Translations under genes and position numbers: made by a program | The notes under the pieces: generated by a model | The model's input: the letters and a program-made list of their open reading frames with translations, nothing else | Database searches by the model: none | What the model was told of the DNA's origin: nothing | Source: an uncultured Planctomycetales bacterium | Lineage (GTDB): Bacteria; Omnitrophota; Gorgyraeia; Gygaellales; Profunditerraquicolaceae | DNA length: 64,000 bases | Reading direction: 5' to 3' | NCBI GenBank assembly: GCA_964603585.1 | Contig: CAZRVK010000002.1 | Location: 115,513-179,512, forward strand | In this document: positions 1 through 64,000 of the stretch, piece by piece | Numbering within the stretch: the first letter of the stretch is position 1 | How the letters are laid out: the number at the start of each line of letters is the position of its first letter

Positions 1-10
1 AGCCGCGCCG

Positions 11-805
11 CTATATTATCCCTACTACCCTCGACCAGGCGGCACCGGTGTTCTTGATCTTTACCGGGAAACAAATCACTTTAAATCCATAATCCGGAAG
101 TTTCTCTAAATTAGCCAAACGTTCGATATGGATAAACTCCCTTTTCCTGCCATAAAAATGCGCCGGATAGAAATATTTAACATCTTTCTTTTCCATGAAG
201 TCTTTCAGCATAAATCGATAAGGCCGGTCAATCCCCATGGTATCTACCCCGAATATCTTGATCCCGCAATCCAATAAATAATCTATTGTTGAGGGATCTA
301 TCCCTGGGTAATCGGAAAAATATTTCGGAGAGCCATATAATTTATCCGCTCCAGTACGCAAAAGCACAATATCATTTTCCTTAAGGAAATAATTTATCTT
401 TTTAAGACAATTTGCGATATCTTCAGATTTAATGGTTTCATTTGGTTTTTTATGGGATAAATCCAGCTTAACCCCATCGGCATAACACCATTCAAGAGGA
501 ATTTCTTCTGCGGTTTTAGACAAACGATTCTCGGATTTCGATCCGTAATGGAATGAATAGTCCAGGTGAGTCCCGACATGTACTGGCGAATGCACTACTT
601 CCAGCGACAGGAATTCTTCATCGGGTAAATCCTCTTTTTTTACTATGCGCAATCCCAAGGCATATTGTAATTTCCCAACCCAGGTTTTCCCCATGATCAC
701 ACGGTTGAATTTCTCGACACCCGCCTTATGGCTGGTACGCTCGATTTCAACCTTATGCACTTCAAAGGCTTTTTCGTCAATGGGCAGACTTAAATCGATT
801 ATCAT
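11..805 (-). CDS. Cyclase-family protein (kynurenine formamidase-like metal-dependent hydrolase, PF04199-like); last gene of KS/ACP operon
   Basis: 264-aa ORF with an HxGTHxD-type motif (HVGTHLD) and the overall pattern of arylformamidase/putative-cyclase proteins. Its start lies 2 nt from the ACP stop. Confidence 0.6.
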   Translation of the reverse strand: MIIDLSLPIDEKAFEVHKVEIERTSHKAGVEKFNRVIMGKTWVGKLQYALGLRIVKKEDLPDEEFLSLEVVHSPVHVGTHLDYSFHYGSKSENRLSKTAEEIPLEWCYADGVKLDLSHKKPNETIKSEDIANCLKKINYFLKENDIVLLRTGADKLYGSPKYFSDYPGIDPSTIDYLLDCGIKIFGVDTMGIDRPYRFMLKDFMEKKDVKYFYPAHFYGRKREFIHIERLANLEKLPDYGFKVICFPVKIKNTGAAWSRVVGII

Positions 806-807
806 TC

Positions 808-1053
808 TTAAGCTATTTTGCTTTTAATGATACCCTCGATATCATTGATAGAGGAAAATTTGGTTACCTCCTGGGGAGAAAGTTTGGTGCCAAAGGCCTT
901 CTCCAGGGCAATCACAGATTCCACCATTTCGGTTGAATCAACCCCGATACTATCAGACAAAGAAAGGTCATCTTTTAATTCTTCGGGCTTAACCTTCAAT
1001 AAATTCACCAGGACATCTTTTATTTTACCCTTAATATCCATCATCCACCTCAC
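808..1053 (-). CDS. Acyl carrier protein
   Basis: Roughly 80 aa, with an LSDSIGVDS phosphopantetheine-attachment Ser motif and an acidic helical fold pattern. The real start may be the internal MMDIK methionine. Confidence 0.7.
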   Translation of the reverse strand: MRWMMDIKGKIKDVLVNLLKVKPEELKDDLSLSDSIGVDSTEMVESVIALEKAFGTKLSPQEVTKFSSINDIEGIIKSKIA

Positions 1054-1112
1054 TCTATTTTTTCTACTTTTTTCCTATCCACAAACCTGTCATCTGTGAA
1101 CTGTCAGACAAA

Positions 1113-2573
1113 CTAAATCTGCACCTCGCCTTTTGTAGCTGCAGCCTCCCATTTATTTATCCCGTTCATGACATCCTGAAAGCAAAGTTTTGCCAATATA
1201 TCAAAGTTGCTTTCCATGATCCGGTTGATCCTGCCGGGCTTTGAAAAGAACTCACGCATACACCAAGAACCCAGCCTCCCCAGATCTTCGGTAGTAAGAT
1301 GATCTGTCGGAATGACCGGATGCAAGAAATCCCAGGTGCTAAAATCAACTTTCTTGGTGTCGATCCAGTTTTTCTTCAAAGCAATTTTCCACATCGGGGA
1401 ATTCGGGGCCGGAGTAACATAACCTACCCACAAAACATCCGGATCAACCTGGTCGGTAAACTCAAACCGCTGTTTTATTATCTCCTCGGTATCATAATCA
1501 AAACCCATCATGATATCGGCAACTATGGCAATATCATGCTTTCTTAAAAGCTCAATGGTCTTTTTAATCTGCTCTATAGTTATACCTTTTGCGATCTTCT
1601 TCAACTCCGATTGAGTCGTCACCTCAATACCAAACACCCCCATAAACAGCCCGGTTTCTTTCATCAGCGGCAGCACGGATTCGCAATTAACCCAATCGAT
1701 CGCCCGGCCTAAAGAAACCCATTTGATATCGATCTTCTTTTGTTTCTTTAATTCGCAAAACCTCCTGACACGCGCAGGATCGACGTTAAAGTTATCATCC
1801 TGGATGACAACCACCTTAACCCCGTATTTATTCTGTAACAATTCCATCTCTTCAATTACGCGTTCCGGAGATTTAGCGCGCCATTTCAAGAAATCCGAAG
1901 GGCTCCTTGGGTCAAATTGATCCCACTCATAACAGAAGGTACAGGCCGAGGGACATCCGCGCGATGTCACCATATCCACAAACGGTTTCCAATAAGTATG
2001 CCCTACATATTTATCCATGGGGAATAAATCATATGCCGGTAACGGCAGCTTATCCAAATCTTCCATAAGAGGCTTATGCGGCCCCATCACGATCTGGCCG
2101 TCGATGCGCGAGGTAACTCCTCCCACATCCTTAAAATTCTTCTTCTTGTCGATCGCCTCGATCAAATCCCCAAAAGACTCTTCTTCCCCCATCACCACGA
2201 AATCCACCTCCGGATTCTCTTCCAGGGTATGCACAGGCATAGCAGAATACCATAAACCTCCAAGGATTATTTTTGTTTTAGGCAGTGCATGCTTGATCTT
2301 TACCGCAGCCTCTTTAAAATGCCGTAAAACTCCATATCCGCCATAACCATGCAGCTGCTCTCCCATTACCACGACATCAGGATTAATAGTCTTGACCTTC
2401 TCCACCAATTCATCCATTGGGATCTGATCGGCTTTGCCGTCGATCACTGCAACATCTTCATAGCCGCGCTGGCGGACATACGCTGCCCAATGGGCATAGA
2501 GCTGATTTGGCGAACGATGTATCCCATGTGTTGCCCATGCGCCAACTTTTGGCATAACAAACAAAATCTTCAT
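1113..2573 (-). CDS. B12-binding domain radical SAM protein
   Basis: 486 aa. The N-terminal half looks like a cobalamin-binding Rossmann domain, and the CPSACTFC sequence gives the CxxxCxxC radical SAM cluster motif. Its start overlaps the KS-beta stop by 4 nt. Confidence 0.8.
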   Translation of the reverse strand: MKILFVMPKVGAWATHGIHRSPNQLYAHWAAYVRQRGYEDVAVIDGKADQIPMDELVEKVKTINPDVVVMGEQLHGYGGYGVLRHFKEAAVKIKHALPKTKIILGGLWYSAMPVHTLEENPEVDFVVMGEEESFGDLIEAIDKKKNFKDVGGVTSRIDGQIVMGPHKPLMEDLDKLPLPAYDLFPMDKYVGHTYWKPFVDMVTSRGCPSACTFCYEWDQFDPRSPSDFLKWRAKSPERVIEEMELLQNKYGVKVVVIQDDNFNVDPARVRRFCELKKQKKIDIKWVSLGRAIDWVNCESVLPLMKETGLFMGVFGIEVTTQSELKKIAKGITIEQIKKTIELLRKHDIAIVADIMMGFDYDTEEIIKQRFEFTDQVDPDVLWVGYVTPAPNSPMWKIALKKNWIDTKKVDFSTWDFLHPVIPTDHLTTEDLGRLGSWCMREFFSKPGRINRIMESNFDILAKLCFQDVMNGINKWEAAATKGEVQI

Positions 2574-3817
2574 TTCTTTTCTCCTCTCTCAACCACTAAC
2601 ACCGAGTTAATCCCGCCCCTTCCGCGGGAAATAATTAACGCCTTATTTATTGGGTACTCCCTGGCCTGACCCCGGACATAATTCAGGCCGTTTAGATCCG
2701 GATCATCCAAATTCAAAGTCGGAGGTATCAAATTATGCTCCATGGATAGAAGGGCAATGATCAGATCCAGCGCACCGCTTGCCCCCAGAAGATTGCCAAA
2801 CATGGATTTAGGGCAAGTCGCCGGGACATCTTTGAGTTTAGGACCAAAAACCTTTCTTAAGGCATTTATTTCGCTTTGGTCCCAAATATCCACCGCTAAA
2901 CCATCCAAACTTATATAATCTATTTCCTCTTTGTTGGTTTTAGCGTCAGCCAAAGCCATTTCAATCGCGCGGGCCAATTGCTCGCCGGAGATATCCGGAT
3001 TAATCCGATCCACACCATCACAGGCCATGCCATAACCGGTAATATAGCCTAAAATATTCGCGCTGCGTGCACGTGCTCTTGATTCTGGCTCCATGACAAT
3101 GATCCCGGCTCCTTCGGCGATCACAAAACCATTACGCTTACGGTCAAATGGCCGATAAGCCTGTTCGGGATGTTCATTATCCTTGGAAAGTCCGCCGTAA
3201 GTATTACAGCACAATAAAGCGTATGGAGTAACCGGCGCTTCCATTCCTCCTCCCAGGATCATATTCAATTTCCCTTTAGCCAATGTTTTACGCGCATAGC
3301 CGAGGGCATCCGAAGAACTTGCCCGGTCAGCAACTATGGTCTTAGAAAAACCCTTGATCCCATAATAAATCGAAACCTGACCTTGAGGTGCAGCAGGAAA
3401 CCATGCAGAGGCCATATAGGGAGATACGCCTTCACGGCCCTCGATATACAAATCGCGCAGTTCTGTCTCGGCATAAAGCCAACCGCCTATAGCATTGCCT
3501 AAGAAGATCCCCACCTGGTTGGGATCTTCTTTTTTGATGTCGATCCCGGCATCGGCAAGCGCCAGCTCCGAAGCAATCAAAGCCATATGTGCAAAAGGAT
3601 CCATTTTTTTAAGCAGGCGCTCTGAAAAATTGCTGTATTTTTCCAAATCATCGATTTGCCCTGCAATATGCGAGGGGTATTTTGAAGCATCGAAACGGGT
3701 GATATTCTTTATAAACGACCTTCCGGATTTAATATTGGCCCAAAACTGCCTTCGGCCGATACCTGAAGGAGCCACAACCCCAATTCCTGTCACCGCAACC
3801 TTAGACATTTTATCCAC
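2570..3817 (-). CDS. Ketosynthase-like protein lacking the catalytic Cys/His/His (KS-beta / chain-length-factor-like)
   Basis: 415 aa with a thiolase/KS fold. The active-site Cys position reads DRASSSD, and both catalytic His positions are replaced (LDGLAVD and GNLLGASG). It overlaps the upstream KS gene by 8 nt. Confidence 0.75.
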   Translation of the reverse strand: MDKMSKVAVTGIGVVAPSGIGRRQFWANIKSGRSFIKNITRFDASKYPSHIAGQIDDLEKYSNFSERLLKKMDPFAHMALIASELALADAGIDIKKEDPNQVGIFLGNAIGGWLYAETELRDLYIEGREGVSPYMASAWFPAAPQGQVSIYYGIKGFSKTIVADRASSSDALGYARKTLAKGKLNMILGGGMEAPVTPYALLCCNTYGGLSKDNEHPEQAYRPFDRKRNGFVIAEGAGIIVMEPESRARARSANILGYITGYGMACDGVDRINPDISGEQLARAIEMALADAKTNKEEIDYISLDGLAVDIWDQSEINALRKVFGPKLKDVPATCPKSMFGNLLGASGALDLIIALLSMEHNLIPPTLNLDDPDLNGLNYVRGQAREYPINKALIISRGRGGINSVLVVERGEKK

Positions 3818-5072
3818 CGAACCTTTTTATAATTAATGCTGAATGTATCCCGGAGAAACCGCTCGAGGTTTTAATGATCATATCCACTTTTTTTTCACGT
3901 GCGACATTCGGTACATAATCCAAATCACATAACGGGTCTTTCTCCTCCTGATTGATTGTCGGAGGTAAAACATTCTTGGCAAAAATTTGAGAACAAACGG
4001 TTAATTCTACGGCATTAGCCGCCGCCAAAGGATGGCCGATCATAGACTTTAAGGAACTGGCGGGAAGTTTATACGCATAATCACCCCAAACCATTTTATA
4101 GGCTGCAGTCTCGAAAATATCATTCATTTTTGTAGAAGATCCGTGCGCATTGATATAATCTATATCATTGGGCCTGACTCCGGCGTCTTTGATCGCCAAA
4201 TTGATGCAATTGGCCATTGCCGTCCCATCGGCAGGCAAATCTGTCATATGAAATGCGTTGCAACTGGTGCCAAAACCAATCACCTCTGCGTAAATATGCG
4301 CATTACGTTTTAATGCATGATTTAGTTCTTCAAGAATCAGGATCCCCGCGCCTTCCGATAGAACAAAACCGTTCCGTTTTTTATCAAATGGCCGCGAAGC
4401 CTTCTCCGGGGATTCATTATTCACTCCTAAAACGCTGACTACGTCAAAGGCGCCAAAAGTGATAGGGGTTATCGGGGCCTCTGCCGCGCCACAGATCATG
4501 ACATCCTGCCCTCCATCCTGGATTACCTCCAAACCAAAACCCAAAGAATCGGTACCTGCGGTGCATCCGGTAGAAATAGTATTACAAACCCCTTTTAAAC
4601 CATAGCGGGCATTGACTTCAATGGATGGGGTATTAAACATCGCCGCATCATAAAGATCGGGCCTGACTTTCGCCGGATTGATCGGTTTTTTACCGTCATC
4701 GGTAACTAAAGCAAATTCCTCTTCCATGTATTTGGTCCCGCAAATCGCATTTGCCAGACAAACCCCGATACGTTCTACATCCTCCTTGGAAAAATCTATT
4801 TTACTGTCTTTAACCGCCATATCCGCAGCCACTACCCCGAACTGCACGTAACGGTCCATACGCACCGCTTCATCATGCGTCAGGCCTAATTTAAAGGGAT
4901 CAAAATCGCGGACTTCCGCGGCAATTTTAGTATGAAAAACCGATACATCGAAACTATCGACTAATCTTACCCCGGACTTCCCGCTGGCCATTGCCTGCCA
5001 CACATTATCCTTACCGATACCATTTGGAGAAACTACCCCTAACCCCGTGATCACTACACGCCTTTTATTCAT
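3810..5072 (-). CDS. Beta-ketoacyl-ACP synthase (FabF/KS-alpha-like, catalytically intact)
   Basis: Carries the active-site Cys (ISTGCTAGTDS) and both His motifs (AHGSSTKMND and GHPLAAANAVE). I placed the start at MNKRRVVITGLG, which has an AAAGGA RBS 9 nt upstream. The ORF track's longer N-terminus (to 5117) is probably spurious. Confidence 0.85.
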   Translation of the reverse strand: MNKRRVVITGLGVVSPNGIGKDNVWQAMASGKSGVRLVDSFDVSVFHTKIAAEVRDFDPFKLGLTHDEAVRMDRYVQFGVVAADMAVKDSKIDFSKEDVERIGVCLANAICGTKYMEEEFALVTDDGKKPINPAKVRPDLYDAAMFNTPSIEVNARYGLKGVCNTISTGCTAGTDSLGFGLEVIQDGGQDVMICGAAEAPITPITFGAFDVVSVLGVNNESPEKASRPFDKKRNGFVLSEGAGILILEELNHALKRNAHIYAEVIGFGTSCNAFHMTDLPADGTAMANCINLAIKDAGVRPNDIDYINAHGSSTKMNDIFETAAYKMVWGDYAYKLPASSLKSMIGHPLAAANAVELTVCSQIFAKNVLPPTINQEEKDPLCDLDYVPNVAREKKVDMIIKTSSGFSGIHSALIIKRFGG

Positions 5073-5131
5073 AAATAATCCTTTTTGAACTGTCACTTTA
5101 CAGCTTTTACCACACACTCACCATTAATTAA

Positions 5132-5725
5132 CTATTTATTCCCCTCTTCTACCCGTGTCACCTTAAACACAATATTCCCGCCATCCGGACAGGTGACCGT
5201 ATCAATCGCATTTGGATCAGGCATAAAGAAGAATTTTGCTCCAAAATTCAAAGCAAACAATGCCGGGAAAGCAGTATGGAATGCCGCGCCACAAAACCCG
5301 GGGATACATTTTAACCCGGTAGTCTCCCACTTATCTCCTACTTTATACCCATAGCTGCATTTACCTTGAGCTTTTACTACCTCAACGATCATTTTCTTAG
5401 GATTCGGGCCTTTGAAATCAGGATCCTTAGGCACTACCTCAACTTTTCCCTGCTTATCCAGGATCTCGGCCTTAAATTCCAGTTTTCCTCCATCGGGACA
5501 GGTCACAAGAAGAGAGCGTTGATTATCACGAAAAGGGAATTTCGCGCCAAAACTTAAAGCATAGATCACATTGAACAATGCATGCGCTAATCCCAGGCAA
5601 AAATGCTTCGGGGGATGAGTAAAATCATCCAGGACCAATTCATCGCCGATCTTATACCCATGGTAACAAACGCCCTCGACTTTTGTAACCGTAAGCTTTA
5701 ATTTCGGAAAAGGGGTATCGACCAT
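5132..5725 (-). CDS. Tandem-repeat Cys/His-rich protein (TIGR04076-like, function unknown)
   Basis: 197 aa built from two internally duplicated ~90-aa halves. Each half carries C-x-[YH]-G-Y-K-[IV]-G-D, C-x-G-x-A-[HF], FGAKF and TCPDGG motifs. Confidence 0.5.
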   Translation of the reverse strand: MVDTPFPKLKLTVTKVEGVCYHGYKIGDELVLDDFTHPPKHFCLGLAHALFNVIYALSFGAKFPFRDNQRSLLVTCPDGGKLEFKAEILDKQGKVEVVPKDPDFKGPNPKKMIVEVVKAQGKCSYGYKVGDKWETTGLKCIPGFCGAAFHTAFPALFALNFGAKFFFMPDPNAIDTVTCPDGGNIVFKVTRVEEGNK

Positions 5726-5726
5726 T

Positions 5727-6731
5727 TTAATTTACAAACTCCTCGGTTTCTTCGATTAACTCTTCGTGGCTCAAGAATTTATTGGTATTCTCAACCCGGT
5801 GCACCAACTCGACCATTTTTTCATTTAATGGCGCGTTTAAATTATGTTCTTTCGCCAAAACCACGAATTCACCGTTTATATAATCTATCTCGGAAGAACG
5901 CCCGCGCTTAATACTCTGTAAAATCGAGCCATATAAAGGTTCTTTGCTCAAATTAGTCATGATCCCGGATAGAACCTTCGCCGCTTCAAGAGTAGGCATC
6001 CCGGTAATATTCGTCACCCTCTCCAGAGGAAAATCCGGTAAAGAGACCAGATCTATACCACAGGCTTCCACAACTTGCAAACCTTCTTTCCAAAGGCAAA
6101 TACTCAACCGGCTAATGCCTAAATCGGAAAATGCCTCCTGCATGCTCTGGCCTAATACCGCAGGGATACAATTATTGGCGTTTACAAAGATCTTCAAATA
6201 TTTCATCCCCCGGATATCCTCTGCAACAATCGTGGGGAATATTTTATTTAATTCATTCGACACTTCTACGACCCGCGAGTCGTTTTTCCCAAAGGCCTTT
6301 CCAATGATCCAGCTTCCTTCAAAATTATGGATCACTTTCCCAGGATCCAAATAAGTAGCTCCAAACATAACGATACTGGAGATTATATTATCCCGAGGGA
6401 TATATTTAGCAGCCAGGGCATCGGATCTTATTCCATTCTGCGTGGTTAAAACCAATGCTCCTTTTAACAGATCCCGGTTATTCTCCAGCGCGCGTTCAAG
6501 ATCCTGCGTCTTTGTGGCCAAAATCGCCAGATCCGGCTGGATTTTTAATTCTACATCAATATCGATGGAAACCCTTGAACTGCCTCTTGGCCCAGTAAGT
6601 TCAATACCGTTTTCTTTAATTGCGCTAACTGAATCGATATTACCCACAAGCGATACATCTGTGTTCTTTAATTTAAGGTATGCGGCTACTAGATTACCGA
6701 TAGCCCCAGCACCGATAACCACGATTTTCAT
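5727..6731 (-). CDS. 2-dehydropantoate 2-reductase family (ApbA/PanE-like) NAD(P)-dependent reductase
   Basis: MKIVVIGAGAIGNLVAAYL Rossmann GxGxxG at the N-terminus and a 334-aa length typical of ketopantoate reductase-like proteins. Confidence 0.7.
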   Translation of the reverse strand: MKIVVIGAGAIGNLVAAYLKLKNTDVSLVGNIDSVSAIKENGIELTGPRGSSRVSIDIDVELKIQPDLAILATKTQDLERALENNRDLLKGALVLTTQNGIRSDALAAKYIPRDNIISSIVMFGATYLDPGKVIHNFEGSWIIGKAFGKNDSRVVEVSNELNKIFPTIVAEDIRGMKYLKIFVNANNCIPAVLGQSMQEAFSDLGISRLSICLWKEGLQVVEACGIDLVSLPDFPLERVTNITGMPTLEAAKVLSGIMTNLSKEPLYGSILQSIKRGRSSEIDYINGEFVVLAKEHNLNAPLNEKMVELVHRVENTNKFLSHEELIEETEEFVN

Positions 6732-7006
6732 TATTTAAAATTAGTGTTATTCTTAGGGAATCCGTACTTTTTATAATCAAAATCGCTTTGATCCAAAAGA
6801 CGGATCATCATGCTATAAAAAGGCGTGGGGACATCGGAGAAAAAAGCGTTGATCACATCCTGCTCTTCCACGGCCGGAGCCTTCCTTAAGGCAGCATTTT
6901 CTTCCGCGCGCTTAACAACCACTTCCTCGGTAATATGCCGGTGAAAAACCGGGATTTTCGCAATTAAAACATTGAATCTTTCCTTAACCGTAGGATCCCA
7001 ATCCAT
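6731..7006 (-). CDS. Small protein with a possible PCP_red-like (protochlorophyllide reductase B C-terminal-like) domain; first gene of the operon
   Basis: 91 aa. The segment AKIPVFHRHITEEVVVKRAEENAALRK resembles the PF08369 pattern as I remember it. Its stop overlaps the reductase start codon. Confidence 0.35.
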   Translation of the reverse strand: MDWDPTVKERFNVLIAKIPVFHRHITEEVVVKRAEENAALRKAPAVEEQDVINAFFSDVPTPFYSMMIRLLDQSDFDYKKYGFPKNNTNFK

Positions 7007-7139
7007 TTTTACCCCCGCTAACTGAATATAGTAAAATTTTACTATTCAAATTTTACATATTATACCTGAAGACTACTATTTATGTCAAGAAGATTTTATA
7101 AAAGATGTAAAGCGCTTTTGAATATTGATGTTACGAACT

Positions 7140-7634
7140 TTACCGGTAATTGCAGAAGCCAAGAGGCAAAGAGAAATCCAGTGTTTTTAGATGTATGATC
7201 ACAGCCTGTAAATCATCCTTTTTCGGAGCAGAAACCCTAAGTTTATCCCCTTCGATCTGGGTCTGGACTTTAAGACCCAAACCTTTAATAATCCCGGTCA
7301 ATTCCTTGGCTTTTTCTTTATCTATGCCGATAGATAACTCTGCCAACTGGCGTAAAGTCCCTTCAAACGCCTTTTCCGGATCTTTGAACTTTAATGATTT
7401 AAGGGAAATCCCCCTTTTAGCCAAACGCGTAGCCAGGATATCCTTTAAAGCGCGTAATTTGAAGTCATCATCAGCAATAATGGTGATGCTTTTTTTATCC
7501 CGGTCATATTCCAACGATGACTTGCTATCCTTAAAGTCATACCGCTGGGCCAGCTCTTTTTTGGCTTGATTGACCGCATTATCCACTTCCTGCAAGTCAA
7601 CCTCGGAAACTATATCAAAGGAAAAGTTAGCCAT
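7140..7634 (-). CDS. yajQ: YajQ family cyclic di-GMP-binding protein (UPF0234)
   Basis: 164 aa with the N-terminus MANFSFDIVSEVDLQEVDNAVNQAKKELAQRYDFK, which is characteristic of YajQ. Confidence 0.9.
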   Translation of the reverse strand: MANFSFDIVSEVDLQEVDNAVNQAKKELAQRYDFKDSKSSLEYDRDKKSITIIADDDFKLRALKDILATRLAKRGISLKSLKFKDPEKAFEGTLRQLAELSIGIDKEKAKELTGIIKGLGLKVQTQIEGDKLRVSAPKKDDLQAVIIHLKTLDFSLPLGFCNYR

Positions 7635-7660
7635 GGAGACATTTAACCTCTGCGAACGGA

Positions 7661-8203
7661 TTATTTCAAATAAGCCTTAATGATCTTCTGTTCAGTAACC
7701 GGCTTATCCTGCGCACCAACCGGGGTATTTTCGATCTTTTCTACCACATCATACCCGGCAACGACTTCGCCAAAAATGGTATGGCGCATATTCAACCAGG
7801 GAGTTTTGGCGGTAGTGATAAAAAACTGGCTGCCATTCGTACCGGGCCCGGCATTGGCCATTGCCAATAATCCGGTTTTATCAAATTTTAAAACCGGAGT
7901 AACTTCATCTTCAAAAGGCTGGCCCCAGATAGAATCCCCTCCCATGCCTGTGCCGGTAGGATCCCCGCCCTGGATCATAAAACCCTTGATCACCCGGTGA
8001 AAAATGATCCCATTGTAATAACCTTTTTCTACGAGCTTCGTAAAGTTTTCGCAGGTTTTAGGGGCAAGATCAGGGAAAAGTTTTATTTCTATAGCGCCTT
8101 GCGTCGTCTCTAAGATCACGTTTTTGTTACTCATATTAAGCTCCTCTCCATATACACTGCTGACAAAAATTAAAGCAAGAAATACCCCCAGTAATTGTTT
8201 CAT
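7661..8203 (-). CDS. Peptidyl-prolyl cis-trans isomerase, cyclophilin type, secreted
   Basis: N-terminal signal peptide, then the [15 protein letters not shown]...GTGMGG cyclophilin core. Confidence 0.9.
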
Positions 8204-8231
8204 CTCTCCTCCGCATTTAATAGATAAAAGC

Positions 8232-8486
8232 CTACGATGATAATTCTACAACCTTTATTTTAAGGCCAGAAACCTTCTTTAAGGCGGCAGAAAAACCCTT
8301 CTTCTCCTTATCTGAACCCACTATCTCTAAGATTATCAATCCGGTATCCGAACATTTATCTAAGACACCGTCGTGAATACCCAGACGGGTTTTCACAATA
8401 CAGCCGAAATCGGTAAGCACCTTCTGGAAATTTACTGCCGCGCTGCGCCTTTTTTTCAAAACCGCCACTACAACCGTTCTTTTCAT
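8232..8486 (-). CDS. Hypothetical small protein (ACT/PII-like?)
   Basis: 84-aa ORF with good coding context. I cannot place it in a family. Confidence 0.3.
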
Positions 8487-8529
8487 CTTAACCCCCTCCT
8501 CGACAATTCCGCGTTTCTGCTACTTGGAT

Positions 8530-8895
8530 TTAAAAAAGCGCCTCGGAAGATATACTTTTATAATACCCCATTATTTTCTCTAAGGCTTTTGCCGTCATCA
8601 CCGTTAATACCACCGTCAGAATAACAGCTATCGCAGTAATAATTATTTTACTTTTGGCGCTAAAACGCGGGTTGCTCCACAACAAAGGAAGGGCAAAAGG
8701 CCCGATCGCCAGAAAAGAAATAATCAGGGTGGAGTTTCTTTGATACCATTTAACCTGTCGAGGTAAGTGCGGCACAGCCCCGACAAGGAATTCATTACAG
8801 TAGCGGCACTTAACGGCGTCCTCCTGTAGTGATTCCGCACAAAACGGGCAGTTTTTCATAAAGCTTAGTATACTTACCGGATAAATCCCGGTCAA
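8530..8895 (-). CDS. Zinc-ribbon domain membrane protein
   Basis: CPFC...CRYC zinc ribbon at the N-terminus followed by 2 to 3 hydrophobic helices. Confidence 0.5.
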   Translation of the reverse strand: MTGIYPVSILSFMKNCPFCAESLQEDAVKCRYCNEFLVGAVPHLPRQVKWYQRNSTLIISFLAIGPFALPLLWSNPRFSAKSKIIITAIAVILTVVLTVMTAKALEKIMGYYKSISSEALF

Positions 8896-8946
8896 GGATT
8901 ATTATATCTGCATTGCCAATTGCGTTCTTTGGCCATTAGGCGCAGG

Positions 8947-9243
8947 TCATGTAACCTCTTCGATCGGCAAGATAAAAGCCTTGATCCCTTCTTTGCCTAA
9001 TTTCTTTCTTAACTCTTTTATCCCGGACACTAATTTAGCGGCTTCAGGGGAAGTGCATGAGATGTAAAGCAGATTATTCCTGCCCGGCCAGATATCATTC
9101 CCCAGGTGCGTACCGGAACTCTGCCCCTTGCCATAAGTACCAACGATCTTCGTGTAGTTAGTTATGGCCAAATTAGATAAAAGCTCCATAGCTTCTATAT
9201 CAATTGCTTCGTTATAAGAGATCATAACCATTTTTAGGTTCAT
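8947..9243 (-). CDS. Small PII-like/DUF3240-like protein encoded downstream of the RND pump
   Basis: 98 aa. Its start overlaps the RND permease stop by 4 nt, and this position and size are typical of czcA/acrB-associated PII-like proteins. Confidence 0.35.
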   Translation of the reverse strand: MNLKMVMISYNEAIDIEAMELLSNLAITNYTKIVGTYGKGQSSGTHLGNDIWPGRNNLLYISCTSPEAAKLVSGIKELRKKLGKEGIKAFILPIEEVT

Positions 9244-12200
9244 TTTTTTGTCCCCTGATTCTTAATTTGTACGCTGCTTAAATCTTTCCCCTTCTGTTTA
9301 CGGTGGAATATAGCATACATCGTCGGCACAAAGAACATGGTGATCAAAGTCGACACGGTCAACCCCCCGATCATAGTGATCCCCAGAGGCTGCCAGGTCT
9401 CTGAACCTTCTCCCCGGGATAAAGCCAATGGCAAAAGCCCAACCAGTGTGGTAATAGTAGTCATCAGCACAGGCCTTAACCTCTCTCTGCCTCCTACAGT
9501 AACGGCTTCGTACATGGAAAACCCTCTTGCGCGTAAGATATGAATATAACTCACCAAAACTATGGCATTATTAACCACGATCCCCATCAACATCACTATG
9601 CCTAAGAAAGTCACTACGCTCAAGGTCGTACCTGTAGTAACAAAACCCAAAATAACCCCGATAAAAGTGAATGGTATCGCAAACATGATGATAAACGGAT
9701 CTAATAATGACTCGAATTGTGCCGCCATCACCATATAAACCAACGCGATCCCCATGATCAATAAAAGCGTGAGATCCTTAAAAGCCTTGCGTTGTTCTTC
9801 CGCCTCTCCACCCAGATTAAATGATATATCCGCGGGAACAGCTATTTTATCCAGTTCTTTCTTGAAATCCTCAACGATCTTTCCTGATGAACGCTTATAA
9901 GCGTTGCACTCAACCTTTACGACTCGTTCACGGTTCTTGCGGTCGATCTCCTGCGGTCCGGGAGATTCGTAGATTTTTGCGATATTGGCTAACTGGACCG
10001 GTTTTCTAACTACCCCTTTTATCTGTGCCAATTCGGCTAATGCGCCAAAAGAAGTTTTATCTTCCGGTAATGGTGGCAGAATTGATAAATTCTCGATATC
10101 CTCAATCTTTGCCCGGGAGGTATCTTCCAGCCGGACATAAATATCGTAGGTTTTACCTTTTTCCCGGTATTTAGTGGCGGTTGTCCCTTGAATAAAAGTT
10201 TTCAGGGTATCAGCGATAGTGTTCATATCCAAACCCAAAGCAGAGGCTTTTACCCTGTCTACTTCGATTTTCAGTTCCGGACGATTGAATTCACGGGAAA
10301 TGCTTACATCTACTGCTCCAGGGACATTCTCGAGTATTGCCTTTACCTTTTGGGCCAAAGCATCGGTTTCTTCAAAAGAATGGCCAATAATCTCTAATTG
10401 TATGCTTTTTCCCCCTCCTCCGGTAATTAACCTGCCGATCGGGTTCCCGGAAGAAACATCGGTTTTAATCACTCCCGGGATCAACTGTATATTGCGCCTC
10501 AACGCTTGAGCTACTTCGGAAACAGAACGCTTTCTTTCTGTTTTTACTACGAGTTTTACCCCGGCTGTGACAATATGCGTACCCGAGACATTCCCAAAAG
10601 CCCTGCCGATGCCGGGGATATTACCGCTTCGGACGTAGAAATACCTGGCTTCAGGGACTTCCTTATTAAACATCTCTTCGATCCTTTGCGCTACTTTATC
10701 GGTCTCTTCAACCCGCGTGCCGATAGGCAGGTTTACGGTAATCCGGACATCACCGGTGTCTTCTTCAGGTATAAATTCATTGCCCACAAATTTGGTCAGG
10801 GCTAAAGTAACGATAAAGGCGGCGAAAAACCCGATAACAATGACATTCTTATGCCTAAGTGCCCAGCCCAAGGAACGCCCGTAAAAAGCTTCCATCGCGC
10901 TAAACCACCGCTCGGACAAGTCATAAAATTTACTACTTTTCTTTTGCGTGCCATTTTGCGCAAAATTCAGCTTAAGCCATTTAGAGCACAACATTGGACT
11001 GAAAGTCGCTGCGGTAAAAAGCGAGGCTACCAAAGTCACAATAACAATTACCGCCAGTTCCCCGAATATTACCCCTACCACTCCCGGGATAAAAAGCATC
11101 GGCATAAATACTACTACCGTAGTTAAAGTAGAAGCGGCTACAGCCAAAAACATTTCAGAGGCTCCAAAGATCGAGGCTTCTTGCGGGCGTTCTCCTTTTT
11201 CGAAATGCCGGTAAACATTATCCACTATTACGATCGCGTTATCTACGACCATGCCGGAAGCAATGGCCAAAGAAGAAAGGCTGATAGTGTTAATAGTCTT
11301 GCCGCTTAAAAAAAGATAGATAAAACTGATTAACAGGGAAAAAGGAATAGTCAATGCGATGATCATGCTCGGGGCGAATTGACGCAAGAAAAACCATACC
11401 ACCAGGATCACCAGCAGAACCGCTAACCATACCGATGATGAAAGCGATTTCAACGAAACAATGATATCCTCCGAAGTATCGAATATCTTGATCATCTTGA
11501 CATCAGAAGGAAGTGTCTTTTTTAACTCATTCAGCCTTTTATGAACACGCCGCGCAACCTCCACAGCATTAGTGCCGCTTTGTTTCTGTATCATCATCGT
11601 CAATCCCGGCTTTCGATCAATGCGCACCAGTGTGGTTATTTCTTTAAAACCATCCTCGATCCTGGCCACATCCTTGAGATAGACAAACCCCTGGTCACGC
11701 CTGCCTAAAATAACTGTATTGATCTCTTCCGGAGTAGCAAATTCTCCGGGCAGACGGATCAAATAATCCGTAAGCCCCGATTTAATACTGCCTACGGGCT
11801 GGGTCACATTCTCCTGCTTCAATACATTCTGAATATCGAGTATGGAAAAACCATAACCTTCCAACCGTTGTTTATCAACCCAAATATTGATTTGCCGCTC
11901 CAATCCCCCCCCCTGGAACTGGACTGTGCCGACTCCTGGAAGCTGGCGCAGGGCGTCGCCGATCCTTTTATCGATCAAATCATAAAGTTCAGTATAGGTT
12001 TGTTCGGCGGTAAAACCGATAAAAAGGATCGGGATATTGGAAGTGTTAAATTTAAAAATAAACGGGTTCTCCATCTCCTCGGGGATATCCGGCAGGAGGC
12101 GTTTGGCCAATTCAATCCGATCACGGATATCATTGGAGGCTTCATCCAAATTAGTCCCCCAAACAAATTTTAAGGAAATCACCGATACCCCCTCGGAAGA

Positions 12201-12449
12201 AGAGGAGGTGATCTTTTCCAATCCCGGGGTAGTGGCGAGCTGATTCTCCAATTCCTCTGTCACTTTGATCTCAACATCCTCCGGACTTGCTCCGGGATAA
12301 GTAGAAATCACGCTGATAACCGGGGGTTCAATCTCGGGGAAGCTATCTATACCTAACCGCGATAGGCTATAAAAGGCCAAAAGTACGATCGAAGCAAAGA
12401 TCATTAAATTAGTAACCGGCCTTTTTACGCCAAATTCCGGTAAATTCAT
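9240..12449 (-). CDS. Efflux RND transporter permease subunit (AcrB/CzcA family)
   Basis: 1069 aa with 12 TM segments and two large periplasmic loops. The HAE-RND signature regions are present. Confidence 0.95.
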   Translation of the reverse strand: MNLPEFGVKRPVTNLMIFASIVLLAFYSLSRLGIDSFPEIEPPVISVISTYPGASPEDVEIKVTEELENQLATTPGLEKITSSSSEGVSVISLKFVWGTNLDEASNDIRDRIELAKRLLPDIPEEMENPFIFKFNTSNIPILFIGFTAEQTYTELYDLIDKRIGDALRQLPGVGTVQFQGGGLERQINIWVDKQRLEGYGFSILDIQNVLKQENVTQPVGSIKSGLTDYLIRLPGEFATPEEINTVILGRRDQGFVYLKDVARIEDGFKEITTLVRIDRKPGLTMMIQKQSGTNAVEVARRVHKRLNELKKTLPSDVKMIKIFDTSEDIIVSLKSLSSSVWLAVLLVILVVWFFLRQFAPSMIIALTIPFSLLISFIYLFLSGKTINTISLSSLAIASGMVVDNAIVIVDNVYRHFEKGERPQEASIFGASEMFLAVAASTLTTVVVFMPMLFIPGVVGVIFGELAVIVIVTLVASLFTAATFSPMLCSKWLKLNFAQNGTQKKSSKFYDLSERWFSAMEAFYGRSLGWALRHKNVIVIGFFAAFIVTLALTKFVGNEFIPEEDTGDVRITVNLPIGTRVEETDKVAQRIEEMFNKEVPEARYFYVRSGNIPGIGRAFGNVSGTHIVTAGVKLVVKTERKRSVSEVAQALRRNIQLIPGVIKTDVSSGNPIGRLITGGGGKSIQLEIIGHSFEETDALAQKVKAILENVPGAVDVSISREFNRPELKIEVDRVKASALGLDMNTIADTLKTFIQGTTATKYREKGKTYDIYVRLEDTSRAKIEDIENLSILPPLPEDKTSFGALAELAQIKGVVRKPVQLANIAKIYESPGPQEIDRKNRERVVKVECNAYKRSSGKIVEDFKKELDKIAVPADISFNLGGEAEEQRKAFKDLTLLLIMGIALVYMVMAAQFESLLDPFIIMFAIPFTFIGVILGFVTTGTTLSVVTFLGIVMLMGIVVNNAIVLVSYIHILRARGFSMYEAVTVGGRERLRPVLMTTITTLVGLLPLALSRGEGSETWQPLGITMIGGLTVSTLITMFFVPTMYAIFHRKQKGKDLSSVQIKNQGTKK

Positions 12450-13351
12450 TTTAAACCATTCTCCTGTTCAATGCTGACGACGGCATTATCATAAAGTTTT
12501 TGTTGGCCCATGATCACAACCATATCCCCGGATTTTACACCTTTTAGAACCTCCAAATACCCTCCCTGGCGAATACCCGCAACAACGTTACGCAAAACCG
12601 CCTTTTGGTTCTCTATTACATAAACAAAATTATTGGGTTCTTTCCCCAGTATAGCTTCTTTTAAAACTACAGGTATATTCTTATGCTGCTGCAAAATTAA
12701 ACTGACCCTGGCAAACATCCCAGATTTTAATTTCCCCCCCTGATTATCCACAGTAATCTGGATTGGGGCGGACCGGGTAGATAAATCTACTACCGGACTG
12801 ATTTTCGTTACTTTCCCCGGAAACTCATCCTGCGGGTAAGCATCCACGGTGATCATGGCCTCCTGGCCCAACAAAACCCGCGATAAATACTTTTCCGGGA
12901 CATCCAAATCTATTTTGACCTTCTCCATATTCACCACCAAAGCTATCGATGTATCAGGTCCGACAAGCTGCCCGATATCCGCGTAAAACCTCCCCACAAT
13001 CCCGCTCAAAGGGCTTTCTACCGGAGCCTTTTCAAATTTCAGCCCTACCTCATCACGGTCAATATAAGCAATGGCTTCGCCCTTCTTCACTACTGCCCCG
13101 TCCTCCTTAGACTTTTCGATCACCTTTCCGCTGACCTTAGGATAAACTATTGCTTCATCCTGGGCCTTGATATTGCCCACATATTCGATCACCTCATTTA
13201 AATCGCTTAAAACTATTTTGACTGCTTTAACAGGGATTATCTCCTGCGGCTTTTTCGTCTCTTGTTTATTTTGACAACCTAATAAAGGCGTAAAGAGCAA
13301 GGATACGCATATAAATATTGAGATTTGTTTTGGCTTGAAATTTGACATCAA
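12446..13351 (-). CDS. Efflux RND periplasmic adaptor (membrane fusion protein), lipoprotein
   Basis: Lipobox LLGC, then biotinyl-lipoyl and beta-barrel MFP domains. It overlaps the RND gene by 4 nt. Confidence 0.85.
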   Translation of the reverse strand: MMSNFKPKQISIFICVSLLFTPLLGCQNKQETKKPQEIIPVKAVKIVLSDLNEVIEYVGNIKAQDEAIVYPKVSGKVIEKSKEDGAVVKKGEAIAYIDRDEVGLKFEKAPVESPLSGIVGRFYADIGQLVGPDTSIALVVNMEKVKIDLDVPEKYLSRVLLGQEAMITVDAYPQDEFPGKVTKISPVVDLSTRSAPIQITVDNQGGKLKSGMFARVSLILQQHKNIPVVLKEAILGKEPNNFVYVIENQKAVLRNVVAGIRQGGYLEVLKGVKSGDMVVIMGQQKLYDNAVVSIEQENGLK

Positions 13352-14646
13352 AATCCCCCTGTGGCTTTATCGAAATTGGCTTTGGCAATAATATAATCGT
13401 AGACAGCCTGTTTTTTATTGAACATAGACACATTATACTGCAAATCCGCATCATTGAAATCAAGAAAACTTGCAATCCCCTGGTCTTTTTTTTGCTGAAA
13501 CACCGCCAGATTATCCTTATAAAACTTGATATTGCTTTCTGCGGTCTTTAACCCCGAAATAGCGTTTTTTAGACCCAGATAGGAATTCTTCAATTCTAAA
13601 GAAATATCTTTAACCGCTTTTTCTTTCAAAAGCTGTGCTTCCTTAAGATCAATGATCGCCTGCTCTACTTTGGCTTTAGTCGCCCAGCCATCGAATACCG
13701 GCCAAGAAAAAGTAAAACCCAGGGTATTATAATCATTCCAGGCTCGGCTGGAGCCGCTAGCGGTAGCGCCGGTAATAGTACCGGCGCTGGCGATTGCAGC
13801 GCTGTTCCGGCTGAAATACTCCCAGGAGGCAAATATCGTCGGGCGATTGCCTGCCTTGGCGATTTCGACTGCCTTTTTTGCCTGAATAGATTGGGCCTCA
13901 TACTGCCGGATTTCCGGACGGGTCCTCATTGCTTTCAAAAAAGCCTCATCATAGGCTATTTCCGCCGACTCATACTCAAGGGAAGAATCCGACCTTATTT
14001 TAACCTCATCATCAAGGTATAACAAATTCCTAATCAAAGCCTCCGCCGCAGTAAGCTGATTTAAAGAAATGTCATACGCCTGGCTGACACTGCTCAAAGA
14101 TTCCTCTATTTTCAAGATCTCTGAAGCCGAGGCTTGACCAGATTCATATCGCGCCTTTAAAAAGTTCAAATGTTCTTGAGTATTATCCAGTATCGCCTTA
14201 TTTAAGACAACAAAATTCTTGGTAAGAATAAAGGTATAAAATGCTTTTTTTACAGTCAATACCGTTTCTAATTTTGCCTGGTCGAGCAATGCCTGCGCCA
14301 CTTCCATCCCGGACTGGTTATATTTGATCGTGTTGATCAGGCTACCACCCTGGTAAAGTATCTGCCTTACCGTCGTCTGGGTAGTGCTCACGGCCAGGTC
14401 TTTCCTGGTCAATCCTTTAGTATCTGTCCAGCCTCCCATGAAATCCAATGAAGGCCAAAGGGCCCCGTACGATTCCGCGATCTTTTTCTTTGCCTTATTT
14501 ACATCCTCGGCTTTAAGCAACACATCCCGGTTATCCCGAAGCGCAATAGCAACCGCCTCATCTAAATTCAGGTTAACCTCTCCCGCTCTTAAAGGAAACG
14601 GCAGCATAAAGAAAATGAAGCAAAATACCACAGCTAAATTATTCAT
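13348..14646 (-). CDS. TolC-family outer membrane efflux protein
   Basis: 432 aa with a signal peptide and the two-repeat alpha/beta architecture of outer membrane factors. Confidence 0.85.
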   Translation of the reverse strand: MNNLAVVFCFIFFMLPFPLRAGEVNLNLDEAVAIALRDNRDVLLKAEDVNKAKKKIAESYGALWPSLDFMGGWTDTKGLTRKDLAVSTTQTTVRQILYQGGSLINTIKYNQSGMEVAQALLDQAKLETVLTVKKAFYTFILTKNFVVLNKAILDNTQEHLNFLKARYESGQASASEILKIEESLSSVSQAYDISLNQLTAAEALIRNLLYLDDEVKIRSDSSLEYESAEIAYDEAFLKAMRTRPEIRQYEAQSIQAKKAVEIAKAGNRPTIFASWEYFSRNSAAIASAGTITGATASGSSRAWNDYNTLGFTFSWPVFDGWATKAKVEQAIIDLKEAQLLKEKAVKDISLELKNSYLGLKNAISGLKTAESNIKFYKDNLAVFQQKKDQGIASFLDFNDADLQYNVSMFNKKQAVYDYIIAKANFDKATGGF

Positions 14647-15098
14647 TTGTTATCCAAATTATCTTCGAGAAGAATATCTTTTATCCTAGTTAAAATCCGC
14701 AGATACTGTCTTCGATCTTCCGCCGATATAGCGCTGAATATCCTAATCAGCATCCGGCGCTTGTGCTGGTTAATCTCCTTAACCAAGGTATTGCCCTCTG
14801 CAGTCAATCTAACTTTTATGATCCGCCTATCATTATTGTCAAAAACCCGCACCAGATACCCATCCCTGACCAGGCGGTCTACGATCCCGGTCATAGCCGC
14901 AGTGGTTACATTCATAAAATGCGCCAAATCCGACATATTAGACTGGCCGTTAGAATGTAAAAAACCCAGGATCAGGAATTGCGGCAGGGTGATCTTGCCC
15001 TTGAATTCCTGCATATGCCGGCGGGAGAATTCTTTCATGATCACCGGCATTATCTCATTCATTTTATCGGCGAATTCCGATAAGGAAGATTCAGACAA
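14643..15098 (-). CDS. MarR family transcriptional regulator
   Basis: Winged-helix sequence LAHFMNVTTAAMTGIVDRLVRDGYLVRVFDNNDRR. It is the first gene of the efflux operon. Confidence 0.85.
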   Translation of the reverse strand: MSESSLSEFADKMNEIMPVIMKEFSRRHMQEFKGKITLPQFLILGFLHSNGQSNMSDLAHFMNVTTAAMTGIVDRLVRDGYLVRVFDNNDRRIIKVRLTAEGNTLVKEINQHKRRMLIRIFSAISAEDRRQYLRILTRIKDILLEDNLDNK

Positions 15099-15192
15099 TA
15101 TTCAACCTCCTAAATAGTTAATGTTGTTAACTATAAATCATATTAAGTTTATCCCCAAAAAGCAAGAAAGTCAAGGAAAATATGCGGATAGG

Positions 15193-15453
15193 TCAAACGG
15201 CTGGATGGATGAAAAGTTTACGCAGGCTTAAAAACCATACGAACCCAAAGAATACCGAGAAAACTATAAGAAATACCCCCATAATCCTGGTATTTCGTAA
15301 TTCTTTAGGCATCGAGATTGGCTCAACCCGCCAATTAATTTGCGCATAGAAGATTCTTTGCATTTCTATCGCCAGTGCAGGAAAAATAACCAAAAAACAT
15401 CCAAAAGATAAATTCAATAAACCGACTATAATAATGCCAATAGAGACTATCAT
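15193..15453 (-). CDS. Small membrane protein (PadR-associated)
   Basis: 86 aa with two TM helices. Its start overlaps the PadR stop. Confidence 0.3.
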   Translation of the reverse strand: MIVSIGIIIVGLLNLSFGCFLVIFPALAIEMQRIFYAQINWRVEPISMPKELRNTRIMGVFLIVFSVFFGFVWFLSLRKLFIHPAV

Positions 15454-15965
15454 AGGGTTTTTATCAGCTCGGAAAGGAATTTTGCCTCTGTTTCTACCAT
15501 TTGCAAATTATGTTCTAAAATACTGACGCCGGAAGACGGTTTATCTTTTTTCAAATTACTCACCATTTGAGTCAGGCCAACAGTAAGTTTTTCCATCACA
15601 CGCAGGCGCGCGCGCAGCTTATGTTTAGCCAGATCCGGATCAATATAATTCAAGAAATACAGACTAAGATCGAGGCTGAATTCCGGACGCTTGAAATTGA
15701 GAAAACTCTGGGTGAGCAAATCCTGAAAACGCAACTGGCCTTTTTCAGTAAGTTCGTAAACAAATCGTTCTGGACGGCGATTGGGTTTATTCTTACGCTT
15801 TACAACCATGCCTTTTTTTTCCAGGACCCTCAAAGGATAATAAACTGACTTTAATTCTACCCCGGCAAATAAAGACAAAATCTCACGGATCTTTTTTTTG
15901 ATTTCATATCCGTGCTTGGGACTTTCCTTTAATAACCCTAACAAGATTATTTCGTGTTCGATCAT
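15450..15965 (-). CDS. PadR family transcriptional regulator
   Basis: [19 protein letters not shown]...[13 protein letters not shown] winged-helix PadR signature. Confidence 0.75.
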
Positions 15966-16909
15966 CCGAAAATGCCTATGCTTCTGAACTTTTGATACCT
16001 GTCTTCTAAAAGCTTTTCTGTGCTTTTAGACTTTAATTCCTTCAAATGTTTCAAGAGGATTTCCTTTAAGTTCTTTGCCGCGACCTGCGGATCACGATGG
16101 GCTCCGCCTAACGGCTCAAGGACCACTTCCTCAATGATCCCAAATTTCAAGAGATCACTGGCGGTTAATTTCAATACCTCCGCCGCATTCGGGGCTTTAC
16201 TCCCGCTTTTCCATAATATCGCGGCACACCCTTCAGGAGAAATAACCGAATAATAGGAATTTTCCATCACACAAACCCTATCGGCCACACCGATCCCCAA
16301 AGCGCCTCCTGACCCCCCCTCACCAATTACGGTAGCTATGATCGGGACGGCGATTCTGGTCATCTCGCGAAGATTAACTGCGATCGCCTGGGCTTGGCCG
16401 CGCTCCTCTGCACCGATCCCGGGATATGCCCCCGGGGTATCGATAAAAACCACCACCGGCAAACCAAATTTCTCCGCCAGACGCATCAACCGCAAGGCTT
16501 TCCGGTAACCTTCCGGATGGGCACATCCGAAATTACGCATCAGATTTTCTTTAGTGTCCCTTCCCTTTTGATGCCCCATTACCAAAACCCTTTGGCCGGC
16601 GATCTTGGCAAAACCGCAGATAAGCGCCCGGTCATCAGCAAACGTCCGGTCTCCATGAACCTCTATAAAATCCGTCATGATCATCGCGATATAATCCAAG
16701 GTATACGGCCTTTGCGGATGGCGGGCAATCTGCACTCTCTGCCAGGCAGTCAAATTGCTATACGTATCCTTCCTCAAATGTTCCAGTTTTTCTTCCAACC
16801 TCTTTACTTCAGAGGATAAATCTATTTTTTTATCGGAATGGAAGTTTTTTAACTCCTGGATCTTCTTTTCTAATTCCAAAATCGGTTTTTCAAAATCTAA
16901 TCCGGCCAT
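15962..16909 (-). CDS. accA: Acetyl-CoA carboxylase carboxyltransferase subunit alpha
   Basis: 315 aa with a [20 protein letters not shown] start and the conserved AccA core ([19 protein letters not shown]). Confidence 0.9.
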
Positions 16910-16968
16910 AAGTTAATCCACAGTTAACAGATCACAGTCCATAGATATTCGATCCGCCTTTTGATTAA

Positions 16969-17793
16969 TTAGTCGACAATAGTTACTTCGGTGCCGATCG
17001 GAACAATCGCATATAATTCCTCTACCTCATTATTGGCCATACGCACACAGCCTTGCGTAACTTGTTTGCCCAGGGCTTTAGGTTCTGTTGTCCCATGAAT
17101 ACCATAGCTGGGCACATCGATCCCCATCCAGCGTGTGCCTAAAACGTTCTCTGGGCTGCCGGGAGGCACTACTGCTCCGGCCTTAAACCATGTGGGATCG
17201 ATCAGTTTATTGATTATCTTAAAAGTGCCGACCGGGGTCGAATTATTAGATCCGGTAGAAACAATATATGTTTTAAAAACCTCTTCATTGGTCTTTAGAA
17301 TAAGTATGTTCTGCGATTTATCCACCAGAATGCTAAAAGGCGCAGTCCACACTTTAAGTTTCCGGCCCAAGATGATCTTATCGCTGGATAAATTATTGCT
17401 TTTTTTGATCAATTCCGGGGTTGTATTGAATTGTTTGGCGATCTTAGCCAGAGTGTCCCCGGGTTTTATCTCATAAAGCTCGCTTTTAGGAGTGATCTCC
17501 GGAGAAAACAACTGCTTAATATTTAAATCTTCTATCTTCTTCTGCCAATTCATCACCTCGCTGGAATCAGGGAAATTATGAACCATTTCCTGATATAAAG
17601 ACCTTGTTTCCATTAAATCGCCTTTTATCTCTGCGGTTTTTGCCTTAGCTAACAAGGCTGAAAGTGACAATCCGGAAGAAGAATTATTCTTAACAGCTCC
17701 GGCATTCTTTTCTCCGAGGAATGATTTAACAACCACAAAAACAAGCAGTGCCACCATAAACAAAATAAAAACAGCCATAATTCTCTTAGCCAA
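16969..17793 (-). CDS. LysM domain-containing L,D-transpeptidase (YkuD family)
   Basis: LysM sequence (IKPGDTLAKIAKQF...) followed by a YkuD catalytic region (HGT...GCVRM). Confidence 0.8.
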   Translation of the reverse strand: MAKRIMAVFILFMVALLVFVVVKSFLGEKNAGAVKNNSSSGLSLSALLAKAKTAEIKGDLMETRSLYQEMVHNFPDSSEVMNWQKKIEDLNIKQLFSPEITPKSELYEIKPGDTLAKIAKQFNTTPELIKKSNNLSSDKIILGRKLKVWTAPFSILVDKSQNILILKTNEEVFKTYIVSTGSNNSTPVGTFKIINKLIDPTWFKAGAVVPPGSPENVLGTRWMGIDVPSYGIHGTTEPKALGKQVTQGCVRMANNEVEELYAIVPIGTEVTIVD

Positions 17794-17813
17794 TTCTAAA
17801 GCTCCCTTCTTTT

Positions 17814-18263
17814 CTATACATGGGCAAAAAAAGCCACCGCTGCCCCCAACAAGAACCCCGCAATAACCTCAACCGGGGTATGCCCGATCAACTCCCTTAA
17901 CCGGCCTTCGGGGATCTTGCCTTTCCAGTAAATATCTTCCATTATCCTATTCAATATCCTTGCCTGTCTGCCACTGGCTCTCCTGACCCCTTGGGCATCA
18001 AACATAACTACAATGGCAAAAGAAGCGGCCAAAGCAAAATGTACGGAATCAAAGCCATATTGCAAACCTACCGCAACCGCTAAACAAGAAGCACCGGCAG
18101 CATGACTCGAAGGCATACCACCAGTACCTACAAACCAGCGAAAATCGAATTTATGCTCAACAATTATCCCGATAATCACTTTTATGGTTTGAGCAATAAC
18201 CCAAGTAAAAAGGGTGGTGATAAAAATCTTGTTCTTGCCTATTTGCGCAAATATTTCTTCCAT
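17814..18263 (-). CDS. Divergent PAP2 family membrane protein (YuiD/DUF212)
   Basis: 149 aa with a GGMPSSHAA motif and four TM helices. Confidence 0.75.
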   Translation of the reverse strand: MEEIFAQIGKNKIFITTLFTWVIAQTIKVIIGIIVEHKFDFRWFVGTGGMPSSHAAGASCLAVAVGLQYGFDSVHFALAASFAIVVMFDAQGVRRASGRQARILNRIMEDIYWKGKIPEGRLRELIGHTPVEVIAGFLLGAAVAFFAHV

Positions 18264-18266
18264 GAT

Positions 18267-18887
18267 CTATTGAGCTGGGGCGGGAATGACTTCGATCTTA
18301 ATTTTAGCAGGAAAAGTAGATTTGCCGTCTTTAACCACAAACCCTTGGTTGCCGGCTTCGGCCTTATCCTTGCTGATCTTCTGTTTTATCTCCTTGCCTA
18401 CCTTGTGAACCTGCACCCTTAATTCCCGGATAGCTTTCTTAAGTTCGACTACAGACCCCATTCTCACCTTAAAAGCCTCGTTTTCCTGAATAATCCGGGA
18501 AAGGTCGGAATTAATCTTGTCTTTTTCCATTTTTAAATCTGCATTTTCTGATTTTAACGCAGTCAACTGTAAATTCAGTTCTTCTGCACTCTTTTGCGCT
18601 TGCGACAGGGTATCTTCTAATTTCATTATTGTATCCTGGCTGCTTTTTAAGGTCCCCTTGATCTCATTATTCTGTTGTTCCAGCTGCTGTTGATATTCTT
18701 TTTCTTTCTCTAATGTTTGCAACAACTTTTGTTTGTCGTTTTGCAAAACGTCCAAACTCTCCTCCATTTGATCCATCTGCTTCTGCAGATCATAATGTTC
18801 CTTGAGAGAAGAATAATATTTATATCCGCTGAATATAGAAATCCCTGCCAGCAGAGTGATCAGGATCGCCATTTTATTTTTAACCAT
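18267..18887 (-). CDS. Membrane-anchored coiled-coil protein
   Basis: An N-terminal TM helix followed by a long heptad-rich Q/E/K-rich region. Confidence 0.4.
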   Translation of the reverse strand: MVKNKMAILITLLAGISIFSGYKYYSSLKEHYDLQKQMDQMEESLDVLQNDKQKLLQTLEKEKEYQQQLEQQNNEIKGTLKSSQDTIMKLEDTLSQAQKSAEELNLQLTALKSENADLKMEKDKINSDLSRIIQENEAFKVRMGSVVELKKAIRELRVQVHKVGKEIKQKISKDKAEAGNQGFVVKDGKSTFPAKIKIEVIPAPAQ

Positions 18888-19078
18888 AATCCAGCCCCTT
18901 TTAGTATTCTTTATTATATAAAGAGCCAGGAAAAAAGCAAGCCATTTCTTGCAATAAAAGCAGTGAGATTTCCGGGTTCTATGCGTCTATTAAATTGAAA
19001 GAAGCGGGTTAAAGCCAACTGGCATACCCTCTGACCACCATTATTGCACTATAACAAACCATAAGAAAGGAGAAATGT

Positions 19079-20605
19079 ATGTTAGCCAAAATATTCAGCT
19101 TAGGCATTATTGGAATAGAGGCGTATCCCATTGAGATTGAAATAGATGTTTCAAATGGCCTGCCGGCATTCACCATGGTAGGACTGGCTGATACTGCAGT
19201 CAAAGAAAGCAAGGAACGGGTTAAAGCCGCGATCAAGAACTCGGGATTCAGCTGGCCCAGGGAAAGAATCACCGTGAATTTAGCGCCCTCTGATATCAAG
19301 AAAGAAGGATCCTGTTTTGATCTTCCGATAGCCGTGGGGATACTTTGCGCTACTGAACAGTTGAATACCACCAGATTATCCGAATTCTGCCTTTTAGGGG
19401 AATTGTCTTTAGATGGCAGCCTTAGGCCCACACAAGGTATCCTCCCTGCCGCACTTAGCCTTACAAAATCCCAAATTAAGAGCTTTATTCTCCCCTGGCA
19501 AAATGCAAAAGAGGCTGCGATCGCACCCAATATACATATCTGGCCATTAAAAACATTAAAAAGCACCATTGAATTCATCAATAACCCTGAAACACACATG
19601 CCATTTTCCATGGATATTGAAGAAATGTTTAAACAATCTGCAAACTATCCGGTGGATTTTTCTGAAGTTAAAGGGCAAATTCACGCTAAAAGGGCAATTG
19701 AAGTAGCTGTAAGTGGAGGGCATAATATCCTGATGCTTGGGCCGCCGGGAAGCGGGAAAACCATGCTGGCAAAAAGGATACCCACCATTATGCCAGATTT
19801 AACGATTGAAGAAACCTTGGAAATAACCAAAATCCATTCTGTCATGGGTCTATTGCCTGTCAAAGACGGTATTATCACTACCCGGCCATTTCGCGCTCCT
19901 CATCATAGTGCCTCAAATATTGCCCTTGTTGGCGGCGGATCTATCCCCAGGCCAGGCGAGATAAGTTTAGCTCATCATGGAGTCCTTTTTTTGGATGAAC
20001 TCCCGGAATTCCACAGGGATTGTTTGGAATCCCTCCGGCAACCTTTAGAAGACGGATCAATAAGGATTTCCCGCGCAGCAAAATCGCTTATATTCCCTGC
20101 ATCCTTCATTCTTGCCTGCGCGATGAACCCCTGCCCGTGTGGATATTACACCGATCCTAAGAAAAACTGCCGCTGTAACACAAATAAAATCGCCAATTAC
20201 ATGGGCAAAATCTCCGGGCCTCTCTTGGACCGGATTGATATACACATCGAACTCCCATCGGTTTTATATAAAGAACTATCTGACACACAAGAAAGCGAAA
20301 GATCTGCGGCAATAAAAGAACGTGTGGAAAAAGCACGGCTAATACAGAGACAACGTTTTAAAACTTCGGGGATATTTTATAATGCCCAAATGAATACGAG
20401 GCTGATCAAGAAACACTGTCTGTTGAACAGCCAGGCAAAGGAATTGCTTAAAATGGCGATGACCGAACTGGGATTTTCTTCCCGGGCCTATGATAAGATA
20501 CTGAAAGTCTCTCGGAGCATTGCGGATCTATCTGGATCTGAAGAGATACTGGCAGAACACATTTCGGAAGCGGTTCAATACAGAAATCTGGACAAACAAT
20601 GCTGA
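19079..20605 (+). CDS. comM: YifB/ComM family Mg-chelatase-like AAA+ ATPase
   Basis: 508 aa. It has the Lon-like N-domain start (MLAKIFSLGIIGIEAYPIEIEIDV) and Walker A (GPPGSGKT), and GGAGAA sits 6 nt upstream of the start. Confidence 0.9.
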   Translation: MLAKIFSLGIIGIEAYPIEIEIDVSNGLPAFTMVGLADTAVKESKERVKAAIKNSGFSWPRERITVNLAPSDIKKEGSCFDLPIAVGILCATEQLNTTRLSEFCLLGELSLDGSLRPTQGILPAALSLTKSQIKSFILPWQNAKEAAIAPNIHIWPLKTLKSTIEFINNPETHMPFSMDIEEMFKQSANYPVDFSEVKGQIHAKRAIEVAVSGGHNILMLGPPGSGKTMLAKRIPTIMPDLTIEETLEITKIHSVMGLLPVKDGIITTRPFRAPHHSASNIALVGGGSIPRPGEISLAHHGVLFLDELPEFHRDCLESLRQPLEDGSIRISRAAKSLIFPASFILACAMNPCPCGYYTDPKKNCRCNTNKIANYMGKISGPLLDRIDIHIELPSVLYKELSDTQESERSAAIKERVEKARLIQRQRFKTSGIFYNAQMNTRLIKKHCLLNSQAKELLKMAMTELGFSSRAYDKILKVSRSIADLSGSEEILAEHISEAVQYRNLDKQC

Positions 20606-20703
20606 AAAGATTAATGTGCAGAAGATTATCCTGCGGGGAATATAACTGTCAATCAAAGCCAAGGGGCAAAATGAACAATCGAGGGCATAAAAAGGAGGAT
20701 ATA

Positions 20704-20973
20704 ATGTTAAATGAAAAAACCCCATTAAATCCGAAAATCCAATATAGAAGCAATGGATATTACAAACGCTTATACAGTAAAGATGCCATTATTACGCGTT
20801 TGGGGCACATAACTATCGTTCATATCGATCACCCGAGTAAAAAAGAAATTCGAAAACGCATAGAAGAGGTCATGCGTGAAGAAATAGCAGGAGAGGCATT
20901 CTTTGATGATTGCCCTTTATGCCAGGAATTCCAAAAACATCCATATGATATTGTTTATTACATGCAAGATTAG
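20704..20973 (+). CDS. Hypothetical protein
   Basis: I placed the start at MLNEK because AAAGGAGG sits 8 nt upstream. The longer ORF-track start overlaps the comM 3' end and has no RBS. Confidence 0.3.
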   Translation: MLNEKTPLNPKIQYRSNGYYKRLYSKDAIITRLGHITIVHIDHPSKKEIRKRIEEVMREEIAGEAFFDDCPLCQEFQKHPYDIVYYMQD

Positions 20974-21144
20974 CACAAAAGGCATACAGCTAAACAAGGA
21001 GGCAAAGATAACCTTTGTATAAGCAAAACCTACTATGCCAAGAATAGCCCGTTTTATTAAAGCCAACGGTTTCTACCATCTGATATCCCGTTCTTTAAAC
21101 GAAATATGGAAAAGGCTTCGTGGCTGTAAGCTTCTTTTCTTTCT

Positions 21145-21873
21145 TTAACTATCCTTTGAGAATGCCAGGTATCCCATAACAATCAGATTAAATACTGGGA
21201 GTGCAGCAAAAACCCTGATCCACATAGGTTGTCTTAAAATGATCGCTATCCTGCACCAGACAAATGAAGAAAAAACAAGCGCTCCGAATGGCCCGACATA
21301 AGGCAAAACTGAAGTCAGGGATAAAAGTATCCAAAAATAACTTACTTCTGCGATCTTACAAGTTAAAAAAAGGCTGACGACGGGGATCCAGGCAAACCAA
21401 AGCGGGCCATGATTGGTCTTTTTGGCAATCAGATACAGGCAAATTGCTGTATACACAAATAAGAAAAATAAGATGATCACCAGGGGAAGCAATCTGGCGG
21501 GAGTTACTACTATATTACCTGTTTGACCATTGGAAGAAATAACCGGAGGCTTATGCTCACTAATTATTTTTGGGGTCTCGGGCTCCGGCGGCGACGATTC
21601 TACAGAAAAAACGCGCTCTTCCAGTTGTTCAATCGGGATTTCCACAGGTTGCGCGGATGGTTGTCTTATATCTTCATTATTTATTTTTTCTATATCACGC
21701 AGAAAATACGGCACTTCTATATCGTCTATTGAAACCACGATTTTAGTTTCATCCCGCGATAGAATATTGGCTTCAACCACACTGCCGGATTTTAGAACGA
21801 TTGTATCGGCAAAGGCGGGAGAGAAAAAAAGCAGTAAAGAAACGACAGCGGATAAAATGTTTTTCTTCAGCAT
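21145..21873 (-). CDS. Secreted/membrane protein, paralog A (signal peptide + conserved ~60-aa domain + 3-TM C-terminus)
   Basis: I placed the start at MLKKNILSAVVSLLLFFSPAFA, which is a signal peptide. It is a paralog of 34317..35117. Confidence 0.5.
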   Translation of the reverse strand: MLKKNILSAVVSLLLFFSPAFADTIVLKSGSVVEANILSRDETKIVVSIDDIEVPYFLRDIEKINNEDIRQPSAQPVEIPIEQLEERVFSVESSPPEPETPKIISEHKPPVISSNGQTGNIVVTPARLLPLVIILFFLFVYTAICLYLIAKKTNHGPLWFAWIPVVSLFLTCKIAEVSYFWILLSLTSVLPYVGPFGALVFSSFVWCRIAIILRQPMWIRVFAALPVFNLIVMGYLAFSKDS

Positions 21874-22005
21874 AAACCACCGTTTTACGGAATAATAATT
21901 ATAATGCGGGCTGCAAAGGCCCTTTGAAATTATTATATACCACACCTTTAAGGAGTCAAGAATAAAGGATTGCTCCTCCGGAGAAAAAAACAATACAATA
22001 ATTCC

Positions 22006-23028
22006 TCAATGGGATAAGTCCTGTTTTATCCGTTTTGTGACCAGCTCTGCCAAAACCGCGTGGCCGTATCCGCTTAGGTGAACGGGATCGATCGAAAAAA
22101 CTCCGGGATCAGGATTGATTGACGCAAATTCATGCAAAAGATCAATAGTATGCAGACGCGGATAAAAAGAGGCGATCTGCAGTATTCTTTTGTGGAGATC
22201 ACCATATTTATATTCGTTGAATTTGGCATCAAAGGCAGGCACTATAAAAAGGTAGCTTGTAAATCCGTTTTCCTCCTGAAGCTTATTCAATAATGCAAGC
22301 CCGGCGCCTGGAGGATTGATCTTGATTTTTTCTATAATGCGAAGCGACATCTGGTATAAATAAAACAGGAATTTAGATTTGCTGATAAAATAAGCAATGC
22401 CTCCCCGCTTGGCTGAACCATCTTTAGGGGCAGTATTATTTTCTATCGACTGCCACTTTAAATACCAGGAAATCCCTGAATCAGCAAATTGATCAAAATC
22501 ATTAATGCAAAAAACAATGATCACTATATCCGGCTTATAACGTAATCCCTTGACTCGAAGTGTCTCCACCTCCTTCAATGTATCATAACCTACCACGGCC
22601 ATATTGAAAACCTCGTATTTACGTTTTATAAGATCCTGGTTGAGCAGTCCTTCGATTTTTCTTGGGAAAATATCTTTAACATCGCTTATCGTTTCTCCGA
22701 CGCTAACAGAATCACCCAAAATAATTATTCTTACAATGCCGGCAGGTTTAGCCTCTCTAAATTCATAATCCCGGAATCCCGATGAGTTTGTAAAGAATCC
22801 CCGGTACTCCGGATACCGGTCTTGTCCTTTCATTATATAGTTTTTCTTATATTCAAAGCTTAAAACCGGGTTAGCGGAACGTACAAAGAAATCACCTGTA
22901 ACCGGGACCCTAAGCATTTTTCGATAAGGATTAAAGATGCGGATCAGTATCTCCCCCAGCAAAAGGCTGAAAATAACAATAAAAACGGTAAAAATAGTTT
23001 TATGGAAAAGGCTGCTCATATTTTGCAA
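22006..23028 (-). CDS. SGNH/GDSL hydrolase-family protein, N-terminal membrane anchor
   Basis: A TM helix followed by GDS (ILGDSVSVG), an IND block and DPVHLSGYGH (DxxH). Confidence 0.6.
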   Translation of the reverse strand: MQNMSSLFHKTIFTVFIVIFSLLLGEILIRIFNPYRKMLRVPVTGDFFVRSANPVLSFEYKKNYIMKGQDRYPEYRGFFTNSSGFRDYEFREAKPAGIVRIIILGDSVSVGETISDVKDIFPRKIEGLLNQDLIKRKYEVFNMAVVGYDTLKEVETLRVKGLRYKPDIVIIVFCINDFDQFADSGISWYLKWQSIENNTAPKDGSAKRGGIAYFISKSKFLFYLYQMSLRIIEKIKINPPGAGLALLNKLQEENGFTSYLFIVPAFDAKFNEYKYGDLHKRILQIASFYPRLHTIDLLHEFASINPDPGVFSIDPVHLSGYGHAVLAELVTKRIKQDLSH

Positions 23029-23097
23029 TAATTATTAATGCCGTACCGACTTACGTTGACCGCAGTCGCGGTGAAAAAAATAAATTCTTTTGTTATT

Positions 23098-23655
23098 CTA
23101 TAGGAACCGGGGTGTCCGGATAGAAGTGGTGTATTCTGCGCTTCCCTGCCAGTTCGTAAATGCTCCGCTTCCGGTGAAAGCGACCAGGTTAACCGCAACC
23201 CGCCGGATATCACTGGCAATAAGAGGTACAGCTTCGCTGGCATCATAATAGAGAAACAGCGCCCCGTTTCTTCCGGTAGTAATCTTAATGCCGGAGGATC
23301 CCTGGTAATAAAGGAATGCTGGATCGATAACCGCGTTTATGGTCCTGGTGAGTTTATTGGTCCCGGTATCCAAGGTGATCACCACAGTTTTTGAGTTCTG
23401 GTCGGTGAAGGTGATGGAATTGGCGGAGAATGCCGTGATATTCTTGCAGAAACGCAGCCCTCCGGCAAGGTTATCCCCATCAACGATCTTATCCAGCGCA
23501 TCCTGGGCCAGCATATCCATATTCAGGGAATTCGGCAAATAAACCATCCCCTGTATACTGGAAACTAAGATCGCCGAGGTAACCGAAACGATTATCCCGA
23601 TAATCGTGATTATAACTACCAGCTCGATCAGGCTAAAACCTTTGTTATTTTTCAT
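23098..23655 (-). CDS. Prepilin-type N-terminal cleavage/methylation domain protein (pseudopilin)
   Basis: MKNNKGFSLIELVVIITIIGII is a class III signal with G|F and E+5. Confidence 0.7.
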   Translation of the reverse strand: MKNNKGFSLIELVVIITIIGIIVSVTSAILVSSIQGMVYLPNSLNMDMLAQDALDKIVDGDNLAGGLRFCKNITAFSANSITFTDQNSKTVVITLDTGTNKLTRTINAVIDPAFLYYQGSSGIKITTGRNGALFLYYDASEAVPLIASDIRRVAVNLVAFTGSGAFTNWQGSAEYTTSIRTPRFL

Positions 23656-24053
23656 AACCCTATGGTTGTATTCTTGGCTATATAGGTACGCAGGGTAGCC
23701 AGATTATCCGTCGAGCCATCCTTTCTGACCTGGACCAATACTTGTTTAAGGCTCTCTGCACTAAGATCATCGCCAAAAATATAAGAAACTGTCCTGACCA
23801 CAGTAAAAGGATAGTTATTGTAACTATTCGTAGTGAGGCTGGTAATATTAGCATAGGCAAGATTATTAACCACTTCCATCTCCATCCGGGCTAAATTCAT
23901 AGCCGTAGTATATTCTTTTGACCTGGAAGAAGAGATGGCAAGCTCAATGACAAACCTCCCTACTGTAGCCGCAATAACCCCCAAAATGACCACTGTCATA
24001 ATGATCTCGATAAAAGTGAATGAACGTTTTCCTTTTATAGGCTTAAGGAACAC
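23652..24053 (-). CDS. Prepilin-type N-terminal cleavage/methylation domain protein (pseudopilin)
   Basis: KGKRSFTFIEIIMTVVILGVIAA prepilin motif. It overlaps the downstream gene by 4 nt. Confidence 0.7.
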   Translation of the reverse strand: MFLKPIKGKRSFTFIEIIMTVVILGVIAATVGRFVIELAISSSRSKEYTTAMNLARMEMEVVNNLAYANITSLTTNSYNNYPFTVVRTVSYIFGDDLSAESLKQVLVQVRKDGSTDNLATLRTYIAKNTTIGL

Positions 24054-24825
24054 TGGCAGATATCTCCTGGTAAGCGGATATATTTCCGGTTAAGGTATTA
24101 TAAGTTGCCTGGATGGTCTTATATAATCCTGATCCCGCAATCCTTCCGGTTGAAATAATGGTAATATCATCTATGGGGGTAGTACAGACACTCCCTGGGG
24201 TTGGGCGGACAGCGCAAATAGTCGTCGATGAGCCATCGGTCATCACACATTGCAGAGTTATGGTCGCGGGGTTCATATTCCCTGACCAGCGAATACGGGT
24301 AAGCGGAAGCGTGGTGCTGGCGGGAATTGCCGTATCAGTTATATTGACACTCCCTCCTGGAGGCGCAATCGACCCTGAAAAAACCGTTACGCCGTTGATC
24401 AGGACTTGCGTCAATGAACGCATATTACTCCAAATGACATTCAGCGAAGCAATGGTGATCGCAGCCAGAGAGGTGTTCTGCAGAGTAATGCCTAAGAGGT
24501 CTCTCTGGCCGATACCGCCAGTCGAGGCAGAGGTAGCGTTTATTACTAAATAAGCAGCGGCTTTGGCTTTACTGGTAAAACTAAAAAAGTTATCCCCGTC
24601 TATATTAACTGTAGTGGGCAAAACAAAGGTTGCCCCGCTGTTTCTATATTGATATATTGCATAATATATCCCTGCCTGCGCATTATAACGGGCGCGTAAC
24701 AGCCTTTGCCAGGTATTAAAACCTTGAAAGCGGTTGGCAATGAACTGGACACTGCCTAAAATAGCAATTCCGACAAAGAGGATCAATACAATGACCGCAA
24801 TCAGGGCAAATCCATTCTTGCGCAT
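24043..24825 (-). CDS. Pilin-like minor pseudopilin (PilX-like N-terminus)
   Basis: MRKNGFALIAVIVLILFVGIAILG hydrophobic N-terminus and a Thr/Ser-rich body. Confidence 0.5.
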   Translation of the reverse strand: MRKNGFALIAVIVLILFVGIAILGSVQFIANRFQGFNTWQRLLRARYNAQAGIYYAIYQYRNSGATFVLPTTVNIDGDNFFSFTSKAKAAAYLVINATSASTGGIGQRDLLGITLQNTSLAAITIASLNVIWSNMRSLTQVLINGVTVFSGSIAPPGGSVNITDTAIPASTTLPLTRIRWSGNMNPATITLQCVMTDGSSTTICAVRPTPGSVCTTPIDDITIISTGRIAGSGLYKTIQATYNTLTGNISAYQEISASVP

Positions 24826-24979
24826 AATTTACTTTATCATAAATAAAGGCCTCGGACAAAGGAAAAAACAAAACTCCTTTTGCAATTTTTTGTAATACTC
24901 TTTTTGTCTTACATGTGAATTGCCTGATATGGCTCTTTATGGTTTTATTCCTACCGGAAACGAGAATTTAATCTGCTCT

Positions 24980-26020
24980 TTATCCCGAGTCCGGAACTCG
25001 GCCTTGTATGATTGCATTAAATAATTCGCCGGCTATTGCACGATGCCCTGAAGGATTTGGGTGGCAAAGATCCTGCTTGCCTGTAATTGGATGCCGGCCA
25101 TCTTTAAGCCAAAGATCCTGTTGATGCTTGAAATTATGCCTGTAAGAATCTATCATATTCACAAAAACAAACCGATTTTTGTCGGCTATTTCTCTGATTA
25201 TATTCATCTCTTTATCATTAGAATCTGTTTCCTCATAATCCAAATACGGGTTAAATAATATAACCACCCTTGAAGAATGTGAATCGGCATATTGCTTCAA
25301 CTCTTTAAACCCATCAATTACAGCTTGATAGGAAGATTTTTTAGCATCGGTCAAGGAATCCAGCAAATAAATCCTTTGCAATATAAATCTAACCATATCT
25401 GATTGCGAAGCTAACGCCCTTATTATTTTAAAACGCCATAAAAAGTTAAACCCTGGGTAAGGAGTCTTATCCAAGTCAGGAATATTCAAGAAAAACGGCA
25501 GCACCTGCGGCAATACTGAAATATCATTTATGCAATAACTCAAGACTATTATATCCGGAGCATATTTATCGGCCTTTACCTTTAATTGTTCGATCTCGTT
25601 ATTTATATTATATCCGTGCACGGAGAAATTAAGCACCTCATACTTCAAGCCTTCTTTATTGGTTACAGACCATTGATTGAGTTTATCTTCCAATACTTTT
25701 GCGAAAGTCTGATTCATCTCTACGCCGCTTCCAAAAGCAATCGAATCCCCTAATACAGCGATACGTAAAGTATCGGCGGGTTTTAAAAGGGCATATTCTC
25801 TATCCCGCATCCCATCCGAATTTATGCCCGGAGTGGAGGGATTTAGCTCATAAACCAGTTTTTGATTATTAGAGAGAATTACCTGGCTGTAGCTATTAAA
25901 GTATCTACTTCGATTTGGGCACAGTTGAAATATCCTGAAATTGACTTCAAGCATGAGTAAAACTAATACTATAGATAGTATAGTCAGCAATATCTTTGCG
26001 AAAAAACTCTTCATCTTCAC
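24980..26020 (-). CDS. SGNH/GDSL hydrolase-family protein, N-terminal membrane anchor
   Basis: A TM helix followed by IAVLGDSIAFGSG, SYCINDI and DGRHPITG...HPNPSGH. Confidence 0.6.
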   Translation of the reverse strand: MKMKSFFAKILLTILSIVLVLLMLEVNFRIFQLCPNRSRYFNSYSQVILSNNQKLVYELNPSTPGINSDGMRDREYALLKPADTLRIAVLGDSIAFGSGVEMNQTFAKVLEDKLNQWSVTNKEGLKYEVLNFSVHGYNINNEIEQLKVKADKYAPDIIVLSYCINDISVLPQVLPFFLNIPDLDKTPYPGFNFLWRFKIIRALASQSDMVRFILQRIYLLDSLTDAKKSSYQAVIDGFKELKQYADSHSSRVVILFNPYLDYEETDSNDKEMNIIREIADKNRFVFVNMIDSYRHNFKHQQDLWLKDGRHPITGKQDLCHPNPSGHRAIAGELFNAIIQGRVPDSG

Positions 26021-26176
26021 CTCCGATGTTCTATTTTATCATAATCGCTTAGAAATTGTAAGTCCTATGTAGATACTTTTACGCATGTAACTGTTGCGCA
26101 ATAACTTATACCATTAACGTTCCACACTAATCATTATTCTGATTTCTTTTAAGAATAATAAACTCATCCCCTTATC

Positions 26177-26205
26177 TTGAATTCCGTTAAAGGATATGCT
26201 ATATT
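26177..26205 (+). promoter_or_regulatory. Sigma-70-like promoter (TTGAAT-17-TATATT) for the riboswitch-controlled transcript
   Basis: A -35 at 26177..26182 and a -10 at 26200..26205 separated by 17 nt, about 8 nt upstream of the riboswitch start. Confidence 0.45.
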
Positions 26206-26212
26206 TCCTTAT

Positions 26213-26307
26213 AGATGTTACGATAAAGGCAAACCCGGTGAAAACCGGGGGCGCAAAACTTATAGAGCCTAAAGCCGAAAGCGGCTATGGTAGTCAGGTG
26301 CCGAAAC
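26213..26307 (+). promoter_or_regulatory. Cyclic-di-GMP-I (GEMM) riboswitch aptamer
   Basis: Reads AAAGGCAAACC, then CCCGGUGAAAACCGGG (a P2 hairpin with a GAAA tetraloop), then GGCGCAAAAC (matching GACGCAAAGC), then AGCCUAAAGCC, then a GCCGAAAGCGGC hairpin. This order matches the GEMM-I consensus as I recall it from the V. cholerae Vc2 aptamer. Confidence 0.65.
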
Positions 26308-26325
26308 ATAAACAGATAAATATGA

Positions 26326-26363
26326 ACCCATAGGCACTTTAAGACTATGGGTTTTTTGTTTTA
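26326..26363 (+). terminator. Intrinsic terminator (riboswitch expression platform)
   Basis: ACCCATAG, an 11-nt loop, CTATGGGT, then TTTTTTGTTTT. It lies between the aptamer and the RBS/ATG at 26401. Confidence 0.65.
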
Positions 26364-26400
26364 TAAAAACATAGGAAACGGGAGAAAAAGGAGGTGGGAT

Positions 26401-26733
26401 ATGTTTACAAAGGTAACGGCTGTTATTATGATAATGTTGTTATGTTTTGCTGCGGGGGCATATGCCCAAGAGGAAGGTGAGCATAATGCTATCACCAAAC
26501 TCGGCCAGGGGGTAATCAACGGAACCACTTTTTGGCTGGAATTTCCCAAACAGATATATAACACCACAAAGGAAGACGATATCCTGGTCGGATTAACCTA
26601 TGGCTTGGTCAAGGGCGTAGCATACAGCGTATTGCGGCTGGCCTCGGGTGTATATGATATCACCACGATGCCTATTCCTCCCTATGACCGGGTATTGCTC
26701 GAACCAAAGTTTGTATTTGAAGGCTGGGAATAA
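26401..26733 (+). CDS. Small secreted protein (signal peptide), function unknown
   Basis: I placed the start at MFTKV because AAGGAGGTG sits 6 nt upstream. The longer ORF-track start lies inside the terminator hairpin. There is a signal peptide ending in AYAQ. Confidence 0.6.
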   Translation: MFTKVTAVIMIMLLCFAAGAYAQEEGEHNAITKLGQGVINGTTFWLEFPKQIYNTTKEDDILVGLTYGLVKGVAYSVLRLASGVYDITTMPIPPYDRVLLEPKFVFEGWE

Positions 26734-26796
26734 GATCATTCCGGGAGGAAATGATCAAAAACTAAAGGAGAGGGTCGTTCGGCTGACCCTCTCCTT

Positions 26797-27816
26797 TTAA
26801 TTTGCAAGCAATTTCTCGATCTCCGGGATGAGGCTTGTATTATTTTGGCTGAAACACAGCTCTTTTGCCTTTACAAAATAATCATTTGCCTTCTCCCCCT
26901 GACCAACCGATAAATAAACTAAACCGATATTATATTTGATCTTGGGGTTTTCTTTATCCAGCCATTCAGCCTGTAAAAGTGCAGCCAAGGCCAAGTCATA
27001 TTGTTTAAGCTGGCCGTATGCGCTACCCAAATTTGTATATGCGTTGATCAAAGACGGATCAAGCTCAACTGCCCTGGTGAAACAAGAAACCGCCGAAGAA
27101 TAATCTTTTTCAGAAGCATAGATAACCCCTAACCGGTAATATGCCTGCGCGTATCCAGGATGCGCGGCAATCAGCTGATTAAAGAGATCGATCGCCTTAG
27201 AGACTTCATTTCTCTTAAATGCCTCCGATGCCTCCTGCAACAACCCCTCCATAGAAACTTCCGGGGTCAACTCCTCTGGCAAGAGCGCAATATCTTCTGA
27301 GCCATCCTTAATCTCCTGATCGATCCTGGCCAAGGCGTTTTTTGCCGGCACAAATCCCGGGTCAAGCTTCAAAGCAGCGGTAAAGTATTCTTCGGAGTTT
27401 TTATAATCGCCGTTTTTAAAATAAGTCAACCCCAAACTATACAACACGATTTTCTTGCCGGGGTCATAATAGCCGATCAGGCGCACAGCGTCTTTAAGGA
27501 GGTTTTGTGCCTCTACAGCCTCCCCTGTTTCCAGGTGCAAAGCAGCCAGATTGATATAAGCCTGGGAATTATCCGGGCATAATTCTATGGCATCCCGAAA
27601 GCATTCCTGGGCTTGCACATATTTCTTTTCTTCAAAATAAACCAGGCCCTGATTAAGAGTTGAGATGTATTCTGAATTTGCCGATGCATTGTCCAGCGTG
27701 ATGACCTTTACTCCATAAGGGAACCCCGGGATTTCTTCTGTGGCCAAGGATATGCCTAAAAAACAGGAAAGGGAGATTAGTATGGCGCAGAAAATGCGCA
27801 AGGATAGAGTAATCAT
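26797..27816 (-). CDS. Tetratricopeptide repeat protein, secreted
   Basis: A signal peptide and repeated TPR motifs (AxxYxxLGxxY...). Confidence 0.75.
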   Translation of the reverse strand: MITLSLRIFCAILISLSCFLGISLATEEIPGFPYGVKVITLDNASANSEYISTLNQGLVYFEEKKYVQAQECFRDAIELCPDNSQAYINLAALHLETGEAVEAQNLLKDAVRLIGYYDPGKKIVLYSLGLTYFKNGDYKNSEEYFTAALKLDPGFVPAKNALARIDQEIKDGSEDIALLPEELTPEVSMEGLLQEASEAFKRNEVSKAIDLFNQLIAAHPGYAQAYYRLGVIYASEKDYSSAVSCFTRAVELDPSLINAYTNLGSAYGQLKQYDLALAALLQAEWLDKENPKIKYNIGLVYLSVGQGEKANDYFVKAKELCFSQNNTSLIPEIEKLLAN

Positions 27817-27881
27817 GATTTTTATTATACAATGTCAGTCTGAAAATCTCAACAAGAAAAATTCCTTTATTATTATCATGA

Positions 27882-29495
27882 TCAAAGGATCTTCTTCTCA
27901 TAGACTGAAAATATCCCTATTGATCTAACCTTGATGAAATTATCAAAAATATATGCCTTAAGCTGCGGGAAGTCCCCCAACCGCTTATCAGTAGTCAAAA
28001 AAGACTTTTCCTCCAAAACCACAATCGCAACTTGTTTTTTCTTAAGATCATCTACGACCCATTCATCAAGTTTTGCATCGTACCGCTTAGAATAACTAAA
28101 ACCCTTGTCAAACCATAAAACCGGTTGGGGCGAAGGGAAATTAAGCAGGCCATAAAATATCGTGAAATCCGGAAAAATAAAAAATGGCTTGTTCTGGGCC
28201 TCAAGATATTCATAAACCGCCGCGATGTCAGACTCCTGGACATCGTAACCTAACACCTCCGTAGGCTGGCCCCATTTCAGGACTTCCAACTTCTTAATAA
28301 AAGATCTCTTGGGAAATTTGGATCCGGAGAAAACATCCTGCACTTTGCGGGTTAAAGCAGTTTCAACACCGTAAACGATGACATATATGCTCGATAAACC
28401 GATCAAAACGGCCAGCACCCAATTTAGGACAACTCGTTTCCTCGGACTCTTTTTGGGGAGGATAAATCCGCTGACGGCGGCTAAAATGATCCCCAGGAAA
28501 GGAAAACCATTCTCTTTTTGATTCATGGCAGTACGCATAAAAAGATACTGGAAAAATACGGTATAGATACACAAAAACGAGGCCAATAACCTGGGCAGAG
28601 AAAACTCCTTGCCCTGGATAAGATTAAACAAATAATGAAAAAATACGTATACCGCGACAACCAAAGAAAACCAAAATAGATATTGAATAAATAATAACCC
28701 GGCGCTATCAAAAAATGCGGCATGGAATGGATTATAAATAATCCGGTTCATGCCAACTTCCCAGGGAATTCGAAGGAAATATTCAAGAAAAACCGCAGGG
28801 CGGGAATAAATCACTAACCAGAGGCAAAATACCGAAAGGCTAAGGAAAAAACCCAGAAAAAACCACATTGACCTGGAAACAACCATTTTCAGGCTAAACT
28901 CACTGCCCAAAATAATCAACAGGAAATACAGGGGGAAAATAAATGCCCCGGCATTTTGCTTACTGATCAATGATAAAAGGGCACAAACCCCGGAAGCCAA
29001 AAGAAGTGATCTTGCCGCGGCAACAGACAAGCGATAAAGCAAAACCGGCAAAACAAAGGTTATACCTGCCAAAGAAAAGAAGAATGCGGTTTGTTCCGCA
29101 TTTGTCGTGCCGTAAATCGAGTAAAACCATACTGCGGTGATTATCCCGCAAAGATAAGCCAGCCAGCTTCTTCCCGGAAAAAGGATTTTGATTATCACTA
29201 TCCCGCAAAGAGTCGCCAGAAGATTAACGAATGAAGCGGCAAATATATAGGCAAAATAATTTACCCCTAATAGTTTAAAGAACCCTGCCTGCAGCCAGAA
29301 CGCCATCGGGCCAAAAGGCATAAAGAAGTCTTTAAAGGGCACCTGGCCGCAAAGGATACGCCATGCGCCATCAAAGGTCATCGACTGGTCAAAAGCAAAA
29401 AACCCCCGGCTGCCGGAAGCAAAGCATAAAAAAAATCCTGCGGAAATGATCCCCCCGATAATCAGTAATTCCGCGATCTTATAAAAAAGCTTCAC
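27882..29495 (-). CDS. Polytopic membrane protein, putative GT-C-type glycosyltransferase
   Basis: At least 11 TM helices, an FDQSMTFDG acidic motif in the first loop and a ~150-aa soluble C-terminal domain. Confidence 0.45.
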   Translation of the reverse strand: MKLFYKIAELLIIGGIISAGFFLCFASGSRGFFAFDQSMTFDGAWRILCGQVPFKDFFMPFGPMAFWLQAGFFKLLGVNYFAYIFAASFVNLLATLCGIVIIKILFPGRSWLAYLCGIITAVWFYSIYGTTNAEQTAFFFSLAGITFVLPVLLYRLSVAAARSLLLASGVCALLSLISKQNAGAFIFPLYFLLIILGSEFSLKMVVSRSMWFFLGFFLSLSVFCLWLVIYSRPAVFLEYFLRIPWEVGMNRIIYNPFHAAFFDSAGLLFIQYLFWFSLVVAVYVFFHYLFNLIQGKEFSLPRLLASFLCIYTVFFQYLFMRTAMNQKENGFPFLGIILAAVSGFILPKKSPRKRVVLNWVLAVLIGLSSIYVIVYGVETALTRKVQDVFSGSKFPKRSFIKKLEVLKWGQPTEVLGYDVQESDIAAVYEYLEAQNKPFFIFPDFTIFYGLLNFPSPQPVLWFDKGFSYSKRYDAKLDEWVVDDLKKKQVAIVVLEEKSFLTTDKRLGDFPQLKAYIFDNFIKVRSIGIFSVYEKKIL

Positions 29496-29518
29496 TTTCT
29501 ATTACCCACAGGTTAACA

Positions 29519-30988
29519 TTAATTTCCCAGGCGGTATGGCCTAAGAAGCCTTAAAAACTCCGGGCTGACCGCATAACCGATTTTTGCTGCCAGATCAGCA
29601 TGCCTGATCGCCAATTCATATTCTTGCCGTGAATAATAAACTACGGCCAGATTATTATGCGCCAGGAAATAATCCGGCGCCAGCTCAATGGCTTTTTGAT
29701 ACATTTGGATAGCCTCTTCTGTCCTGCCTAATTCGGCATAAACAATCCCCAGGTTATAATAAACCCTCGGGGTGTTCGGTTTAAATTTTATGGTCCTCTC
29801 GTAAAAAGTCAGATCATCCCGCCAATAAAGATTCTGCCTGACAGTAAGAAATGAATACCATCCTAATAACGCGATCACCAAAATCATACCGGCCGATTTG
29901 CGGTTTTTACCCCGATAAAAACAACAGACCCCATATGCGCATAACAAAAAAAATCCCATCGCCGGGAAATAAAGCCAATGCTCCATCATATACGATGAAT
30001 TAATGCGATAAATATTAGTGACAGGCAAAATAGCGATAAAAAACCAGCCAATAGCGAATGATACGACCGGAGCGGCATTTATTTGCCTGAAGAAAAAAAA
30101 CAAAGATGCCAGTAATATCATAAACCCGCTGATCACCTTTGGATCGGCATAATGAAAGATCCTGTCTCCATACTCCATATGCAGATTTAACGGCATAAGC
30201 AAAAGACCGAGGTAATTTGTTAAAGCGGCAAAGAAAATCGGGATGCGGGACAGGATATTCCCTCCTCCCGGAATATGAGGAAGAAAATGATTAAGGCTAA
30301 AAAATCTTAGTCCCAGATAAAGCAGGATCAACGCTACAATTGCCAGCATTTTAAGCAAGGCCAGCCGTTTACGAAAGACGTAATGGTAAAGCAAAACCAA
30401 AAGGGGGAAGATTAAACTGCTTTCCTTGGATAAAAGCGCTAAGCCATAACTAAATAAAATCAACAAATACGCCTTGGGTTTTTCAAAATCCATATATTTA
30501 ACATAAAACCCCAAAGAAGCCAGCAAAAAAAACGCCGCCAGAGAATCCTGGCGGCCAGAGATATAAGAGACGGCTTCTGTATTAATCGGATGCACCACAA
30601 ATAATAAACTGCTGACTAAAGAAAGTAATTTATCCCGGAAAATGATATTGAGGAGCCAGTACAGGCTTAACCCCACCAAAACATGCAGCAGGATATTGGT
30701 AAAATGATACCCGCCGGGATTCAAACCCCAAAGAGAGTAATTTATTAAATAGGTCAGCATTTGCAGTGGCCGGTATAAATCATAATCCCTGCCTCCGGCA
30801 ATACCAACATCTTCAGTAAAGATCCTGCCGATATTAAGGAAACTCTCCAGGCGGGGGTTATTTTCTATATAGATATGGTCATCCCAGATAAACTGGCCCG
30901 GTAAAGAGTTAAAATAAACAAGGAACCCTAAGATGATTATGACAAGCGGCGCGAGTTTTTCTGTCCTGGAAAGAAAGTTTAACTGCAT
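29519..30988 (-). CDS. Multi-TM + C-terminal TPR protein (TMTC/PMT_2-like putative GT-C glycosyltransferase)
   Basis: FIWDDHIYIENN motif in the first loop, about 11 TM helices and C-terminal TPR repeats (YYNLGIVYAELGRTEEAI...). Confidence 0.55.
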   Translation of the reverse strand: MQLNFLSRTEKLAPLVIIILGFLVYFNSLPGQFIWDDHIYIENNPRLESFLNIGRIFTEDVGIAGGRDYDLYRPLQMLTYLINYSLWGLNPGGYHFTNILLHVLVGLSLYWLLNIIFRDKLLSLVSSLLFVVHPINTEAVSYISGRQDSLAAFFLLASLGFYVKYMDFEKPKAYLLILFSYGLALLSKESSLIFPLLVLLYHYVFRKRLALLKMLAIVALILLYLGLRFFSLNHFLPHIPGGGNILSRIPIFFAALTNYLGLLLMPLNLHMEYGDRIFHYADPKVISGFMILLASLFFFFRQINAAPVVSFAIGWFFIAILPVTNIYRINSSYMMEHWLYFPAMGFFLLCAYGVCCFYRGKNRKSAGMILVIALLGWYSFLTVRQNLYWRDDLTFYERTIKFKPNTPRVYYNLGIVYAELGRTEEAIQMYQKAIELAPDYFLAHNNLAVVYYSRQEYELAIRHADLAAKIGYAVSPEFLRLLRPYRLGN

Positions 30989-31031
30989 ATTATAGTGATG
31001 AGATAACTGGCAGTTTCGAAAGGCCTGGTAT

Positions 31032-32087
31032 TTATTTATTCAACACTTCGATAATAATGCTTTGGCTAGAGGTATTGCCTAAATTATCCTGAACCGTTAA
31101 AGTTGCCGTAAAATGCCTGGGTTCAAATGAAGCACTGTAATAAGTATTTACCGGGTTGGCTTTCGTAGAAACGTCCCCGTCCCCAAAATCCCAGGAATAA
31201 GAAACTATCCGGGCATGGGGGCTAAAAGAACCCTTGGCGGAAAATTGTACCCGAAGAGGAGAAAATCCTTTTACCGGTCTGGCGTTGACTACCGCCGTGA
31301 TCATTCCGGAATCCGGATCCCGCTCACGAGGCACAGCAACCACAACAGCCTGCGGTGTCTCCTTAAGCTTCGGTTTTGTTTCCTCGGCAATATCCGGAGC
31401 AATTGCCAAAGCTGGCTCCAGATGCGATCCGGCAGCATTGGTTTTTTCTATCCCCAATGGTTGTGGCTGTACGACTGTTCCTGCTGGCGCAACTGCCGCT
31501 TCCTTAATAACGGCTAAACCCGGAGTAAACTGTTCCTTGGCCAAGTCGTTTTTGACATAGTTAGCCATCTTTTCTTTTAATTTTGCGACACGCGCAAACT
31601 CCAGAGCATCTTTTTGTTCTTCGATCTTGAGGATCTTCTCTCTGTATTTTGGATCATGGTCATAGCGGTAATCTGAAACCCCAATAAAAGGGAGACGGAA
31701 TACTCCAGTCACCAGCTTAAACATCATGATCGGGTAATCTGCAAATCCCATCTTGAACCGGTTCTCGATCGCCCCCATCTTCTTATAAAAATCTTCGATT
31801 ATCCTCCGGCGCCGGCTGAATCTTTCTTTTGCCAATGCCAAATCCTCTGGCACAGTATTATTCTCGCCTACAGTATATTCAACGATCGTGTAATTATCAC
31901 GGGAAACAACATACCCTTTATCATACGGTACAGTCCCCTTCTGGAATTTATAAGTGGCACATCCGGATAATAATACCATTAAGATAAGAACACTCCCCCA
32001 CTTCAAACAGCGGAGTGATTTAAAAAAATCCCGGTCCTGCGCTTCAGAGAAAATGGCGGCCTTCCCAAGAGATATTATTCCAAGCAT
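31032..32087 (-). CDS. PKD domain-containing lipoprotein
   Basis: Lipobox LLSGC and a C-terminal PKD motif (WDFGDG...). Confidence 0.65.
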   Translation of the reverse strand: MLGIISLGKAAIFSEAQDRDFFKSLRCLKWGSVLILMVLLSGCATYKFQKGTVPYDKGYVVSRDNYTIVEYTVGENNTVPEDLALAKERFSRRRRIIEDFYKKMGAIENRFKMGFADYPIMMFKLVTGVFRLPFIGVSDYRYDHDPKYREKILKIEEQKDALEFARVAKLKEKMANYVKNDLAKEQFTPGLAVIKEAAVAPAGTVVQPQPLGIEKTNAAGSHLEPALAIAPDIAEETKPKLKETPQAVVVAVPRERDPDSGMITAVVNARPVKGFSPLRVQFSAKGSFSPHARIVSYSWDFGDGDVSTKANPVNTYYSASFEPRHFTATLTVQDNLGNTSSQSIIIEVLNK

Positions 32088-32120
32088 TTATTTCTCCTCT
32101 TTGATATTCAACGCTTTAAA

Positions 32121-33857
32121 CTACAGAAGGGGTTTAAATATTACTATATTCAATTGCGCATCTTCGCTTTTTTGGATGGTTTTTATGCTTTGCGCTATCT
32201 TACGGGCATTCTCAAGGTCAAGGCCGCTAACTTCATAACTCCTTAAAAACGCATCCACATCAGACGTTTTGTCTAAAGACCACTCCTGCATCATCCTTAG
32301 AATTTCCTTATTGATATCTTGGGCGGGCTCTAATCCCGCCAGATGAATAGCCGCAGGGTTAATAAATATTATATCTCGATTCCCATTAAAAACCAAAACC
32401 CCTTCACTGATATTGCCAAACGCGGCGTTAAAAACCTTTGCCTGCATGACAAGTTCATCTTTTTCCTTCTGCAGTTTTTTAGTCGCTGATTTAAGCTGGG
32501 CATCTACTGACTTGGAAATAATGGCATTTATTTCCGCCATTGCCTGGTCTGTATCAACAGCCCCGCCAGAGGTGAGTTTTTCAAATACCGGCTTAAGCTC
32601 GCTGGAAAAATCCTCTTGTTTGTCTTTTTCAAGCTGTTCTAAGATATCCTCTTTGTTTTCAAAGAGCTTACGGATCTCTTCCTCCGGCATTCCTTTTAAA
32701 CCAAGCAATTTCTTGATCATGAATTCGAAATCCGTAGAAACCTTGGCCCGGGCCAGGACACCTTTTAAAAAAGCCCCTTGCTTTTTTAAAGTCATCTGTC
32801 CTTTCATCAGCCCAGACAAAAGCTTCTGCGCTTCGGTCTGATCCAAGATCCCCATAAGAGAATTGGACATTTGCTCAATAAGCCCGCGCAATTCATCGGC
32901 CACCTGAATGCTCTTAACCTGGCGCGTTAATTCCTTACCCAAAACAGCAGCTGACTTATAAATCTTTTTAGTATCTTCGTCATCTTTATTCTCGATCAGG
33001 CATTTATAAAGATCGTCCTTAACCCTATCAAGCTTGAGATTTACCGAATTCAATATGGATTGGGCCTTATCACCTCCAACCTTGTTCAGCAAATGCACGG
33101 TCTCGACTATAGCATTTGCTTCATCAAGCGGATTGGCAACGAACTTTTCCGTAAATACTGCCTGATCCGATCCTTCTTTTAAAGAAGGATCTATCAGATA
33201 AAGCAATTTTTCCTCCGGATGTTCCTCGATAGGATTAGGCACAATCGATTCACCGGTTGATTCCTTAGGGCCTTCTTCTGCGGGCTCATTTTCTGACTGG
33301 GCAAAAATACGCTCTAATTCCGCCATCTCTTCAACGCTCATTTTAGCCTGTTCAGAAACAACTTTTTCCCCCATGCCAATAAGCTCATATTTGATCGGAT
33401 TGAGTTTTATATGCCTGATATTCTTTTCTTTAAAAGCCTCTTCCACCCCCCCCATGGCAATGATCTCCTGCGGCCGGCAAGCAAAGATGCTTAAAAGGCT
33501 TAAGAAATCCTCCCGGGTAAAATCTTTCTCAAACTCCAGGCTAACCACCTTCACGGAAGTAAATAAATTGACCAGCTTATCCACAACCGGATTCTTTTCT
33601 TCCAGAAAAATATCCTGATATTTTATTTTCCTTTCGGCGATATAAATAGCCAGGCTGTTCTTTGCCTGGATAACATTCCCCAGGATATCAAATGCGTCCT
33701 GGATCGGTTGTTTAGCCAAGGGATGCTCGATGCCAAAGTCATGTGCCTGGGAAACCGCCCGAGCCAGGAATTTTACCATGTCAGAAAGCTGTTTCTTTTC
33801 CTGGATCGAGATCTCCCCCGAACCTGGATTTTTCTTATTATCCTGTGGTTGTTCCAT
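32121..33857 (-). CDS. Hypothetical coiled-coil protein with C-terminal PAS-like domain
   Basis: 578 aa. It is largely helical and charged, with a PAS-like pattern in the last ~100 aa (VLVFNGNRDIIFINPAAIHLAGL). Confidence 0.4.
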   Translation of the reverse strand: MEQPQDNKKNPGSGEISIQEKKQLSDMVKFLARAVSQAHDFGIEHPLAKQPIQDAFDILGNVIQAKNSLAIYIAERKIKYQDIFLEEKNPVVDKLVNLFTSVKVVSLEFEKDFTREDFLSLLSIFACRPQEIIAMGGVEEAFKEKNIRHIKLNPIKYELIGMGEKVVSEQAKMSVEEMAELERIFAQSENEPAEEGPKESTGESIVPNPIEEHPEEKLLYLIDPSLKEGSDQAVFTEKFVANPLDEANAIVETVHLLNKVGGDKAQSILNSVNLKLDRVKDDLYKCLIENKDDEDTKKIYKSAAVLGKELTRQVKSIQVADELRGLIEQMSNSLMGILDQTEAQKLLSGLMKGQMTLKKQGAFLKGVLARAKVSTDFEFMIKKLLGLKGMPEEEIRKLFENKEDILEQLEKDKQEDFSSELKPVFEKLTSGGAVDTDQAMAEINAIISKSVDAQLKSATKKLQKEKDELVMQAKVFNAAFGNISEGVLVFNGNRDIIFINPAAIHLAGLEPAQDINKEILRMMQEWSLDKTSDVDAFLRSYEVSGLDLENARKIAQSIKTIQKSEDAQLNIVIFKPLL

Positions 33858-33918
33858 AAAAACCTCTTTGCCTAATCGACTTCATCAGTTTCCATATCCT
33901 TATCCGAAAAGCCGGGGA

Positions 33919-34218
33919 TTACTGTTTTGAACCGGTTGACTTGGCCGCTCCTTCAGGGGCTGTTGTAAGTATCTCTTTGGGAAGAGCCACGCCATGTTTG
34001 CGTAACTGTTCTTTCAGATAAAAACTTTCCTTTCTTAAAGCGATCAGCTCCTGCATCATATCGGTAGCCTCCATCATCTTCATCCGGCCATTCAACTGTT
34101 CAAGAGAAACCAAAAGAACGTTATTCTGTTTCATTAAGCTCATTGTATGGATAAAAAACACGACTATGGTAAAAACAAGCAGTAACATAATGATAATATC
34201 ATTCTTTCTATAATTCAT
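33919..34218 (-). CDS. Small TM + coiled-coil protein (FtsB/DivIC-like?)
   Basis: 99 aa with an N-terminal TM helix followed by a coiled coil. Confidence 0.3.
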   Translation of the reverse strand: MNYRKNDIIIMLLLVFTIVVFFIHTMSLMKQNNVLLVSLEQLNGRMKMMEATDMMQELIALRKESFYLKEQLRKHGVALPKEILTTAPEGAAKSTGSKQ

Positions 34219-34316
34219 CTGTGCCTCCTTTAATGTAAATACCGGGATTTCATCCTATTATAATATATTAGACGGATAAAAAACAAGGCTTTTATTTATA
34301 CCGTCTGCGGTAAAGA

Positions 34317-35117
34317 CTATTCGGAAAATGCCAGATACCCAAGAACTACCAGGTTCGCTAAGGGTAAAAGCATCAATATCCCGACCCATCCGGGTTTATT
34401 ACGCGCTAAAGCGACTTTATAATAAAGATACCCGGAAAATGCAAGCACAGCCAAAGCGCCGATTACAGGGATAAAAGAAGCGAGAAATATAAATAACCAC
34501 CAGTAGCTTAAATTGGCCACCTTAAACATCAAAAGGAGTTGAGCGATCGGGACCCAAGCCATCCAAAGAGGGCCTTGATTTGTTTTTTGGGCGATGAAAG
34601 CCATACAGAGTGAAGAATAAACGTAAATACCCACAGATATGATCAGTATCACCAGCAAAACAATCCCGCTCGCCGCCGCACCCAAAAGCCTGCTATTTCT
34701 TTTATCACTTAATGCAGATTTAGTAACATCCCCTGAACTTTTGCCTTTTTCCTCCGCGGGGCTGGAACTTATCGAACTGTTTTCGGTTTGCATCTCGGAT
34801 CCGCTTTGCTCCGGGATAACAGAAGAAGATCCGGTATTATCCATAGAAACGCCTGCCGGGGCCTCCGGCTGAACAGGTTGATCGCCATATATCTGGACGG
34901 CGGGAATATGGCTAATGACCTCTTCGCCGATTTTATCGATTTCGTTTAAAAAATACGGGACCCTGACCCCCTCCAGCTCCACGATAACTTTAGTCTCATC
35001 TCGCTCCACAATCGGCGCTTCAATTTGCGAACCAGAGGTAAAAGTGATCACTTCTGCAAAAGCAGTACTGACGGAAACAACCAAAGCCGCGCATACCAAA
35101 AACACCTTTATCTTCAT
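34317..35117 (-). CDS. Secreted/membrane protein, paralog B of 21145..21873
   Basis: I placed the start at MKIKVFLVCAALVVSVSTAFA. It shares the ~60-aa N-domain (RDETKIVV...VPYFL..I.KI) and the 3-TM C-terminus (N.GPLW.AW.P) with paralog A. Confidence 0.5.
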   Translation of the reverse strand: MKIKVFLVCAALVVSVSTAFAEVITFTSGSQIEAPIVERDETKVIVELEGVRVPYFLNEIDKIGEEVISHIPAVQIYGDQPVQPEAPAGVSMDNTGSSSVIPEQSGSEMQTENSSISSSPAEEKGKSSGDVTKSALSDKRNSRLLGAAASGIVLLVILIISVGIYVYSSLCMAFIAQKTNQGPLWMAWVPIAQLLLMFKVANLSYWWLFIFLASFIPVIGALAVLAFSGYLYYKVALARNKPGWVGILMLLPLANLVVLGYLAFSE

Positions 35118-35183
35118 TTCGACTCCCTTCATATTTTAACCGCCCTCCTTTAACCACTTAGACTGCACCATAATCAGCGCGAT

Positions 35184-36761
35184 TCAAGCCTTATTAATTC
35201 CAAACACAGCTGCTGCAAGAAACAGTAAAAACAAAAAGATGCTCCCAAGAGTCACTACCCCGGCCAGAAAAGCGATCAAGCAGCCGGTTTTTCTCTGACT
35301 TATCATTTCCTCGCGTTCGGTCTTTTGCGCGGTCTGAAATGCATCGATAACTCCCAGGGCCCAGGGAAGGAACAAAAACGACGAGCAAAACACAAGCAGT
35401 CCTTTACCCGCCTGGCCATTGTAAAACTGCCCAAGGCCGGGGATAAAGAAGCTTAAAACCGCGGCCAATTCCGGGGATTGTTTCTTTTGGACAAATCCCC
35501 CGTGTTTTATCATATTACACGCCTGGCAATAAACCCCCGAATCCAGCACAACCTGACATTCAGAACAAATATTTTTGGCGCAAAAATTACATATTGCAAC
35601 AGCATTTTTATCCAAATGATTCGTACATTTCAAAGCCTCACCGGAAGAATTAAGCTTAAAAACGTCATAATCCTCATTTAAAGCCCCGAGGAATTTCAGG
35701 CTTAAAGCGCGTCTAAAGACTGCGACAGGCAGGTATGCAGCTGCCAAACAATATGTTATGCAGATAATTAAAGGAACAAAGATCATCCCTAAAACCGCCA
35801 TATATGCAATATTTAAAGCCGGGGGAATAACCGTATAAATCAAATAGCAGATTATAGCAACCATAACCCCGGGTAAAATTAACCCTAAAAATGCCATTAA
35901 AGAAACTGCCACATATGCCAGACCGGAACAAAACCATAAAGCAATAACAATCAGGATATAAAGGATAACGCTATTCTTATTGGCCCTTAATAAACTCCAT
36001 ACCGTGGACCAGGCCTGGGTAAACTTGATCTGTTTCTTAAGCATTACCGGTAAAACAAAATGCATCGTAATAAAAAAAATCGCTGTGGATATAAAAATTA
36101 GCAAGAGGATTGAAATTCCATAAGGCAGGGCAGTAAGAAATATCTGTTTAAATCCCGCGGTCATAGGTTTATCAAAAACCCCTATTTTGATCAAGGCCCT
36201 GATAAGCGGATAGATCAAACCACCCAGGACAATTGCAAACCCGGCCGTAAAAGATAAATAAAATCCGCATAATGAATTTCCGATATTCTTATATTCCCGA
36301 AAAGGACCCCTTATCGAAGCATCATTCTTCGCCACCGCACCTAAAAAAATAAAAGAGAATCTGGAGAATAACCACGTCATTAAAATTATAATAAATAGGC
36401 AAAGAAGCGCTACCAAGGAAATGATCGCCACAGATACAGGTTCTTTTGCCGAAGCCCGACCTTGAATATCACAGGTATTGGATTTATCGGCTGCGGACTG
36501 GGATTCCGGGAGTTTACCAACATCAGATTTATTGGCTGAAGATTGAGAATCCGGCTTTGATTGTGAGAGTACGGATTGCTTATTTTCGGACTTTTTCTCC
36601 GGCAATGGCAGGCTTAAACCTCCTCCTCCGGCTAAATATCCTGCCATCCAGGCAATAAAAGTAAAGATCAACCATTTTTTAAGATTAAAAGGCCGAAAAC
36701 ACACCGCCATGGTCCACTCGAAAGAAGACTCAATAATCTTGGTAAAATTTACCATCGTCAT
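35184..36761 (-). CDS. Multi-TM membrane protein with Cys-rich zinc-ribbon and C-terminal TM2-like domain
   Basis: CTNHLDKNAVAICNFCAKNICSECQVVLDSGVYCQAC Cys cluster. The C-terminus matches a TM2 domain (FFIPGLGQFYNGQ). Confidence 0.45.
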   Translation of the reverse strand: MTMVNFTKIIESSFEWTMAVCFRPFNLKKWLIFTFIAWMAGYLAGGGGLSLPLPEKKSENKQSVLSQSKPDSQSSANKSDVGKLPESQSAADKSNTCDIQGRASAKEPVSVAIISLVALLCLFIIILMTWLFSRFSFIFLGAVAKNDASIRGPFREYKNIGNSLCGFYLSFTAGFAIVLGGLIYPLIRALIKIGVFDKPMTAGFKQIFLTALPYGISILLLIFISTAIFFITMHFVLPVMLKKQIKFTQAWSTVWSLLRANKNSVILYILIVIALWFCSGLAYVAVSLMAFLGLILPGVMVAIICYLIYTVIPPALNIAYMAVLGMIFVPLIICITYCLAAAYLPVAVFRRALSLKFLGALNEDYDVFKLNSSGEALKCTNHLDKNAVAICNFCAKNICSECQVVLDSGVYCQACNMIKHGGFVQKKQSPELAAVLSFFIPGLGQFYNGQAGKGLLVFCSSFLFLPWALGVIDAFQTAQKTEREEMISQRKTGCLIAFLAGVVTLGSIFLFLLFLAAAVFGINKA

Positions 36762-36766
36762 TCCTC

Positions 36767-37351
36767 CTATTTCATAAGCGACAAGGCTTCGGCCCTGGTT
36801 TTCTCATTTTTCTGAAAAATACCCCTCACTGCCGAAGTCACCGTTAGAGTCCCGGGCTTTTTTACTCCGCGCATCGACATACACATATGTTCCGCTTCAA
36901 TAACCACCATACAACCCTGTGGTTTCAGCTTAGACATGATAATTTCTGCGATCTGCGTGGTCAATCTTTCCTGCACCTGCGGGCGCTTCGACAAAATATC
37001 TACAACCCGGACCAGCTTACTTAAACCGGTAACCCTGCCTTGTTTTGGGATATAGGCAATATGCGCCTTGCCGATAAAAGGGATCAAATGGTGCTCACAA
37101 ATGCTGTATAACGGGATCCCTTTTAACAGAACGATCTCTTCGTGTTTTTGATCCAGGATAACCTCTAACTCCTTTTTCGGGTCTTGCCTTATCCCGGAGA
37201 ATATCTCTTCATACATCTCTGATACCCGTCGAGGGGTATCTAAAAGATCCTGCCTCTGGGGATCTTCACCGATAGCTACTAAAATATCCCTGATCGCGCG
37301 TTCAATCTTCTTCTTGTCCATTACAAACCCTTTCTTCTTTATTTCCCACAA
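36767..37351 (-). CDS. folE: GTP cyclohydrolase I
   Basis: [18 protein letters not shown] active-site region. The true start may be the internal MDKKKIE at 37321. Confidence 0.9.
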
Positions 37352-37405
37352 AAACAGGCTTTCGCTAACTGCCTTATCAACATATTACCCCGAGGCTAAA
37401 GATTC

Positions 37406-38791
37406 TTATTTGCCAATACAAAAATCGTCAAAGATCTTATTTAAAAGTTCCGGAGAAAACCTTAAGCCCAAAATATCGTCCAAATACCCCAGGGCATCTT
37501 TAGTATCCTGGGCAATAAACTCAAGTGATAGTTTATTATCCAATGAATCCTGCGCTTCTGCAATAAGTTTTTGCGCATGCCTAAGGGCTGTAATATGCCG
37601 GCTGTTACTCATTATAACCGATTCAGGCGCAATAACCTCCCCCTTATAGATCAACCGCCAGATCGTATCCTCCAGCAAATGGATATTCTTAGACCTTTTA
37701 GCGGAAATCTCGATTAAGTGCGGGAATTTCTGCACAAGCACAGGTTTTTCGATCTTTTGCTTAAGGTCTATCTTATTGATAATGGCGATAACCGCGCGTT
37801 TTTTGAGTTTCTTGATCAGATACTTATCTTCCCTGGATAGCTTTCTACTGCCGTCAAATAATAAAAGTACCAGATCCGCTGAATCAATATGCCTTTTCGA
37901 GCGCAAAATTGCCTTTTTTTCCACTAAATCCCGTGGCTGTAAAATACCGGCAGTATCTATGATCTTAACGGGGATCCCCTTAATATCAACGACCTCTTCA
38001 ATGGTATCACGGGTAGTTCCGGAGATCGCAGTAACAATGGAACGCTCCTCCTTAAGAATGGCGTTCAGTAATGAGGATTTCCCAACATTTGCGCACCCAC
38101 AAATCACAACACTAATACCATCGCGCATCAATTTGCCTTGATGTGCCGTATCCAAAATACCATTTAAATACGCCGAGACCTCTTTTAATTTTACTTTTAA
38201 AGCCTCAAGTGAATTACGATCGATTTCTTCTTCCGGGAAATCTATATTAACCTCTAATACGGCTTGGATTTCCAATAATTTGTCTCTGACCTTATTTATC
38301 TGGCCGGACAAAACGCCATTTAACTGCTGCATGCCGATCTTTACAGCAGAATCGGTTTTTGCCTGGATGATATCCAGGACCGCTTCGGCTTGTGCCAAAT
38401 CTATCCTGCCATTTAGAAAAGCACGCCTGGTAAATTCCCCTGGCTGGGCCAAACGGGCACCATTTGCGATCACTATATCCAATATTGCGCCGATCATAAC
38501 ATTGCCTCCATGGCAATTGATTTCTGCGACATCTTCCTTAGTAAAAGAGCGCGGCGCGCGCATTATCGCCAGAATAACTTCATCAACAATCTTTGCCTTA
38601 CTATCAATGATCCAACCGTAATGCATGGTATAGGTCTTCGAATCAGACGGCTTTTTGCCTTTTTTAGGGATAAATATCTTATCCATGATAGAAAGCGCGT
38701 CTTTACCGCTTAAGCGCACGATCCCGATACCGGATTCTCCGGAAGGAGTAGCAATCGCCGCAATCGTATCATCCATATTTGCATAAATCAT
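37406..38791 (-). CDS. mnmE: tRNA uridine-5-carboxymethylaminomethyl modification GTPase MnmE
   Basis: 461 aa with G-domain GKSSLLNAIL/DTAG motifs and a C-terminal CIGK tetrapeptide. Confidence 0.9.
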   Translation of the reverse strand: MIYANMDDTIAAIATPSGESGIGIVRLSGKDALSIMDKIFIPKKGKKPSDSKTYTMHYGWIIDSKAKIVDEVILAIMRAPRSFTKEDVAEINCHGGNVMIGAILDIVIANGARLAQPGEFTRRAFLNGRIDLAQAEAVLDIIQAKTDSAVKIGMQQLNGVLSGQINKVRDKLLEIQAVLEVNIDFPEEEIDRNSLEALKVKLKEVSAYLNGILDTAHQGKLMRDGISVVICGCANVGKSSLLNAILKEERSIVTAISGTTRDTIEEVVDIKGIPVKIIDTAGILQPRDLVEKKAILRSKRHIDSADLVLLLFDGSRKLSREDKYLIKKLKKRAVIAIINKIDLKQKIEKPVLVQKFPHLIEISAKRSKNIHLLEDTIWRLIYKGEVIAPESVIMSNSRHITALRHAQKLIAEAQDSLDNKLSLEFIAQDTKDALGYLDDILGLRFSPELLNKIFDDFCIGK

Positions 38792-40161
38792 ATACGATCC
38801 CTGCCACCTGTCATAAAACCTTTACCGGAAAATACATCTCTTACCTCGGCAACCACAAATAAAGAACCGGTGGCCAGGATCATATCTTTCCGGCCGGCTT
38901 GGGTCATGGCCAAAGCGGCTGCTTCTTTAACTGCAGAGGTTATAATTATTCTTTTGCCTGAAAAATATCCCGCTAAAACCCCCGGATCAGTTGCCCGGGG
39001 AGTATTGGCCATGGTTAAAATCACAGTATCCGCCAAAGACTTCAATACAGAGCAGATCCCTTTTATATCCTTGTCCCTTGATATCCCCAAGATCAAAATC
39101 AAATGTTCATATTTAAAATTTTCTCTGATCGCTTTCTTTAGAGCCTGGGCAGAAGCAATATTTTGTGCGCCATCCAGGACAATTAAAGGCTCTCGGGAAA
39201 CTATTTCACACCGGCCGGGCCAAATGGTCCGGTGCACACCTCGCCAAACACTGCCGTTACTGATCTTGATCCCTTGCCTGCGTAAAGCCACAATCACGCC
39301 GATAGCGACACTGGCGTTAACTTCTTGATGGGCTCCAATAAGCGGGACCTTGAAATATGTGCGCCTCCTGGAAGCGCAAACATATCCAGGCAATAAATTT
39401 TGCCGGCCGGCCTTAAGGAGTGTGACTGCACACTCACGAGCGCGAAGGCTTATTTCCGCCATAGCCTCTTTTGCCTGGGGGGCAGTGACTACAATACAAG
39501 AATTACCATTTAATGAATAAGCCGGCCCCGGCTTTATGATCCCGGACTTTTCTTTTGCGATTGCGCTCAAAGTTTTTCCCAATTTATCGGTGTGCTCATA
39601 GCTTATAGGGGTAATAGCACATACCAATGGGTGGACTACATTCGTCGCATCCAAGCGTCCTCCCAAGCCGGTTTCTACAACTAAAAAATCGACTCTCTTC
39701 TTTTTAAAATAACTGAACGCCAATGCGGTATAAATCTCGAAGAAAGAAAGCGCCCCGTATGGTGAATCCTCATTGAACCTTTTAATCGCGGGCTTAAGCC
39801 TTGCTACAAATTTCTCCAGGGAATTCTTCGTAATCAAACCCTCAAAATCATCCTGGGCCTGGCATCGGCCAATCGGCCTTAAGATCCTGATCCGCTCCCT
39901 AAAATCCGATAAATGAGGAGAGGTATACAATCCGGTTGTATATCCGGCTTCTCTTAAAATATAAGCGATAAAGGCACAGGTTGAACCCTTGCCTTTTGAT
40001 CCGGCGATATGGATACAGCGTAAATAATCCTGGGGGTTTCCTATTGTCTGCAGAAAACTCCGAATACGTTTAAGGCCTATGGATTCCTTATATTTCCAAG
40101 AGGGGATATTCTCGTAATTAATAAAGGATTCCAGATATTTAACCGCATTCTGATAAGACAT
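38788..40161 (-). CDS. folC: Bifunctional folylpolyglutamate synthase/dihydrofolate synthase
   Basis: IHIAGSKGKGST P-loop typical of the Mur ligase/FolC family. It overlaps mnmE by 4 nt. Confidence 0.9.
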   Translation of the reverse strand: MSYQNAVKYLESFINYENIPSWKYKESIGLKRIRSFLQTIGNPQDYLRCIHIAGSKGKGSTCAFIAYILREAGYTTGLYTSPHLSDFRERIRILRPIGRCQAQDDFEGLITKNSLEKFVARLKPAIKRFNEDSPYGALSFFEIYTALAFSYFKKKRVDFLVVETGLGGRLDATNVVHPLVCAITPISYEHTDKLGKTLSAIAKEKSGIIKPGPAYSLNGNSCIVVTAPQAKEAMAEISLRARECAVTLLKAGRQNLLPGYVCASRRRTYFKVPLIGAHQEVNASVAIGVIVALRRQGIKISNGSVWRGVHRTIWPGRCEIVSREPLIVLDGAQNIASAQALKKAIRENFKYEHLILILGISRDKDIKGICSVLKSLADTVILTMANTPRATDPGVLAGYFSGKRIIITSAVKEAAALAMTQAGRKDMILATGSLFVVAEVRDVFSGKGFMTGGRDRI

Positions 40162-40188
40162 TACATGTATACCTAAGTCTTAGATATA

Positions 40189-41751
40189 TTAATGACGGAA
40201 ATGCCTGATACCGGTTAAGACCATAGCAATCTTATATTTATCTGCCATTTTAATGATCGCTTCATCGGCAATTGACCCCCCGGGCTGAATTATCGCTTTT
40301 ATCTTGTGTTTGGCAGCTACCTGGATGGCATCCTCTTTCGGGAAAAAGGCATCGGAGGCTAAAACCGAATTAGCGGCCATTGCGCCGGCTTTTTTAGTAG
40401 CGATGAAAACCGAATCCACCCGCGACATTTGTCCGGCCCCTATACCTACGGTTTTTCTTCCCTTGGCCAGGATGATCGCATTGGATTTTACATGTTTTCC
40501 CACCTTCCAGGCAAAGATCAAAGATTCTAATTCTTTCTTAGACGGCTTTTTCTTGGTTACTACTTTCAATTTGGACTCTTCCAGAGTAAGGATATCTTCT
40601 TCCTGAACCAACACCCCGCCTCCAACCCTTTTGAAATCTAGATAACGACTGGCGCAAAGCATCTCGGGGAATTCCAAAAGCCTTAGGTTTTTCTTTCCTT
40701 TCAACAAATCCAGTGCTTCCTGGCTAAAATCCGGGCAGATAATACACTCCAAAAACCCGCTTTTTACGATTAATTCAGCCAAATCCAAAGTAACTTTGCG
40801 GTTTATCGCTAAAATCCCTCCAAAAGCCGAAAGCCTATCCGAATTCCAGGCATCCAAATAAGCTTTCAGAAGATCGTCGTTTTCTGCGACGCCGCAAGGG
40901 TTATTATGTTTTACAAACACGACCGCTGGCAATTCGAATTCTTTTACGATATTTACCGCGGCATTTAAATCCAGGATATTATTAAAAGAAAGCTCTTTTC
41001 CCCAAAGCTGCTTGGCCAACGCTAACCCAGAGACCTGATAGCTGTCCCGATAAAAAGCCGCCTTCTGATGCGGATTCTCCCCATAACGTAGATCCTGGAC
41101 CTTTGCAAAATCAAGCCTCAATTCCGAAGGAAACCCATTCCCTCCTTCCGTATCCCGGGGGAGAAGATGTGACTTTAAATATTCATAGATCCGGCGGTCA
41201 TATTCTGCAGTAACCCTAAAAACCTCGATCCCCAGCTCCTGCAAAGTCACTTCGGACAAAGCCTGCTGTTTTTTAAGCTCTTCGATGATCTTCGGGTATT
41301 GGGTGGGACAACTTACCACTGCCACCGATTGATGGTTTTTAGCCGCAGAACGCAGCATGCTTGGGCCGCCGATATCGATATTCTCAATTGCCTCCCCAAT
41401 GGAAACATTAGGGTCCTGTATTACCTTATCAAAAGGATATAAATTCACTACTACCATATCGATCAAAGGGATATCATGGTATTTTAGCTGTTCCATGTGT
41501 TTCGGGTTATTTCTTAAAGCAAGCAGTCCGGCATGGATCTTAGGATGCAAGGTCTTTACCCGGCCGTCCAGCATCTCGGCAAACCCGGTATATTCGGAAA
41601 CTTCCTTGACCGGGATATTATTCTCTTTGAGCAATTTAGCGGTACCTCCGGTAGAAAGGATATCCACTCCCAAACTGATCAACTCCCGGGCAAATTCCAC
41701 AATACCGGTTTTATCCGATAAACTAACCAATGCGCGTTTGATCTTGAGCAT
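40189..41751 (-). CDS. purH: Bifunctional AICAR transformylase/IMP cyclohydrolase
   Basis: 520 aa with a KRALVSLSDKTGIVEFARELISLGVDILSTGGTAK MGS-like N-terminus. Confidence 0.95.
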   Translation of the reverse strand: MLKIKRALVSLSDKTGIVEFARELISLGVDILSTGGTAKLLKENNIPVKEVSEYTGFAEMLDGRVKTLHPKIHAGLLALRNNPKHMEQLKYHDIPLIDMVVVNLYPFDKVIQDPNVSIGEAIENIDIGGPSMLRSAAKNHQSVAVVSCPTQYPKIIEELKKQQALSEVTLQELGIEVFRVTAEYDRRIYEYLKSHLLPRDTEGGNGFPSELRLDFAKVQDLRYGENPHQKAAFYRDSYQVSGLALAKQLWGKELSFNNILDLNAAVNIVKEFELPAVVFVKHNNPCGVAENDDLLKAYLDAWNSDRLSAFGGILAINRKVTLDLAELIVKSGFLECIICPDFSQEALDLLKGKKNLRLLEFPEMLCASRYLDFKRVGGGVLVQEEDILTLEESKLKVVTKKKPSKKELESLIFAWKVGKHVKSNAIILAKGRKTVGIGAGQMSRVDSVFIATKKAGAMAANSVLASDAFFPKEDAIQVAAKHKIKAIIQPGGSIADEAIIKMADKYKIAMVLTGIRHFRH

Positions 41752-41793
41752 GACTGGCTACTCCTTTTCAAGAAAGACTTAACCTTGTAATAA

Positions 41794-42498
41794 TTATTTA
41801 TTTACGCGGAAGGTAATAACATCCCCATCTTGGACTATATACTCCTTCATTTCCAGGCGCAGATGATTATTGTTGCGTGCACCGGAGAATCCTCCATCAT
41901 TCATGAGATCCTGAAAACTCACTACTTCTGCCCGGATAAAACCTTTTTGGATATCCGAATGTATCGCCCCCGAAGCCTCCCAGGCTGTAGAACCCTTTTT
42001 AATCGACCAGGCATGCGCATCTTTTTCTCCGGCAGTAAAGTAAGTTATATAGCCAAATGAATTATAAGCCGAAAATAATAACTTATCCTTATCTTGAGCC
42101 TCTTCTTCTTTAGCAAAATAGATCGGCTTGACCGTTAAAAGAGGGTATCCGGAAATCGCCTTTTTTTCTTCTTCATCCAGGGATAAATCAAAAAGCATTT
42201 TTTCTTTGTCCAGCTCCGACTTAAAGCGGGAAAGCAGCTTTTTCTCCGCCTCATCAGCTGAACGCTGCAACCTTAATTCTACAAATTCCAGATCCGTCAT
42301 GATTAACACTAACCTAGAACTTTCCAGAGCGATAATCCCGTCCGCCTCTTTAATTTTATCTTCTGCGGTAATAATATCAGCTTGTATATAGACCCGCTTT
42401 GCGGATTTAAACATCTCTTCCAGGGTCTTAATCCTGGCATCCATAATATTAGCCTTGCCCTGGGCGATACCTTCGATACCAAAAATCCCTATTTTCAC
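41794..42498 (-). CDS. YchF-related protein with degenerate P-loop (DUF933/TGS C-terminal domain)
   Basis: The C-terminus (HSDIQKGFIRAEVVSFQDL...YIVQDGDVITFRVN) matches the YchF TGS domain. It is only 234 aa, against ~363 aa for YchF. Its N-terminus GIFGIEGIAQGKAN replaces the canonical GLPNVGKST. Confidence 0.5.
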   Translation of the reverse strand: MKIGIFGIEGIAQGKANIMDARIKTLEEMFKSAKRVYIQADIITAEDKIKEADGIIALESSRLVLIMTDLEFVELRLQRSADEAEKKLLSRFKSELDKEKMLFDLSLDEEEKKAISGYPLLTVKPIYFAKEEEAQDKDKLLFSAYNSFGYITYFTAGEKDAHAWSIKKGSTAWEASGAIHSDIQKGFIRAEVVSFQDLMNDGGFSGARNNNHLRLEMKEYIVQDGDVITFRVNK

Positions 42499-42537
42499 TT
42501 TCCTCTTTCCTTTCGTAGCGGTTAAACCTGTAAGGAC

Positions 42538-44505
42538 CTAATGAACCGATTCCTGCTCTTCATGCTTACGCGAAGCTTGATACTGGCTAATGATACCGGA
42601 AGCTATTTTATGAGGGAGTTCCGCATAATGTGACAAACGCATAGTATACGCCCCACGGCCCGCGGTCAGAGAGCGCAAGTCATTAGCGTAAGTGAACATC
42701 TCGGACAAAGGAGCAGTAGCCTTTACCACCTGCGACTTGCCTTTTATATCCATTCCTACCAGATGTCCGCGGCGTGAATTAATATCCCCAGAAATCGCCC
42801 CCAGGCAATCTTCCGGGATCACTATCTCTACATTCATTACCGGCTCCAGCAAAACCGGCCCGGCTTCCAATACCGCCTTCTTTAATGCCATTGAACCGGC
42901 AATTTGAAAGGCCATATCTGAAGAATCGACATCATGGTATGAGCCATCAACCAGGGTCACCCGGATATCTTCTATCGGATAGCCCGCAACCGCTCCCTCC
43001 AAGCACGCCTGCCGGATACCTTTTTCCGCGGAAGGAATGAAATTCCTGGGAATAGCCCCGCCGACTATTTTATCCACAAACTCAAACCCGCTGCCCCGAG
43101 GCATTGGATCAATAGTAATCCAAACATCCCCATATTGGCCCCGGCCGCCGGATTGCCGTTTAAACTTCCCCTGGATCCTGACAGATTTTGTGATTGTTTC
43201 CTTATATGACACCTTGGGAGTACCTAACTCCACATCCACATTGAACCTTTTTTTGATCCGGCCGACCATAACATCCAAATGTAAATCCCCTAAACCGGAA
43301 ATGATCAACTCCTTGCTTACAGCATCGTGCATAACCTTAAAAGTAGGGTCTTCAGTCACCAATTTATGCAACGCAATGGAGATCTTATCCTCATCCTGCC
43401 GGGATTTGGGCTTTACCGAAGCAGAAATAGCTGGCTCGGGGAAAACGATCTCCTTAAAAAGCACTGGATTCTTCTCGTCACAAAGGGAATCCCCGGTAAA
43501 AGTGTCTTTCAATTTCGCAATCGCTACAATATCCCCGCAAGAGGCGCTTTCTAACACCCTTTGCTCCTTACCCTGCAAAAGATAGACCGGGCCTATCCTT
43601 TCCTTAATACGTTTATTTGCATTATAGAAACTGGTATTGGCAAGCAGTTTCCCGGAAAAAACACGTAAAATTGTCAATTGGCCGACATAAGGATCGGAGA
43701 TGCTTTTAAAAACAAAACCCGAGAAAGGAGCGGATTCCGTAAGTGCAACAGTAACCTTTTCCTGGAGTTTTTCCGGATCCACCGCCTCAATAGGCGCACG
43801 CTCCAGAGGAGTAGGAAAATATTGTACAATATCATCTAAAAGGTCAACAACCCCCTTATCCGTCAATGCAGAGCCATAAAGCACAGGGAATAATTTTCTT
43901 TTTATAACCGCCTGGCGTAAACCGTCTTTGATCTCATCCAGAGAAAGGCGCAAAACCTCAAGATACTTTACCAGAAGATTATCATCACTTTCGGCAATCG
44001 CCTCCATTAAATCTGAATCCTCCAGGGATTCAATGAACACACAATTCTTGGAAAAATTAGATTTGAGGCCGGATAATACCTGTTTTACCTCGACGCCTTC
44101 CTTATCAGTTTTATTTACAAAGAACATACACGGGATACCGGCTTCTTCTGCTATCTGCCAGGCGCGTTCCGTACCGACCTCAACTCCAGAAGCAGCATCC
44201 ACAATAATAACCGCACAATCTGCAGCGCGTATACTGGAAACCACCTCCCCGGAAAAATCGGCGTAACCTGGAGTATCCAGGATCTGGATCCTCACCCCTT
44301 TATGATCACAATAAAGCAAGCTGGTATTAATAGAACTCTTGCGTTCAATCTCGTCAAAACTATAATCGCTAACGGTGTTGCCCTCGACTACGTTTCCTTT
44401 GCGCGGTGAACTCTTGCACAGATAAAGCATACTTTCTGCAAGGCTGGTTTTACCGGATTGGGCGTGACCTAAAAGAATAAGGCTCCTTTTATTTTTGACA
44501 TCCAT
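42538..44505 (-). CDS. Elongation factor G family GTPase (divergent paralog)
   Basis: G1 motif GHAQSGKTS, NKTD, and EF-G domains II to V. Switch II reads DTPGYADF where canonical EF-G has DTPGHVDF. Confidence 0.8.
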   Translation of the reverse strand: MDVKNKRSLILLGHAQSGKTSLAESMLYLCKSSPRKGNVVEGNTVSDYSFDEIERKSSINTSLLYCDHKGVRIQILDTPGYADFSGEVVSSIRAADCAVIIVDAASGVEVGTERAWQIAEEAGIPCMFFVNKTDKEGVEVKQVLSGLKSNFSKNCVFIESLEDSDLMEAIAESDDNLLVKYLEVLRLSLDEIKDGLRQAVIKRKLFPVLYGSALTDKGVVDLLDDIVQYFPTPLERAPIEAVDPEKLQEKVTVALTESAPFSGFVFKSISDPYVGQLTILRVFSGKLLANTSFYNANKRIKERIGPVYLLQGKEQRVLESASCGDIVAIAKLKDTFTGDSLCDEKNPVLFKEIVFPEPAISASVKPKSRQDEDKISIALHKLVTEDPTFKVMHDAVSKELIISGLGDLHLDVMVGRIKKRFNVDVELGTPKVSYKETITKSVRIQGKFKRQSGGRGQYGDVWITIDPMPRGSGFEFVDKIVGGAIPRNFIPSAEKGIRQACLEGAVAGYPIEDIRVTLVDGSYHDVDSSDMAFQIAGSMALKKAVLEAGPVLLEPVMNVEIVIPEDCLGAISGDINSRRGHLVGMDIKGKSQVVKATAPLSEMFTYANDLRSLTAGRGAYTMRLSHYAELPHKIASGIISQYQASRKHEEQESVH

Positions 44506-44604
44506 ATCATTTTCACTCCTTTTTAAAATAAAATAACCTGGGTTATTAATTATTTTTTTAGAGGAAAATCATAGCGCTGAAGATGCAAAAATATTTATGT
44601 GATT

Positions 44605-44633
44605 ATTATATAATAGGTAAAGAGGAGGGTCAA
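44605..44633 (-). promoter_or_regulatory. Sigma-70-like promoter (TTGACC-17-TATAAT) upstream of the EF-G-like gene
   Basis: The reverse complement gives TTGACC (44628..44633), a 17-nt spacer, then TATAAT (44605..44610). AAGGAG sits 9 nt before the EF-G ATG. Confidence 0.45.
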
Positions 44634-44697
44634 GGAATAGCTTGCCAGGGAAAAAGCCCGCTGTAAGCTCGTATAATGCGGATAATACCTGTTTCTT

Positions 44698-45921
44698 TTA
44701 CTCCAAATAGGTGTAGATCTTTCCCTTATAGTTACGAAGGACGTATTTACCCTTAGCCTGTGAAAGGATATAGTTAGGTCCCACGGGGATCTTGCCTCCG
44801 CCTCCAGGGCCGTCTATGACATAAGTAGGTATGGCATACCCAGAGGTATGCCCGCGTAATTTTTCCATAATATTGATCCCAACGGCAACAGGAGTACGAA
44901 AATGCTGCGTTCCCCTCACGGGATCACACTGGTAAATATAATACGGCCTAACCCTAATCTGCAGCAACTCCTGCATCAGTTTTTTCATGATATACGGCCG
45001 GTCATTAATGCCTTTTAAAAGCACACTTTGGCTGCCTAAGGGGATACCGGACTCCGAAAGCATATCACAGGCGATCTTACAACGCTTAGAAATCTCTTTA
45101 GGGTGGTTAAAATGTATGCTCATCCAAATAGGCGAATATTTCTTAAGCATATTGACCAGTTTTTCCGTAATCCTCTGGGGCAGGGTAACCGGCACACGCG
45201 TGCCGATCCTGACAAATTCTACATGAGAGATCGCTCTGATCCTCATAACCAAACTTTCTATTTCCTCATCTTCCAAGGTAAGAGGATCTCCCCCGGAAAT
45301 CAGGACATCTCTAACCTTACGATTCTGCCGTATATACTCAATAGCAGCATCAAACCTTGTAGAAGCACCGCTTTTTTCTTCTTCATGGTCACCCACCAGC
45401 CTTCTTCTGGTACAATGCCGGCAATACATTGCGCAATGGTCGGTAGCTAAAAGTAAAACCCTGTCCGGATAACGATGCACCAGATGCGCCGCAGGAGAAT
45501 CCCGATCCTCTGCGCAAGGATCCGTCATTTCATGAGGAGCAACTACCAATTCCTCCGCAGAAGGAACCGCTTGCCTGCGGATAGGACAAGCCGGGTCTTC
45601 CGGATCCATAAGCGCCGCCCAGTAGGGAGTGATCGCCATGGCAAGCCTGCCTTTAGCCTTATCGATACCCTTCTCTTCTTCCGGGGTCAACTTAATGATC
45701 TGGGTCAACTCCTCTTTACTGTGAATACGATGCTTTAACTGCCAGTGCCAATCCTCCCAATCCAGGGGATTCACATCTTTATAAATACCGATCTGCTGAT
45801 AATCTCGAGGCCTCTTACCAATACGCGCGGGGGCAGCAACTTCTAATTGCAATTTGGGATTTTCAACCGTAATCACATTATTAGTGGGATTGCTCAAGTT
45901 ACTCCTTTCGCTTAAAAGCAC
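44698..45921 (-). CDS. kamA: Lysine 2,3-aminomutase (KamA-type radical SAM/PLP enzyme)
   Basis: Nearly colinear with my recollection of clostridial KamA: ITPYWAALMDPEDP, HRYPDRVLLLATDHCAMYCRHCTRRR (CxxxCxxC), RPYYIYQCD, GHTSGYAIPTYVIDGPGGGGK. Confidence 0.9.
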   Translation of the reverse strand: MLLSERSNLSNPTNNVITVENPKLQLEVAAPARIGKRPRDYQQIGIYKDVNPLDWEDWHWQLKHRIHSKEELTQIIKLTPEEEKGIDKAKGRLAMAITPYWAALMDPEDPACPIRRQAVPSAEELVVAPHEMTDPCAEDRDSPAAHLVHRYPDRVLLLATDHCAMYCRHCTRRRLVGDHEEEKSGASTRFDAAIEYIRQNRKVRDVLISGGDPLTLEDEEIESLVMRIRAISHVEFVRIGTRVPVTLPQRITEKLVNMLKKYSPIWMSIHFNHPKEISKRCKIACDMLSESGIPLGSQSVLLKGINDRPYIMKKLMQELLQIRVRPYYIYQCDPVRGTQHFRTPVAVGINIMEKLRGHTSGYAIPTYVIDGPGGGGKIPVGPNYILSQAKGKYVLRNYKGKIYTYLE

Positions 45922-46894
45922 TCGTTAATATCGCCTCAATAAGATCCTCGTATTTCATTCCGGAGGCATAAGCCATAACCGGAAAATTCGATTCCTTTGG
46001 ATCAAGACCAGGTAACGGGTTTATCTCCAAGACATAGGGGATATTATCTTTACTCAAACGGATATCCGTCCGGGAAATATCCAAACACCCTACAGAATGA
46101 TGAGTCTTAAGCGCTACCTCTTTAACCCGCCTTTCGGTTTCTTTATCTAACCTGGCCGGGCAATGGAACGTAGGGGTTAACCCTAATTCGCGGTTACCCT
46201 GGTATTCCTTCATCTTCCAGGAATAAAAAAATTCTTCTTGGTTAGAGCAGGTAGAAAAGTCGATTTCCAGGATAGGCAGGATCGTGGTTTTGCCGTTTTC
46301 CAGGATCCCTACCGTAAGCTCCTTGCCCTCAATGAACTCCTCAACCAATGCCTCCTGATGATAATTGTGGATCAACTCCTTGACTTTCTTATAAAGCCCG
46401 GAGCTATCTCTGACCACATTAGATGAATTGATCCCTTTGGCAGAACCTTCGCAATTGGGTTTGACTATCAGCGGAAACTTTAATTCGGCAAGCAACTTCT
46501 CGTTCCCGGTCTCAAAAACCTGGAAATTGGGAGTGGGGATATTCTCTGCTAAAAGTATCTTCTTGGTTAAAGCCTTGTTCAAGGCCAAAGCCAGAGAAAA
46601 AGTATTTGAACCGGTATAAGGCACATCCAAATAATCCAATATCGCAGGGATCTCTGATTCACGGAACTTCCCAGACTTTCCTTCTGCGATATTAAAAACC
46701 ATATCTACGGTGTTTTTGCGAAAATAGGAAAACAGGTTCGGGTATTCGGCCTCCACAAGCTCAACGCTGTGCCCTTTTTTATTTAAAGCAGAGGCGATCG
46801 CATTTATGGTTTCTTCGGAATCGAATTCCGAGAAATAATCCTCCGGCTTTGTCAGATCTTTTTTCTTCAGGTTATAGGTTAAGGCGATTTTCAT
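45899..46894 (-). CDS. ATP-grasp ligase, D-alanine--D-alanine ligase family (short form)
   Basis: 331 aa with Ddl-like N-domain and ATP-grasp motifs (LDVPYTGS, EEFIEGKELTVGIL, VLEINPLPGL). It overlaps kamA by 23 nt. Confidence 0.7.
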   Translation of the reverse strand: MKIALTYNLKKKDLTKPEDYFSEFDSEETINAIASALNKKGHSVELVEAEYPNLFSYFRKNTVDMVFNIAEGKSGKFRESEIPAILDYLDVPYTGSNTFSLALALNKALTKKILLAENIPTPNFQVFETGNEKLLAELKFPLIVKPNCEGSAKGINSSNVVRDSSGLYKKVKELIHNYHQEALVEEFIEGKELTVGILENGKTTILPILEIDFSTCSNQEEFFYSWKMKEYQGNRELGLTPTFHCPARLDKETERRVKEVALKTHHSVGCLDISRTDIRLSKDNIPYVLEINPLPGLDPKESNFPVMAYASGMKYEDLIEAILTSAFKRKE

Positions 46895-46916
46895 CGCGAT
46901 TTTGACGCTCTCCGTG

Positions 46917-47906
46917 TTAATTCAGATTATTTCTTTCCAGGGCCGCCTTTAATATCCTGCCAATGATCTCATTATAAGAGATCCCTATCTGTTTGGCAAC
47001 CACCTCAAAAACATCTTCTGTCGATAGAGACGGCAAAGGATTGATCTCCAGGACATAGGCATTACCTTCATTATCCACCCGGAAATCAACCCGACCAAAA
47101 TCACAGCATTCAACAGCATTATAGGTGCGCAGCGCAAGCTCGGAAATTTTCTTCGCCAAGTCTGCTCCAATTCGCGCCGGACAAATATATTCCAGGCGGT
47201 CAGAAGTAATCCTGGAAAAGGTATAAAATTTATCGTTCAATTTGAGCTTGCCGTCGATTTTAATCTGAACGATCGGCATCACCTCCGGACGGTCATTCCC
47301 GATCAAGGCTACGGTAAACTCCTGCCCGGAGATAAACTGTTCTACAAGCGCCGGCTGTTTATAAATACTAATAATGCGTTCTGCCTGGGTTTTGAGCTCT
47401 TCCATGTTTTCTACCCGGGAATCTTCCGATAATCCCTTGGAGGAACCTTCAAAACGTGGCTTTACGATCATGGGGAATACCAGATGATCTGTATTTACTA
47501 AAGACTCCGGGCTTTTTATTTCAAAGAATTTTGGCGTAGGGATGCCTTCCGCGATAAAAATCTTTTTCGCCATCAACTTATCCAGGGTTAAAGCCAAAGT
47601 CAAGGCATCTGCCCCGACAAAAGGAATACCTGACATCTCTAAAAGCATCGGGACTTGGGATTCCCGGTTACGCCCGGTAAGCCCTTCGGATATATTAAAA
47701 ACGATGTCTACATCCAGCCTCCCGATAGTTTCGATTAGATTTAGGACATTGCCGATCTTCTTGACCTTGTATCCTTGTGAGGCAATCGCCTGTGCAATAA
47801 CATCTATTGTGGAAGGATGGTCGAATTCCGCGTTTGCATCCGGCGGGTCTCCCTCCTTGAACTTGTAATCGGTCTTCAAATCATAGGTTAAGCCAACTGT
47901 TTTCAT
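46917..47906 (-). CDS. ATP-grasp ligase, D-alanine--D-alanine ligase family (short form), paralog of 45899..46894
   Basis: 329 aa with the same architecture (SGIPFVGA, EQFISGQEFTVALI, VLEINPLPSL). Confidence 0.7.
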   Translation of the reverse strand: MKTVGLTYDLKTDYKFKEGDPPDANAEFDHPSTIDVIAQAIASQGYKVKKIGNVLNLIETIGRLDVDIVFNISEGLTGRNRESQVPMLLEMSGIPFVGADALTLALTLDKLMAKKIFIAEGIPTPKFFEIKSPESLVNTDHLVFPMIVKPRFEGSSKGLSEDSRVENMEELKTQAERIISIYKQPALVEQFISGQEFTVALIGNDRPEVMPIVQIKIDGKLKLNDKFYTFSRITSDRLEYICPARIGADLAKKISELALRTYNAVECCDFGRVDFRVDNEGNAYVLEINPLPSLSTEDVFEVVAKQIGISYNEIIGRILKAALERNNLN

Positions 47907-47921
47907 TATTATATAATCCCC

Positions 47922-47957
47922 AAAAAAAATAAGGGCAGGAAGAACTCAACCGCCCTT
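47922..47957 (-). terminator. Hairpin + U-run (intrinsic terminator / leader attenuator) immediately upstream of the ATP-grasp–KamA operon
   Basis: The minus strand reads AAGGGC, a 15-nt loop, GCCCTT, then AUUUUUUUU. It lies 16 nt upstream of the ATG at 47906 and downstream of a candidate promoter at 48040..48068. Confidence 0.5.
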
Positions 47958-48039
47958 AACACTCCTTTAGTTTTTACAATTGATCTCTAAGCCCTCGAAA
48001 TATATTTTTATCTGCCGAACATCTTGTATTTATATTATT

Positions 48040-48068
48040 TTTTACCACAACCTGCTGGGTTTGTCAAG
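48040..48068 (-). promoter_or_regulatory. Candidate sigma-70 promoter (TTGACA-17-TAAAAA) on the minus strand
   Basis: The reverse complement reads TTGACA, the 17-nt spacer aacccagcaggttgtgg, then TAAAAA(AT). Confidence 0.35.
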
Positions 48069-48159
48069 ATTTTTTTAAACATTACATCGACGAGAAAAAA
48101 CAATAATTACGAAAATGTTCAATTGATTCACAAAAAACAATTTATATCCCGATAACATT

Positions 48160-49101
48160 TTATCTCCCCCTTAACCTTTTTATCAATGCCGCCTTTAAAA
48201 CAGCCGGATCAGAAACAAACATCCATATCAAACGCGGACGCTTGATCAAATAATAACCCCAGCAAATGGAATCATAGGCTAATATGCCGGCGCAATGCAA
48301 CAGAATACCGATAAAACTCTCATTCTTGATAATTGTTAAATAACGGTTTCTGATCAAATCCAGATTTAAAATGTCGTTCAAATATCCCCTGGCAAAGCCT
48401 TTACCTGCGCCAGGCATTCCCCGGACAGTCCCCCCCCGGACATGATAAGCTATGGCGGAGGGCAAATAATATCCTTTCCAGCCAAACCGGTTTGCCCTCC
48501 AGGCGATATCAAGATCTGCATAAAAAATACCGAATGCCTGATCAAAATATTCTTTTTCTTTAATTTGATCCAGCATTTTTTTACGGTAAAATGCTGCTGC
48601 GCCGCTGACTCCAAAAATAAAACCCGGTTTATCAAATTGGCCCCGGTCCTTTTGGCCATAACCACGATCCTTGGCCCTGCGGAAGAAATCCGGGGATAAC
48701 CCGGTTGAATCCAGGGTTACCTTGTCTGGACGCAGGATCTTTCCGCTGACCATTCCTATCGCAGACCCCATATAAAATCCTTTAACTGCCTGCAGGATGA
48801 AATCCTGATCCAAAACAACATCATCATTAAGGCAAAGTATATACTTACCGTTACTAAAGTGAAGCCCCATATTTAAAGCCTCGGAATAAGACAGCTGTTT
48901 TTCTGTTTTGTGGAGAATAATCGAGGGGTTAAACGATAATGCCTTATTGCGGAATTCCGGGTCTGGGGTGTTATCGATCACGATAACCTGCAATGCGCGG
49001 TAAGACTGCACAGAAACCGAAGCAAGGCAATCTTTCCATAAACCATTCATGCCGGCAGTAACAATGATAACGCTAATCATTTCATTTGACCTGCTATTCA
49101 T
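48160..49101 (-). CDS. Glycosyltransferase family 2
   Basis: The N-terminus is a GT-A fold (ISVIIVTAG...DN, then DDV). The start may be the internal MISVIIV at 49080. Confidence 0.8.
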   Translation of the reverse strand: MNSRSNEMISVIIVTAGMNGLWKDCLASVSVQSYRALQVIVIDNTPDPEFRNKALSFNPSIILHKTEKQLSYSEALNMGLHFSNGKYILCLNDDVVLDQDFILQAVKGFYMGSAIGMVSGKILRPDKVTLDSTGLSPDFFRRAKDRGYGQKDRGQFDKPGFIFGVSGAAAFYRKKMLDQIKEKEYFDQAFGIFYADLDIAWRANRFGWKGYYLPSAIAYHVRGGTVRGMPGAGKGFARGYLNDILNLDLIRNRYLTIIKNESFIGILLHCAGILAYDSICWGYYLIKRPRLIWMFVSDPAVLKAALIKRLRGR

Positions 49102-49123
49102 TTTAACTTAGAATTATAACACA

Positions 49124-50230
49124 ATGTTAAGCCTATTCCTAATTCTAATCTTTTGCCGGCCGTTTATTTCATCCCTGGCCTGGCCAGAAATAAATCAGGC
49201 TCATTCCACAATATTAATTGCTTTCCTGGGATTATGGCTGTTCAAACAGAAATCTAAATTCCATCTAACCGGGAAGTTAGCCGGTTTTGGCGGCATCTTC
49301 GCTGCCGCCATACTCATTTCTATTGTATTCTCCCAGGATAAAATTGCCAGTATAAGGGAATGTTACAAATATCTATTGGCTATAATGATTTTCTTATCTT
49401 GCAGTTATTTAACCCAAAAACAGAAGAAAACAGTGGCCGATTGCCTAGTTCTAAGCGGGGTATCTATCGGCCTTGCGGCAATATATCAATTTTTCTTTGG
49501 ATTCCAGCACACCCTGGAACACCTCGATCCCGCCATACAATATTCCCAATTTACCATGGAGTATCTTTGTTTAAAACGCGTCTTTTTCCCGTTTGTTACC
49601 CCAAACATCCTGGCGGGATATCTGGCGATAACCATCCCCCTTTGCCTTACCCTTAAGCATGGCAAATTAATTGCGCTTGTGCCATTTGCTGCACTGTGCC
49701 TGACCAGATCGATCGGCGGATTATTAAGCCTGCTGATAGGATTATCAGTTTATTATTATTTAAAAGGCATAAATAGGAAAATGTTTCTCGGTATATGCGC
49801 CATAGCTGTTATCTCGGGATTGATCTTCGTCTGGAGGTCAACAGGGACACATGCGCATATCAAGCCGTTTTTTTCCTTAAGCATGAGAATGGATTATTGG
49901 GAGCAAACCTTACGCATAATCCGGGAGTTCCCTTTGACCGGGATAGGTATAGGGAATTTTAATCTGGCAGCTTCACGCTACGCTCATAATTCTTATTTGC
50001 AAATATGGGCAGAAATGGGAATCCTGGGATTAATCAGCATACTCTGGATATCTGCAGATACCCTTAAACACCTGGTTAAAAGGATAAAAAACTCTCCCGC
50101 ACAAAATATTCTTTACGGGTTAGCAGCGGCAAACGCAGTGTTTTTGATAAACAATGTTTACAGCTTTGACTTCTTCTTACCGGAAATCAGTCTTATCTGG
50201 TGGGCAATTCTTGGCTTGAGCAGAGAATAG
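49124..50230 (+). CDS. O-antigen ligase/polymerase family (Wzy/WaaL-like) membrane protein
   Basis: 368 aa with about 10 TM helices and a periplasmic loop carrying H...Y.N.YLQ-like residues (YAHNSYLQIWAEMG). Confidence 0.6.
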   Translation: MLSLFLILIFCRPFISSLAWPEINQAHSTILIAFLGLWLFKQKSKFHLTGKLAGFGGIFAAAILISIVFSQDKIASIRECYKYLLAIMIFLSCSYLTQKQKKTVADCLVLSGVSIGLAAIYQFFFGFQHTLEHLDPAIQYSQFTMEYLCLKRVFFPFVTPNILAGYLAITIPLCLTLKHGKLIALVPFAALCLTRSIGGLLSLLIGLSVYYYLKGINRKMFLGICAIAVISGLIFVWRSTGTHAHIKPFFSLSMRMDYWEQTLRIIREFPLTGIGIGNFNLAASRYAHNSYLQIWAEMGILGLISILWISADTLKHLVKRIKNSPAQNILYGLAAANAVFLINNVYSFDFFLPEISLIWWAILGLSRE

Positions 50231-51937
50231 GTCATAAAATGATTTGTTTTCCCTTAATAATCTGCCGGCTTCTCCGGAAATAACCTTATCCGCCGATGAC
50301 AGAAAATAAACCCGGTCCGCATGCATAACGGCGGAAAGCCGGTGGGAAACAAGGATAACGCTTGAGATCCCCGGAGACCTCTTGAGCCTGGCAAGGATCC
50401 GTTCTTCACTTTCTGAATCCATCGATGACATAGCCTCATCAAGGATGAGTATCTTGGGCCTCTTTACTATCGCCCGGGCAATAGCCAGCCGCTGTTTTTG
50501 CCCCTCGGATATCTTACAGGCGTTCTCGCCAATAATGCTTTTGTATCCTGCCGGCAGACGCTGAATAAATTCATCCGCTTCGGTTAAAACAGCAGCTTCG
50601 ATAATATCACTCATCCTGACCGAAGCATCCCCATATCGTAGATTATTCTCGATAGTGTCATTCCATAAAAACGGGTCTTGCAAGGCAATGCCTATCTGAG
50701 CACGTAACGAACGCAATCGATAATCGCAAATATTGCGTCCGTCAATGAAAATCGTTCCCGCCTCCGGTTGATACAACCTAAGGATCAAATTCAATATAGT
50801 AGTCTTGCCGCTGGCGGAATGCCCGACTAAAGCATTGACCCCCATGCCAAAAGACAAATCCATGCCTTTCAATAAATACCCTTGGCGGCCATATCTGAAA
50901 ACAACGCCTTGGAGCCTGATTTCAGGGTTTTTGATAAGTATATCCCTGGCCTGCGGGCCATCGGCTATACTGCTTTTTTCTTTCAATAGGTCTTCCAGCC
51001 TTTTACAAGAGACTAACCCGAGAGAGATCCTCTGGAAGGCAAATGCAATCCTTGACTGGATATTTACCAGTTGGGATAAATATAACATGATCGCAGTAAA
51101 CGTCCCCATGGAGATCCTTCCGCGGATAACTTGGTATCCTCCAAAAAGGGTGATCATCCCGACCATTATCCTCTCGAGGCTGGAACCCAGGAAATTACTT
51201 ATGATCTCTAACCTTATACTTTTATAATTGATCCGTATGTTATTAGTTAAGGCTCTAAGATAATTCACTGACTCTTTTTTTTCCTTACCGAAAGCCTTTA
51301 CCAGGTACATATGGGAGAAAACTTCCTGTAACCTTTTAAAAATATTTTGCGAATTAACCAGCCATTCCCCCAGGGCCTTGCGCATGCGTAAAGTAAAAAA
51401 TGATACCGGCAAATATAAAACCGGGACAAGCAGTAAAGTGAATCCGGCCATTTGCCAATCAAGATAAGAAACGACGATCAGGGTAAGGAATAACTTCGGC
51501 AGGATATTAATAAGCTCTTCGGGGACACCGGAAATAAAATCGACCACCCTTTCGATATCATAACTTATCTTGAACATATGTTCACCGGTGGATTTATCCT
51601 GAAAGAAATCCACCGATAATCCCTGCAAATGGCTGAAGACTTTGCGATTTATTGCAAAACGCAGCTTTAAAGCAATCTTTTTCTTGAAGAAATTTTCCAG
51701 GGCCTTGATAACACCATCTATAATAAATACCCCTGCTCCGATAACCCCCAGGAAAAAGAAAGATTTCAGGTCTTTACCCATAATCGAGCGGTCCACTATC
51801 AGTTTGCCAAGATAAGGATTGACTAAACCCAGCAAAACGCTGATCCCGCTAAGAGCTAATATCATTACCTGCAATGCACGGTAAGGATAGACATATTTAA
51901 GGAATTTTAAAAAAAGCCTTAATTGTTCTTTATACAT
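50177..51937 (-). CDS. ABC transporter ATP-binding/permease protein (MsbA-like exporter)
   Basis: A 6-TM N-domain followed by an NBD with Walker A GHSASGKTT, signature LSEGQKQRLAIARA and Walker B ILILDEA. Confidence 0.9.
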   Translation of the reverse strand: MYKEQLRLFLKFLKYVYPYRALQVMILALSGISVLLGLVNPYLGKLIVDRSIMGKDLKSFFFLGVIGAGVFIIDGVIKALENFFKKKIALKLRFAINRKVFSHLQGLSVDFFQDKSTGEHMFKISYDIERVVDFISGVPEELINILPKLFLTLIVVSYLDWQMAGFTLLLVPVLYLPVSFFTLRMRKALGEWLVNSQNIFKRLQEVFSHMYLVKAFGKEKKESVNYLRALTNNIRINYKSIRLEIISNFLGSSLERIMVGMITLFGGYQVIRGRISMGTFTAIMLYLSQLVNIQSRIAFAFQRISLGLVSCKRLEDLLKEKSSIADGPQARDILIKNPEIRLQGVVFRYGRQGYLLKGMDLSFGMGVNALVGHSASGKTTILNLILRLYQPEAGTIFIDGRNICDYRLRSLRAQIGIALQDPFLWNDTIENNLRYGDASVRMSDIIEAAVLTEADEFIQRLPAGYKSIIGENACKISEGQKQRLAIARAIVKRPKILILDEAMSSMDSESEERILARLKRSPGISSVILVSHRLSAVMHADRVYFLSSADKVISGEAGRLLRENKSFYDLFSAQAKNCPPDKTDFR

Positions 51938-52785
51938 TGCCTTTTATCTAAAAAAGCCTTGCGCACATAATGATTGGTTAGGAATAAATACCCCATACGG
52001 GGAAGATCATACAATAACCCCGGGAAGAACTTCTTACCGTAATGTCTCGCGCCTTCGTTTTTGGCTATCATATAATAACGGTTTCGCCAGCAGAGATACT
52101 GCCGGAAGAGCTTATCAAAACCGCTGCTGCCGCCGCTATGGCAGCATTTTGCCGCCGGATAAAAAACCGCCTTCCATCCCGCAATCTGCGCGCGCCAGGA
52201 CAGATCCACATCTTCTACCATAAAGAAAAATCTCTCGTCGAAATAACCATTTTCGTCTTTGATCTCAAGCAGCATCTTACGCCGGTAAAAACCGGCACAA
52301 GAGCAAAGGCCAAAAATATTTGTGATCCTGCCGTACCTGACATCATCCTTCTTATTGCTGGCGATATTAAAAAACCTGCGAAACTTGCTAAGATATATGC
52401 CGCAAGAAAACAGGGTCTTCTCATCGGGATTCAATATCTTAGGCTGAACCATTCCCACAGGATATTTCATCTCCTTGATAAAACCAAGTGCTGAATCAAT
52501 AAACCCATCGCAAAGCCTGACATCGCAATCCAGGGTTAATATCCATTCTCCGCTTGAGGCATCAATCCCCTGGTTCCTTGCCCGGGAAGCGCCAAGATTA
52601 TTCTTATTCTCGATCACTTTAACCCGGGGATATTGCCTTTTGACAAAATCTACCGTCCCGTCGTCTGATCCGTTATCTACAAGAATAACCTCGATCTGGG
52701 CGCTTTTAATCTGCGAAAACAAGGAATCCAGACATGCATCGGCTGCGGAAAGGTTGTTAAAGGTCAAAATTACTACTGAAAGCAT
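51919..52785 (-). CDS. Glycosyltransferase family 2
   Basis: MLSVVILTFNNLSAADACLDSL...VDNGSDDGT and a DxD motif (LDCD). Confidence 0.85.
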   Translation of the reverse strand: MLSVVILTFNNLSAADACLDSLFSQIKSAQIEVILVDNGSDDGTVDFVKRQYPRVKVIENKNNLGASRARNQGIDASSGEWILTLDCDVRLCDGFIDSALGFIKEMKYPVGMVQPKILNPDEKTLFSCGIYLSKFRRFFNIASNKKDDVRYGRITNIFGLCSCAGFYRRKMLLEIKDENGYFDERFFFMVEDVDLSWRAQIAGWKAVFYPAAKCCHSGGSSGFDKLFRQYLCWRNRYYMIAKNEGARHYGKKFFPGLLYDLPRMGYLFLTNHYVRKAFLDKRQCIKNN

Positions 52786-54109
52786 TCTTTATCCCCTCTA
52801 AATCTTTTATGGTTAAATCATCATTGTAGGCTTTGGGTTTCGAGTTCCCATCATAATCCTGCCATTCGCAAGGGAGCTGTTCTTTTTTGGCTCTCAAATA
52901 ATTAAAATATTGCGTCCCCGGGAAAGGCGTGGCAAAAGAGAATTGCACGGAATCAGGATGCACGTCTTTTATATAACCTACAGTCGCCTTTAACGTGTCC
53001 TTGTTTTCTCCCGGCAGTCCAAGGCAAAATGTCAGGTGCACCTTTACTCCGGACCTTTTAGTGGCCTTAATCATGGAGGTAGCTTTATCCAAATCCAGAT
53101 TTTTCCGGCAGAGGCTTAAAATCCCTTTATCCGCGGATTCGATCCCGTATTTGATCGCATAAAGTCCGGCCTCGGACATATTATCCAGCAATTCTTCATC
53201 CATAAGATCTGCTCTTGCCATTACCGCCCAGGGGACTTTGATCCCTCTATTCTTTATTTGAGCGCAAATATCCAGAACATGCCTGCGGTCAACATTAAAG
53301 ACATCATCATCAAAATATACCGCCTTAAAATCGAATTTATTTAAAAGATACTCCATCTCATCTACGACATCTACCGGGTTTCTTTTTCTATAGCCTTTAT
53401 TCCGGTAAATTACTTGTGGCCAAAGACAAAAACTGCAGCAAAAAGGGCACCCCCGGCTGCTCCACATCTGCACGTTGGGAACAGCTAACCCGGCAAAACC
53501 ATCATTGTAATTGTAAATCGGCACATCCAACCTTTCCGGCCAGGGTAAAGCATCTATCTCGATATCCAAAGACGGCTCATTGATAATTATTCCCGAGGCA
53601 GAACGTAACCCCAATCCCCCGACATTTTTAGGATCGCATCCTCGCTCTAAACAAGTTACCAGTTCTACTAACGCCATTTCATACTCCGCGATAAGCACGT
53701 AATCAATAAAATCGTATTCATCCAGGATCTGACGGGCAAAAGTACTGGCATGAGTCCCGCAAAGAGCAATTTGTACAGAAGGTGCTTTACGGAGAATCTT
53801 ACGGACCAGACTAAGATCATTCTTAAAAGAGGGGGTCGAAACTTCCACTACCGCCAGCGCAGGATCAAAATCGGCTATTTTACGAATACACTCCTCTTCG
53901 GAGATCCTTTCTGCAATGGCATCGATCAATTTCGCTTCTTTTCCCCGGCTTTTCATGAACGCTGCGGCATAAGCAAGAAAAAAAGGAAAAGGGATATAAT
54001 GGAGTTTTCCGTCTGCCTCCGGCAGAGCGGTAAAAGGCCAGCGGGAACCCGACCTTACCCCCAGCCTATTATCCTCAAACCAAGGCAGGTTAACTAAAAC
54101 TGTACGCAT
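52757..54109 (-). CDS. B12-binding domain radical SAM protein
   Basis: An N-terminal cobalamin-binding-like domain. GCPFCCSFC fits CxxxCxxC, and a PGENKDT-type region follows. Confidence 0.8.
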   Translation of the reverse strand: MRTVLVNLPWFEDNRLGVRSGSRWPFTALPEADGKLHYIPFPFFLAYAAAFMKSRGKEAKLIDAIAERISEEECIRKIADFDPALAVVEVSTPSFKNDLSLVRKILRKAPSVQIALCGTHASTFARQILDEYDFIDYVLIAEYEMALVELVTCLERGCDPKNVGGLGLRSASGIIINEPSLDIEIDALPWPERLDVPIYNYNDGFAGLAVPNVQMWSSRGCPFCCSFCLWPQVIYRNKGYRKRNPVDVVDEMEYLLNKFDFKAVYFDDDVFNVDRRHVLDICAQIKNRGIKVPWAVMARADLMDEELLDNMSEAGLYAIKYGIESADKGILSLCRKNLDLDKATSMIKATKRSGVKVHLTFCLGLPGENKDTLKATVGYIKDVHPDSVQFSFATPFPGTQYFNYLRAKKEQLPCEWQDYDGNSKPKAYNDDLTIKDLEGIKNAFSSNFDL

Positions 54110-54110
54110 A

Positions 54111-54920
54111 TTATTTATTCAGGTTAAGGTGTTGCTCGATCTGTTCAAAGAATATCTTGATCTTAGAGATGTTCTGGTTCACATCTTTGGAATCACAATT
54201 GATGCACTCCGTGACACTGCGCAGGAGATCTAAGTTTTTAAGCAATATGGCACATTGCTCCTGAATGGCTTTTTGCAGATTATCTTGAGCAACCATAAAA
54301 GATTTGTTGAGAGCCTCCCGGGTTTGGTTAAGATCCCAGTCTATTTTATCCAGGCTGGTCCTTAAAGTAGATACCCCTTCCCTGGCATCATATTGGGACT
54401 GGCTTAAAAGGTCTTTGAGCTCTTCCAACATTTGAAGGGCATCCCCATTCAGCTCGGTTAAGACATTGTTTAATGTTACCATCCCGGCCTTAACATCCAG
54501 ATCAAACCGGCCGATACTATCATTAATACCTTTGAGCGCACGATTGGTATCCAAACTGCCCCTGATCAATCCTTCATTCAAAGACTCTAACATCCTCTCC
54601 GCCTGCGCAAAGAATACCACCAGTCGCGTATCCATATCAGTTAATCTTTGGTTTAGATATTTCGAGATCAACTGCACCTCAAACTTAAGGTCAAAAAGCA
54701 TTTGGCCAAGGTCGGCAAATACACGAATAAGCGCCGATAACAAAATACCGGCTAATATTACTGCCAGAGGTATCAATGGCGGCTTAGACTTATCGGGCAT
54801 GGAAACGAACAAATAAACACCTAAGCATACGCCGAATATAGAGATAAGCCAGGAAAACACCAAAAGAACTAATACCGAAGGCAATTTTTTAATCTTCATT
54901 TGGACGCTCCTTTTGGGCAA
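54111..54920 (-). CDS. Membrane-anchored coiled-coil protein
   Basis: Two N-terminal TM helices followed by ~200 aa of coiled coil. A Wzz-like role is my speculation. Confidence 0.35.
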   Translation of the reverse strand: MPKRSVQMKIKKLPSVLVLLVFSWLISIFGVCLGVYLFVSMPDKSKPPLIPLAVILAGILLSALIRVFADLGQMLFDLKFEVQLISKYLNQRLTDMDTRLVVFFAQAERMLESLNEGLIRGSLDTNRALKGINDSIGRFDLDVKAGMVTLNNVLTELNGDALQMLEELKDLLSQSQYDAREGVSTLRTSLDKIDWDLNQTREALNKSFMVAQDNLQKAIQEQCAILLKNLDLLRSVTECINCDSKDVNQNISKIKIFFEQIEQHLNLNK

Positions 54921-56215
54921 AATACATTTCTGCTCTTTTCCTGGGACATCTCCAGCATAGGGATAATCCCGGGGAATCTATCGATCAAATTCTGTAACCA
55001 CAGGTCAATATTATCTGCAACACTCAAGAAATGGCTTTTAATATAAGCATGTTTTTTTGTCAGGAATCCGCTCCAATCCGGATGGCGTTCAACCAGAATG
55101 ATCAGCTTCTCCAGCAACTTGCTATCGCTAACCGCATATACACAGGTCAATAAATCCCGGTAAAGTTCCCGTTGAAAATCGATATTCTTAAACCTGTCTT
55201 TTATTCCTTTGGCGGTAACAAGGATCATGGCTAAAATACTTTGCGCAAACTCCTGACGGGGATAGAGAAAGGTGGGGATATTATCCCAGGCTAATGCATA
55301 CTGATAAAAAAAAGCCAGATCCAATAAGGCCAGCCAGGAAGATAATAAGTGGTCCGAAGCGCGGCCCAATTCATCTTTTCCCTGAAAGATCAAAAGTTCA
55401 AGGTCTTTCAGACAATGGTGAAAAACCAGCAGGAAATCAAGATAAATAAGCTCTACCCGCGCGCAAACCAAATCCTCCTCTAAATAACGGTTGGCCAATC
55501 CGACATTATCCTTCATTTTAAAAGCAAAGCTTTCTGGAGCGGAATAATACTCTTTTTCCTGATAATATCTAACGTGCCATCTCCAATATGTGTTTAAAAG
55601 CGAGGCCAGATCATCTTTTTTCAGATGATGGCATACAGCCTGTGGCTGATACGATAAACCATATCCTAAACTGCTAAGCCTGCGGCTTAAATCAACGTCC
55701 TCATAATTATTTTTAAGCTGCTCATTATAAAAACCGACCAGGCTAAGCGCCTTTTTGCTGAATACCGTGTTTGAGCCAAAAAGAAATTCCGGCGGGCGCA
55801 AGGGATCATCCCAATACTGCCGCATATGCACAGAACGCCAAAGGTCAAATACCGAAGAAATATTGTCTTCAACCAATTTCCCCCCGGCTCCGGCGATATT
55901 CGGATTATCGAATCCTCGCATTAAAGACGACAGCCATGTGCTTTCCGGGATGCAATCAGCGTCTAAAGCAGCGATGTATTCGCTCTCGATGGACTTTATC
56001 GCGGTATTTCTGGCGCAGGCTAATCCCAGATTATACTGGTGTCTTAATAATCTTACCGGATACCTCCCGGCAATTTGACCGGTGCCATCGCTTGATCCAT
56101 CATCGACGACTACTATCTCCTCCACCGGATAATCCTGCTTAAGGACAGCCTCCAGGCAACAGGCAATCGTAGAAGCGGCATTAAAACAAGGGATATAGAT
56201 ACTGGTCTTCTTCAT
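54896..56215 (-). CDS. Glycosyltransferase family 2 with C-terminal helical extension
   Basis: IYIPCFNAASTIACCLEAVLKQDYPVEEIVVVDDGSSDGT and a DxD motif (LDADC). Confidence 0.8.
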   Translation of the reverse strand: MKKTSIYIPCFNAASTIACCLEAVLKQDYPVEEIVVVDDGSSDGTGQIAGRYPVRLLRHQYNLGLACARNTAIKSIESEYIAALDADCIPESTWLSSLMRGFDNPNIAGAGGKLVEDNISSVFDLWRSVHMRQYWDDPLRPPEFLFGSNTVFSKKALSLVGFYNEQLKNNYEDVDLSRRLSSLGYGLSYQPQAVCHHLKKDDLASLLNTYWRWHVRYYQEKEYYSAPESFAFKMKDNVGLANRYLEEDLVCARVELIYLDFLLVFHHCLKDLELLIFQGKDELGRASDHLLSSWLALLDLAFFYQYALAWDNIPTFLYPRQEFAQSILAMILVTAKGIKDRFKNIDFQRELYRDLLTCVYAVSDSKLLEKLIILVERHPDWSGFLTKKHAYIKSHFLSVADNIDLWLQNLIDRFPGIIPMLEMSQEKSRNVFCPKGASK

Positions 56216-57396
56216 TTTCTCATGCTTCTTATTTTTGCTCGTAAGGTGGCTTTAGCTGATCTGATCTCCTCGGATAAACCCGGACGCAAGCCGGGCTTTA
56301 AATTTCGGCGCTTAAGTATAATAAGCCGTGCCTTACGCAGGAGTTTTCCCGCCAGATATTTTGTATTTTGATATGCCTGAAAATACTTTTTCTCATAAAA
56401 AGCGCGTTTTTTGAGTTTTTTTACCTTTGCCAAAACAGGCTGCTTTACAGACGGCTTGCCGAAATTATGATCGTAACAGCTCATCATGCATCCCTGGCAT
56501 CCATGTTTTATGATCCGCTGGCGAATACGGTTATGGCGGTACGAATCCCAGATATCAGATAATTTCTTACTCCGGACATTACCGATAATATATTTCGATA
56601 ATACCCAGCAGGGATACACATTGCCTTCGGCAGATATCGGACAAGAACTCCACAACGCCGGACAATGGTCAAAAACCCGTTCTTTCTTTGCCTGCCGGGA
56701 TAAATACGCGGGGATATTGCAAAGATACCCTTCGGGGTTAGTATGGATCCCGTACTCCCGGGCAAGCCTGACAGTCTCTTTGATATTCTTATTCACATCT
56801 TCGAGTAAATTATCAGGAAAGAGAAAATTATCCTTACGATGCTTATCCAGGAGGAAAATCTCGCTAAAAGGCTGGAATTTCACCGTAGTCACCCCATATT
56901 TATGCGCCAAATCCATCACATAAGGCAATGAGGCATAATTCAAAGCGCTGATCGTCGTTGCAATGGTGCTTTCGATCTTGTATTCTCTTAGGTGCTTTAA
57001 TGCCTCGACCGCTTTATGAAAATTACCTTTACCTCTTAAAGAATCATGGACATCCTCATTTCCCTCAATGGAGATATTTACCACCCCCATCCCGGCTAAA
57101 GCAAGCTTCCTGGCAACATCCTTATCAAGCAAAGTCCCGTTTGACGTAAGGCAGGTATTGATTTTATGATGACTGACTAAACTAACCAGATCAAAAATAT
57201 CCTCTCGAAGTAACGGCTCTCCTCCGCTAAAAACTATGCTCTCCGGGCAAAGCAAAGAAGCGTCGTTAATCAATCCGCGCAGCTCGTGGGAGCTCAATTC
57301 CTTATTGCCTGCCGTATCGGGGATCTGGCACATCGCACATCTTAAGTTGCATCGATGAGTTACAGAAACAATAATTTCTTTAAGACGATTTGCCAT
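56212..57396 (-). CDS. Radical SAM/SPASM domain protein
   Basis: VTHRCNLRCAMC (CxxxCxxC) and a C-terminal Cys-rich SPASM region (CPALWSSCP...YPCW...CQGCMMSC). Confidence 0.8.
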   Translation of the reverse strand: MANRLKEIIVSVTHRCNLRCAMCQIPDTAGNKELSSHELRGLINDASLLCPESIVFSGGEPLLREDIFDLVSLVSHHKINTCLTSNGTLLDKDVARKLALAGMGVVNISIEGNEDVHDSLRGKGNFHKAVEALKHLREYKIESTIATTISALNYASLPYVMDLAHKYGVTTVKFQPFSEIFLLDKHRKDNFLFPDNLLEDVNKNIKETVRLAREYGIHTNPEGYLCNIPAYLSRQAKKERVFDHCPALWSSCPISAEGNVYPCWVLSKYIIGNVRSKKLSDIWDSYRHNRIRQRIIKHGCQGCMMSCYDHNFGKPSVKQPVLAKVKKLKKRAFYEKKYFQAYQNTKYLAGKLLRKARLIILKRRNLKPGLRPGLSEEIRSAKATLRAKIRSMRK

Positions 57397-58553
57397 TATT
57401 CCCTCTTTCCCGAAGCCAGGCGGTCATAATCCTCCAATAAAGCCAAACCCTTTGCTAAAAGCGCCTTCTTCTCGGATTTCCCAGCTTCGGTCCCGGTAAC
57501 CTTGCCGATAAAACTATCTACGATATCCTTTAAGGAATCCGATTCCGGATGTCCCCAGCAAGTCTGCAGGCACGGCTTAAGACAAAGACGCATCCTTTGA
57601 CGGGCATCTTCTGCCTCTTTAGTATGCAGGCAATCTGTCAAGCTCATTTGTCTAATATTCCCAAAGGCCGGGCCGCAGCTGCGCACAAAACCATCCGGGC
57701 CGATATCAACAAACACGAAAGGGTTGCACTTCCAATCCTTTCGGGTCAGTTTCCCCTGGAAATACCCCAACCAAAGGTAGGGATCATGCAAAGAAGCCAC
57801 TAATCCAGATTCATTCCTATACTGCTCGATTTTATCGATCTGCTTTTTAAAAGCATCTAAAAGATCTTGGGTGATCCACAAATGCCCGCCGGATATGGTA
57901 TTTTGCATATCATTTTGCGCAACTATCACCGGATGGTAAACCAAGCATTCCACCCCGATCTCTTTAGCCAAAAAAATGATCGCATAAAGTTCATCCACGT
58001 TTTCCTTCATCATCGTCGTCCAAATAGAAATCTGCGGCCCGGACTGTTTAATCCGCTTTGCCTGGCATAAAAGGTTTAGTGCATTTACTGCTTTTAAATA
58101 TGCCCCGGGCGTACCGCGGATATAGTCGTGCGTCTTTTGAGTAGCTCCATCCAAAGAAACCGCAATATTGCTTATCCCGGAGGCAATGATATTATCTGCG
58201 ATTGCCGGGGTATCAATCAAACTGCCATTAGTGACCACTTCGGTTTTCAGGCCCCGGGATACAGAATACCTGAGGATCTGAAAAATATCTTTCCTCAAAA
58301 ATACTTCGCCTCCGGTAAAAAGCACCGTGCAATCAGTGCCCCAGGCGGCCACCTCATCCAAAATCCTCTTAACCAGTTCCAGTTCAAGCTCACAATCCTT
58401 GAGCACATGCCGGACCCCGCACATCTGGCAGTTGAAATTACACCGGTGGGAGAGGCTGAAGAAAACCCAATACGGCTTAGCCAAAGGCCGGTTAAGCGCC
58501 TCGGAGAAATAAAAATCCAGGTTCATTTTAAATTCATCCAACAGATCAGCCAT
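57396..58553 (-). CDS. Radical SAM/SPASM domain protein
   Basis: LSHRCNFNCQMC and a C-terminal SPASM region (CNPFVFVDIGPDGFVRSCGP...CLKPCLQTC). Confidence 0.8.
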   Translation of the reverse strand: MADLLDEFKMNLDFYFSEALNRPLAKPYWVFFSLSHRCNFNCQMCGVRHVLKDCELELELVKRILDEVAAWGTDCTVLFTGGEVFLRKDIFQILRYSVSRGLKTEVVTNGSLIDTPAIADNIIASGISNIAVSLDGATQKTHDYIRGTPGAYLKAVNALNLLCQAKRIKQSGPQISIWTTMMKENVDELYAIIFLAKEIGVECLVYHPVIVAQNDMQNTISGGHLWITQDLLDAFKKQIDKIEQYRNESGLVASLHDPYLWLGYFQGKLTRKDWKCNPFVFVDIGPDGFVRSCGPAFGNIRQMSLTDCLHTKEAEDARQRMRLCLKPCLQTCWGHPESDSLKDIVDSFIGKVTGTEAGKSEKKALLAKGLALLEDYDRLASGKRE

Positions 58554-58566
58554 TTATCATGTCCTT

Positions 58567-59790
58567 TTAGGATCCATCCCAATACCTGTATTTAAAATCC
58601 CCGTTCATTCCCAGACCATACTTCTTCTTCAAATAAACACTTACGTGTTCTGCGACAATCCGGTGGTATTTATCATTGTAATGCGTATCGATCACAAACT
58701 GTAATGGCTCGGATTGTGCGGCATGTAATATCTTGTCTGATAAATCAAGATAAGAAACCCCCAACTCTAAACAGGCCTGCTCAATCTCCGGCAATTTAGA
58801 CTGGCTCATATTGACAATAATAAAATCCAGGTTGTGCTCCCGGAAAACCTTTTGATATTCTACCATCAAAAGAAATATTAATCTGTCGAAATCCTCTGCG
58901 TTATAGCCTTGGCGCCTCTTGTTCTGCCAGGCAACTATCCCCAGGGTATCTTTAAAATACTCCGCATCATTTTGCCTTAACTGGTGGTCAACCCTTTGCC
59001 TTTTAGCAAAATAATTCATCAATGTCAATATATTACTGCGGCTGTAGAGAGGTTTACCGGACCGGCTGGCATATCCTTCATTTATAGTCCGGTGCTGTCC
59101 GAGCAGGGCATCTTTACAAAAGGCCGCTTCTCTTTCAAAATCCTTACGGGTATGTTCGGGGTCCTGTAAAATCAAATTATTCTTGTCATCGCTAAGGATA
59201 AACCGCGGCTTGGCAGTTGTGGACCCCGGGGTTGTTATGTCCATACAGCGGTCCAAATAATCCTGTGAAAAGATAAAAATAACGGCTGCATCGGGATTGA
59301 ATTTAAAACCATCCCTTTTTACCTGCAGAAGTGACTGGTCGAAACCAAATCCCCCTATACCCATATTAATTATTTCCACCTTCGGCAATGCCTGTTCAAT
59401 CACTTCCGTAATACGATCTCCGTAATTAACCCCTTCGCCAAATAATGTGGACTCCCCAAGCGCAATTATCCTGAACTCTTCCTCCGGGGACTGAAGAGGA
59501 AATTCTCTATCCCTTAGGCCATGCGAATTAATAGAATATGTAACATTAAAATCGCTGGTGATAAGAGTAGCTTCGGCCCCGGGGTTAAGAACCCCGCCTA
59601 ATTCCGGATCAAATTTTTTATATGAAAAATCCCGCTGCTTGGATAAAGAAACCGTTTTGGTGTCGATATAAGCTATGGTCTTGGACAAAAGCGACCTCTT
59701 TAAATAATACCCGGTAAGATTCTCTCCAATAACTACCGCAAGCAATAAGGCCGCCACCAACATGGAAATATTAGCGAATAAATTCCTCAT
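58567..59790 (-). CDS. Membrane-anchored SGNH-hydrolase-like protein (degenerate GDS→GES)
   Basis: A TM helix, then IIALGESTLFGEG and a DTHYND (DxxH) C-terminal motif. It is the third such paralog in the window. Confidence 0.45.
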   Translation of the reverse strand: MRNLFANISMLVAALLLAVVIGENLTGYYLKRSLLSKTIAYIDTKTVSLSKQRDFSYKKFDPELGGVLNPGAEATLITSDFNVTYSINSHGLRDREFPLQSPEEEFRIIALGESTLFGEGVNYGDRITEVIEQALPKVEIINMGIGGFGFDQSLLQVKRDGFKFNPDAAVIFIFSQDYLDRCMDITTPGSTTAKPRFILSDDKNNLILQDPEHTRKDFEREAAFCKDALLGQHRTINEGYASRSGKPLYSRSNILTLMNYFAKRQRVDHQLRQNDAEYFKDTLGIVAWQNKRRQGYNAEDFDRLIFLLMVEYQKVFREHNLDFIIVNMSQSKLPEIEQACLELGVSYLDLSDKILHAAQSEPLQFVIDTHYNDKYHRIVAEHVSVYLKKKYGLGMNGDFKYRYWDGS

Positions 59791-59803
59791 TAACCGCTCC
59801 GGA

Positions 59804-60871
59804 CTATTTGGGCCTCAATAACCTTAAGAGTGACGGGAATGAAAAACAAGGCTGATAACAGTAAACATCACAGCGTTTAATATCCCGGCGTGCCGCAGAT
59901 GATTGCGGGGAATGCCATATCTGCTTTAAATCATAGTTATGCTCCCTGACCGGTATATGCGCCTTGCACATAAAAACACACGGTTCAAACTTTCCCTGTC
60001 TCTTCGGGTCTGACATAGTGATAAAAATATTCTTGTATCCGGCCATACATTGCCAGTCGCCTTTACGCATCCGGCGCAAATAATACCTGGCAATCAATTC
60101 GCTATCAATAAAATCATTGATCCTGACATGCCTGGCGCCAAACTCGGTGATTTTTTTATAAAGCTGTAAAAATAACTGTACCGCTTCGGGATCGGGCCAC
60201 AGCGAGGTATTTTCCTTACTGGAGAAATCCGTGTTATCCGGAAGATAAGGAAGGATATCCATGATATCCACCCCCAGAGAATCGGCCTCAATGAATAAAT
60301 CATAAAGCTCTGGGATATTAGGTTTTAAAACAACCGCCCCTATACCTATGGAATATTTAAGGCCGCCTCTTTTGCGCAGATCCGTTAATATCTTTATCCC
60401 CTGCACGGCATTTTCGTAAGACAAATCGTTTTGACGAAGGCGATTATGGGTGTTTTCCAGGCCATCGATAGAGATATGAAAATGCGAAACCCCGGCATAA
60501 GCCAGACGCGCAGCATGTTCTGCCAGATAAAAACCGTTGGTGGTAAGAATTACATCCATCCCGGTATGCCGTGCAAAGGTTGTGGTCTCGGCGATGAGAT
60601 CCGGGATCAGAAGCGGTTCTCCTCCGGTAAGCACGAGCCTTTTTATCCCAAACTGTTTCTTGGCAATTGTAATGATCTTTTTAATCTCCTCATACGGCAT
60701 CTCCTCCTCATGCTTAGTAATGTATTTATGCACCGAGCACATTCGGCAGCGCAGATTACATCTGCTGGTAAGGCTGATCTGAAGAGTATCCGGGTTAACC
60801 AGGGGATAACCAAAAGAGTACGCGGTTTTAAATAACAATACCTTACCAGCTTCTTTTAAGCCATTTATCAT
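59804..60871 (-). CDS. Radical SAM/SPASM domain protein
   Basis: LTSRCNLRCRMC and a C-terminal SPASM region (CMAGYKNIFI...CVFMC...CDVYCYQPC). Confidence 0.8.
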   Translation of the reverse strand: MINGLKEAGKVLLFKTAYSFGYPLVNPDTLQISLTSRCNLRCRMCSVHKYITKHEEEMPYEEIKKIITIAKKQFGIKRLVLTGGEPLLIPDLIAETTTFARHTGMDVILTTNGFYLAEHAARLAYAGVSHFHISIDGLENTHNRLRQNDLSYENAVQGIKILTDLRKRGGLKYSIGIGAVVLKPNIPELYDLFIEADSLGVDIMDILPYLPDNTDFSSKENTSLWPDPEAVQLFLQLYKKITEFGARHVRINDFIDSELIARYYLRRMRKGDWQCMAGYKNIFITMSDPKRQGKFEPCVFMCKAHIPVREHNYDLKQIWHSPQSSAARRDIKRCDVYCYQPCFSFPSLLRLLRPK

Positions 60872-63231
60872 CGTTTATCCAGGATCCGGTTGCACTCCTT
60901 GCAGGAAATGTTTTTCACATCCAGCCATCTCCGGAACCGCAGGTAATTACGCACGACCACCTTGGCATCTTGTTTATAAATATTGCCAAAATTAAATGTG
61001 GAGATGTTGCAGCAGGGATGCACAAAACAATCTGCATCTATATAAAAGCCGAAATTACAGAACCGGGTTTCTTTGCTCTCCAGAGAAATGCCGAGATTCA
61101 GTTCAACTCCTTTTTCCGCCGCATCTTTTTTCAAGGCGCCAAAGCTGGCACGGAAAGCATCCTCATAAAAATTCACCTGTTCTGCGTCAATAGATAAGCC
61201 GCGTGAAAAACTAACCAGGGGTATCAAAGTGACCTCCGGCACCAGGTTCAGGCGTGCCAGTTCTATTAAACTGCCGATTGCCGGGTAGTTTTTTTTCATC
61301 AAAACACTGTTAAAGGCAAGGACCGGTGATTTTTTGTTTGATTGCGACTTATAAGCGTTTAACCGCGTTATATTCCGCACAACTTTTTCTAAACTGCTTC
61401 CGGCCTTTATCGCAGCATATATCTCGGGGTTGGCAGAATCTACAGAGAACCTGATCTTATCTACCCCGATCTCAACTATCCTGCCAGCCATATATTCATC
61501 TAACAGGGTGCCGTTAGTTACAAACCAGACGGTCAATCCGCGTCGTTTTGTGTCCGCCAATATCTCTAAAATGTCCGGGCAAAGGAGGGGTTCCCCCAAC
61601 CCCTGGGTATTCACCTCTCTTATCCCGGGAAAAACACCTGACAGTTTATCCATAATTGCCGTGAATTTATCCCGGGTCAGGTTCTTTACCTCGTCCTGGT
61701 GCCCTCGCAATGACCTCCAACAAATATTACAATGCAAATTGCAATTATTGGTAACTTCAAACTGCAGGGTAGAAATCTGCTTGAGGACAGCACTATCTCT
61801 CTTGGAGCGGACCTTATCCATTAAGTGCTCGAGCAAAGAAACCGGTCTTTCCGCCAGTCCCGAGGCGAACCGGCCTTTAACCCGGATATGGGGATCGGAT
61901 TTTATTCGCAGATATTCAATGATCGCATCGAGCTTTTTTATCTCCGAAGCTAATCCTTTTGCCGACAATTTGGAGCGAAAAACCAGCAACTCCTGTATAA
62001 GCAGACTTATCGAAGCCTGATTATAATAGCCGTTTCTCTGGAGATAGATCAAATATCTTTTTGTGATCAGGAATATGTCGTTGGTAGTCGGCCCGGGGAA
62101 ATAGGCTGCACCCATCAGGCATGGTTTGGCGCAGGTGCGCATTGCTATGCGCATATCTTCTGCCTCCCGGGAAAACCAAATTTCGCGTAAAGTATTCTTA
62201 CTGAAATCACCGATCTGCCCGGGACAAACATTGACCTTACGGTCTTTGAGAATAATGATCCTGTTAAAACCGGCAAAACAAAACTTTGCTGAAGTAAGAG
62301 AATTTGCAAAATACTGCTTCAGGTTCTGCAACGAATCTACGGTGTTACTAATGAACCAGTGGTCTTTACAGCTCATTTTATAATCGATAACCCGGTCTAT
62401 CTCTTGATTTAACAAAGGCAACCTTTCCGGAGGGATAACAAACTCGTCTTTTATTGTCTTCTTATAATAATTATCGTTCTCGGAGGCATACGGTTGAAAG
62501 AATGCATTCACCCCGAGCTCATGGGCAAGACGCACATACTTAAGCATCTCGGGAAAGTTCCTATTCGTTAAAACGCAGGCCATCACAATCACCGGGCGAT
62601 CCGGACGGCTGCCGCGAGTAGAGGAAACTGACTTCCTTAAATCAGCAAACCTTTGGAGATTATTTATCACAATATCAAACAGGCCGGGACGGTTGCGATG
62701 ATAGTCATGGGTCGATGCGGTTGCGCCATCAATCGAAACGTTGATCTGATAAAGCGGGATATCCAGCAGCCTAAGGCAATTTTCTTCGTTCAATAACAGG
62801 CCATTGGTTGTGACCTCCGTCATAATGCCTAATTCATTTGAATATTTCAAGATATCAAACAAATATGTCAGCATAAACGGTTCCCCTCCGCTGAAATAAC
62901 ATTGGCTGACCCCCAACTCTTTAGCTTGGTCGAAAAGCTTCTTTAACTCTGCAAAACTTAATTCTTCCTCCGGGAGAGTCGCCTGACGAGACCATATTTT
63001 ACAGATCCTGCACTGCAATTGGCACCGCCTCATAAAATCGAACTGGATCACAGTCGGAGGGACAAGAGGGTAATCCAGGATCCTGGAATAATAATACCCG
63101 CAGTCGCGCCTAAACTGTTCAAGGTCTTCCAAGGGATGGCTCAAGATCAACCGGTTCAGCATTGCCTCGGCAAGATCGATATCTTCTTCGTAAAAACACT
63201 GTAATGATTTATCCGTTCTGCTCTCCATCAT
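60868..63231 (-). CDS. Fusion of two radical SAM/SPASM modules (double rSAM protein)
   Basis: 787 aa. The first module carries FMRRCQLQCRICKIW and a SPASM-like CFAGF...CPGQ...CAKPC. The second carries VTNNCNLHCNICWRS and a C-terminal CNFGFYIDADCFVHPCCN...CKECN. Confidence 0.8.
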   Translation of the reverse strand: MMESRTDKSLQCFYEEDIDLAEAMLNRLILSHPLEDLEQFRRDCGYYYSRILDYPLVPPTVIQFDFMRRCQLQCRICKIWSRQATLPEEELSFAELKKLFDQAKELGVSQCYFSGGEPFMLTYLFDILKYSNELGIMTEVTTNGLLLNEENCLRLLDIPLYQINVSIDGATASTHDYHRNRPGLFDIVINNLQRFADLRKSVSSTRGSRPDRPVIVMACVLTNRNFPEMLKYVRLAHELGVNAFFQPYASENDNYYKKTIKDEFVIPPERLPLLNQEIDRVIDYKMSCKDHWFISNTVDSLQNLKQYFANSLTSAKFCFAGFNRIIILKDRKVNVCPGQIGDFSKNTLREIWFSREAEDMRIAMRTCAKPCLMGAAYFPGPTTNDIFLITKRYLIYLQRNGYYNQASISLLIQELLVFRSKLSAKGLASEIKKLDAIIEYLRIKSDPHIRVKGRFASGLAERPVSLLEHLMDKVRSKRDSAVLKQISTLQFEVTNNCNLHCNICWRSLRGHQDEVKNLTRDKFTAIMDKLSGVFPGIREVNTQGLGEPLLCPDILEILADTKRRGLTVWFVTNGTLLDEYMAGRIVEIGVDKIRFSVDSANPEIYAAIKAGSSLEKVVRNITRLNAYKSQSNKKSPVLAFNSVLMKKNYPAIGSLIELARLNLVPEVTLIPLVSFSRGLSIDAEQVNFYEDAFRASFGALKKDAAEKGVELNLGISLESKETRFCNFGFYIDADCFVHPCCNISTFNFGNIYKQDAKVVVRNYLRFRRWLDVKNISCKECNRILDKR

Positions 63232-63247
63232 CCCTCGTTGATATTTT

Positions 63248-64000
63248 TCATTGCCGGCACAAGGCGTCTTTGTGGCCGCGGGCCTGGCACACCCTTTCGG
63301 CTTCAGCCGTGCGTTCAGTTTCCCTTATCGCCGTACATAAAGTGTTTATATCCTTCAATTCGGGTTCATACATTTCCGGGAATAAACAAAATTGCCTGCA
63401 TTTACGGATCGTCTTCCTCATTATCCTGGCGCCTTTACCGTACCAAATCTTTCGTAAACTGTTTTTCCTGATATCACCGATCATATCTCTGCACATCCAT
63501 ATCCCATAACTTTTCTTTTCATTATAAGAAATGATCAGCCGAGTAAATCCGATATAACAACTGCCTAATGGCGGCAGACAGCCGTTCTTGAAATAGTCGT
63601 TCAACAGATCGACTTGGGGAGGGAAATCCAAGTAACCGGTACGCGCATTAAACTCTTTAAGTTCATCCACAACCCCTTTAAAAGCCTGTAACTCTGAAGC
63701 AGGGATCCAAAAAGGGACCGATGCAAAATCCCTTTTAAGCGGATCAGCATTACTGACATGAGCCGGCCGGAGTGCCAGGCGCGTACACCCCAATTCCTGC
63801 CCCAGTAAAGCTATATTCAGCAAATCCCTGTAGTTTTGCCGCATAATGGTAGCTGTTAAACCGACCGATCTGCCGTTTTTAACGAACTTTCTTATATTGC
63901 CTGTCACCACATTAAAGGCCCCTGGCACACCGCGTATTGCATCATAAATCTCTGGCGTAGAGCCATCAAGCGATATCTGTAGATGGCCGGGGTTAGATCG
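63248..64000 (-). CDS. Radical SAM-like protein, 5'-truncated by window edge
   Basis: The reading frame stays open to position 64000 (…ISLDGSTPEIYDAIRGVPGAFNVV…). A C-terminal Cys-rich region (CRQFCLFPE) follows. The N-terminus lies outside the window. Confidence 0.55.
   Translation of the reverse strand, partial: RSNPGHLQISLDGSTPEIYDAIRGVPGAFNVVTGNIRKFVKNGRSVGLTATIMRQNYRDLLNIALLGQELGCTRLALRPAHVSNADPLKRDFASVPFWIPASELQAFKGVVDELKEFNARTGYLDFPPQVDLLNDYFKNGCLPPLGSCYIGFTRLIISYNEKKSYGIWMCRDMIGDIRKNSLRKIWYGKGARIMRKTIRKCRQFCLFPEMYEPELKDINTLCTAIRETERTAEAERVCQARGHKDALCRQ

Follow-up and report, generated by a model that had tools for sequence, protein, structure and literature searches.

The window, i.e., the whole 64,000-nucleotide stretch of DNA analysed here, contains at positions 11–7006 eight genes that all run in the same orientation on the minus strand (Table 1). 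The open reading frame list and the profile searches show that every gene of the initial annotation is indeed in place with strong family matches, except for the 91-residue protein encoded by the first gene, which weakly matches DUF2621 only. The starts of the KS-α, KS-β, and acyl carrier protein (ACP) genes are those on an identical contig (5072, 3808, and 1041, respectively), and differ from the starts of the corresponding open reading frames (3810–5117, 2570–3817, and 808–1053). The genes had been described as translationally coupled, which holds for five of the seven junctions, where neighbors overlap or are separated by no more than 2 nt. Thus, the stop of the 91-residue protein gene overlaps the start of the reductase gene (TAATG), and the start of the radical SAM gene overlaps the stop of KS-β (ATGA). 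The description does not hold for the other two junctions, with gaps of 59 and 71 nt. All eight genes may be governed by one candidate promoter, whose TTGACA-18-TATAAT is the sole perfect match in positions 1–7700, ~50 nt ahead of the start of the first gene.

Table 1. Features of the locus, with positions in the window and the basis of each assignment.
Feature	Position	Strand	Basis
Candidate sigma-70 promoter	7059..7088	-	TTGACA-18 nt-TATAAT, 12/12; consensus match only
91-residue protein, first gene of the operon	6731..7006	-	weak DUF2621 match, 23.9 bits, below cutoff
ApbA/PanE-family (ketopantoate-reductase-like, KPR) NAD(P)H oxidoreductase	5727..6731	-	PF02558 + PF08546
Tandem-duplicated TIGR04076 protein (2xTIGR04076)	5132..5725	-	96 bits vs cutoff 33
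KS-α, predicted active ketosynthase	3810..5072	-	KS match 1e-134; Cys185/His325/His362
KS-β, chain-length-factor (CLF)-like partner	2570..3808	-	KS match 1.6e-104; catalytic residues replaced
B12-binding radical SAM enzyme (B12-rSAM)	1113..2573	-	B12-binding + Radical_SAM domains
Acyl carrier protein	808..1041	-	PF00550 (PP-binding), 4.4e-10
PF04199 "putative cyclase"	11..805	-	Pfam 100.5 bits, 1.3e-28
PadR-family regulator, possible operon regulator	15450..15965	-	position in related loci

KS-α keeps the annotated Cys-His-His triad (numbered from the open reading frame starting at 5117) together with the motifs STGCTAG, NAHGSS, and MIGHPL, and its active-site segment TGCTAGTDS resembles the motif of type II PKS KS-α proteins. 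Its best match among solved structures is the actinorhodin ketosynthase (1TQY_A, 369 bits), followed by AntD (6SMO_B, 359 bits). The score against FabF (354 bits) is close to the former, and one NCBIfam FabF-subfamily cutoff is passed. In KS-β, all three catalytic residues are replaced, as had been claimed, by Arg165 at the Cys site (motif A-D164-R165-A-S) and by Asp305 and Asn342 at the two His sites, and none of the three varies among 26 orthologues. The residue at the Cys position is thus an Arg and not an Asp. The alignment of KS-β with the actinorhodin CLF spans the full length (264 bits), and its score against FabF structures is slightly higher (278 bits). The Asp at the second catalytic position, the first of the two His sites, is common to both CLFs, whereas the canonical CLF Gln, Gln161 in actinorhodin, is missing, Arg165 standing in its place. 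Gln161 of the actinorhodin CLF is linked to decarboxylative acetate priming.

The nearest full-length relatives of KS-β in a 50%-clustered search and in a search of 1.8 billion proteins are all Cys-less. One of them belongs to Clostridium beijerinckii and C. puniceum, which produce clostrubin, and others to Ktedonobacter, Archangium, and Paenibacillus. The clostridial protein, which is probably ClrB, is only ~42% identical to KS-β, but shares A-D-R-A-S at the former Cys site. The ACP carries the phosphopantetheine Ser as S40 in a G-V-D-S40-T motif and reaches no housekeeping AcpP equivalog cutoff. The closeness of KS-α to the actinorhodin ketosynthase and the Cys-less relatives of KS-β bear out the initial annotation in two respects, namely that the ketosynthase, its inactive KS-β/CLF partner, and the dedicated ACP form a type II PKS-like set, and that the locus is not a housekeeping fatty acid synthase (FAS).

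The window edge lies 10 nt past the PF04199 cyclase gene, so that the operon is cut by the window start, and two independent assemblies of the strain stop at the same gene. The downstream half is known from relatives only. In ~80 related Omnitrophota loci, the operon goes on with a TcmN/WhiE-type aromatase/cyclase (SRPBCC), a short-chain dehydrogenase (SDR), an Amidohydro_2 protein, and often an MFS pump, and then with a nucleoside phosphorylase, an MtnA-like isomerase, a class II aldolase-SCP2 fusion, an aldehyde dehydrogenase (ALDH), and a FadD-like ligase. The eight genes thus appear to be the front (5′) half of a ~17–19-gene operon. The SRPBCC protein of the relatives matches the TcmN and WhiE aromatase/cyclases (3TVR, 2RER) with E of about 1e-23. 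The PF04199 protein, by its sequence a metal-dependent cyclase, has HxGTHxDxxxH at residues 76–86 and resembles isatin hydrolase structures only distantly; by position and family, it would fit an OxyN-type polyketide cyclase, PF04199 presumably being the family of these enzymes.

It is likely, judging from these gene and domain assignments, that the locus is an "ancestral-type", i.e., non-actinomycete, aromatic type II PKS operon, and that its product is probably a lipophilic aromatic polyketide. The published ancestral architecture, known for clostrubin, dendrubin, and AQ-256, is KS-CLF-ACP-TcmN-OxyN (PMC7693217), and the predicted core of KS, CLF, ACP, PF04199 cyclase, and TcmN-type cyclase matches it. 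The initial annotation had stated that the locus lacks a KR and is unlike classical aromatic PKS clusters; since the core matches this architecture and the relatives continue with the cyclase, SDR, and Amidohydro_2 genes, that statement is an edge artefact. The clostrubin (clr), dendrubin (den), AQ-256 (ant), and pyxidicycline (pcy) clusters share the same core and likewise occur in anaerobes or Gram-negative bacteria. However, they are sporadic, whereas the Omnitrophota cluster is phylum-wide and additionally contains the B12-rSAM, the 2xTIGR04076 protein, the KPR-like reductase, Amidohydro_2, and the in-operon nucleoside module. The actinorhodin system also differs in that the SDR of the relatives is not ActKR-like and their aromatase is a mono-domain TcmN-type protein, while the act cluster uses the di-domain ActVII.

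The cluster matches 283 stretches in a one-genome-per-species collection, the ~17–19-gene operon being kept in hundreds of uncultured Omnitrophota species. Among 80 GTDB species loci, the order 91-residue protein, KPR, 2xTIGR04076, KS-α, KS-β, rSAM, ACP, cyclase, SRPBCC, (MFS), SDR, and, further on, Amidohydro_2 is preserved in every locus that is sufficiently long, and the same gene set recurs in divergent metagenome versions (KS-β identity 54–65%). A divergent cluster of the L090 type has MMPL and LolA-like genes in its flanks. The core proteins are 78–88% identical across species, compared with 54–70% for the flanking pump genes. The dN/dS ratio is at most 0.08 where dS is computable (0.065 for KS-β against the related locus L002), with saturated synonymous sites. 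These values point to strong purifying selection on the cluster across the phylum. KS-CLF pairs of Ca. Omnitrophica have been catalogued before, without analysis (PMC10132072).

We have also considered that the locus, for which the initial annotation had named a specialised lipid as one likely product, could be a dedicated system for fatty acids or lipids, either ladderane-like or based on another FabF-pair cluster, rather than an aromatic PKS. Both KS proteins score high on FabF models, the SCP2 and FadD-like proteins hint at the handling of lipids, and anammox ladderane-associated clusters similarly combine a FabF-like KS pair with a B12-rSAM in anaerobes. Moreover, antiSMASH-based surveys report "ladderane" clusters in Omnitrophota MAGs (PMC9902471), and anammox FabF homologues are reported to form a KS/CLF-like heterodimer (bioRxiv 10.64898/2026.05.19.726425). 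However, KS-α is under the fabF equivalog cutoff (455.6 vs 493.75), the B12-rSAM scores only 82 bits against the ladderane-type TIGR04072 (cutoff 360), and no FabG/FabZ/FabA/FabI/FabD-type gene and no reduced-chain dehydratase/reductase set is present in the operon, the 64-kb window, or the flanks of the relatives, while the two aromatic polyketide cyclases are conserved parts of the operon. We therefore regard a lipid system as very unlikely. A non-aromatic type II PKS product, such as a polyene or aryl-polyene, an ishigamide-like compound, or a cispentacin-like ring, is highly improbable as well. KS/CLF-like heterodimers make such compounds too, and both KS proteins partially match the cispentacin AmcF model, but with 152–166 bits they miss its cutoff of 325. 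The MMPL and LolA-like genes beside the L090-type cluster would be in line with such a product, as aryl-polyene loci carry similar transport genes. On the other hand, the dehydratase, thioesterase, and adenylation set of aryl-polyene/ishigamide loci is absent from the cluster core, and the conservation of two aromatic-polyketide-type cyclases again argues for an aromatic product.

The tailoring set of B12-rSAM, 2xTIGR04076 protein, and KPR has no described counterpart that we could find in the literature. The B12-rSAM, with CxxxCxxC at residues 207–214, is ~88% identical across species, and its gene occupies another place within divergent versions of the cluster. The highest family scores are those for BchE (TIGR02026, 220 bits, cutoff 481) and HpnJ (166 bits, cutoff 578), which have the same B12-binding plus radical SAM architecture and the same CxxxCxxC, but belong to a tetrapyrrole or hopanoid pathway instead of a PKS. 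BchE (the anaerobic Mg-protoporphyrin monomethyl ester cyclase) and HpnJ are O2-independent radical enzymes, not simple methylases. Because no equivalog cutoff is reached, the chemistry of the cluster enzyme is a guess. The KPR-like reductase, whose gene always adjoins the PKS genes in the relatives, matches PF02558 and PF08546 (E of 1.6e-29 and 9.6e-19) and the TIGR00745 subfamily (168.9 bits, cutoff 141), and reaches no equivalog cutoff. The Cys/His-rich 2xTIGR04076 protein is ~84% identical across species. Each repeat has three invariant Cys and a His (the invariant residues being C20, H22, C43, H48, and C76, and C123, C140, C145, H150, and C179), and an AF2 model (pLDDT 66) gave no confident fold match. 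The 91-residue protein keeps its position in the relatives, with identities of 59–81% in GTDB loci and 40–54% in divergent metagenome versions; its L114 orthologue weakly matches PCP_red (E 0.014).

The nucleoside phosphorylase-isomerase-aldolase module lay outside the sequence seen for the initial annotation. This DHAP-shunt-like module within a PKS operon is the most unusual feature of the cluster. Of the 31 loci whose flanks are complete, 30 have it, arranged in no fewer than three ways, and in L002 it overlaps or abuts the Amidohydro_2 gene. The three families are those of the DHAP shunt/5-deoxyribose salvage (MtnP or kinase, MtnA-like isomerase, class II aldolase), in the same order, and an aldehyde dehydrogenase follows, as in fluoroacetate biosynthesis. 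In contrast to the shunt, the module sits in a PKS operon, its aldolase invariably carries a fused, lipid-binding SCP2 domain, its ligase is FadD-like (472 bits, cutoff 476) and not acetate-CoA-ligase-like, and its phosphorylase, DeoD/Udp-like but divergent, falls short of every cutoff and weakly matches HpnG (49.6 bits). The top models of the dehydrogenase are betaine-aldehyde and phenylacetaldehyde dehydrogenase (StyD/BADH-like). A simple salvage of acetaldehyde does not readily account for the SCP2 fusion, this dehydrogenase, and the FadD-like ligase.

These features allow a biosynthetic role of the module in place of salvage, similar to what happens in the fluoroacetate pathway. A 5′-substituted 5′-deoxyadenosine would be converted by the phosphorylase, isomerase, and SCP2-tagged aldolase into DHAP and an aldehyde R-CH2-CHO, which the ALDH would oxidise and the FadD-like ligase activate as the PKS starter. 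The substrate could be MTA or a lipid or polyketide adenosylated by a radical SAM enzyme, for which HpnH/HpnG and MqnE/MqnB are precedents. The adjacency kept within one operon through at least three rearrangements, the CLF without the acetate-priming Gln, and the HpnG match speak in favor of this role, together with the SCP2 fusion and the dehydrogenase and ligase types. However, we consider it unlikely, since the cluster's rSAM has a B12 domain, which adenosylating rSAM enzymes such as HpnH and MqnE are not known to have, the three core enzymes are exactly the ordinary DHAP shunt set, and the many other rSAM enzymes of the source genome also require the removal of 5′-deoxyadenosine. The AQ-256 cluster moreover contains a CoA ligase that serves ACP activation rather than priming. 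The phosphorylase-isomerase-aldolase route for 5′-deoxyadenosine is established (PMC6079011), and the same paper cites the conversion of 5′-fluorodeoxyadenosine to fluoroacetaldehyde, a precedent for the biosynthetic role.

With the module assigned to salvage, the aromatic PKS operon could work as follows. KS-α/KS-β would elongate the ACP-bound chain with malonyl units supplied through the transacylase of the cell's own FAS. The starter may be other than acetate, because Arg replaces the decarboxylating Gln of actinomycete CLFs and because the FadD-like ligase travels with the cluster. The unreduced poly-β-ketone would then be folded into a polycyclic phenol by the TcmN-type and PF04199 cyclases, followed by decarboxylation or lactone opening by Amidohydro_2, an O2-independent radical step of the B12-rSAM (either C-methylation or an oxidation or ring rearrangement resembling those of BchE/HpnJ), and carbonyl reduction by the KPR and SDR. 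The phosphorylase-isomerase-aldolase-ALDH module would clear and recycle the inhibitory 5′-deoxyadenosine released by the radical enzyme.

That the cluster has been kept across the phylum suggests that its product has a physiological function and is not just an occasional antibiotic. The same chemistry could instead yield an ordinary secreted secondary metabolite, an antibiotic or pigment, as are the ancestral-type products clostrubin and the dendrubins (PMC7693217). An MFS exporter gene lies inside many versions of the cluster, and in the source lineage the operon has an RND pump and its MarR regulator as neighbors. However, the MFS gene is absent from many loci, no more than ~12 related loci have the RND block next to the operon, the cluster matches as many as 283 stretches, and its housekeeping-like conservation with saturated dS is unusual for dispensable clusters, so that a secreted metabolite appears the less probable role, although a realistic one. 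Regulation may involve the PadR-family protein of Table 1. In ~30 related loci, the gene immediately upstream of that for the 91-residue protein is a PadR gene, and in L169, L170, and L171 such a gene stands at the head of the ligase-salvage-PKS array. In the window, the PadR gene lies 8.4 kb upstream of the operon, displaced by the inserted RND-pump block.

The operon at 11-7006 comprises eight long open reading frames, all on the minus strand and with no competing plus-strand genes, whose families were assigned with Pfam and NCBIfam models (see the table). For the KS-alpha, KS-beta and ACP genes, the more likely starts are those of the gene calls on an identical public contig. The initial annotation described the eight genes as translationally coupled. 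All of them lie where it placed them, and the coupling holds for five of the seven junctions, at which the genes overlap or are separated by no more than 2 nt (1 nt between the KS-alpha and KS-beta genes), while the remaining two measure 59 and 71 nt after correction of the starts. A candidate promoter, a perfect match to TTGACA-18-TATAAT, precedes the first gene by about 50 nt; that gene codes for a 91-aa protein (small91).

Features of the operon, of related loci and of the remaining window (window coordinates unless a related locus, L, is named)
Feature	Position	Strand	Evidence or content
small91, 91-aa protein	6731-7006	-	weak DUF2621 match only
ApbA/PanE-family reductase (KPR)	5727-6731	-	TIGR00745 subfamily, 169 bits (cutoff 141)
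Tandem double TIGR04076 protein	5132-5725	-	96 bits (cutoff 33)
Beta-ketoacyl synthase (KS-alpha)	ORF 3810-5117, start more likely 5072	-	1e-134
Beta-ketoacyl synthase (KS-beta)	ORF 2570-3817, start more likely 3808	-	1.6e-104
B12-binding radical SAM enzyme	1113-2573	-	both domains above cutoff
Acyl carrier protein (ACP)	ORF 808-1053, start more likely 1041	-	PF00550, 4.4e-10
PF04199 "putative cyclase"	11-805	-	100.5 bits
Nucleoside module in relatives			DeoD/Udp-like nucleoside phosphorylase, MtnA-like isomerase, class II aldolase fused to SCP2 lipid-binding domain, aldehyde dehydrogenase
Second IF-2B-family ORF in relatives	L114 1792-2247; L090 19123-19602; L170 9483-9926; L171 9519-10004
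Divergent cluster with oxidoreductases	L090 40-7007, 13161-17342
HNH endonuclease gene	L169 18270-19088
Block next to operon	7140-15965		YajQ, cyclophilin-type PPIase, 98-aa P-II-like protein, RND pump with MFP and OMP partners, MarR regulator
98-aa P-II-like gene	8947-9243
RND pump gene	9240-12449
Radical_SAM + LAM_C protein	44698-45921		lysine-2,3-aminomutase-like
Radical SAM-rich cluster	50177-64000	-	ABC transporter, two family-2 glycosyltransferases, 407-aa protein without Pfam family on record
Second B12-binding radical SAM protein	52757-54109	-	within cluster 50177-64000
Four or five further radical SAM/SPASM proteins	within 50177-64000	-	including 786-aa double-radical-SAM protein, 60868-63231

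The best-supported reading of the sequence is that the operon would encode an aromatic type II polyketide synthase (PKS). In KS-alpha the Cys-His-His triad is present, with C185, H325 and H362 aligning with the catalytic residues of the actinorhodin KS and AntD. In KS-beta, R165 occupies the Cys position within an A-D-R-A-S motif, and D305 and N342 the His positions, all three being invariant in 26 orthologues. The pairing of an intact ketosynthase with one that has lost its three catalytic residues, as originally proposed, is thus confirmed, and the residues are still missing when KS-beta is aligned to FabF and to the actinorhodin chain-length factor (CLF). A casual reading of the motif that puts Asp at the Cys position was ruled out by these alignments. 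In the actinorhodin CLF, a Gln is the decarboxylative priming residue; it is not present at the Cys-equivalent position of KS-beta, where Arg165 aligns with Gln161.

Among solved structures, KS-alpha is closest to the actinorhodin KS (369 bits), followed by AntD (359 bits) and, narrowly behind them, FabF (354 bits). When 1.8 billion representatives of 50% clusters were searched with KS-beta, the Cys was missing from all of its nearest full-length relatives. One is found in Clostridium beijerinckii and C. puniceum, the two clostrubin producers, with 42% identity and an identical A-D-R-A-S motif; Ktedonobacter, Archangium and Paenibacillus are the sources of others, and the D-R motif is common to KS-beta and the Clostridium, Ktedonobacter and Archangium proteins. 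The ACP, correctly recognized from the outset as dedicated, matches PF00550 and carries its phosphopantetheine Ser in a G-V-D-S40-T motif. The cyclase has an HxGTHxDxxxH motif and matches PF04199, presumably the family of the OxyN-type polyketide cyclases.

The order small91, KPR, double TIGR04076 protein, KS-alpha, KS-beta, B12-binding radical SAM enzyme, ACP and PF04199 cyclase recurs in every related locus of sufficient length. Beyond the cyclase, the relatives encode an SRPBCC protein of 148 aa and, in many cases, an MFS transporter, then an SDR, and further a variable secreted CBM_11-like protein, a ~135-aa protein and an Amidohydro_2 enzyme. This downstream half was taken from the relatives because the window ends 10 nt past the cyclase gene and because two public assemblies obtained independently for this strain (SRR15237810 and SRR15237811; loci L082 and L084) stop inside that gene or at most 31 nt after it. 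As the relatives run straight on into the SRPBCC gene where these three sequences end, a repeat or strain-variable junction at the end of the cyclase gene is suggested for this genome.

In essentially all relatives whose flank is long enough, the SRPBCC gene comes next after the cyclase gene, at a position that the window does not reach. In the closest relative (L002) its product matches 3TVR, 2KF2 and 2RER at E ~1e-23, and the SRPBCC protein of the relatives is predicted to be a genuine TcmN/WhiE-type aromatase/cyclase. The SDR of the relatives has clavaldehyde dehydrogenase as its best match (114 bits), and no ActKR-like C-9 ketoreductase is among its five matches at E <= 1e-25. The KS-CLF-ACP-TcmN-OxyN arrangement is the most ancient, non-actinomycete architecture of aromatic type II PKSs, known from clostrubin, dendrubin, AQ-256 and pyxidicycline (PMC7693217). 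Two statements of the initial annotation, that the operon has no KR and that it does not match the classical aromatic PKSs, are therefore edge artefacts: the SDR is found further downstream in the relatives, and the architecture emerges once their downstream genes are counted. The finding itself is real and correctly located, and had been interpreted correctly in part. The locus in the window is predicted to be the 5′ half of a previously uncharacterised variant, found throughout the phylum, of the ancestral aromatic type II PKS.

Housekeeping fatty acid synthesis (FAS) or the synthesis of a ladderane-like lipid is disfavoured. KS-alpha does pass the looser cutoff of the NF005589 subfamily, but on the fabF equivalog model TIGR03150 the ketosynthases score 455.6 and 361 bits against a cutoff of 493.75. 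Moreover, fabD, fabG, fabZ and fabI are absent from the window and the related flanks, in support of the original separation of the system from housekeeping FAS, and the aromatic cyclases are conserved while reductive FAS genes are missing. For ladderanes, the radical SAM enzyme was considered as a candidate and rejected, with 82.5 bits on TIGR04072 against a cutoff of 360. The cyclases and the lack of reductive FAS genes also disfavour a polyene, aryl-polyene or cispentacin-like system, and on NF058662, the model for cispentacin-type KS/CLF (AmcF/AmcG), the scores are 152-166 bits against a cutoff of 325.

For an aromatic type II PKS, the following sequence of events can be proposed. KS-alpha and KS-beta would extend the ACP-bound chain, the TcmN-type and PF04199 cyclases would aromatise it, and KPR and the SDR would reduce carbonyl groups, while the Amidohydro_2 enzyme may catalyze a decarboxylation or the opening of a lactone. 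The B12-binding radical SAM enzyme would contribute an O2-independent radical step, either a C-methylation or a BchE/HpnJ-like oxidation or rearrangement. Its top models, BchE (220 bits) and HpnJ (166 bits), rank ahead of those of the class B methylases, and it falls far below every equivalog cutoff. Membership in BchE was rejected on this basis (TIGR02026, cutoff 481), although this is the best-scoring model. The closest solved structure, AprD4, reaches 55 bits only.

The double TIGR04076 protein passes the family model with two copies in a single polypeptide, each repeat having three invariant Cys and a His; the AlphaFold model of the protein (pLDDT 66) matched no fold convincingly. The accessory set of the cluster has no precedent that could be found. 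KPR and small91 accompany the KS genes in all versions of the cluster, and in the divergent versions the radical SAM gene occupies another position and is sometimes present in two copies. One divergent lineage adds aldehyde:ferredoxin oxidoreductases, an FMN reductase, an amine-oxidase-like flavoprotein and MMPL/LolA-like genes. In one such locus (L090, labelled "Deltaproteobacteria"), two of these oxidoreductases, the FMN reductase and the flavoprotein replace the SDR and MFS genes, and the MMPL and LolA-like lipid-export genes flanking the cluster hint that its product is a cell-envelope lipid. Aerobes carry out comparable ring chemistry with oxygenases. The present locus would represent a natural system for O2-free tailoring of aromatic polyketides, with a B12-binding radical SAM enzyme, a TIGR04076 protein and a KPR-like reductase instead of oxygenases, and it offers a defined, testable context for the orphan TIGR04076 family.

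The relatives additionally carry a nucleoside module, which is joined by a FadD-like AMP-ligase where the flanks extend far enough. The phosphorylase is inside the locus in 30 of the 31 loci with full 10-kb flanks; the module follows the PKS genes in most genomes and precedes them in others, and the array is usually headed by a PadR regulator. In the closest relative, the module genes abut or overlap each other and the Amidohydro_2 gene. The phosphorylase, isomerase and aldolase families are present and coupled in the relatives, the window ending before the module; the isomerase passes the eIF-2B_rel subfamily cutoff only, and the phosphorylase and aldolase reach no cutoff. Several divergent versions have, after the isomerase gene, a short second ORF (147-161 aa) with an IF-2B family match; either the gene has been split, or an additional, conserved subunit is encoded. 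The module of L171 contains a Cys-rich protein of 230 aa, which was tested as a relocated TIGR04076 protein and rejected.

A phosphorylase, an isomerase and an aldolase constitute the established 5′-deoxyadenosine/MTA "DHAP shunt" (PMC6079011). The simplest explanation is that the module would serve as a built-in removal of the inhibitory by-product of the radical SAM enzyme. Many other radical SAM enzymes are encoded in this genome. By analogy with fluoroacetate biosynthesis, the module could instead be biosynthetic, a starter acid being made and activated from a 5′-substituted deoxyadenosine. Room for such a role is left by the poor fit of simple acetaldehyde salvage with the constant SCP2 fusion of the aldolase across versions, with the aldehyde dehydrogenase, whose top-scoring models are those of betaine-aldehyde and phenylacetaldehyde dehydrogenases, and with the FadD-like, non-acetate-type ligase, as well as by the Arg that replaces the priming Gln in the CLF. 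The ligase could also prime the PKS with a fatty acid, yielding a phenolic lipid. The coupling would mean either by-product salvage inside a biosynthetic operon or a new route of SAM-derived carbon into a polyketide. As far as could be found, the coupling of a PKS operon to a 5′-deoxyadenosine/MTA-processing module with an SCP2-aldolase and an acyl ligase has not been described.

Well over a hundred KS-beta homologues have 78-84% identity, the named ones all from Candidatus Omnitrophota MAGs. With each GTDB species represented by one genome, a scan gave 283 matching stretches, of which the best 80 are 75-82% identical and nearly all labelled Omnitrophota; the few labelled "uncultured Planctomycetales", Patescibacteria or Pseudomonadota carry the same locus. 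In a metagenome scan, divergent versions were found with KS-beta identities of 54-65%; named proteins on some of these contigs are from Omnitrophota, and one group is labelled "Deltaproteobacteria". The distant KS/CLF pairs L136-L161 (33-37% identity) have none of the accessory genes and were treated as a separate system. One MAG (CAZOGI01) contains the whole locus on contigs 1 and 4 (L067 and L069), more likely as a co-assembly duplicate than as a true second copy, as identity and spacing values are identical for every gene tested. In one Omnitrophota MAG, an HNH endonuclease gene between the PF04199 cyclase and radical SAM genes is a sign of mobile-element insertion inside the cluster.

Across species, the identity is ~88% for the radical SAM enzyme, ~84% for the double TIGR04076 protein, ~80% for KS-alpha, ~78% for KS-beta and ~77% for the cyclase, compared to 54-70% for the adjoining efflux-pump proteins. 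Synonymous sites are saturated relative to the closest relative, and dN/dS, computable for this reason for three genes only, is ~0.07, the "dead" KS-beta included. With this high core identity and low dN/dS, the cluster behaves like a housekeeping locus, unlike a normal secondary-metabolite cluster. Aromatic type II PKSs usually occur sporadically, as antibiotic or pigment clusters in actinomycetes. The present cluster is maintained gene for gene in hundreds of species belonging to an uncultured phylum, with strong purifying selection acting on it, and this retention implies a function important for Omnitrophota physiology or for a host-dependent lifestyle. Many members of the phylum are ultra-small, and many of those in several classes are anaerobic (PMC10066038).

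The cluster goes unmentioned in the main genomic survey of Omnitrophota (PMC10066038), and Ca. Omnitrophica is listed, without further description, among 14 phyla in a bulk catalogue of CLFs from type II PKSs (PMC10132072). Apart from this entry, no description of the operon was found in the literature on TIGR04076, Omnitrophota polyketides, Velamenicoccus, or the DHAP shunt and polyketides.

The product may be either a secreted antibiotic or pigment, or else a core membrane molecule. The MFS gene is often missing among the related loci, and an RND pump adjoins the operon in only ~12 of them. A combined reading, to which we give little credence, is that a lipophilic aromatic polyketide serves as a core physiological molecule of Omnitrophota, for example a non-isoprenoid membrane quinone or redox lipid matured independently of O2. 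The module would then be a biosynthetic arm, in which a SAM-derived 5′-substituted deoxyadenosine gives rise to the starter of the PKS or to a side chain, and the B12-binding radical SAM enzyme would perform the oxygen-free ring chemistry. The quinone is speculation; quinone pathways are patchy across the phylum.

In the window, ~8.4 kb separate the operon from its usual PadR neighbour. The RND block located there looks like a lineage-specific insertion, given the small number of loci in which it adjoins the operon, and the gene for the P-II-like protein overlaps that of the pump. A lysine-2,3-aminomutase-like protein is another radical SAM enzyme of the 64-kb window, and a separate radical SAM-rich cluster on the minus strand, with a second B12-binding member, may be a RiPP or glycan-modification system.

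What the first reader, a model, noticed from the sequence alone, without database searches (positions are those of the whole stretch)
5132..5725. Internally duplicated Cys/His-rich protein of unknown function inside the KS/ACP operon
The 197-aa protein is two ~90-aa repeats, each with C-x-[YH]-G-Y-K-[IV]-G-D, C-x-G, FGAKF and TCPDGG motifs. This matches what I recall of the uncharacterised TIGR04076 family. The conserved Cys/His spacing suggests metal or Fe-S binding, or a double hot-dog/dehydratase-like fold substituting for the missing DH. Its fixed position between the reductase and the KS pair argues for a direct biosynthetic role.
Basis: partly seen in the sequence, partly recalled or inferred. 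Interest (0 to 1): 0.6.

Follow-up and report, generated by a model that had tools for sequence, protein, structure and literature searches.

The report
Tandem TIGR04076 subunit of anaerobic PKS
This gene encodes a duplicated, cysteine-bearing protein of an uncharacterised family (TIGR04076) that is a fixed and unusually conserved part of an oxygen-independent aromatic polyketide gene cluster in Omnitrophota, and related domains are fused to the carrier protein or the reductase of similar clusters in other anaerobes, so it is probably an unrecognised working part of these synthases.

Summary
Window 5132-5725, on the minus strand, encodes a 197-aa protein made of two about 90-aa repeats (38% identical, E=3e-18). 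It scores 96 bits against NCBIfam TIGR04076 (cut-off 33). Family-wide, only three Cys per repeat are invariant; the His residues are not. AlphaFold gives a confident model (pLDDT 94.5, pTM 0.90) with a beta-beta-alpha-beta-beta unit repeated twice. It has no significant PDB match and is not a hot-dog fold. In all 80 Omnitrophota species loci fetched, wherever the contig reaches, the gene sits in one co-directional cluster: small protein, ApbA reductase, TIGR04076x2, KS-alpha, KS-beta, B12-radical SAM, ACP, then cyclases. This is an aromatic type II PKS, so no dehydratase is missing. TIGR04076x2 and the B12-rSAM are the most conserved proteins of the cluster and co-vary. The domain is fused to ApbA twice independently. 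It is fused to the PKS ACP in Clostridium beijerinckii and a Bacillota MAG, and it occurs as two split genes elsewhere. A non-PKS subfamily lies beside an HdrD/DsrK-like oxidoreductase. Best reading (about 0.35): a Cys3 metal site, probably Fe-S, in an accessory subunit serving the ACP-linked anaerobic tailoring enzymes. The function is untested.

The parts
5132..5725 (-). TIGR04076 tandem-domain protein, 197 aa (the finding)
   Evidence: ORF and translation; TIGR04076 96 bits vs cut-off 33, 2 stretches; AF2 pLDDT 94.5, pTM 0.90
5456..5704 (-). Repeat 1 (aa 8-90): beta-beta-alpha-beta-beta with invariant C20, C43, C76
   Evidence: It is orthologous to a separate 101-aa gene in L175: 49% to repeat 1 against 39% to repeat 2
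5147..5398 (-). Repeat 2 (aa 110-193): beta-beta-alpha-beta-beta with invariant C123, C145, C179
   Evidence: It is orthologous to a separate 98-aa gene in L175 (56% against 36%) and closest to the ACP-fused and stand-alone PKS-linked single domains
5727..6731 (-). ApbA/PanE-family NAD(P)H reductase, 334 aa, ending 1 nt upstream of the finding
   Evidence: PF02558 + PF08546; TIGR00745 169 bits. It is fused in frame to TIGR04076x2 in L088 and to TIGR04076 in P0127, with different linkers
6731..7006 (-). 91-aa first gene of the operon, weak DUF2621 match
   Evidence: PF11084 E=4.6e-5, below the gathering score. Present in 73 of 80 loci. It co-varies with KS-alpha and KS-beta
7059..7088 (-). Promoter-like site TTGACA-18-TATAAT (12/12) upstream of the operon
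   Evidence: This is a consensus match only
3810..5117 (-). KS-alpha with intact Cys-His-His
   Evidence: PF00109/PF02801; alignment of catalytic positions
2570..3817 (-). KS-beta / chain-length-factor-like partner, catalytically dead (Cys->Arg, His->Asp, His->Asn)
1113..2573 (-). B12-binding radical SAM enzyme (BchE/HpnJ-like, below every equivalog cut-off)
   Evidence: PF02310 + PF04055; BchE 220 bits vs 481, ladderane model 82.5 vs 360. Its distances co-vary with those of TIGR04076x2
808..1053 (-). Acyl carrier protein, 81 aa
   Evidence: PF00550; GVDSTEM motif
11..805 (-). PF04199 (OxyN/ActIV-type) cyclase; the cluster continues beyond the window edge in relatives

Best explanation
SHOWN. 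The gene encodes a tandem TIGR04076 protein, a pseudo-heterodimer of two anciently diverged beta-beta-alpha-beta-beta domains. Each domain carries three invariant cysteines. The protein is a fixed and strongly constrained component of an 'ancestral-type' aromatic type II polyketide synthase cluster in anaerobic Omnitrophota. Homologous domains in other anaerobes are fused to the PKS acyl carrier protein or to the ApbA-family reductase, or sit between KS-beta and ACP. INFERRED. Each Cys3 triad holds a metal centre, most probably an oxygen-sensitive iron-sulfur cluster. The protein then works as a dedicated accessory (redox-partner) subunit. It docks at the ACP-tethered intermediate and serves the oxygen-independent tailoring enzymes of the cluster. 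Foremost among these is the B12-radical SAM enzyme, which needs low-potential electrons for its [4Fe-4S] cluster and its cobalamin. It also associates physically with the ApbA reductase. It is not a dehydratase.
For: Family and anatomy: TIGR04076 at 96 bits. The only family-wide invariant side chains are 3 Cys per domain, with the third usually in a C-P-D knuckle. The rest of the conserved positions are Gly or Pro, and there is no conserved acid/base residue. This is the pattern of a cofactor-holding module rather than of an acid-base catalyst. The Cys lie in confidently modelled loop and helix-start positions.
Link to the PKS: order and strand are identical in the 80 species-level Omnitrophota loci wherever the contig reaches. 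Further PKS clusters hold stand-alone, split or fused TIGR04076 domains.
Fusions: TIGR04076-ACP in C. beijerinckii and in a Bacillota MAG. There are two independent ApbA-TIGR04076 fusions.
Constraint: median identity to the window protein is 85%, against 59.5% for ApbA, 71% for ACP and 80% for KS-alpha. It stays at 86-87% in L047 and L067, where the rest of the cluster is 39-73% identical.
Coupling to the rSAM: distance matrices over 48 loci correlate best with the B12-rSAM (r=0.86, partial 0.77). Without the three outlier loci the values are r=0.56 and partial 0.40, and the rSAM is the best partner in 211 of 300 bootstraps. The KS-alpha/KS-beta control gives partial 0.79 and 0.51. B12-rSAM genes also flank TIGR04076 in the P0182 cluster and in L174.
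Redox company outside PKS: 18 of 40 scorable loci of the generic subfamily have a NarI-like + 2x[4Fe-4S] + 2xCCG (HdrD/DsrK-like) protein directly upstream. P0153 fuses three TIGR04076 repeats to DUF362 and a 2x[4Fe-4S] ferredoxin domain.
Distribution: every named source is an anaerobe. These are Omnitrophota, Clostridium, Bacillota, Dehalococcoidales, a Deltaproteobacteria MAG, Lokiarchaeota, Bilophila and Methanobrevibacter. There was no hit in 72,556 plasmids.
Against: No metal or cluster has been measured, and I could not read the model coordinates, so clustering of the three Cys in space is unverified. There is no canonical Fe-S motif (no CxxCxxC...CP). Three Cys would equally fit Zn. An electron-carrier role does not by itself explain fusion to ACP. 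ApbA-type reductases carry no flavin, so NAD(P)H to Fe-S electron transfer through ApbA is unlikely. The C. beijerinckii and Bacillota clusters contain TIGR04076 but no radical SAM gene within 10 kb. The Omnitrophota paralogue P0121 (57% identical) lies outside any PKS cluster. The co-variation signal weakens a good deal once the three divergent loci are removed, and it could reflect shared history rather than contact. The AF2 model of the ACP fusion did not resolve any docking (pTM 0.58).
Confidence: 0.35

Rival explanations
1. Non-redox adaptor or scaffold. The Cys3 sites bind structural zinc. The domain is a protein-protein interaction module that recognises the ACP and recruits it, with its tethered poly-beta-ketone, to the tailoring enzymes (B12-rSAM, ApbA reductase) or to KS-alpha/KS-beta. 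This would be analogous in logic to small partner proteins such as MbtH-like or LYR-type ACP binders.
For: Fusion to ACP and to ApbA. Position between KS-beta and ACP in L174. Co-variation with the rSAM. Only Cys, Gly and Pro are conserved. Very high sequence constraint over the whole surface, as expected for a hub with several partners.
Against: It does not explain the recurrent HdrD/DsrK-like neighbour or the DUF362-ferredoxin fusion. It also does not explain restriction to anaerobes, since a zinc site would have no oxygen problem. AF2 did not dock ACP onto the domain, although the ACP alignment was very shallow.
Confidence: 0.25
2. Catalytic metal centre acting on the polyketide. The open coordination site of a Zn ion, or the unique Fe of a 3-Cys [4Fe-4S] cluster (as in IspH, NadA and aconitase-type enzymes; recalled from established knowledge, not tested here), binds a carbonyl or hydroxyl of the ACP-bound chain. 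It would catalyse dehydration, reductive dehydroxylation or cyclisation after reduction by the fused or adjacent ApbA reductase. This is a 'KR + metal-dehydratase' pair, the nearest surviving form of the first reader's idea.
For: Three rather than four invariant Cys. ApbA-TIGR04076 fusions and constant adjacency. ACP fusion places the domain next to the substrate. Restriction to anaerobes.
Against: No conserved general acid/base or substrate-binding residues. The domain is only about 90 aa. The same domain occurs beside respiratory-type oxidoreductases with no acyl chemistry. The aromatic type II pathway already has KR, aromatase and cyclases.
Confidence: 0.12
3. Thiol, persulfide or cofactor carrier. 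The cysteines are themselves redox-active or sulfur-carrying, as in DsrC for DsrK or the conserved Cys of the XdhC N-domain. The protein would shuttle reducing equivalents, sulfur or a cofactor.
For: The DsrMK/HdrDE-like neighbour. A CMD/AhpD-family gene lies next to TIGR04076 in the P0182 cluster and sits within the C. beijerinckii and Bacillota clusters. The only recurring fold hit is the N-terminal domain of XdhC-family chaperones: 3on5 at prob 0.91, rmsd 3.9 A over 97 columns, E=0.24, and also 2we7. That family has a conserved, functionally unexplained Cys and a following Rossmann-like domain (PMC2997495).
Against: The Foldseek E-values are not significant. There is no Pfam XdhC_CoxI hit in 114 members, and hhalign against E. 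coli PaoD gives probability 0.4%. The Cys sit in the ordered core rather than on a flexible arm.
Confidence: 0.1
4. Double hot-dog dehydratase replacing a missing DH.
For: Two repeats, each with one long helix packed on a sheet. Position in a KS/ACP operon.
Against: The topology is beta-beta-alpha-beta-beta in about 90 aa, not a hot-dog fold. Hot-dog chains appear only at E=5.6-6.3 and TM 0.13 or less. No FabA/FabZ/MaoC family hit. No invariant His/Asp pair. The cluster is an aromatic PKS with aromatase and cyclases, so no DH is missing.
Confidence: 0.02

Closest known systems
NCBIfam TIGR04076 (uncharacterised family; 'uncharacterized repeat protein' in IMG)
   Same: Passes the model with two full-length domain matches. 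It has the three invariant Cys and the G-x-C-x-x-G-[HY]-K-x-G-D ... C-P-D pattern of the family.
   Different: Most members are single 85-100-aa domains. This one is a fused hetero-pair whose halves are orthologous to two separate genes in L175. It belongs to a PKS-linked subfamily. No function is published; two papers mention the family only in passing.
'Ancestral' non-actinomycete aromatic type II PKS clusters (ant / den / pcy / clostridial clr type: KS-CLF-ACP-TcmN-OxyN)
   Same: KS-alpha with a Cys-His-His triad, a dead KS-beta, an ACP and a PF04199 (OxyN-type) cyclase. Relatives add an SRPBCC (TcmN-type) cyclase, an SDR ketoreductase and an Amidohydro_2 (PMC7693217).
   Different: It carries three extra conserved genes that are not part of the described minimal or ancestral sets: the ApbA reductase, TIGR04076x2 and a B12-radical SAM enzyme. 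There is also a DUF2621-like first gene. KS-beta has Arg rather than Gln at the Cys position.
XdhC/CoxI-family N-terminal domain (Moco-insertion chaperones; PDB 3on5, 2we7)
   Same: It is the only recurring structural neighbour. Both are small Cys-bearing domains that work together with a Rossmann-type domain (PMC2997495 for XdhC).
   Different: The E-values are not significant. There is no sequence or profile similarity. XdhC has one conserved Cys, not three, and the domain order relative to the Rossmann module is reversed.
Hot-dog fold dehydratases (FabA/FabZ, MaoC; double hot-dog DH)
   Same: Internal duplication, and a helix packed on an antiparallel sheet.
   Different: Different strand order and size. 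No significant fold or family match and no catalytic dyad.
Small cysteine or Fe-S partner proteins of HdrD/DsrK-type CCG oxidoreductases (for example DsrC with DsrMK)
   Same: The generic TIGR04076 subfamily lies directly downstream of a NarI-like + Fer4 + CCG protein in 18 of 40 loci.
   Different: No homology to DsrC. The Cys are in the structured core. The window's protein is in a PKS operon, not beside such an enzyme.

Membership tests
TIGR04076 (NCBIfam) | Whole-protein HMM score at or above the curated cut-off (33 bits) | tested here: met
   96 bits, E=1.4e-27, two stretches; best stretch aa 110-193 on profile positions 2-90 of 91
TIGR04076 (NCBIfam) | About 90-aa domain with three invariant Cys (after strand 1, at the start of the helix, after strand 3) | tested here: met
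   C20/C43/C76 and C123/C145/C179 are invariant in alignments of 28 and 114 family members; secondary structure
Hot-dog fold dehydratase | Hot-dog fold: a long central helix wrapped by a 5-6-stranded antiparallel sheet | tested here: not met
   The model is beta-beta-alpha-beta-beta per repeat. The hot-dog chains in Foldseek score E=5.6-6.3 and TM 0.13 or less
Hot-dog fold dehydratase | Family HMM match (FabA/FabZ/MaoC) and a conserved His + Asp/Glu catalytic pair | tested here: not met
   No such Pfam or NCBIfam hit for the protein or for 114 relatives. No invariant His, Asp or Glu
Iron-sulfur (ferredoxin-like) protein | Conserved set of Cys ligands | tested here: inconclusive
   Three invariant Cys per domain, the third in a C-P motif. 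There is no canonical CxxCxxC...CP motif and no Fer4 family hit. The spatial proximity of the Cys could not be read from the model
Iron-sulfur (ferredoxin-like) protein | Bound Fe-S cluster | not testable with these tools
   Needs anaerobic purification with metal analysis and spectroscopy
XdhC_CoxI N-terminal domain (PF02625) | Family HMM or profile similarity | tested here: not met
   No PF02625 hit in 114 members. hhalign of the family profile against E. coli PaoD gives probability 0.4%
XdhC_CoxI N-terminal domain (PF02625) | Same fold | tested here: inconclusive
Aromatic type II PKS cluster (context of the gene) | KS-alpha with Cys-His-His, plus a KS-beta lacking the catalytic Cys, plus a discrete ACP | tested here: met
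   The ACP has the DS phosphopantetheine-attachment motif
Aromatic type II PKS cluster (context of the gene) | Dedicated cyclase/aromatase genes | tested here: met
   A PF04199 cyclase lies in the window at 11-805. The SRPBCC cyclase and the KR lie just beyond the window edge in 40+ syntenic relatives
Ladderane-type lipid cluster (TIGR04072 rSAM_ladder_B12) | The radical SAM enzyme reaches the equivalog cut-off (360 bits) | tested here: not met
   82.5 bits. Automated tools report 'ladderane' clusters in Omnitrophota (PMC9902471), but I did not check whether this locus is one of them

The most novel reading that the evidence does not exclude
TIGR04076 is a previously unrecognised class of Cys3 metal-cluster domain. 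It would be an obligatory, ACP-associated component of oxygen-independent aromatic polyketide synthases, the partner that lets B12-radical SAM and reductive tailoring act on ACP-tethered intermediates. Its omission would then help to explain why anaerobe type II PKSs are hard to reconstitute. The extreme conservation of the whole cluster across Omnitrophota would point to a core physiological product, such as a membrane redox carrier, rather than an antibiotic.
Probability: 0.22. Interest if true: 0.8.

Novelty: new variant of a known kind. Interest (0 to 1): 0.62.

Why it matters
Type II polyketide synthases are textbook systems whose part list (KS-alpha, KS-beta, ACP, KR, cyclases) is considered complete. 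Here an uncharacterised domain with no solved structure is the most constrained protein of such a cluster, together with a B12-radical SAM enzyme, in the 80 species genomes examined. It recurs in at least six differently organised PKS clusters of anaerobes. In Clostridium beijerinckii, the species from which clostrubin was isolated, it is part of the same polypeptide as the PKS carrier protein. That gives a direct handle on what an orphan family does and on how aromatic polyketides are tailored without oxygen. The conservation also raises the question of what metabolite almost all of these Omnitrophota make.

Tried and rejected

Sequence searches. Sequence and profile searches of PDB found nothing. 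The collagen IV NC1 match at E=0.03 has per-domain scores near zero, and I treat it as chance. Pfam on the protein and on 114 relatives gave only a spurious beta-defensin match below the cut-off.

Structure prediction. The model of the TIGR04076-ACP fusion was confident only for the TIGR04076 half (pTM 0.58), so it says nothing about docking.

XdhC lead. hhalign against E. coli PaoD was negative.

Locus scans. The metagenome scan with the whole-family alignment failed because the alignment was too diverse, so I redid it with one subfamily. tblastn against plasmids gave no hit.

Readings rejected. I rejected a ladderane cluster because the rSAM is far below the TIGR04072 cut-off. I rejected a FAS-type DH substitute because the cluster is an aromatic PKS.

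Not verified. I could not confirm from open literature that locus L171 is the published clostrubin (clr) cluster.

Full report
1. THE OBSERVATION

Window 5132-5725 holds an ATG-initiated ORF of 197 codons on the minus strand. Its two halves align at 38% identity over 88 residues with E=3e-18. Both halves carry C-x-[YH]-G-Y-K-[IV]-G-D, FGAKF and TCPDGG.

NCBIfam TIGR04076 matches at 96 bits against a cut-off of 33, in two stretches. Pfam has no model for the family. No PDB chain is related by sequence or by profile. In the searchable literature the family name appears in only two papers, both without functional data.

2. ANATOMY

I aligned close homologues, distant tandem homologues, 114 mixed members and 61 single-domain members. 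The only invariant side chains are three cysteines per domain: C20/C43/C76 and C123/C145/C179. The remaining conserved positions are Gly and Pro, plus an Asp in the common C-P-D motif.

AlphaFold2 with the 114-sequence alignment gives a confident model (pLDDT 94.5, pTM 0.90). Each repeat is strand-strand-helix-strand-strand. The Cys sit after strand 1, at the N-terminus of the helix and just after strand 3. I could not read the coordinates, so spatial clustering of the triad is inferred, not shown.

Foldseek against PDB finds nothing significant; the best hit has E=0.38 and TM 0.27 or less. Hot-dog proteins appear only at E above 5.

A second model, of a single TIGR04076 domain naturally fused to an ACP, again puts two XdhC-family chaperones (3on5, 2we7) on top for the TIGR04076 half. 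3on5 scores prob 0.91 and rmsd 3.9 A over 97 columns, but E=0.24. Neither Pfam nor hhalign against E. coli PaoD supports homology. This remains a lead only. The more sensitive fold libraries were unavailable.

3. GENOMIC CONTEXT IN THE WINDOW

The gene is the third in a co-directional, tightly packed operon. The operon is preceded by a 12/12 sigma-70-like promoter at 7088..7059. The gene order is as follows:
- a 91-aa DUF2621-like protein;
- an ApbA/PanE-family reductase, whose stop lies 1 nt before the TIGR04076 start;
- TIGR04076x2;
- KS-alpha with an intact Cys-His-His triad;
- KS-beta, which is catalytically dead (Cys->Arg, His->Asp, His->Asn);
- a B12-binding radical SAM enzyme (BchE/HpnJ-like, below all equivalog cut-offs);
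- an ACP;
- a PF04199 cyclase.

The window ends there. Relatives continue with an SRPBCC cyclase/aromatase, sometimes an MFS transporter, an SDR ketoreductase, a 139-aa unknown protein and an Amidohydro_2 protein. This is the gene content of an aromatic type II PKS of the 'ancestral' KS-CLF-ACP-TcmN-OxyN kind described for ant, den and pcy (PMC7693217). No dehydratase is 'missing'. GC content matches the surrounding window, and there is no second TIGR04076 copy in the window.

4. CONSERVATION

The protein database returns 841 homologues. The best 120 are 80-88% identical, and nearly all of those carrying a source name come from Omnitrophota MAGs. In the species-representative genome set, 272 genomes encode a relative, and the best 80 are distinct species loci at 76-90% identity. 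Most record titles say Omnitrophota; about 18 are labelled Planctomycetales, Planctomycetia or Patescibacteria.

ORF calling and BLAST show the same gene order and strand in every one of these 80 loci, as far as each contig reaches.

Median identity to the window's proteins:

| Protein | Median identity (%) |
|---|---|
| B12-rSAM | 88 |
| TIGR04076x2 | 85 |
| KS-alpha | 80 |
| KS-beta | 77.5 |
| cyclase | 77 |
| ACP | 71 |
| 91-aa protein | 67 |
| ApbA | 59.5 |

In two divergent clusters (L047, L067) most of the other proteins drop to 39-65% (cyclase 71-72%, B12-rSAM 73%). TIGR04076x2 nevertheless stays at 86-87%.

5. CO-VARIATION

I computed pairwise distance matrices for eight cluster proteins over 48 complete loci.
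- TIGR04076x2 correlates best with the B12-rSAM (r=0.86; partial r=0.77 after removing the common signal). With every other protein the partial r is 0 or below.
- The obligate KS-alpha/KS-beta heterodimer serves as a positive control (r=0.95, partial 0.79).
- Without the three most divergent loci the values fall to r=0.56 and partial 0.40, against 0.79 and 0.51 for the control. The rSAM remains the best partner in 211 of 300 bootstraps.

The two genes are not adjacent, so simple linkage does not explain this. I regard it as suggestive, not conclusive.

6. FUSIONS AND OTHER CLUSTERS

A search of 1.84 billion cluster representatives finds only 285 families at E of 1e-3 or better. Most are single about 90-aa domains, some are tandem, and some have 3-4 repeats. 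The informative architectures are these:
- (a) ApbA-TIGR04076 fusions occur in L088 (a 534-aa ORF) and in P0127. They are in frame and have unrelated linkers, so they are two independent events.
- (b) TIGR04076-ACP fusions occur in a Bacillota MAG (P0166) and in Clostridium beijerinckii (P0342). Both lie in KS-alpha, KS-beta, [TIGR04076-ACP], cyclase, SRPBCC, PPTase, CMD, DUF362, DUF169 clusters that also hold a second, stand-alone TIGR04076 gene.
- (c) L174 has KS-alpha, KS-beta, TIGR04076, ACP, B12-rSAM, B12-rSAM. This is the unfused equivalent of (b).
- (d) L175 has ApbA, TIGR04076 (101 aa), TIGR04076 (98 aa), KS-alpha, KS-beta. The first gene is orthologous to repeat 1 and the second to repeat 2 of the window protein. 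The tandem protein is therefore a fused hetero-pair.
- (e) P0182 lies next to a CMD gene and two B12-rSAM genes in another type II PKS cluster.
- (f) P0153 has three repeats fused to DUF362 and a 2x[4Fe-4S] domain.

There is also a counter-example. P0121, an Omnitrophota tandem paralogue at 57% identity, is not in a PKS cluster.

7. THE NON-PKS SUBFAMILY

I fetched 80 metagenome loci for the commonest single-domain subfamily. In 18 of the 40 loci with a scorable same-strand upstream neighbour, that neighbour is an about 700-aa protein. It combines a NarI-like membrane domain, a 2x[4Fe-4S] domain and two CCG domains, which is an HdrDE/DsrMK-type oxidoreductase.

All organisms named by any source are anaerobes. 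No hit occurs in 72,556 plasmids.

8. INTERPRETATION

Shown: this is a TIGR04076 hetero-tandem that is a fixed, highly constrained component of anaerobic aromatic type II PKS clusters. It is physically joined in some lineages to the ACP and in others to the ApbA reductase.

Inferred: several features point to a cofactor-holding module rather than an acid-base catalyst. These are the Cys3-only conservation, the C-P knuckle, the restriction to anaerobes, the redox-enzyme neighbours and fusions, and the co-variation with an enzyme that needs low-potential electrons.

My best single reading is an Fe-S-type accessory or redox-partner subunit that works at the ACP for the B12-rSAM and the reductive tailoring steps (confidence about 0.35). 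The rivals are:
- a zinc-stabilised ACP adaptor (0.25);
- a Lewis-acid catalytic centre paired with ApbA (0.12);
- a thiol, persulfide or cofactor carrier of XdhC/DsrC logic (0.10);

The weak points of my reading are stated in the explanation section. No metal evidence exists. The ACP and ApbA fusions are not explained by electron transfer alone. The clostridial clusters have no radical SAM gene nearby.

9. NOVELTY

The family itself is catalogued, so the protein is formally a member of a known but functionally blank family. I could not find the following described in the searchable literature: its systematic association with anaerobic type II PKSs, the ACP and ApbA fusions, the split and fused hetero-pair forms, the co-variation with the B12-rSAM, and the HdrD-like partner of the sister subfamily. 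I rate it a new variant of a known kind of system, namely a type II PKS with an extra, unexplained core subunit. Interest: 0.62.

Noticed in passing
window 6731-7006 (-): A 91-aa DUF2621-like protein is the conserved first gene of the operon, present in 73 of 80 loci. Its distance matrix co-varies with KS-alpha and KS-beta (partial r 0.65 and 0.63), nearly as strongly as the two KS subunits do with each other. It may be a third partner of the KS heterodimer.
   Followed up: partly
window 2570-3817 (-): The KS-beta/CLF-like subunit has Arg at the active-site Cys position, not the Gln recalled for actinomycete CLFs, and has Asp and Asn in place of the two catalytic His. Decarboxylative priming by the CLF may therefore differ here.
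   Followed up: partly
window 1-805 and beyond the window start: The cluster is cut by the window and contig edge. Syntenic relatives continue with an SRPBCC cyclase, sometimes an MFS transporter, an SDR ketoreductase, a 139-aa protein with no family and an Amidohydro_2 protein (a possible aromatic-acid decarboxylase). A PNP_UDP_1 (MqnB-like) gene lies close by in L003 and L008. The product is unknown; cluster-wide conservation across the phylum suggests a core metabolite.
   Followed up: partly
L047 and L067 (10001-10585): In two divergent versions of the cluster (KS-alpha 64-65%, ACP 46-47%, ApbA 44-47% identical to the window), the TIGR04076x2 protein is still 86-87% identical. In L008, with similar KS divergence, it is only 54% identical. 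This points to gene replacement or to extreme constraint.
   Followed up: partly
L171 (C. beijerinckii GCA_013296325.1, 7460-19671): In the type II PKS locus of Clostridium beijerinckii, the ACP next to KS-beta carries an N-terminal TIGR04076 domain, and a second 96-aa TIGR04076 gene lies in the same cluster. The cluster also holds CMD, DUF362 and DUF169 genes of unknown role. I could not verify whether this is the published clostrubin (clr) cluster.
   Followed up: partly
L091-L170 (for example L147 3849-5963): The commonest single-domain TIGR04076 subfamily sits directly downstream of an about 700-aa NarI-like + 2x[4Fe-4S] + 2xCCG (HdrDE/DsrMK-like) membrane oxidoreductase in 18 of 40 scorable metagenome loci. 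Paralogous TIGR04076 genes are adjacent in several others.
   Followed up: partly
window 1113-2573 (-): The B12-radical SAM enzyme is the most conserved protein of the cluster (median 88%). It scores only 82.5 bits against the ladderane model TIGR04072 (cut-off 360). Published 'ladderane' cluster calls in Omnitrophota (PMC9902471) may include loci like this one and may be mislabels, but I did not check this.
   Followed up: no
L006 (10001-10636): An Omnitrophota tandem TIGR04076 paralogue (P0121, 57% identical) lies outside any PKS cluster, near a Fic-domain gene and a MiaB-like radical SAM gene. The tandem form is therefore not exclusive to PKS operons.
   Followed up: no
window 7140-16909 (-): Upstream of the operon are ordinary genes: YajQ, a secreted cyclophilin, a MarR-regulated RND efflux system (OEP, MFP, 1069-aa pump), a PadR regulator and AccA. 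Gene order upstream of the PKS operon differs between relatives (L003 compared with L004).
   Followed up: no

Follow-up and report, generated by a model that had tools for sequence, protein, structure and literature searches.

The leader of a small secreted-protein gene in the 64-kb stretch of DNA analyzed here (hereafter the window) is almost certainly a c-di-GMP-I (GEMM-I) riboswitch that controls its gene through transcription termination. Gating by termination is the natural, supported reading of the leader, because a conserved intrinsic terminator stands between the aptamer and the unpaired ribosome-binding site (RBS) of a monocistronic gene. The sequence-only reading of this stretch had proposed the same mode of control, and the aptamer, the conserved terminator and the predicted accessibility of the RBS all speak for it. 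The riboswitch was thus correctly recognizable from a reading of the sequence alone. It is genuine but ordinary, and routine Rfam-based annotation would detect the element. Its position would mean that, in uncultivated bacteria of the Omnitrophota type, c-di-GMP directly controls TIGR04073, an uncharacterized secreted family. The features of the locus are collected in Table 1.

Table 1. Elements of the riboswitch-controlled unit, in window coordinates
Feature	Position	Strand	Basis
-35 hexamer TTGAAT	26177..26182	+	Pattern scan, 9/12 matches, 17-nt spacer
Extended -10 TGcTATATT (TATATT 26200-05)	26197..26205	+	Pattern scan and relatives
P1 5′ strand: AUGUU 26215-19 and CG 26221-22	26215..26222	+	Aptamer-enforced fold
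c-di-GMP-I (GEMM-I) aptamer	26218..26305	+	RF01051 match, pair list, covariation
Candidate antiterminator strand (P3 3′ strand and receptor half, G-G-CUAUGG-U)	26283..26291	+	Complementarity
Intrinsic terminator: 10-bp stem, 11-nt loop, U-run UUUUUUGUUUU	26324..26362	+	Folds
RBS AAGGAGGUG; 6 nt from GGAGG to ATG	26388..26396	+	Sequence
TIGR04073-family CDS, 110 aa and stop (111 codons)	26401..26733	+	NCBIfam match, homologs
13-bp hairpin in the gap between the TIGR04073 gene and the convergent TPR gene	26764..26797	.	Terminator scan, minus strand

Identity and structure of the aptamer

When the whole 64-kb window was scanned with Rfam 15 at gathering thresholds, RF01051 (c-di-GMP-I) was the sole family matched. 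The match is untruncated, spans model positions 1-87 of 87 and scores 77.5 bits (E 1.7e-13), the gathering score being 35. RF01786, the class II family and the control named beforehand for this search, gave no match at its gathering threshold anywhere in the 64-kb window. In a permissive rescan of 26150-26420, no other family came near its threshold, and with clan competition RF01051 was the family reported. The hallmark motifs quoted in the sequence-only reading were all located where it had placed them: AGGCAAACC at 26227-35, CCCGGUGAAAACCGGG with its GAAA tetraloop at 26234-49, GGCGCAAAAC at 26250-59, AGCCUAAAGCC at 26266-76 and GCCGAAAGCGGC at 26274-85. On every testable point, the element is a member of the RF01051 family.

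The aptamer is built of the three helices P1, P2 and P3. In the aptamer-enforced fold, the 5′ strand of P1 finds its partners in AACAU at 26305-09 and CG at 26302-03, and the CG:CG pairing is replaced by GG:CC in one relative, L004. P2 (26234-39 with 26244-49, CCCGGU-GAAA-ACCGGG) is capped by a GNRA tetraloop, while P3 (26257-26299) bears a tetraloop-receptor motif, CCUAAA...UAUGG. Set against the consensus of the 11-nt tetraloop receptor, the P3 motif resembles it, with an A-U pair where G-U is usual. A second hairpin on the P3 side, GCCG-AAAG-CGGC, had likewise been described as GNRA-capped; the description fits the GAAA tetraloop of P2 but not this hairpin, whose loop is AAAG or, counted as a hexaloop, GAAAGC. 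When the Rfam structure is laid over the window sequence, 19 of its 21 pairs are canonical or wobble, one is an A-G, and one is lost to a deletion.

Compensatory changes among relatives support the predicted P2 and P3 helices. Across six leaders, 87% of cells are paired, versus 30-51% with the 3′ partners shifted out of register. In this set, nine aptamer pairs changed on both sides (P2 contributes four and upper P3 three), and the covariation score was reached by none of 500 shuffles.

c-di-GMP, rather than cGAMP, is the expected ligand, because the equivalent of position 20 in the Vc2 reference aptamer is a G. Via the Rfam alignment, we take G26228, A26255 and C26301 to be the counterparts of G20, A47 (the intercalating base) and C92 of Vc2. 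All three are kept in the window aptamer by this alignment, and both the window and all six aligned leaders have G at the position-20 equivalent. Of the two guanines of c-di-GMP, one is read by G20 and the other base-pairs with C92. In c-GAMP riboswitches, position 20 is an A; wild-type Vc2, with its G20, bound c-GAMP only at 10 uM as opposed to picomolar c-di-GMP (PMC6140456). GEMM-I-like aptamers of altered specificity do exist, with very few positions separating them from c-di-GMP binders (PMC6140456), so that an aptamer sensing some other ligand, such as 3′3′-cGAMP or another dinucleotide, deserves mention. Such a ligand is nonetheless highly improbable here, given the G at position 20, the retention of the C92 and A47 equivalents, and the report of RF01051 under clan competition.

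Promoter, terminator and ribosome-binding site

The TTGAAT-17-TATATT promoter proposed just upstream of the aptamer was recovered by pattern scanning. Taken alone, the match stands at chance level in this AT-rich region (five sites vs. 3.8 expected), but a TTGnnn plus TGnTATAnT pair recurs in divergent relatives at an equal distance from the aptamer, where their -10 elements read TGATATACT, TGTTATAAT or TGGTATAAT. Transcription would likely start at about 26211-26215, at the 5′ strand of P1.

The intrinsic terminator, also claimed previously, holds up well. Its stem, in which GAACCCAUAG (26324-33) pairs with CUAUGGGUUU (26345-54), begins 18 nt 3′ of the aptamer, and the U-run extends over 26352-62, interrupted by a G at 26358. 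The hairpin has a predicted folding energy of -13 to -15 kcal/mol, and the fold of the whole leader has a z of -4.4 relative to shuffles. The pattern scanner missed this terminator, its loop limit being 8 nt versus the actual 11 nt.

An RBS and an ATG follow the U-run, as had been described, with the ATG lying 38 nt beyond the last U rather than 37. In the read-through transcript the RBS is predicted to be 83% unpaired, and no anti-SD motif is found in the transcribed leader. At the far end of the gene, the stem at 26764-97 is followed on the plus strand by UUUUAAUUU. This hairpin is probably a bidirectional terminator, common to the riboswitch unit and the convergent TPR gene; ending the unit there, it would make it monocistronic.

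The regulated gene and its neighborhood

The product matches NCBIfam TIGR04073 (exosortase system-associated) with 75.1 bits (cut-off 50), over profile positions 3-71 of 75, and no Pfam family. Previously described as a signal-peptide protein of 111 aa, it does carry a Sec-type signal peptide, MFTKVTAVIMIMLLCFAAGAYA/QEE, probably cleaved after AYA22, and it is one residue shorter, the 111 codons including the stop. Homologs align from M1 of the 26401 ORF. Close relatives occur in Candidatus Omnitrophica/Omnitrophota MAGs, where they carry the TIGR04073 name at both NCBI and JGI, and the wider TIGR04073-type family comprises 935 representatives at 50% identity (E <= 1e-3). An AlphaFold2 model built on 59 sequences is confident (mean pLDDT 89) and consists of the signal helix followed by three helices. 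Searched against PDB folds, this model found no structure at E below 1. In full-text literature searches, no paper mentioned TIGR04073, and none joined "c-di-GMP riboswitch" with exosortase.

The neighbors, on what is a bacterial chromosome assembled from a metagenome, are cell-envelope genes: two SGNH/GDSL hydrolases, a TPR protein, a PKD-domain protein, two PMT_2-like membrane glycosyltransferases and three pilin-like ORFs, two of them with a match to the N-terminal prepilin methylation motif. The convergent TPR gene adjoins the homolog in most related loci. Among the ~35 window ORFs scanned, out to ~50.2 kb, no match to GGDEF, EAL or exosortase families was found, and PrsT gave only a TPR-repeat match below threshold.

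Related leaders

Homolog loci were gathered from GTDB genomes (10 loci) and JGI metagenomes (47 loci), together with 8 distinct loci obtained by exact-protein look-up; a genome scan that used the single protein as query gave no matches. Besides the window, 14 distinct leaders carry RF01051 ~100-210 nt upstream of the gene (L004, L005, L007, L014, L015, L016, L017, L022, L061, L063, L064, L065/66, L067 and L071/72). They come mostly from Omnitrophota-type MAGs and metagenomes, share the layout of the window, and all belong to the closest homologs (~43-59% identity to the query). The aptamer is absent in all ~40 more distant homologs, Geobacter-type loci included, and also in the close homologs L006, L018, L020, L023, L068 and L069. 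Because these ~40 distant and several close homologs lack it, the association of aptamer and gene is lineage-specific.

Each of the 15 leaders has, 3′ of its aptamer, a terminator with a canonical stem and U-run. The terminator never overlaps the aptamer, the 3′ end of which lies 7-30 nt from the core of the terminator 5′ arm (T). The stems are of two types: group A, CC(C)AUAG/CUAUGG(G), in 11 leaders including the window, and group B, CCCUAUUCC/GGAAUAGGG, in four. Compensatory changes distinguish the two types, so selection acts on the hairpin. The linked order of aptamer, terminator, RBS and gene recurs in these 15 leaders across several genomic neighborhoods.

The relatives also include aptamers with insertions of 40-65 nt, as well as aptamer-less leaders that still bear the terminator. 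In two of the latter, L006 and L018, both promoter and hairpin are retained, with the U-run decayed in L018. Such insertion variants and losses of the aptamer could be used for studying how riboswitches evolve and decay.

Switch direction and mechanism

The sequence-only reading gave no switch direction. By analogy with the Cd1 riboswitch, the analysis leans toward an OFF switch, in which c-di-GMP would promote termination. A Cd1-type arrangement is favored because T is complementary to the 3′ strand of aptamer P3 and its half of the tetraloop receptor (the A strand), much as the corresponding arm in Cd1 is to its aptamer. In the scheme envisaged, a sigma-70-type promoter would start the leader, and the first ~95 nt would fold as the c-di-GMP aptamer. 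At low c-di-GMP, T (CCCAUAG) would pair with the A strand (CUAUGG) once transcribed, forming an antiterminator that holds T off the opposing strand of the terminator (H); RNA polymerase would then read through and the protein would be made. Bound c-di-GMP would instead lock the aptamer, with P3 and the docked tetraloop receptor retaining the A strand, whereupon T would pair with H and transcription would stop in the U-run.

Several observations point to such a competition. In the window, CUAUGG at 26285-90 is complementary to CCAUAG at 26328-33, and aptamer and terminator coexist in both the minimum-energy and the aptamer-enforced folds. Ten of the 11 group-A leaders share the T core CC(C)AUAG without change, while their P2 stems diverge freely, and in 8 of the 11 T pairs with the (G)CUAUGG(U) segment over 6-9 contiguous bp. 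Where the terminator stem differs, the A segment differs with it: in the four group-B leaders, T, CCCUAUUCC, matches its own A segment, GGAGUAAGG. Summed over the 15 leaders, the energy of the T:A duplex is -116.5 kcal/mol, versus -63.4 +/- 7.4 for shuffled T, a z of -7.2 that is overstated, as the A segment was picked after the pattern had been seen and the leaders are phylogenetically related. No other stretch of the aptamer pairs with T equally well in 9 of the 15 leaders, and for L004, L005 and L016 the minimum-energy prediction after T emerges is the antiterminator.

Other observations weigh on the opposite side. The antiterminator of the window itself has only 6 bp, amounts to -7 kcal/mol (p = 0.08 alone) and falls ~6 kcal/mol short of the intact aptamer in stability (ViennaRNA), and there is little A:T complementarity in L015 and L017. 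Two controls were also null. In Boltzmann sampling, real T arms invade the aptamer no more than shuffled ones (0.41 vs. 0.41), and the flanks of the A:T helix in group A show no leader-specific covariation (21 pairs vs. 23 +/- 2 permuted).

Alternative pairings were tried and rejected. Switching through P1 is disfavored by the meager helix, in the window only CG:CG plus AUGUU:AACAU and in L017 barely detectable, and by the lack of any consistent pairing of P1 strands with T or H. An antiterminator between GGUGCC (26297-302) and GGCACU (26333-38) touches only the top pair of the terminator, is pseudoknot-compatible and is absent in L014. The pairing of AAAACUUAUAG (26255-65) with the terminator 3′ arm, 11 bp including G-U, is unconserved in relatives and kinetically implausible. 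In the minimum-energy fold, the A-rich 5′ flank of the aptamer pairs with the U-run, a generic A-tract/U-tract match that would come too late for termination. Finally, the P3 5′ strand at 26259-71 can pair with 26331-43 over 11 bp at nearly the same energy (-34.8 vs. -35.7 kcal/mol); this pairing is not seen elsewhere, and was discarded because it depends on the unusually long terminator loop of the window.

The same riboswitch and terminator could also be wired as an ON switch, in which the bound ligand would prevent termination and so induce the protein. The biology of the second messenger leans this way and so against the OFF reading, as c-di-GMP usually induces matrix, surface and biofilm functions, and the name of the protein family ties it to exosortase/PEP-CTERM. 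In Methylophaga, riboswitch-associated PEP-CTERM transcripts are mostly higher in biofilm (PMC12530212), and class I ON examples exist, such as pilM (GEMM-Ib) (PMC9262584). The mixed antiterminator statistics, from Boltzmann sampling and flank covariation, likewise leave room for it. The architecture of the leaders argues otherwise. In all 15, the terminator is a self-contained hairpin downstream of the aptamer, and for this reason a bound aptamer cannot block it; no relay element was found in the spacers, which shrink to 7-8 nt between aptamer and T core in L017 and L063. The complementarity that is conserved joins T to an aptamer strand, as in an OFF switch. An ON switch is therefore unlikely, if well within consideration.

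Two further schemes would take the decision away from the terminator, and the leaders speak against both. Were control translational, by occlusion of the RBS or start codon, the hairpin would be a leaky attenuator or an RNA-stability element. The retention of promoter and hairpin in the aptamer-less L006 and L018 fits this idea, as does the capacity of AAACAUA (26367-73) in the window to pair with the start-codon region UAUGUUU (26399-405). That helix, however, is weak and A-U in composition, with no counterpart in L022, the one relative checked by eye. The predicted exposure of the RBS, the lack of an anti-SD in the leader, and the canonical stem and U-run of every aptamer-bearing leader all disfavor occlusion. 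The decayed U-run of L018 is what would be expected if termination matters only when coupled to an aptamer. Translational control is accordingly very unlikely. It is least probable of all, indeed barely credible, that aptamer and terminator serve mainly as a stand-alone sRNA, c-di-GMP-binding or a sponge, with the gene expressed independently. Riboswitch-derived sRNAs are known for other classes, and the terminated product here would be a stable, structured RNA of ~145 nt. An independently expressed gene, however, finds no second promoter-like site between terminator and gene: the only other plus-strand promoter match near the gene starts at 26404, inside the CDS. The linkage of aptamer, terminator, RBS and gene in several neighborhoods also counts against an sRNA.

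The OFF switch thus remains the preferred direction, and the 15 leaders yield a testable model for it, with the terminator 5′ arm set against the tetraloop-receptor strand. A fuller statement, that c-di-GMP directly represses the secreted TIGR04073 protein in this Omnitrophota-type lineage by means of an antiterminator competing for the strand of the tetraloop receptor rather than for that of P1 or the binding pocket, which Cd1 uses, can be advanced only tentatively. If true, receptor-strand competition would mean that the switch reads out tertiary docking of the aptamer, and repression of this kind would provide a natural evolutionary series together with a first regulatory handle on TIGR04073.

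Comparison with known systems

c-di-GMP riboswitches before PEP-CTERM/exosortase-linked genes have already been reported (PMC12530212). In Methylophaga nitratireducenticrescens GP59, class I c-di-GMP riboswitches precede small secreted proteins with this linkage, as in the window; the PEP-CTERM substrates concerned are not TIGR04073, the host is gammaproteobacterial, and the report describes no mechanism (PMC12530212). Against this background, the analysis suggests that what is mildly new is the TIGR04073 link in Omnitrophota-type bacteria, the suggestion of a receptor-strand antiterminator, and the variant and decayed leaders.

Vc2, the aptamer of the Vibrio cholerae tfoY leader and structural reference for GEMM-I, shares with the window the P2 GAAA tetraloop, the P3 receptor and G20/A47/C92. 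Its downstream gene is unrelated to that of the window, and we know of no comparable promoter-proximal intrinsic terminator module in Vc2. The GEMM-Ib riboswitches pilM and Gs1761 of Geobacter, which are ON switches for 3′3′-cGAMP, have a homologous aptamer fold and also act through termination. They carry A at position 20, sense cGAMP and have a terminator that overlaps the aptamer, whereas the window has G and no overlap; the Geobacter-type TIGR04073 loci examined gave no RF01051 match. In pilM, the folds of aptamer and terminator must exclude each other, while in the OFF switch Cd1 the terminator (T and H) coexists with the aptamer and a transient antiterminator uses the aptamer 3′ strand (PMC9262584).

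Cd1, from the leader of the flagellar operon of Clostridioides difficile, is a class I riboswitch and a transcriptional OFF switch. The two leaders have in common the aptamer family and a separate downstream terminator that can coexist with the aptamer; the candidate antiterminator of the window would, as in Cd1, draw on an aptamer 3′ strand and compete with both. They differ in regulated gene and phylum, and in the spacing from aptamer to T (~47 nt in Cd1 vs. 18 nt in the window). They would differ also in the strand invaded: the antiterminator of Cd1 takes the 3′ strand of the binding pocket (C87/G86), while that of the window would take the upper P3 3′ strand and its half of the tetraloop receptor.

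Insertion and loss of the aptamer

Four related leaders upstream of TIGR04073-family homologs (loci L007, L016, L015 and L067) carry extra sequence inside the c-di-GMP-I aptamer, ranging from ~38 to ~65 nt and forming one or two additional hairpins. The insertion lies after P2, between the conserved GGGAC/GGGGC and the junction-closing GCAAA, and adjoins the equivalent of the ligand contact A47 (Vc2 numbering). These aptamers have lower Rfam scores (35-46 bits), and that of L015 was not picked up under default filters.

In two close relatives, L006 and L018, the aptamer is gone while the promoter, a terminator-like hairpin and the RBS are still there. L006 retains both P1 strands, together with a GAAGUAG segment complementary to its own T strand (the terminator 5′ arm); in L018, the U-run has decayed. 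The two jointly constitute a natural series of riboswitch loss.

Features of the window and of relatives' loci (L-numbers) encoding TIGR04073 homologs
Feature	Locus	Position	Remark
Insertion-bearing aptamer	L007	1776-1901	insertion ~38 nt
Insertion-bearing aptamer	L016	727-858	
Insertion-bearing aptamer	L015	957-1108	insertion ~65 nt
Insertion-bearing aptamer	L067	347-490	
Aptamer-less leader	L006	1790-1935	compared with L022 40-300
Aptamer-less leader	L018	~1100-1200	
Possible local hairpin	L005	1885-1905	group B
Possible local hairpin	L007	1888-1908	group B
B12-binding radical SAM protein and two FabF-like genes	window	1113-5117	(-) strand
SGNH/GDSL hydrolase	window	22006-23028	
Three pilin-like ORFs	window	23098-24825	
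SGNH/GDSL hydrolase	window	24980-26020	
TPR-repeat protein gene	window	26797-27816	(-) strand; directly downstream of TIGR04073 gene, convergent
Two PMT_2-like membrane glycosyltransferases	window	27882-30988	
PKD-domain protein	window	31032-32087	

Alternative pairings in the leaders

In L005 and L007, which share the group-B terminator stem type, the 3′ strand of P3 has GGGUU at its base, and the spacer holds a complementary AACC(C/U) copy. The local hairpin that these two segments can form, GGGUU-GCCG-AACCC, would place the C92 equivalent, another ligand contact, in its loop. This pairing may provide a second alternative fold in both leaders. The window leader contains AUGUU twice, in the P1 5′ strand (26215-19) and at the start codon (26401-05), and its complement AACAU also twice, in the P1 3′ strand (26305-09) and at 26368-72, 29 nt upstream of the ATG. 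The predicted read-through fold pairs AAACAUA (26367-73) with UAUGUUU (26399-405) in a weak A-U helix, a counterpart of which was not found by eye in L022, the sole relative checked.

Genomic context

Cell-envelope genes surround the riboswitch unit (window 22006-32087). Of the three pilin-like ORFs, two gave hits to the prepilin N-terminal methylation motif, and the one of 260 aa had no family match. The convergent, directly downstream placement of the TPR gene recurs in most close relatives (L063, L064, L065, L068 and L069), while in L071 a TPR gene lies upstream and divergent. This recurring adjacency suggests that the TPR-repeat and TIGR04073 proteins are a functional pair.

Elsewhere in the window, a BchE/HpnJ-like B12-binding radical SAM gene, whose every match fell under curated cut-offs, adjoins two tandem FabF-like beta-ketoacyl-ACP synthase genes; together these genes possibly form a lipid-modification cluster of an unusual kind.

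Outside the window, 30 distinct segments of the protein-library representative P0029 (6326 aa) match the 110-aa TIGR04073 query; this giant protein appears to be built from tandem repeats of the small domain.

Follow-up and report, generated by a model that had tools for sequence, protein, structure and literature searches.

A lysine 2,3-aminomutase gene linked to two Ddl-derived ATP-grasp ligase genes in Omnitrophota: an operon probably making a β-lysine-containing peptide

We analyzed a 64-kb stretch of DNA from the genome of an uncultured Candidatus Omnitrophota bacterium (the window, meaning the whole of this stretch), in which three tightly packed open reading frames (ORFs) lie on the minus strand in the order AG1, AG2, KamA. 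AG1 (46917..47906) is predicted to encode a Ddl-derived ATP-grasp amide ligase of 329 amino acids, AG2 (45899..46894) a paralogous ATP-grasp ligase of 331 amino acids that is 37% identical to AG1, and KamA (44698..45921) a short-form lysine 2,3-aminomutase of 407 amino acids as called from a GTG codon. AG1 and AG2 are separated by 22 nt, and KamA, when read from its GTG codon, shares 23 nt with AG2, in agreement with the coordinates and the tight linkage given in the original prediction. However, a TTG codon (45897..45895), which lies 1 nt past the AG2 stop with an AAGGAG motif 5 nt upstream and would give a product of 399 amino acids, is more likely to be the KamA start than the GTG. The operon is located upstream of purH-folC-mnmE-folE, and a YchF-like gene and a paralog of EF-G also belong to this conserved downstream neighborhood; these neighbors hint at other roles. 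The unannotated neighbors u190, u178, and u77 had no Pfam match.

The KamA ORF matched the Pfam models Radical_SAM and LAM_C. It scored 357 bits against the NCBIfam KamA-family model TIGR00238, above the cutoff of 199, and 522.7 bits against the AblA equivalog model TIGR03820 (cutoff, 525.4), where the match stops at model position 360 of 417. In an alignment with the Clostridium subterminale lysine 2,3-aminomutase 2A5H (E = 1.4e-144), it retains the radical-SAM CxxxCxxC motif, the PLP-binding K337, and the carboxylate-binding R134. Residues D293 and D330, which bind the lysine ε-ammonium and are replaced in glutamate 2,3-aminomutase, are kept in this KamA and in six other ligase-linked KamAs; the fused KamA of the protein P0205 has Gln at position 293. 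The zinc site is lost, with Cys268 changed to Arg and Cys375, Cys377, and Cys380 absent, and so is the C-terminal domain of about 50 residues, the protein stopping at 2A5H residue 367. Every ligase-linked KamA examined has the same truncation point and the same zinc-site loss. We rejected glutamate or arginine 2,3-aminomutase as the identity of KamA because D293 and D330 are kept and the model scores were lower, and we rejected EpmB, whose model gave 254 against a cutoff of 369. These results support a predicted lysine-type 2,3-aminomutase, as had been proposed from the outset, and not a short EpmB; neither epmA nor efp was found among the scanned ORFs of the window.

The two ligases matched the Pfam domain Dala_Dala_lig_C (E = 3.5e-38 for AG1 and 8.1e-36 for AG2), in keeping with the paralogous Ddl-family ATP-grasp proteins first described. 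Both fell below the cutoff of 243 of the best NCBIfam Ddl model, NF002378, with 187.5 bits for AG1 and 193.4 bits for AG2, and far below the respective cutoffs of the remaining NCBIfam Ddl and Van models, and they are 25-30% identical to Ddl of the Ddl/VanA family (EC 6.3.2.4). Positions of D-Ala-binding residues are given in E. coli DdlB numbering, on a DdlB sequence that was checked by its residue numbering only. The Ddl-type ATP-grasp fold is kept, together with the Mg/ATP and transition-state residues R255, D257, E270, and N272, and AG2 also has the equivalents of E15, S150, K215, and S281. In contrast to Ddl/VanA enzymes, the family has an invariant Glu in place of H63, further invariant residues within a GRNRE motif, and Arg where DdlB has M259, and AG1 lacks the omega-loop K215/Y216 equivalents and has Asp at S281. 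R81 and R276 are further new invariant Arg residues. Judged by the curated cutoffs, all of which are missed, and by the differing substrate residues, AG1 and AG2 are not canonical Ddl enzymes. The D-Ala pocket is thus remodeled, with Glu for H63, Asp at S281 in AG1, and the new R81 and R276, and the changes fit substrates with an additional ammonium or carboxylate group. A D-Ala-like second substrate is possible for AG2, since its K215 and S281 equivalents are kept.

The synteny of kamA with two Ddl-like genes, which the original prediction had proposed to look for, is conserved. The order AG1-AG2-KamA was present in 67 of 80 species-level Omnitrophota loci and AG1-KamA without AG2 in 5, and the remaining 8 end at contig edges; thus, all 72 informative loci have the same gene order (67 with AG2 and 5 without), an arrangement far beyond chance. 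The median identity across these loci was 75% for AG1 and AG2 and 80% for KamA, and in the same loci 64% for purH and 70% for EF-G. Among 80 diverse metagenome loci, KamA flanked the ligase in 43, in several architectures; where at least 1.5 kb was available on both sides, KamA was present in 24 and absent in 10. Two MAGs, one of Elusimicrobiota and one labeled "Proteobacteria," also show the linkage. P0205 is an AG::KamA fusion, P0226, P0264, and one ORF in locus L149 are KamA::AG fusions, and AG::AG fusions account for 39 of the 150 family representatives. That the three genes are a functional unit is supported by their synteny throughout the phylum, by their recurrence elsewhere, and by the AG-KamA fusions in both orientations. 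However, some family members have no nearby KamA (loci L169 and L170 and the AG-AG-S58 loci), and therefore the ligase family as a whole is not limited to β-lysine.

The original prediction contrasted the operon with the methanogen pathway, in which a GNAT enzyme acetylates β-lysine. That contrast stands for the window, where no GNAT was found among the scanned ORFs, and for all 80 Omnitrophota loci, but 13 loci from lineages outside Omnitrophota carry a type-B cassette, KamA-AG-AG′-GNAT, so that it is less absolute than first stated. Some metagenome cassettes include both a GNAT acetyltransferase and a deacetylase. A search of the type-B cassettes for partners or exporters returned, besides the GNAT, only a small DUF5752-like ORF in 4 loci and an HDAC-domain protein in 3, and no conserved exporter adjoining the cassette was found.

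Upstream of AG1, a putative promoter lies at 48039..48067 on the minus strand, with TTGACA (48067..48062), a 17-nt spacer, and an extended −10-like box, TGgTAAAAA. A box resembling TGTGATAAAAAAT is found at the equivalent position in most related loci; a consensus scanner did not report the site. It is followed by a conserved leader (47922..48003, minus strand), matched by the covariance model R1 at 47924..48003 with 53.5 bits. The leader contains a GAGGG/GGAGG box at 47996..47992, a TTG codon at 47979..47977, an A-run, and a terminator-like hairpin, AAGGGCGG...CTGCCCTT (47957..47931), followed by T8 (47929..47922); its end is 15 nt from the AG1 ATG. R1 occurs as a single copy per related locus, invariably just 5′ of AG1 and also in loci outside the training set, and had no matches elsewhere in 0.99 Mb; the leader is specific to the AG1-AG2-KamA operon. 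Compensatory changes were found in 4 of the 5 hairpin pairs. The fold of the single leader sequence was not significant (z, −0.47), and RNAalifold with 35 leaders gave the terminator hairpin only, with no aptamer-like structure; a classical riboswitch is therefore not supported. Known riboswitches were rejected as the identity of the leader, as Rfam gave no match for the whole window at gathering thresholds and only noise for the leader at E ≤ 10. Considered as a possible leader peptide, the TTG mini-ORF varies in frame and length across loci, reading MEKIG* in about 17 loci, having 21 to 22 codons in 7, and being a TTG-TAA start-stop in the window. Carrying a terminator hairpin immediately ahead of the AG1 ATG, the leader probably attenuates transcription of the operon.

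We consider it likely, with a probability of roughly two in three, that the leader, AG1, AG2, and KamA form a single operon for a β-lysine-derived amide, and the operon probably makes an undescribed β-lysine-containing peptide. In the proposed pathway, KamA, as a short radical-SAM/PLP form without the zinc site, would convert L-lysine to β-lysine, an activity inferred from its conserved catalytic and specificity residues. Ddl and other ATP-grasp ligases use ATP to form an acyl phosphate from a carboxylate and then join it to an amine. AG1, with AG2 where present, would likewise activate a carboxylate as the acyl phosphate and couple it to an amine, given the known chemistry of the family and the retained Arg/Asp/Glu/Asn catalytic set. 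One ligation partner would be β-lysine, as the obligate synteny and the fusion proteins suggest. The most likely products would be β-lysyl di- or tripeptides or isopeptides, for instance, β-Lys on an amine of Lys or β-Lys, in parallel with PylC working after PylB. The products suggested in the original prediction (a β-lysyl dipeptide, an oligomer, or D-Ala–β-Lys) and its compatible-solute role are likewise hypothetical. We speculate that the product stays inside the cell as an osmolyte-like or polyamine-like small molecule, because no conserved exporter was found and relatives add a GNAT/deacetylase or an S58 peptidase.

Among known systems, PylB-PylC of pyrrolysine biosynthesis is the best mechanistic analogue, sharing the logic of a radical-SAM rearrangement of lysine followed by ATP-grasp joining to an amine (the N-ε of lysine in PylC), although the operon does not contain a PylC-type ligase with the pylB, pylD, pylS, and pylT set. 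AblA-AblB, which makes the methanogen osmolyte N-ε-acetyl-β-lysine, is alike in producing β-lysine by a LAM-type aminomutase and in the GNAT carried by type-B relatives, but the Omnitrophota operon has two ATP-grasp ligases, no GNAT, and a KamA that is short and zinc-less, and in the relatives the ligases occur in addition to the GNAT. EpmB-EpmA-EF-P likewise combines a KamA-family aminomutase with ATP-dependent ligation of β-lysine to a lysine ε-amine; however, EpmA is a LysRS paralog and not an ATP-grasp enzyme, the KamA here fails the EpmB model, and neither efp nor epmA is nearby. The Ngg/AsnO system for N-acetylglutaminylglutamine amide and the L-amino-acid ligases BacD/YwfE and BL00235 resemble the operon in that ATP-grasp enzymes build small dipeptides that serve inside the cell as solutes or metabolites; Ngg also has a GNAT partner.

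An unlikely alternative is a cell wall role, in which AG1 and/or AG2 would be the D-Ala-D-Ala (or D-Ala-D-X) ligases that supply peptidoglycan precursors, with KamA merely co-located or feeding β-lysine to an unusual stem peptide or cross-bridge. The Ddl-like fold and catalytic residues of both ligases would suit it, as would the E15, S150, K215, R255, and S281 equivalents of AG2 and the presence of peptidoglycan genes in the organism, one of which (16969..17793) encodes a YkuD/LysM L,D-transpeptidase. In addition, K01921 and alanine racemase were reported in 176 of 176 complete Omnitrophota genomes in a preprint (bioRxiv 10.64898/2026.06.07.730766), although the K01921 assignment could be AG1 or AG2 themselves. 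An essential function would also be in keeping with the universal presence and the high conservation of the ligases. On the other hand, both ligases miss every curated Ddl cutoff, H63 is Glu family-wide, AG1 lacks the K215/Y216 and S281 equivalents, and AG2 is missing in 5 Omnitrophota loci. In the loci covered, the AG genes never adjoin murein genes; their partners are always KamA, GNAT, or S58, with some fused to KamA. Neither the window nor the 171 related loci (about 2.2 Mb) yielded any mur, dcw, or ddl gene, and when 2.19 Mb of window and related-locus sequence was searched for a canonical Ddl, all hits were AG-family genes.

We regard as quite improbable a role in macromolecule modification, in which the ligase would put β-lysine on a translation protein as an ATP-grasp analogue of EpmA/EF-P or RimK/S6. 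EpmA and EpmB, the latter a KamA paralog, β-lysylate EF-P, so there is a known use of such an enzyme; the ligases are unusually conserved; and downstream translation-related genes recur, namely rpsU in relatives and, in the window, the YchF-like gene and the EF-G paralog. Very doubtful is the tailoring of a cofactor, in which the ligases would attach β-lysine to a folate or pterin, either on its glutamyl tail or on a different carboxylate; MptN and CofF, also ATP-grasp enzymes, cap methanopterin and F420 in this manner. The position upstream of purH-folC-mnmE-folE would fit it, as would the AG-KamA...purH-folC linkage kept in deeper relatives despite differing intervening genes (rpsU/DJ-1 or pabB/pabC), but the type B, C, D, and E cassettes have no folate genes, the common order may reflect inheritance within one lineage, and no pterin-binding feature was identified.

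In bacteria and archaea, β-lysine is known as an acetylated osmolyte, in the modification of EF-P, and as an antibiotic building block. The original prediction had named no pathway with this architecture, and our literature search, which combined KamA or β-lysine with Ddl or ATP-grasp, gave no relevant paper; no ATP-grasp route dedicated to β-lysine amides is known to have been described. Extending the β-lysyl peptide reading, we tentatively envisage, as a possibility well short of even odds, an unrecognized β-lysyl (iso)peptide pathway, widespread across uncultured phyla and universal in Omnitrophota. In it, the Ddl-derived ligases would act as heterodimers in physical contact with the short zinc-less aminomutase, their products would be essential polyamine-like or osmoprotective cations, the operon would be under a new ribosome-dependent leader or attenuator, and the S58 (DmpA/BapA-type) β-aminopeptidases encoded beside related ligase pairs would gain a natural β-peptide substrate.

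Omnitrophota is a candidate phylum of ultra-small, host-dependent bacteria. The operon is a core, strongly constrained one of the whole phylum and recurs in other uncultured lineages, and its operon-specific leader is a candidate new cis-regulator. If the β-lysyl peptide reading is true, it would provide a function for hundreds of genes annotated as "D-alanine--D-alanine ligase," and where KO assignments indicate that these genomes have an intact D-Ala-D-Ala supply, the wrong genes may have been counted. Identification of the product would then define a new class of β-amino-acid metabolite, possibly including natural substrates for β-aminopeptidases.

The three minus-strand ORFs of the original prediction were found at exactly the positions proposed, with agreeing Pfam families. 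AG1 (46917..47906, 329 aa; Dala_Dala_lig_C, E 3.5e-38) and AG2 (45899..46894, 331 aa; Dala_Dala_lig_C, E 8.1e-36) are paralogous Ddl-like ATP-grasp proteins sharing 37% identity and separated by 22 nt, and KamA (44698..45921, 407 aa; Radical_SAM and LAM_C) is lysine 2,3-aminomutase-like. With the GTG listed as its start, KamA would overlap AG2 by 23 nt; the more plausible start is the TTG at 45897, one base past the AG2 stop and with AAGGAG ahead of it. The minus-strand order is a GT2 glycosyltransferase, a conserved leader, AG1, AG2, KamA, an EF-G paralog (42538..44505; 655 aa, shorter than typical EF-G) with a promoter-like site of its own (44633..44605), a YchF-like protein (41794..42498; 234 aa) with a degenerate P-loop (GIEGIAQGKAN) and an intact YchF C-terminal (DUF933) domain, and, downstream of the operon, the folate-related block purH-folC-mnmE-folE (36767..41751).

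All homologs with organism names came from Candidatus Omnitrophota MAGs. The search of public genomes proposed with the original prediction, conducted as a scan of GTDB species representatives with gene content then read by tblastn, yielded 80 loci labeled Omnitrophota or "Planctomycetales," the latter evidently wrong. AG1-AG2-KamA occurred in this order in 67 loci and AG1-KamA without AG2 in 5; the other 8 were broken by contig ends, and there was no exception to the gene order. Median identities to the window proteins were 80% for KamA and 75% for both AG1 and AG2, exceeding those of the neighboring EF-G (70%), purH (64%), and YchF-like protein (46%) in the same loci, which indicates unusually strong constraint on the ligases. 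Roughly half of the Omnitrophota loci had the EF-G paralog after KamA and the others lacked it, and the YchF-like gene was kept between KamA/EF-G and purH in 46.

Beyond Omnitrophota, searching for the ligases exhaustively among 50%-identity cluster representatives gave 1150 relatives at E<1e-30. The best 150 included 100 single ligases, 8 fragments, 39 AG::AG fusions, 2 KamA::AG fusions, and 1 AG::KamA fusion (P0205), which was confirmed by Pfam and NCBIfam; locus L149 carries an unbroken 728-aa KamA::AG ORF. A metagenome scan seeded with the family consensus gave 80 diverse loci, 43 of them with KamA in the flank; where the ligase gene(s) had at least 1.5 kb of sequence to either side, KamA was present in 24 and absent from 10. 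A few ligase members had no KamA inside 7 kb. Named members belonged to uncultured groups only (Omnitrophota, Elusimicrobiota, NPL-UPA2, and "Proteobacteria" or "Firmicutes" MAGs). The cassettes were sorted into AG1-AG2-KamA-(EF-G)-YchF-like-purH-folC of Omnitrophota (type A), AG-(AG)-KamA-pabB-pabC-purH-folC (A'), AG-KamA-rpsU-DJ-1-purH-folC (A''), KamA-AG-AG'-GNAT (B; 13 loci, with an HDAC-domain protein next in 3), AG-AG-Peptidase_S58 (C; 6 loci plus a fused form), AG-histidine kinase-sigma54 regulator-KamA-AG (D), and KamA-AG (E). Type C lacks KamA: a ligase pair or a fused 724-aa double ligase is followed by a DmpA/BapA-type Peptidase_S58 (L084, at 8001..11432 of that locus, L134, L147, L148, L153, L155, and L161), which may be a synthesis/hydrolysis pair for a peptide. 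Given the obligate synteny, the recurrence across phyla, and the fusions in both orders, the genomic evidence strongly favors ligase and aminomutase acting together, the coupling originally predicted.

KamA aligns to the Clostridium subterminale lysine 2,3-aminomutase structure 2A5H (E 1.4e-144) and keeps its CxxxCxxC cluster, Arg134, PLP lysine K337, Asp293, and Asp330. The two aspartates are the lysine epsilon-ammonium ligands and are substituted in glutamate 2,3-aminomutase. With its end at 2A5H residue 367 and an Arg in place of Cys268, KamA lacks the zinc site and C-terminal domain. These features are common to six other ligase-linked KamAs, whose AblA-model matches all end near 361 of 417. 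The AblA model scored 522.7 (cutoff, 525.4). EpmB identity was ruled out by a model score of 254 against a cutoff of 369, and no mur, ddl, efp, or epmA gene was present among the window ORFs scanned; the short EpmB with EpmA and efp that could have undermined the original prediction was thus not found. The retained residues, missing C-terminal part, and model scores identify KamA from sequence as lysine-type and as a distinct short form of the enzyme.

AG1 has a confident predicted structure (pLDDT 96.1), and both ligases fell under every curated Ddl cutoff. Their family keeps the equivalents of Escherichia coli DdlB Glu15, Ser150, Arg255, Asp257, Glu270, and Asn272, with an invariant Glu at the His63 position, an added invariant GRNRE motif, and Arg at the Met259 position. 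In AG1 the omega-loop Lys215/Tyr216 are missing and Asp replaces Ser281, and AG2 keeps the Lys215 and Ser281 equivalents. Both look catalytically competent with a remodeled amino-acid pocket. The organism has peptidoglycan, as the window encodes a YkuD/LysM L,D-transpeptidase (16969..17793), and a cell-wall role for AG1 and AG2 would agree with the fairly Ddl-like AG2 and with K01921 reported in 176/176 complete Omnitrophota genomes (preprint, bioRxiv 10.64898/2026.06.07.730766). However, those calls may be AG1 or AG2 themselves, and the gene context, the subthreshold scores, and the KamA fusions make this role unlikely. AG1 orthologs carry the label "D-alanine-D-alanine ligase" in JGI and older NCBI records, so KO-based claims of a complete Omnitrophota D-Ala-D-Ala supply may rest on AG1-type genes.

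The neighboring genes also suggest that the ligases beta-lysylate a translation protein, but this is quite improbable: KamA is of the LAM type, the ligase fold is of the small-molecule type, and neither efp nor epmA was found among the window ORFs scanned. The linkage to purH-folC is persistent, being kept in deeper relatives (L086, L087, L101, L116, and L141) with different inserted genes (rpsU/DJ-1 or pabB/pabC), yet it is missing in other cassette types, leaving very little probability for folate or cofactor tailoring.

Directly upstream of AG1 lies the leader of ~80 nt (47922..48003, minus strand), also found just 5' of AG1 in the Omnitrophota loci L002-L081. It comprises a GGAGG box followed 12-15 nt later by a TTG, an A-run, a hairpin (AAGGGCUC...GAGCCCUU), and a U-run, ending 10-20 nt ahead of the start codon in many loci. 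The hairpin, sequence-conserved and terminator-like, is the only supported structure, with compensatory changes in 4/5 pairs. With a covariance model, each locus gave a single copy, lying 5' of AG1 in every case, even in loci outside model building, and nothing else matched in 0.99 Mb; Rfam gave no match. A mini-ORF starting at the TTG varies in form among loci; in seven it is 21-22 codons long and its stop overlaps the AG1 start codon as ATGA. Similar hairpins lie ahead of the ligase gene in deeper relatives. The leader looks like an attenuator, which may be ribosome-mediated. Some Omnitrophota loci only (L002, L009, L017, L030, L036, L039, and L048) carry a MITE-like short palindromic insert (…CATAACTTATG…CATAAGTTATG…) between the leader terminator and AG1.

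Elsewhere in the window, a c-di-GMP-I riboswitch (26218..26305, plus strand; 77.5 bits) lies upstream of a 128-aa ORF (26347..26733) whose product has a hydrophobic N-terminus and matches no Pfam family. On the minus strand, five radical-SAM genes lie along 52757..63231; a B12-binding domain is present in one and SPASM domains in two, and one of these two encodes 787 aa with two radical-SAM stretches. Between the five genes lie a GT2 glycosyltransferase gene and two ORFs that no Pfam family matches confidently. GT2, MsbA-like ABC, and Wzy_C genes follow downstream, and the cluster may serve in modifying a glycan or lipid.

From the gene linkage, residue conservation, and fold shown here, we infer that KamA would supply beta-lysine and that AG1, plus AG2 where present, would join it, by way of an acyl phosphate, to a partner amine or carboxylate. 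AG1 and AG2 probably form a heterodimer, as AG::AG fusions are numerous. The closest precedent is pyrrolysine biosynthesis, in which PylB, a radical-SAM mutase, acts first and PylC, an ATP-grasp ligase, then forms an isopeptide on lysine N-epsilon. The additional acidic and basic invariant residues would fit substrates with more charged groups. The original prediction gave no named pathway with this layout, and our literature search likewise found no paper describing a KamA plus ATP-grasp pathway; the component enzymes are of known kinds, and their combination is new. No conserved exporter was found beside the cassettes, and relatives have GNAT/deacetylase or an S58 peptidase as ligase partners; together these points suggest that the product is an intracellular small molecule, and we speculate that it may be osmolyte-like or polyamine-like.
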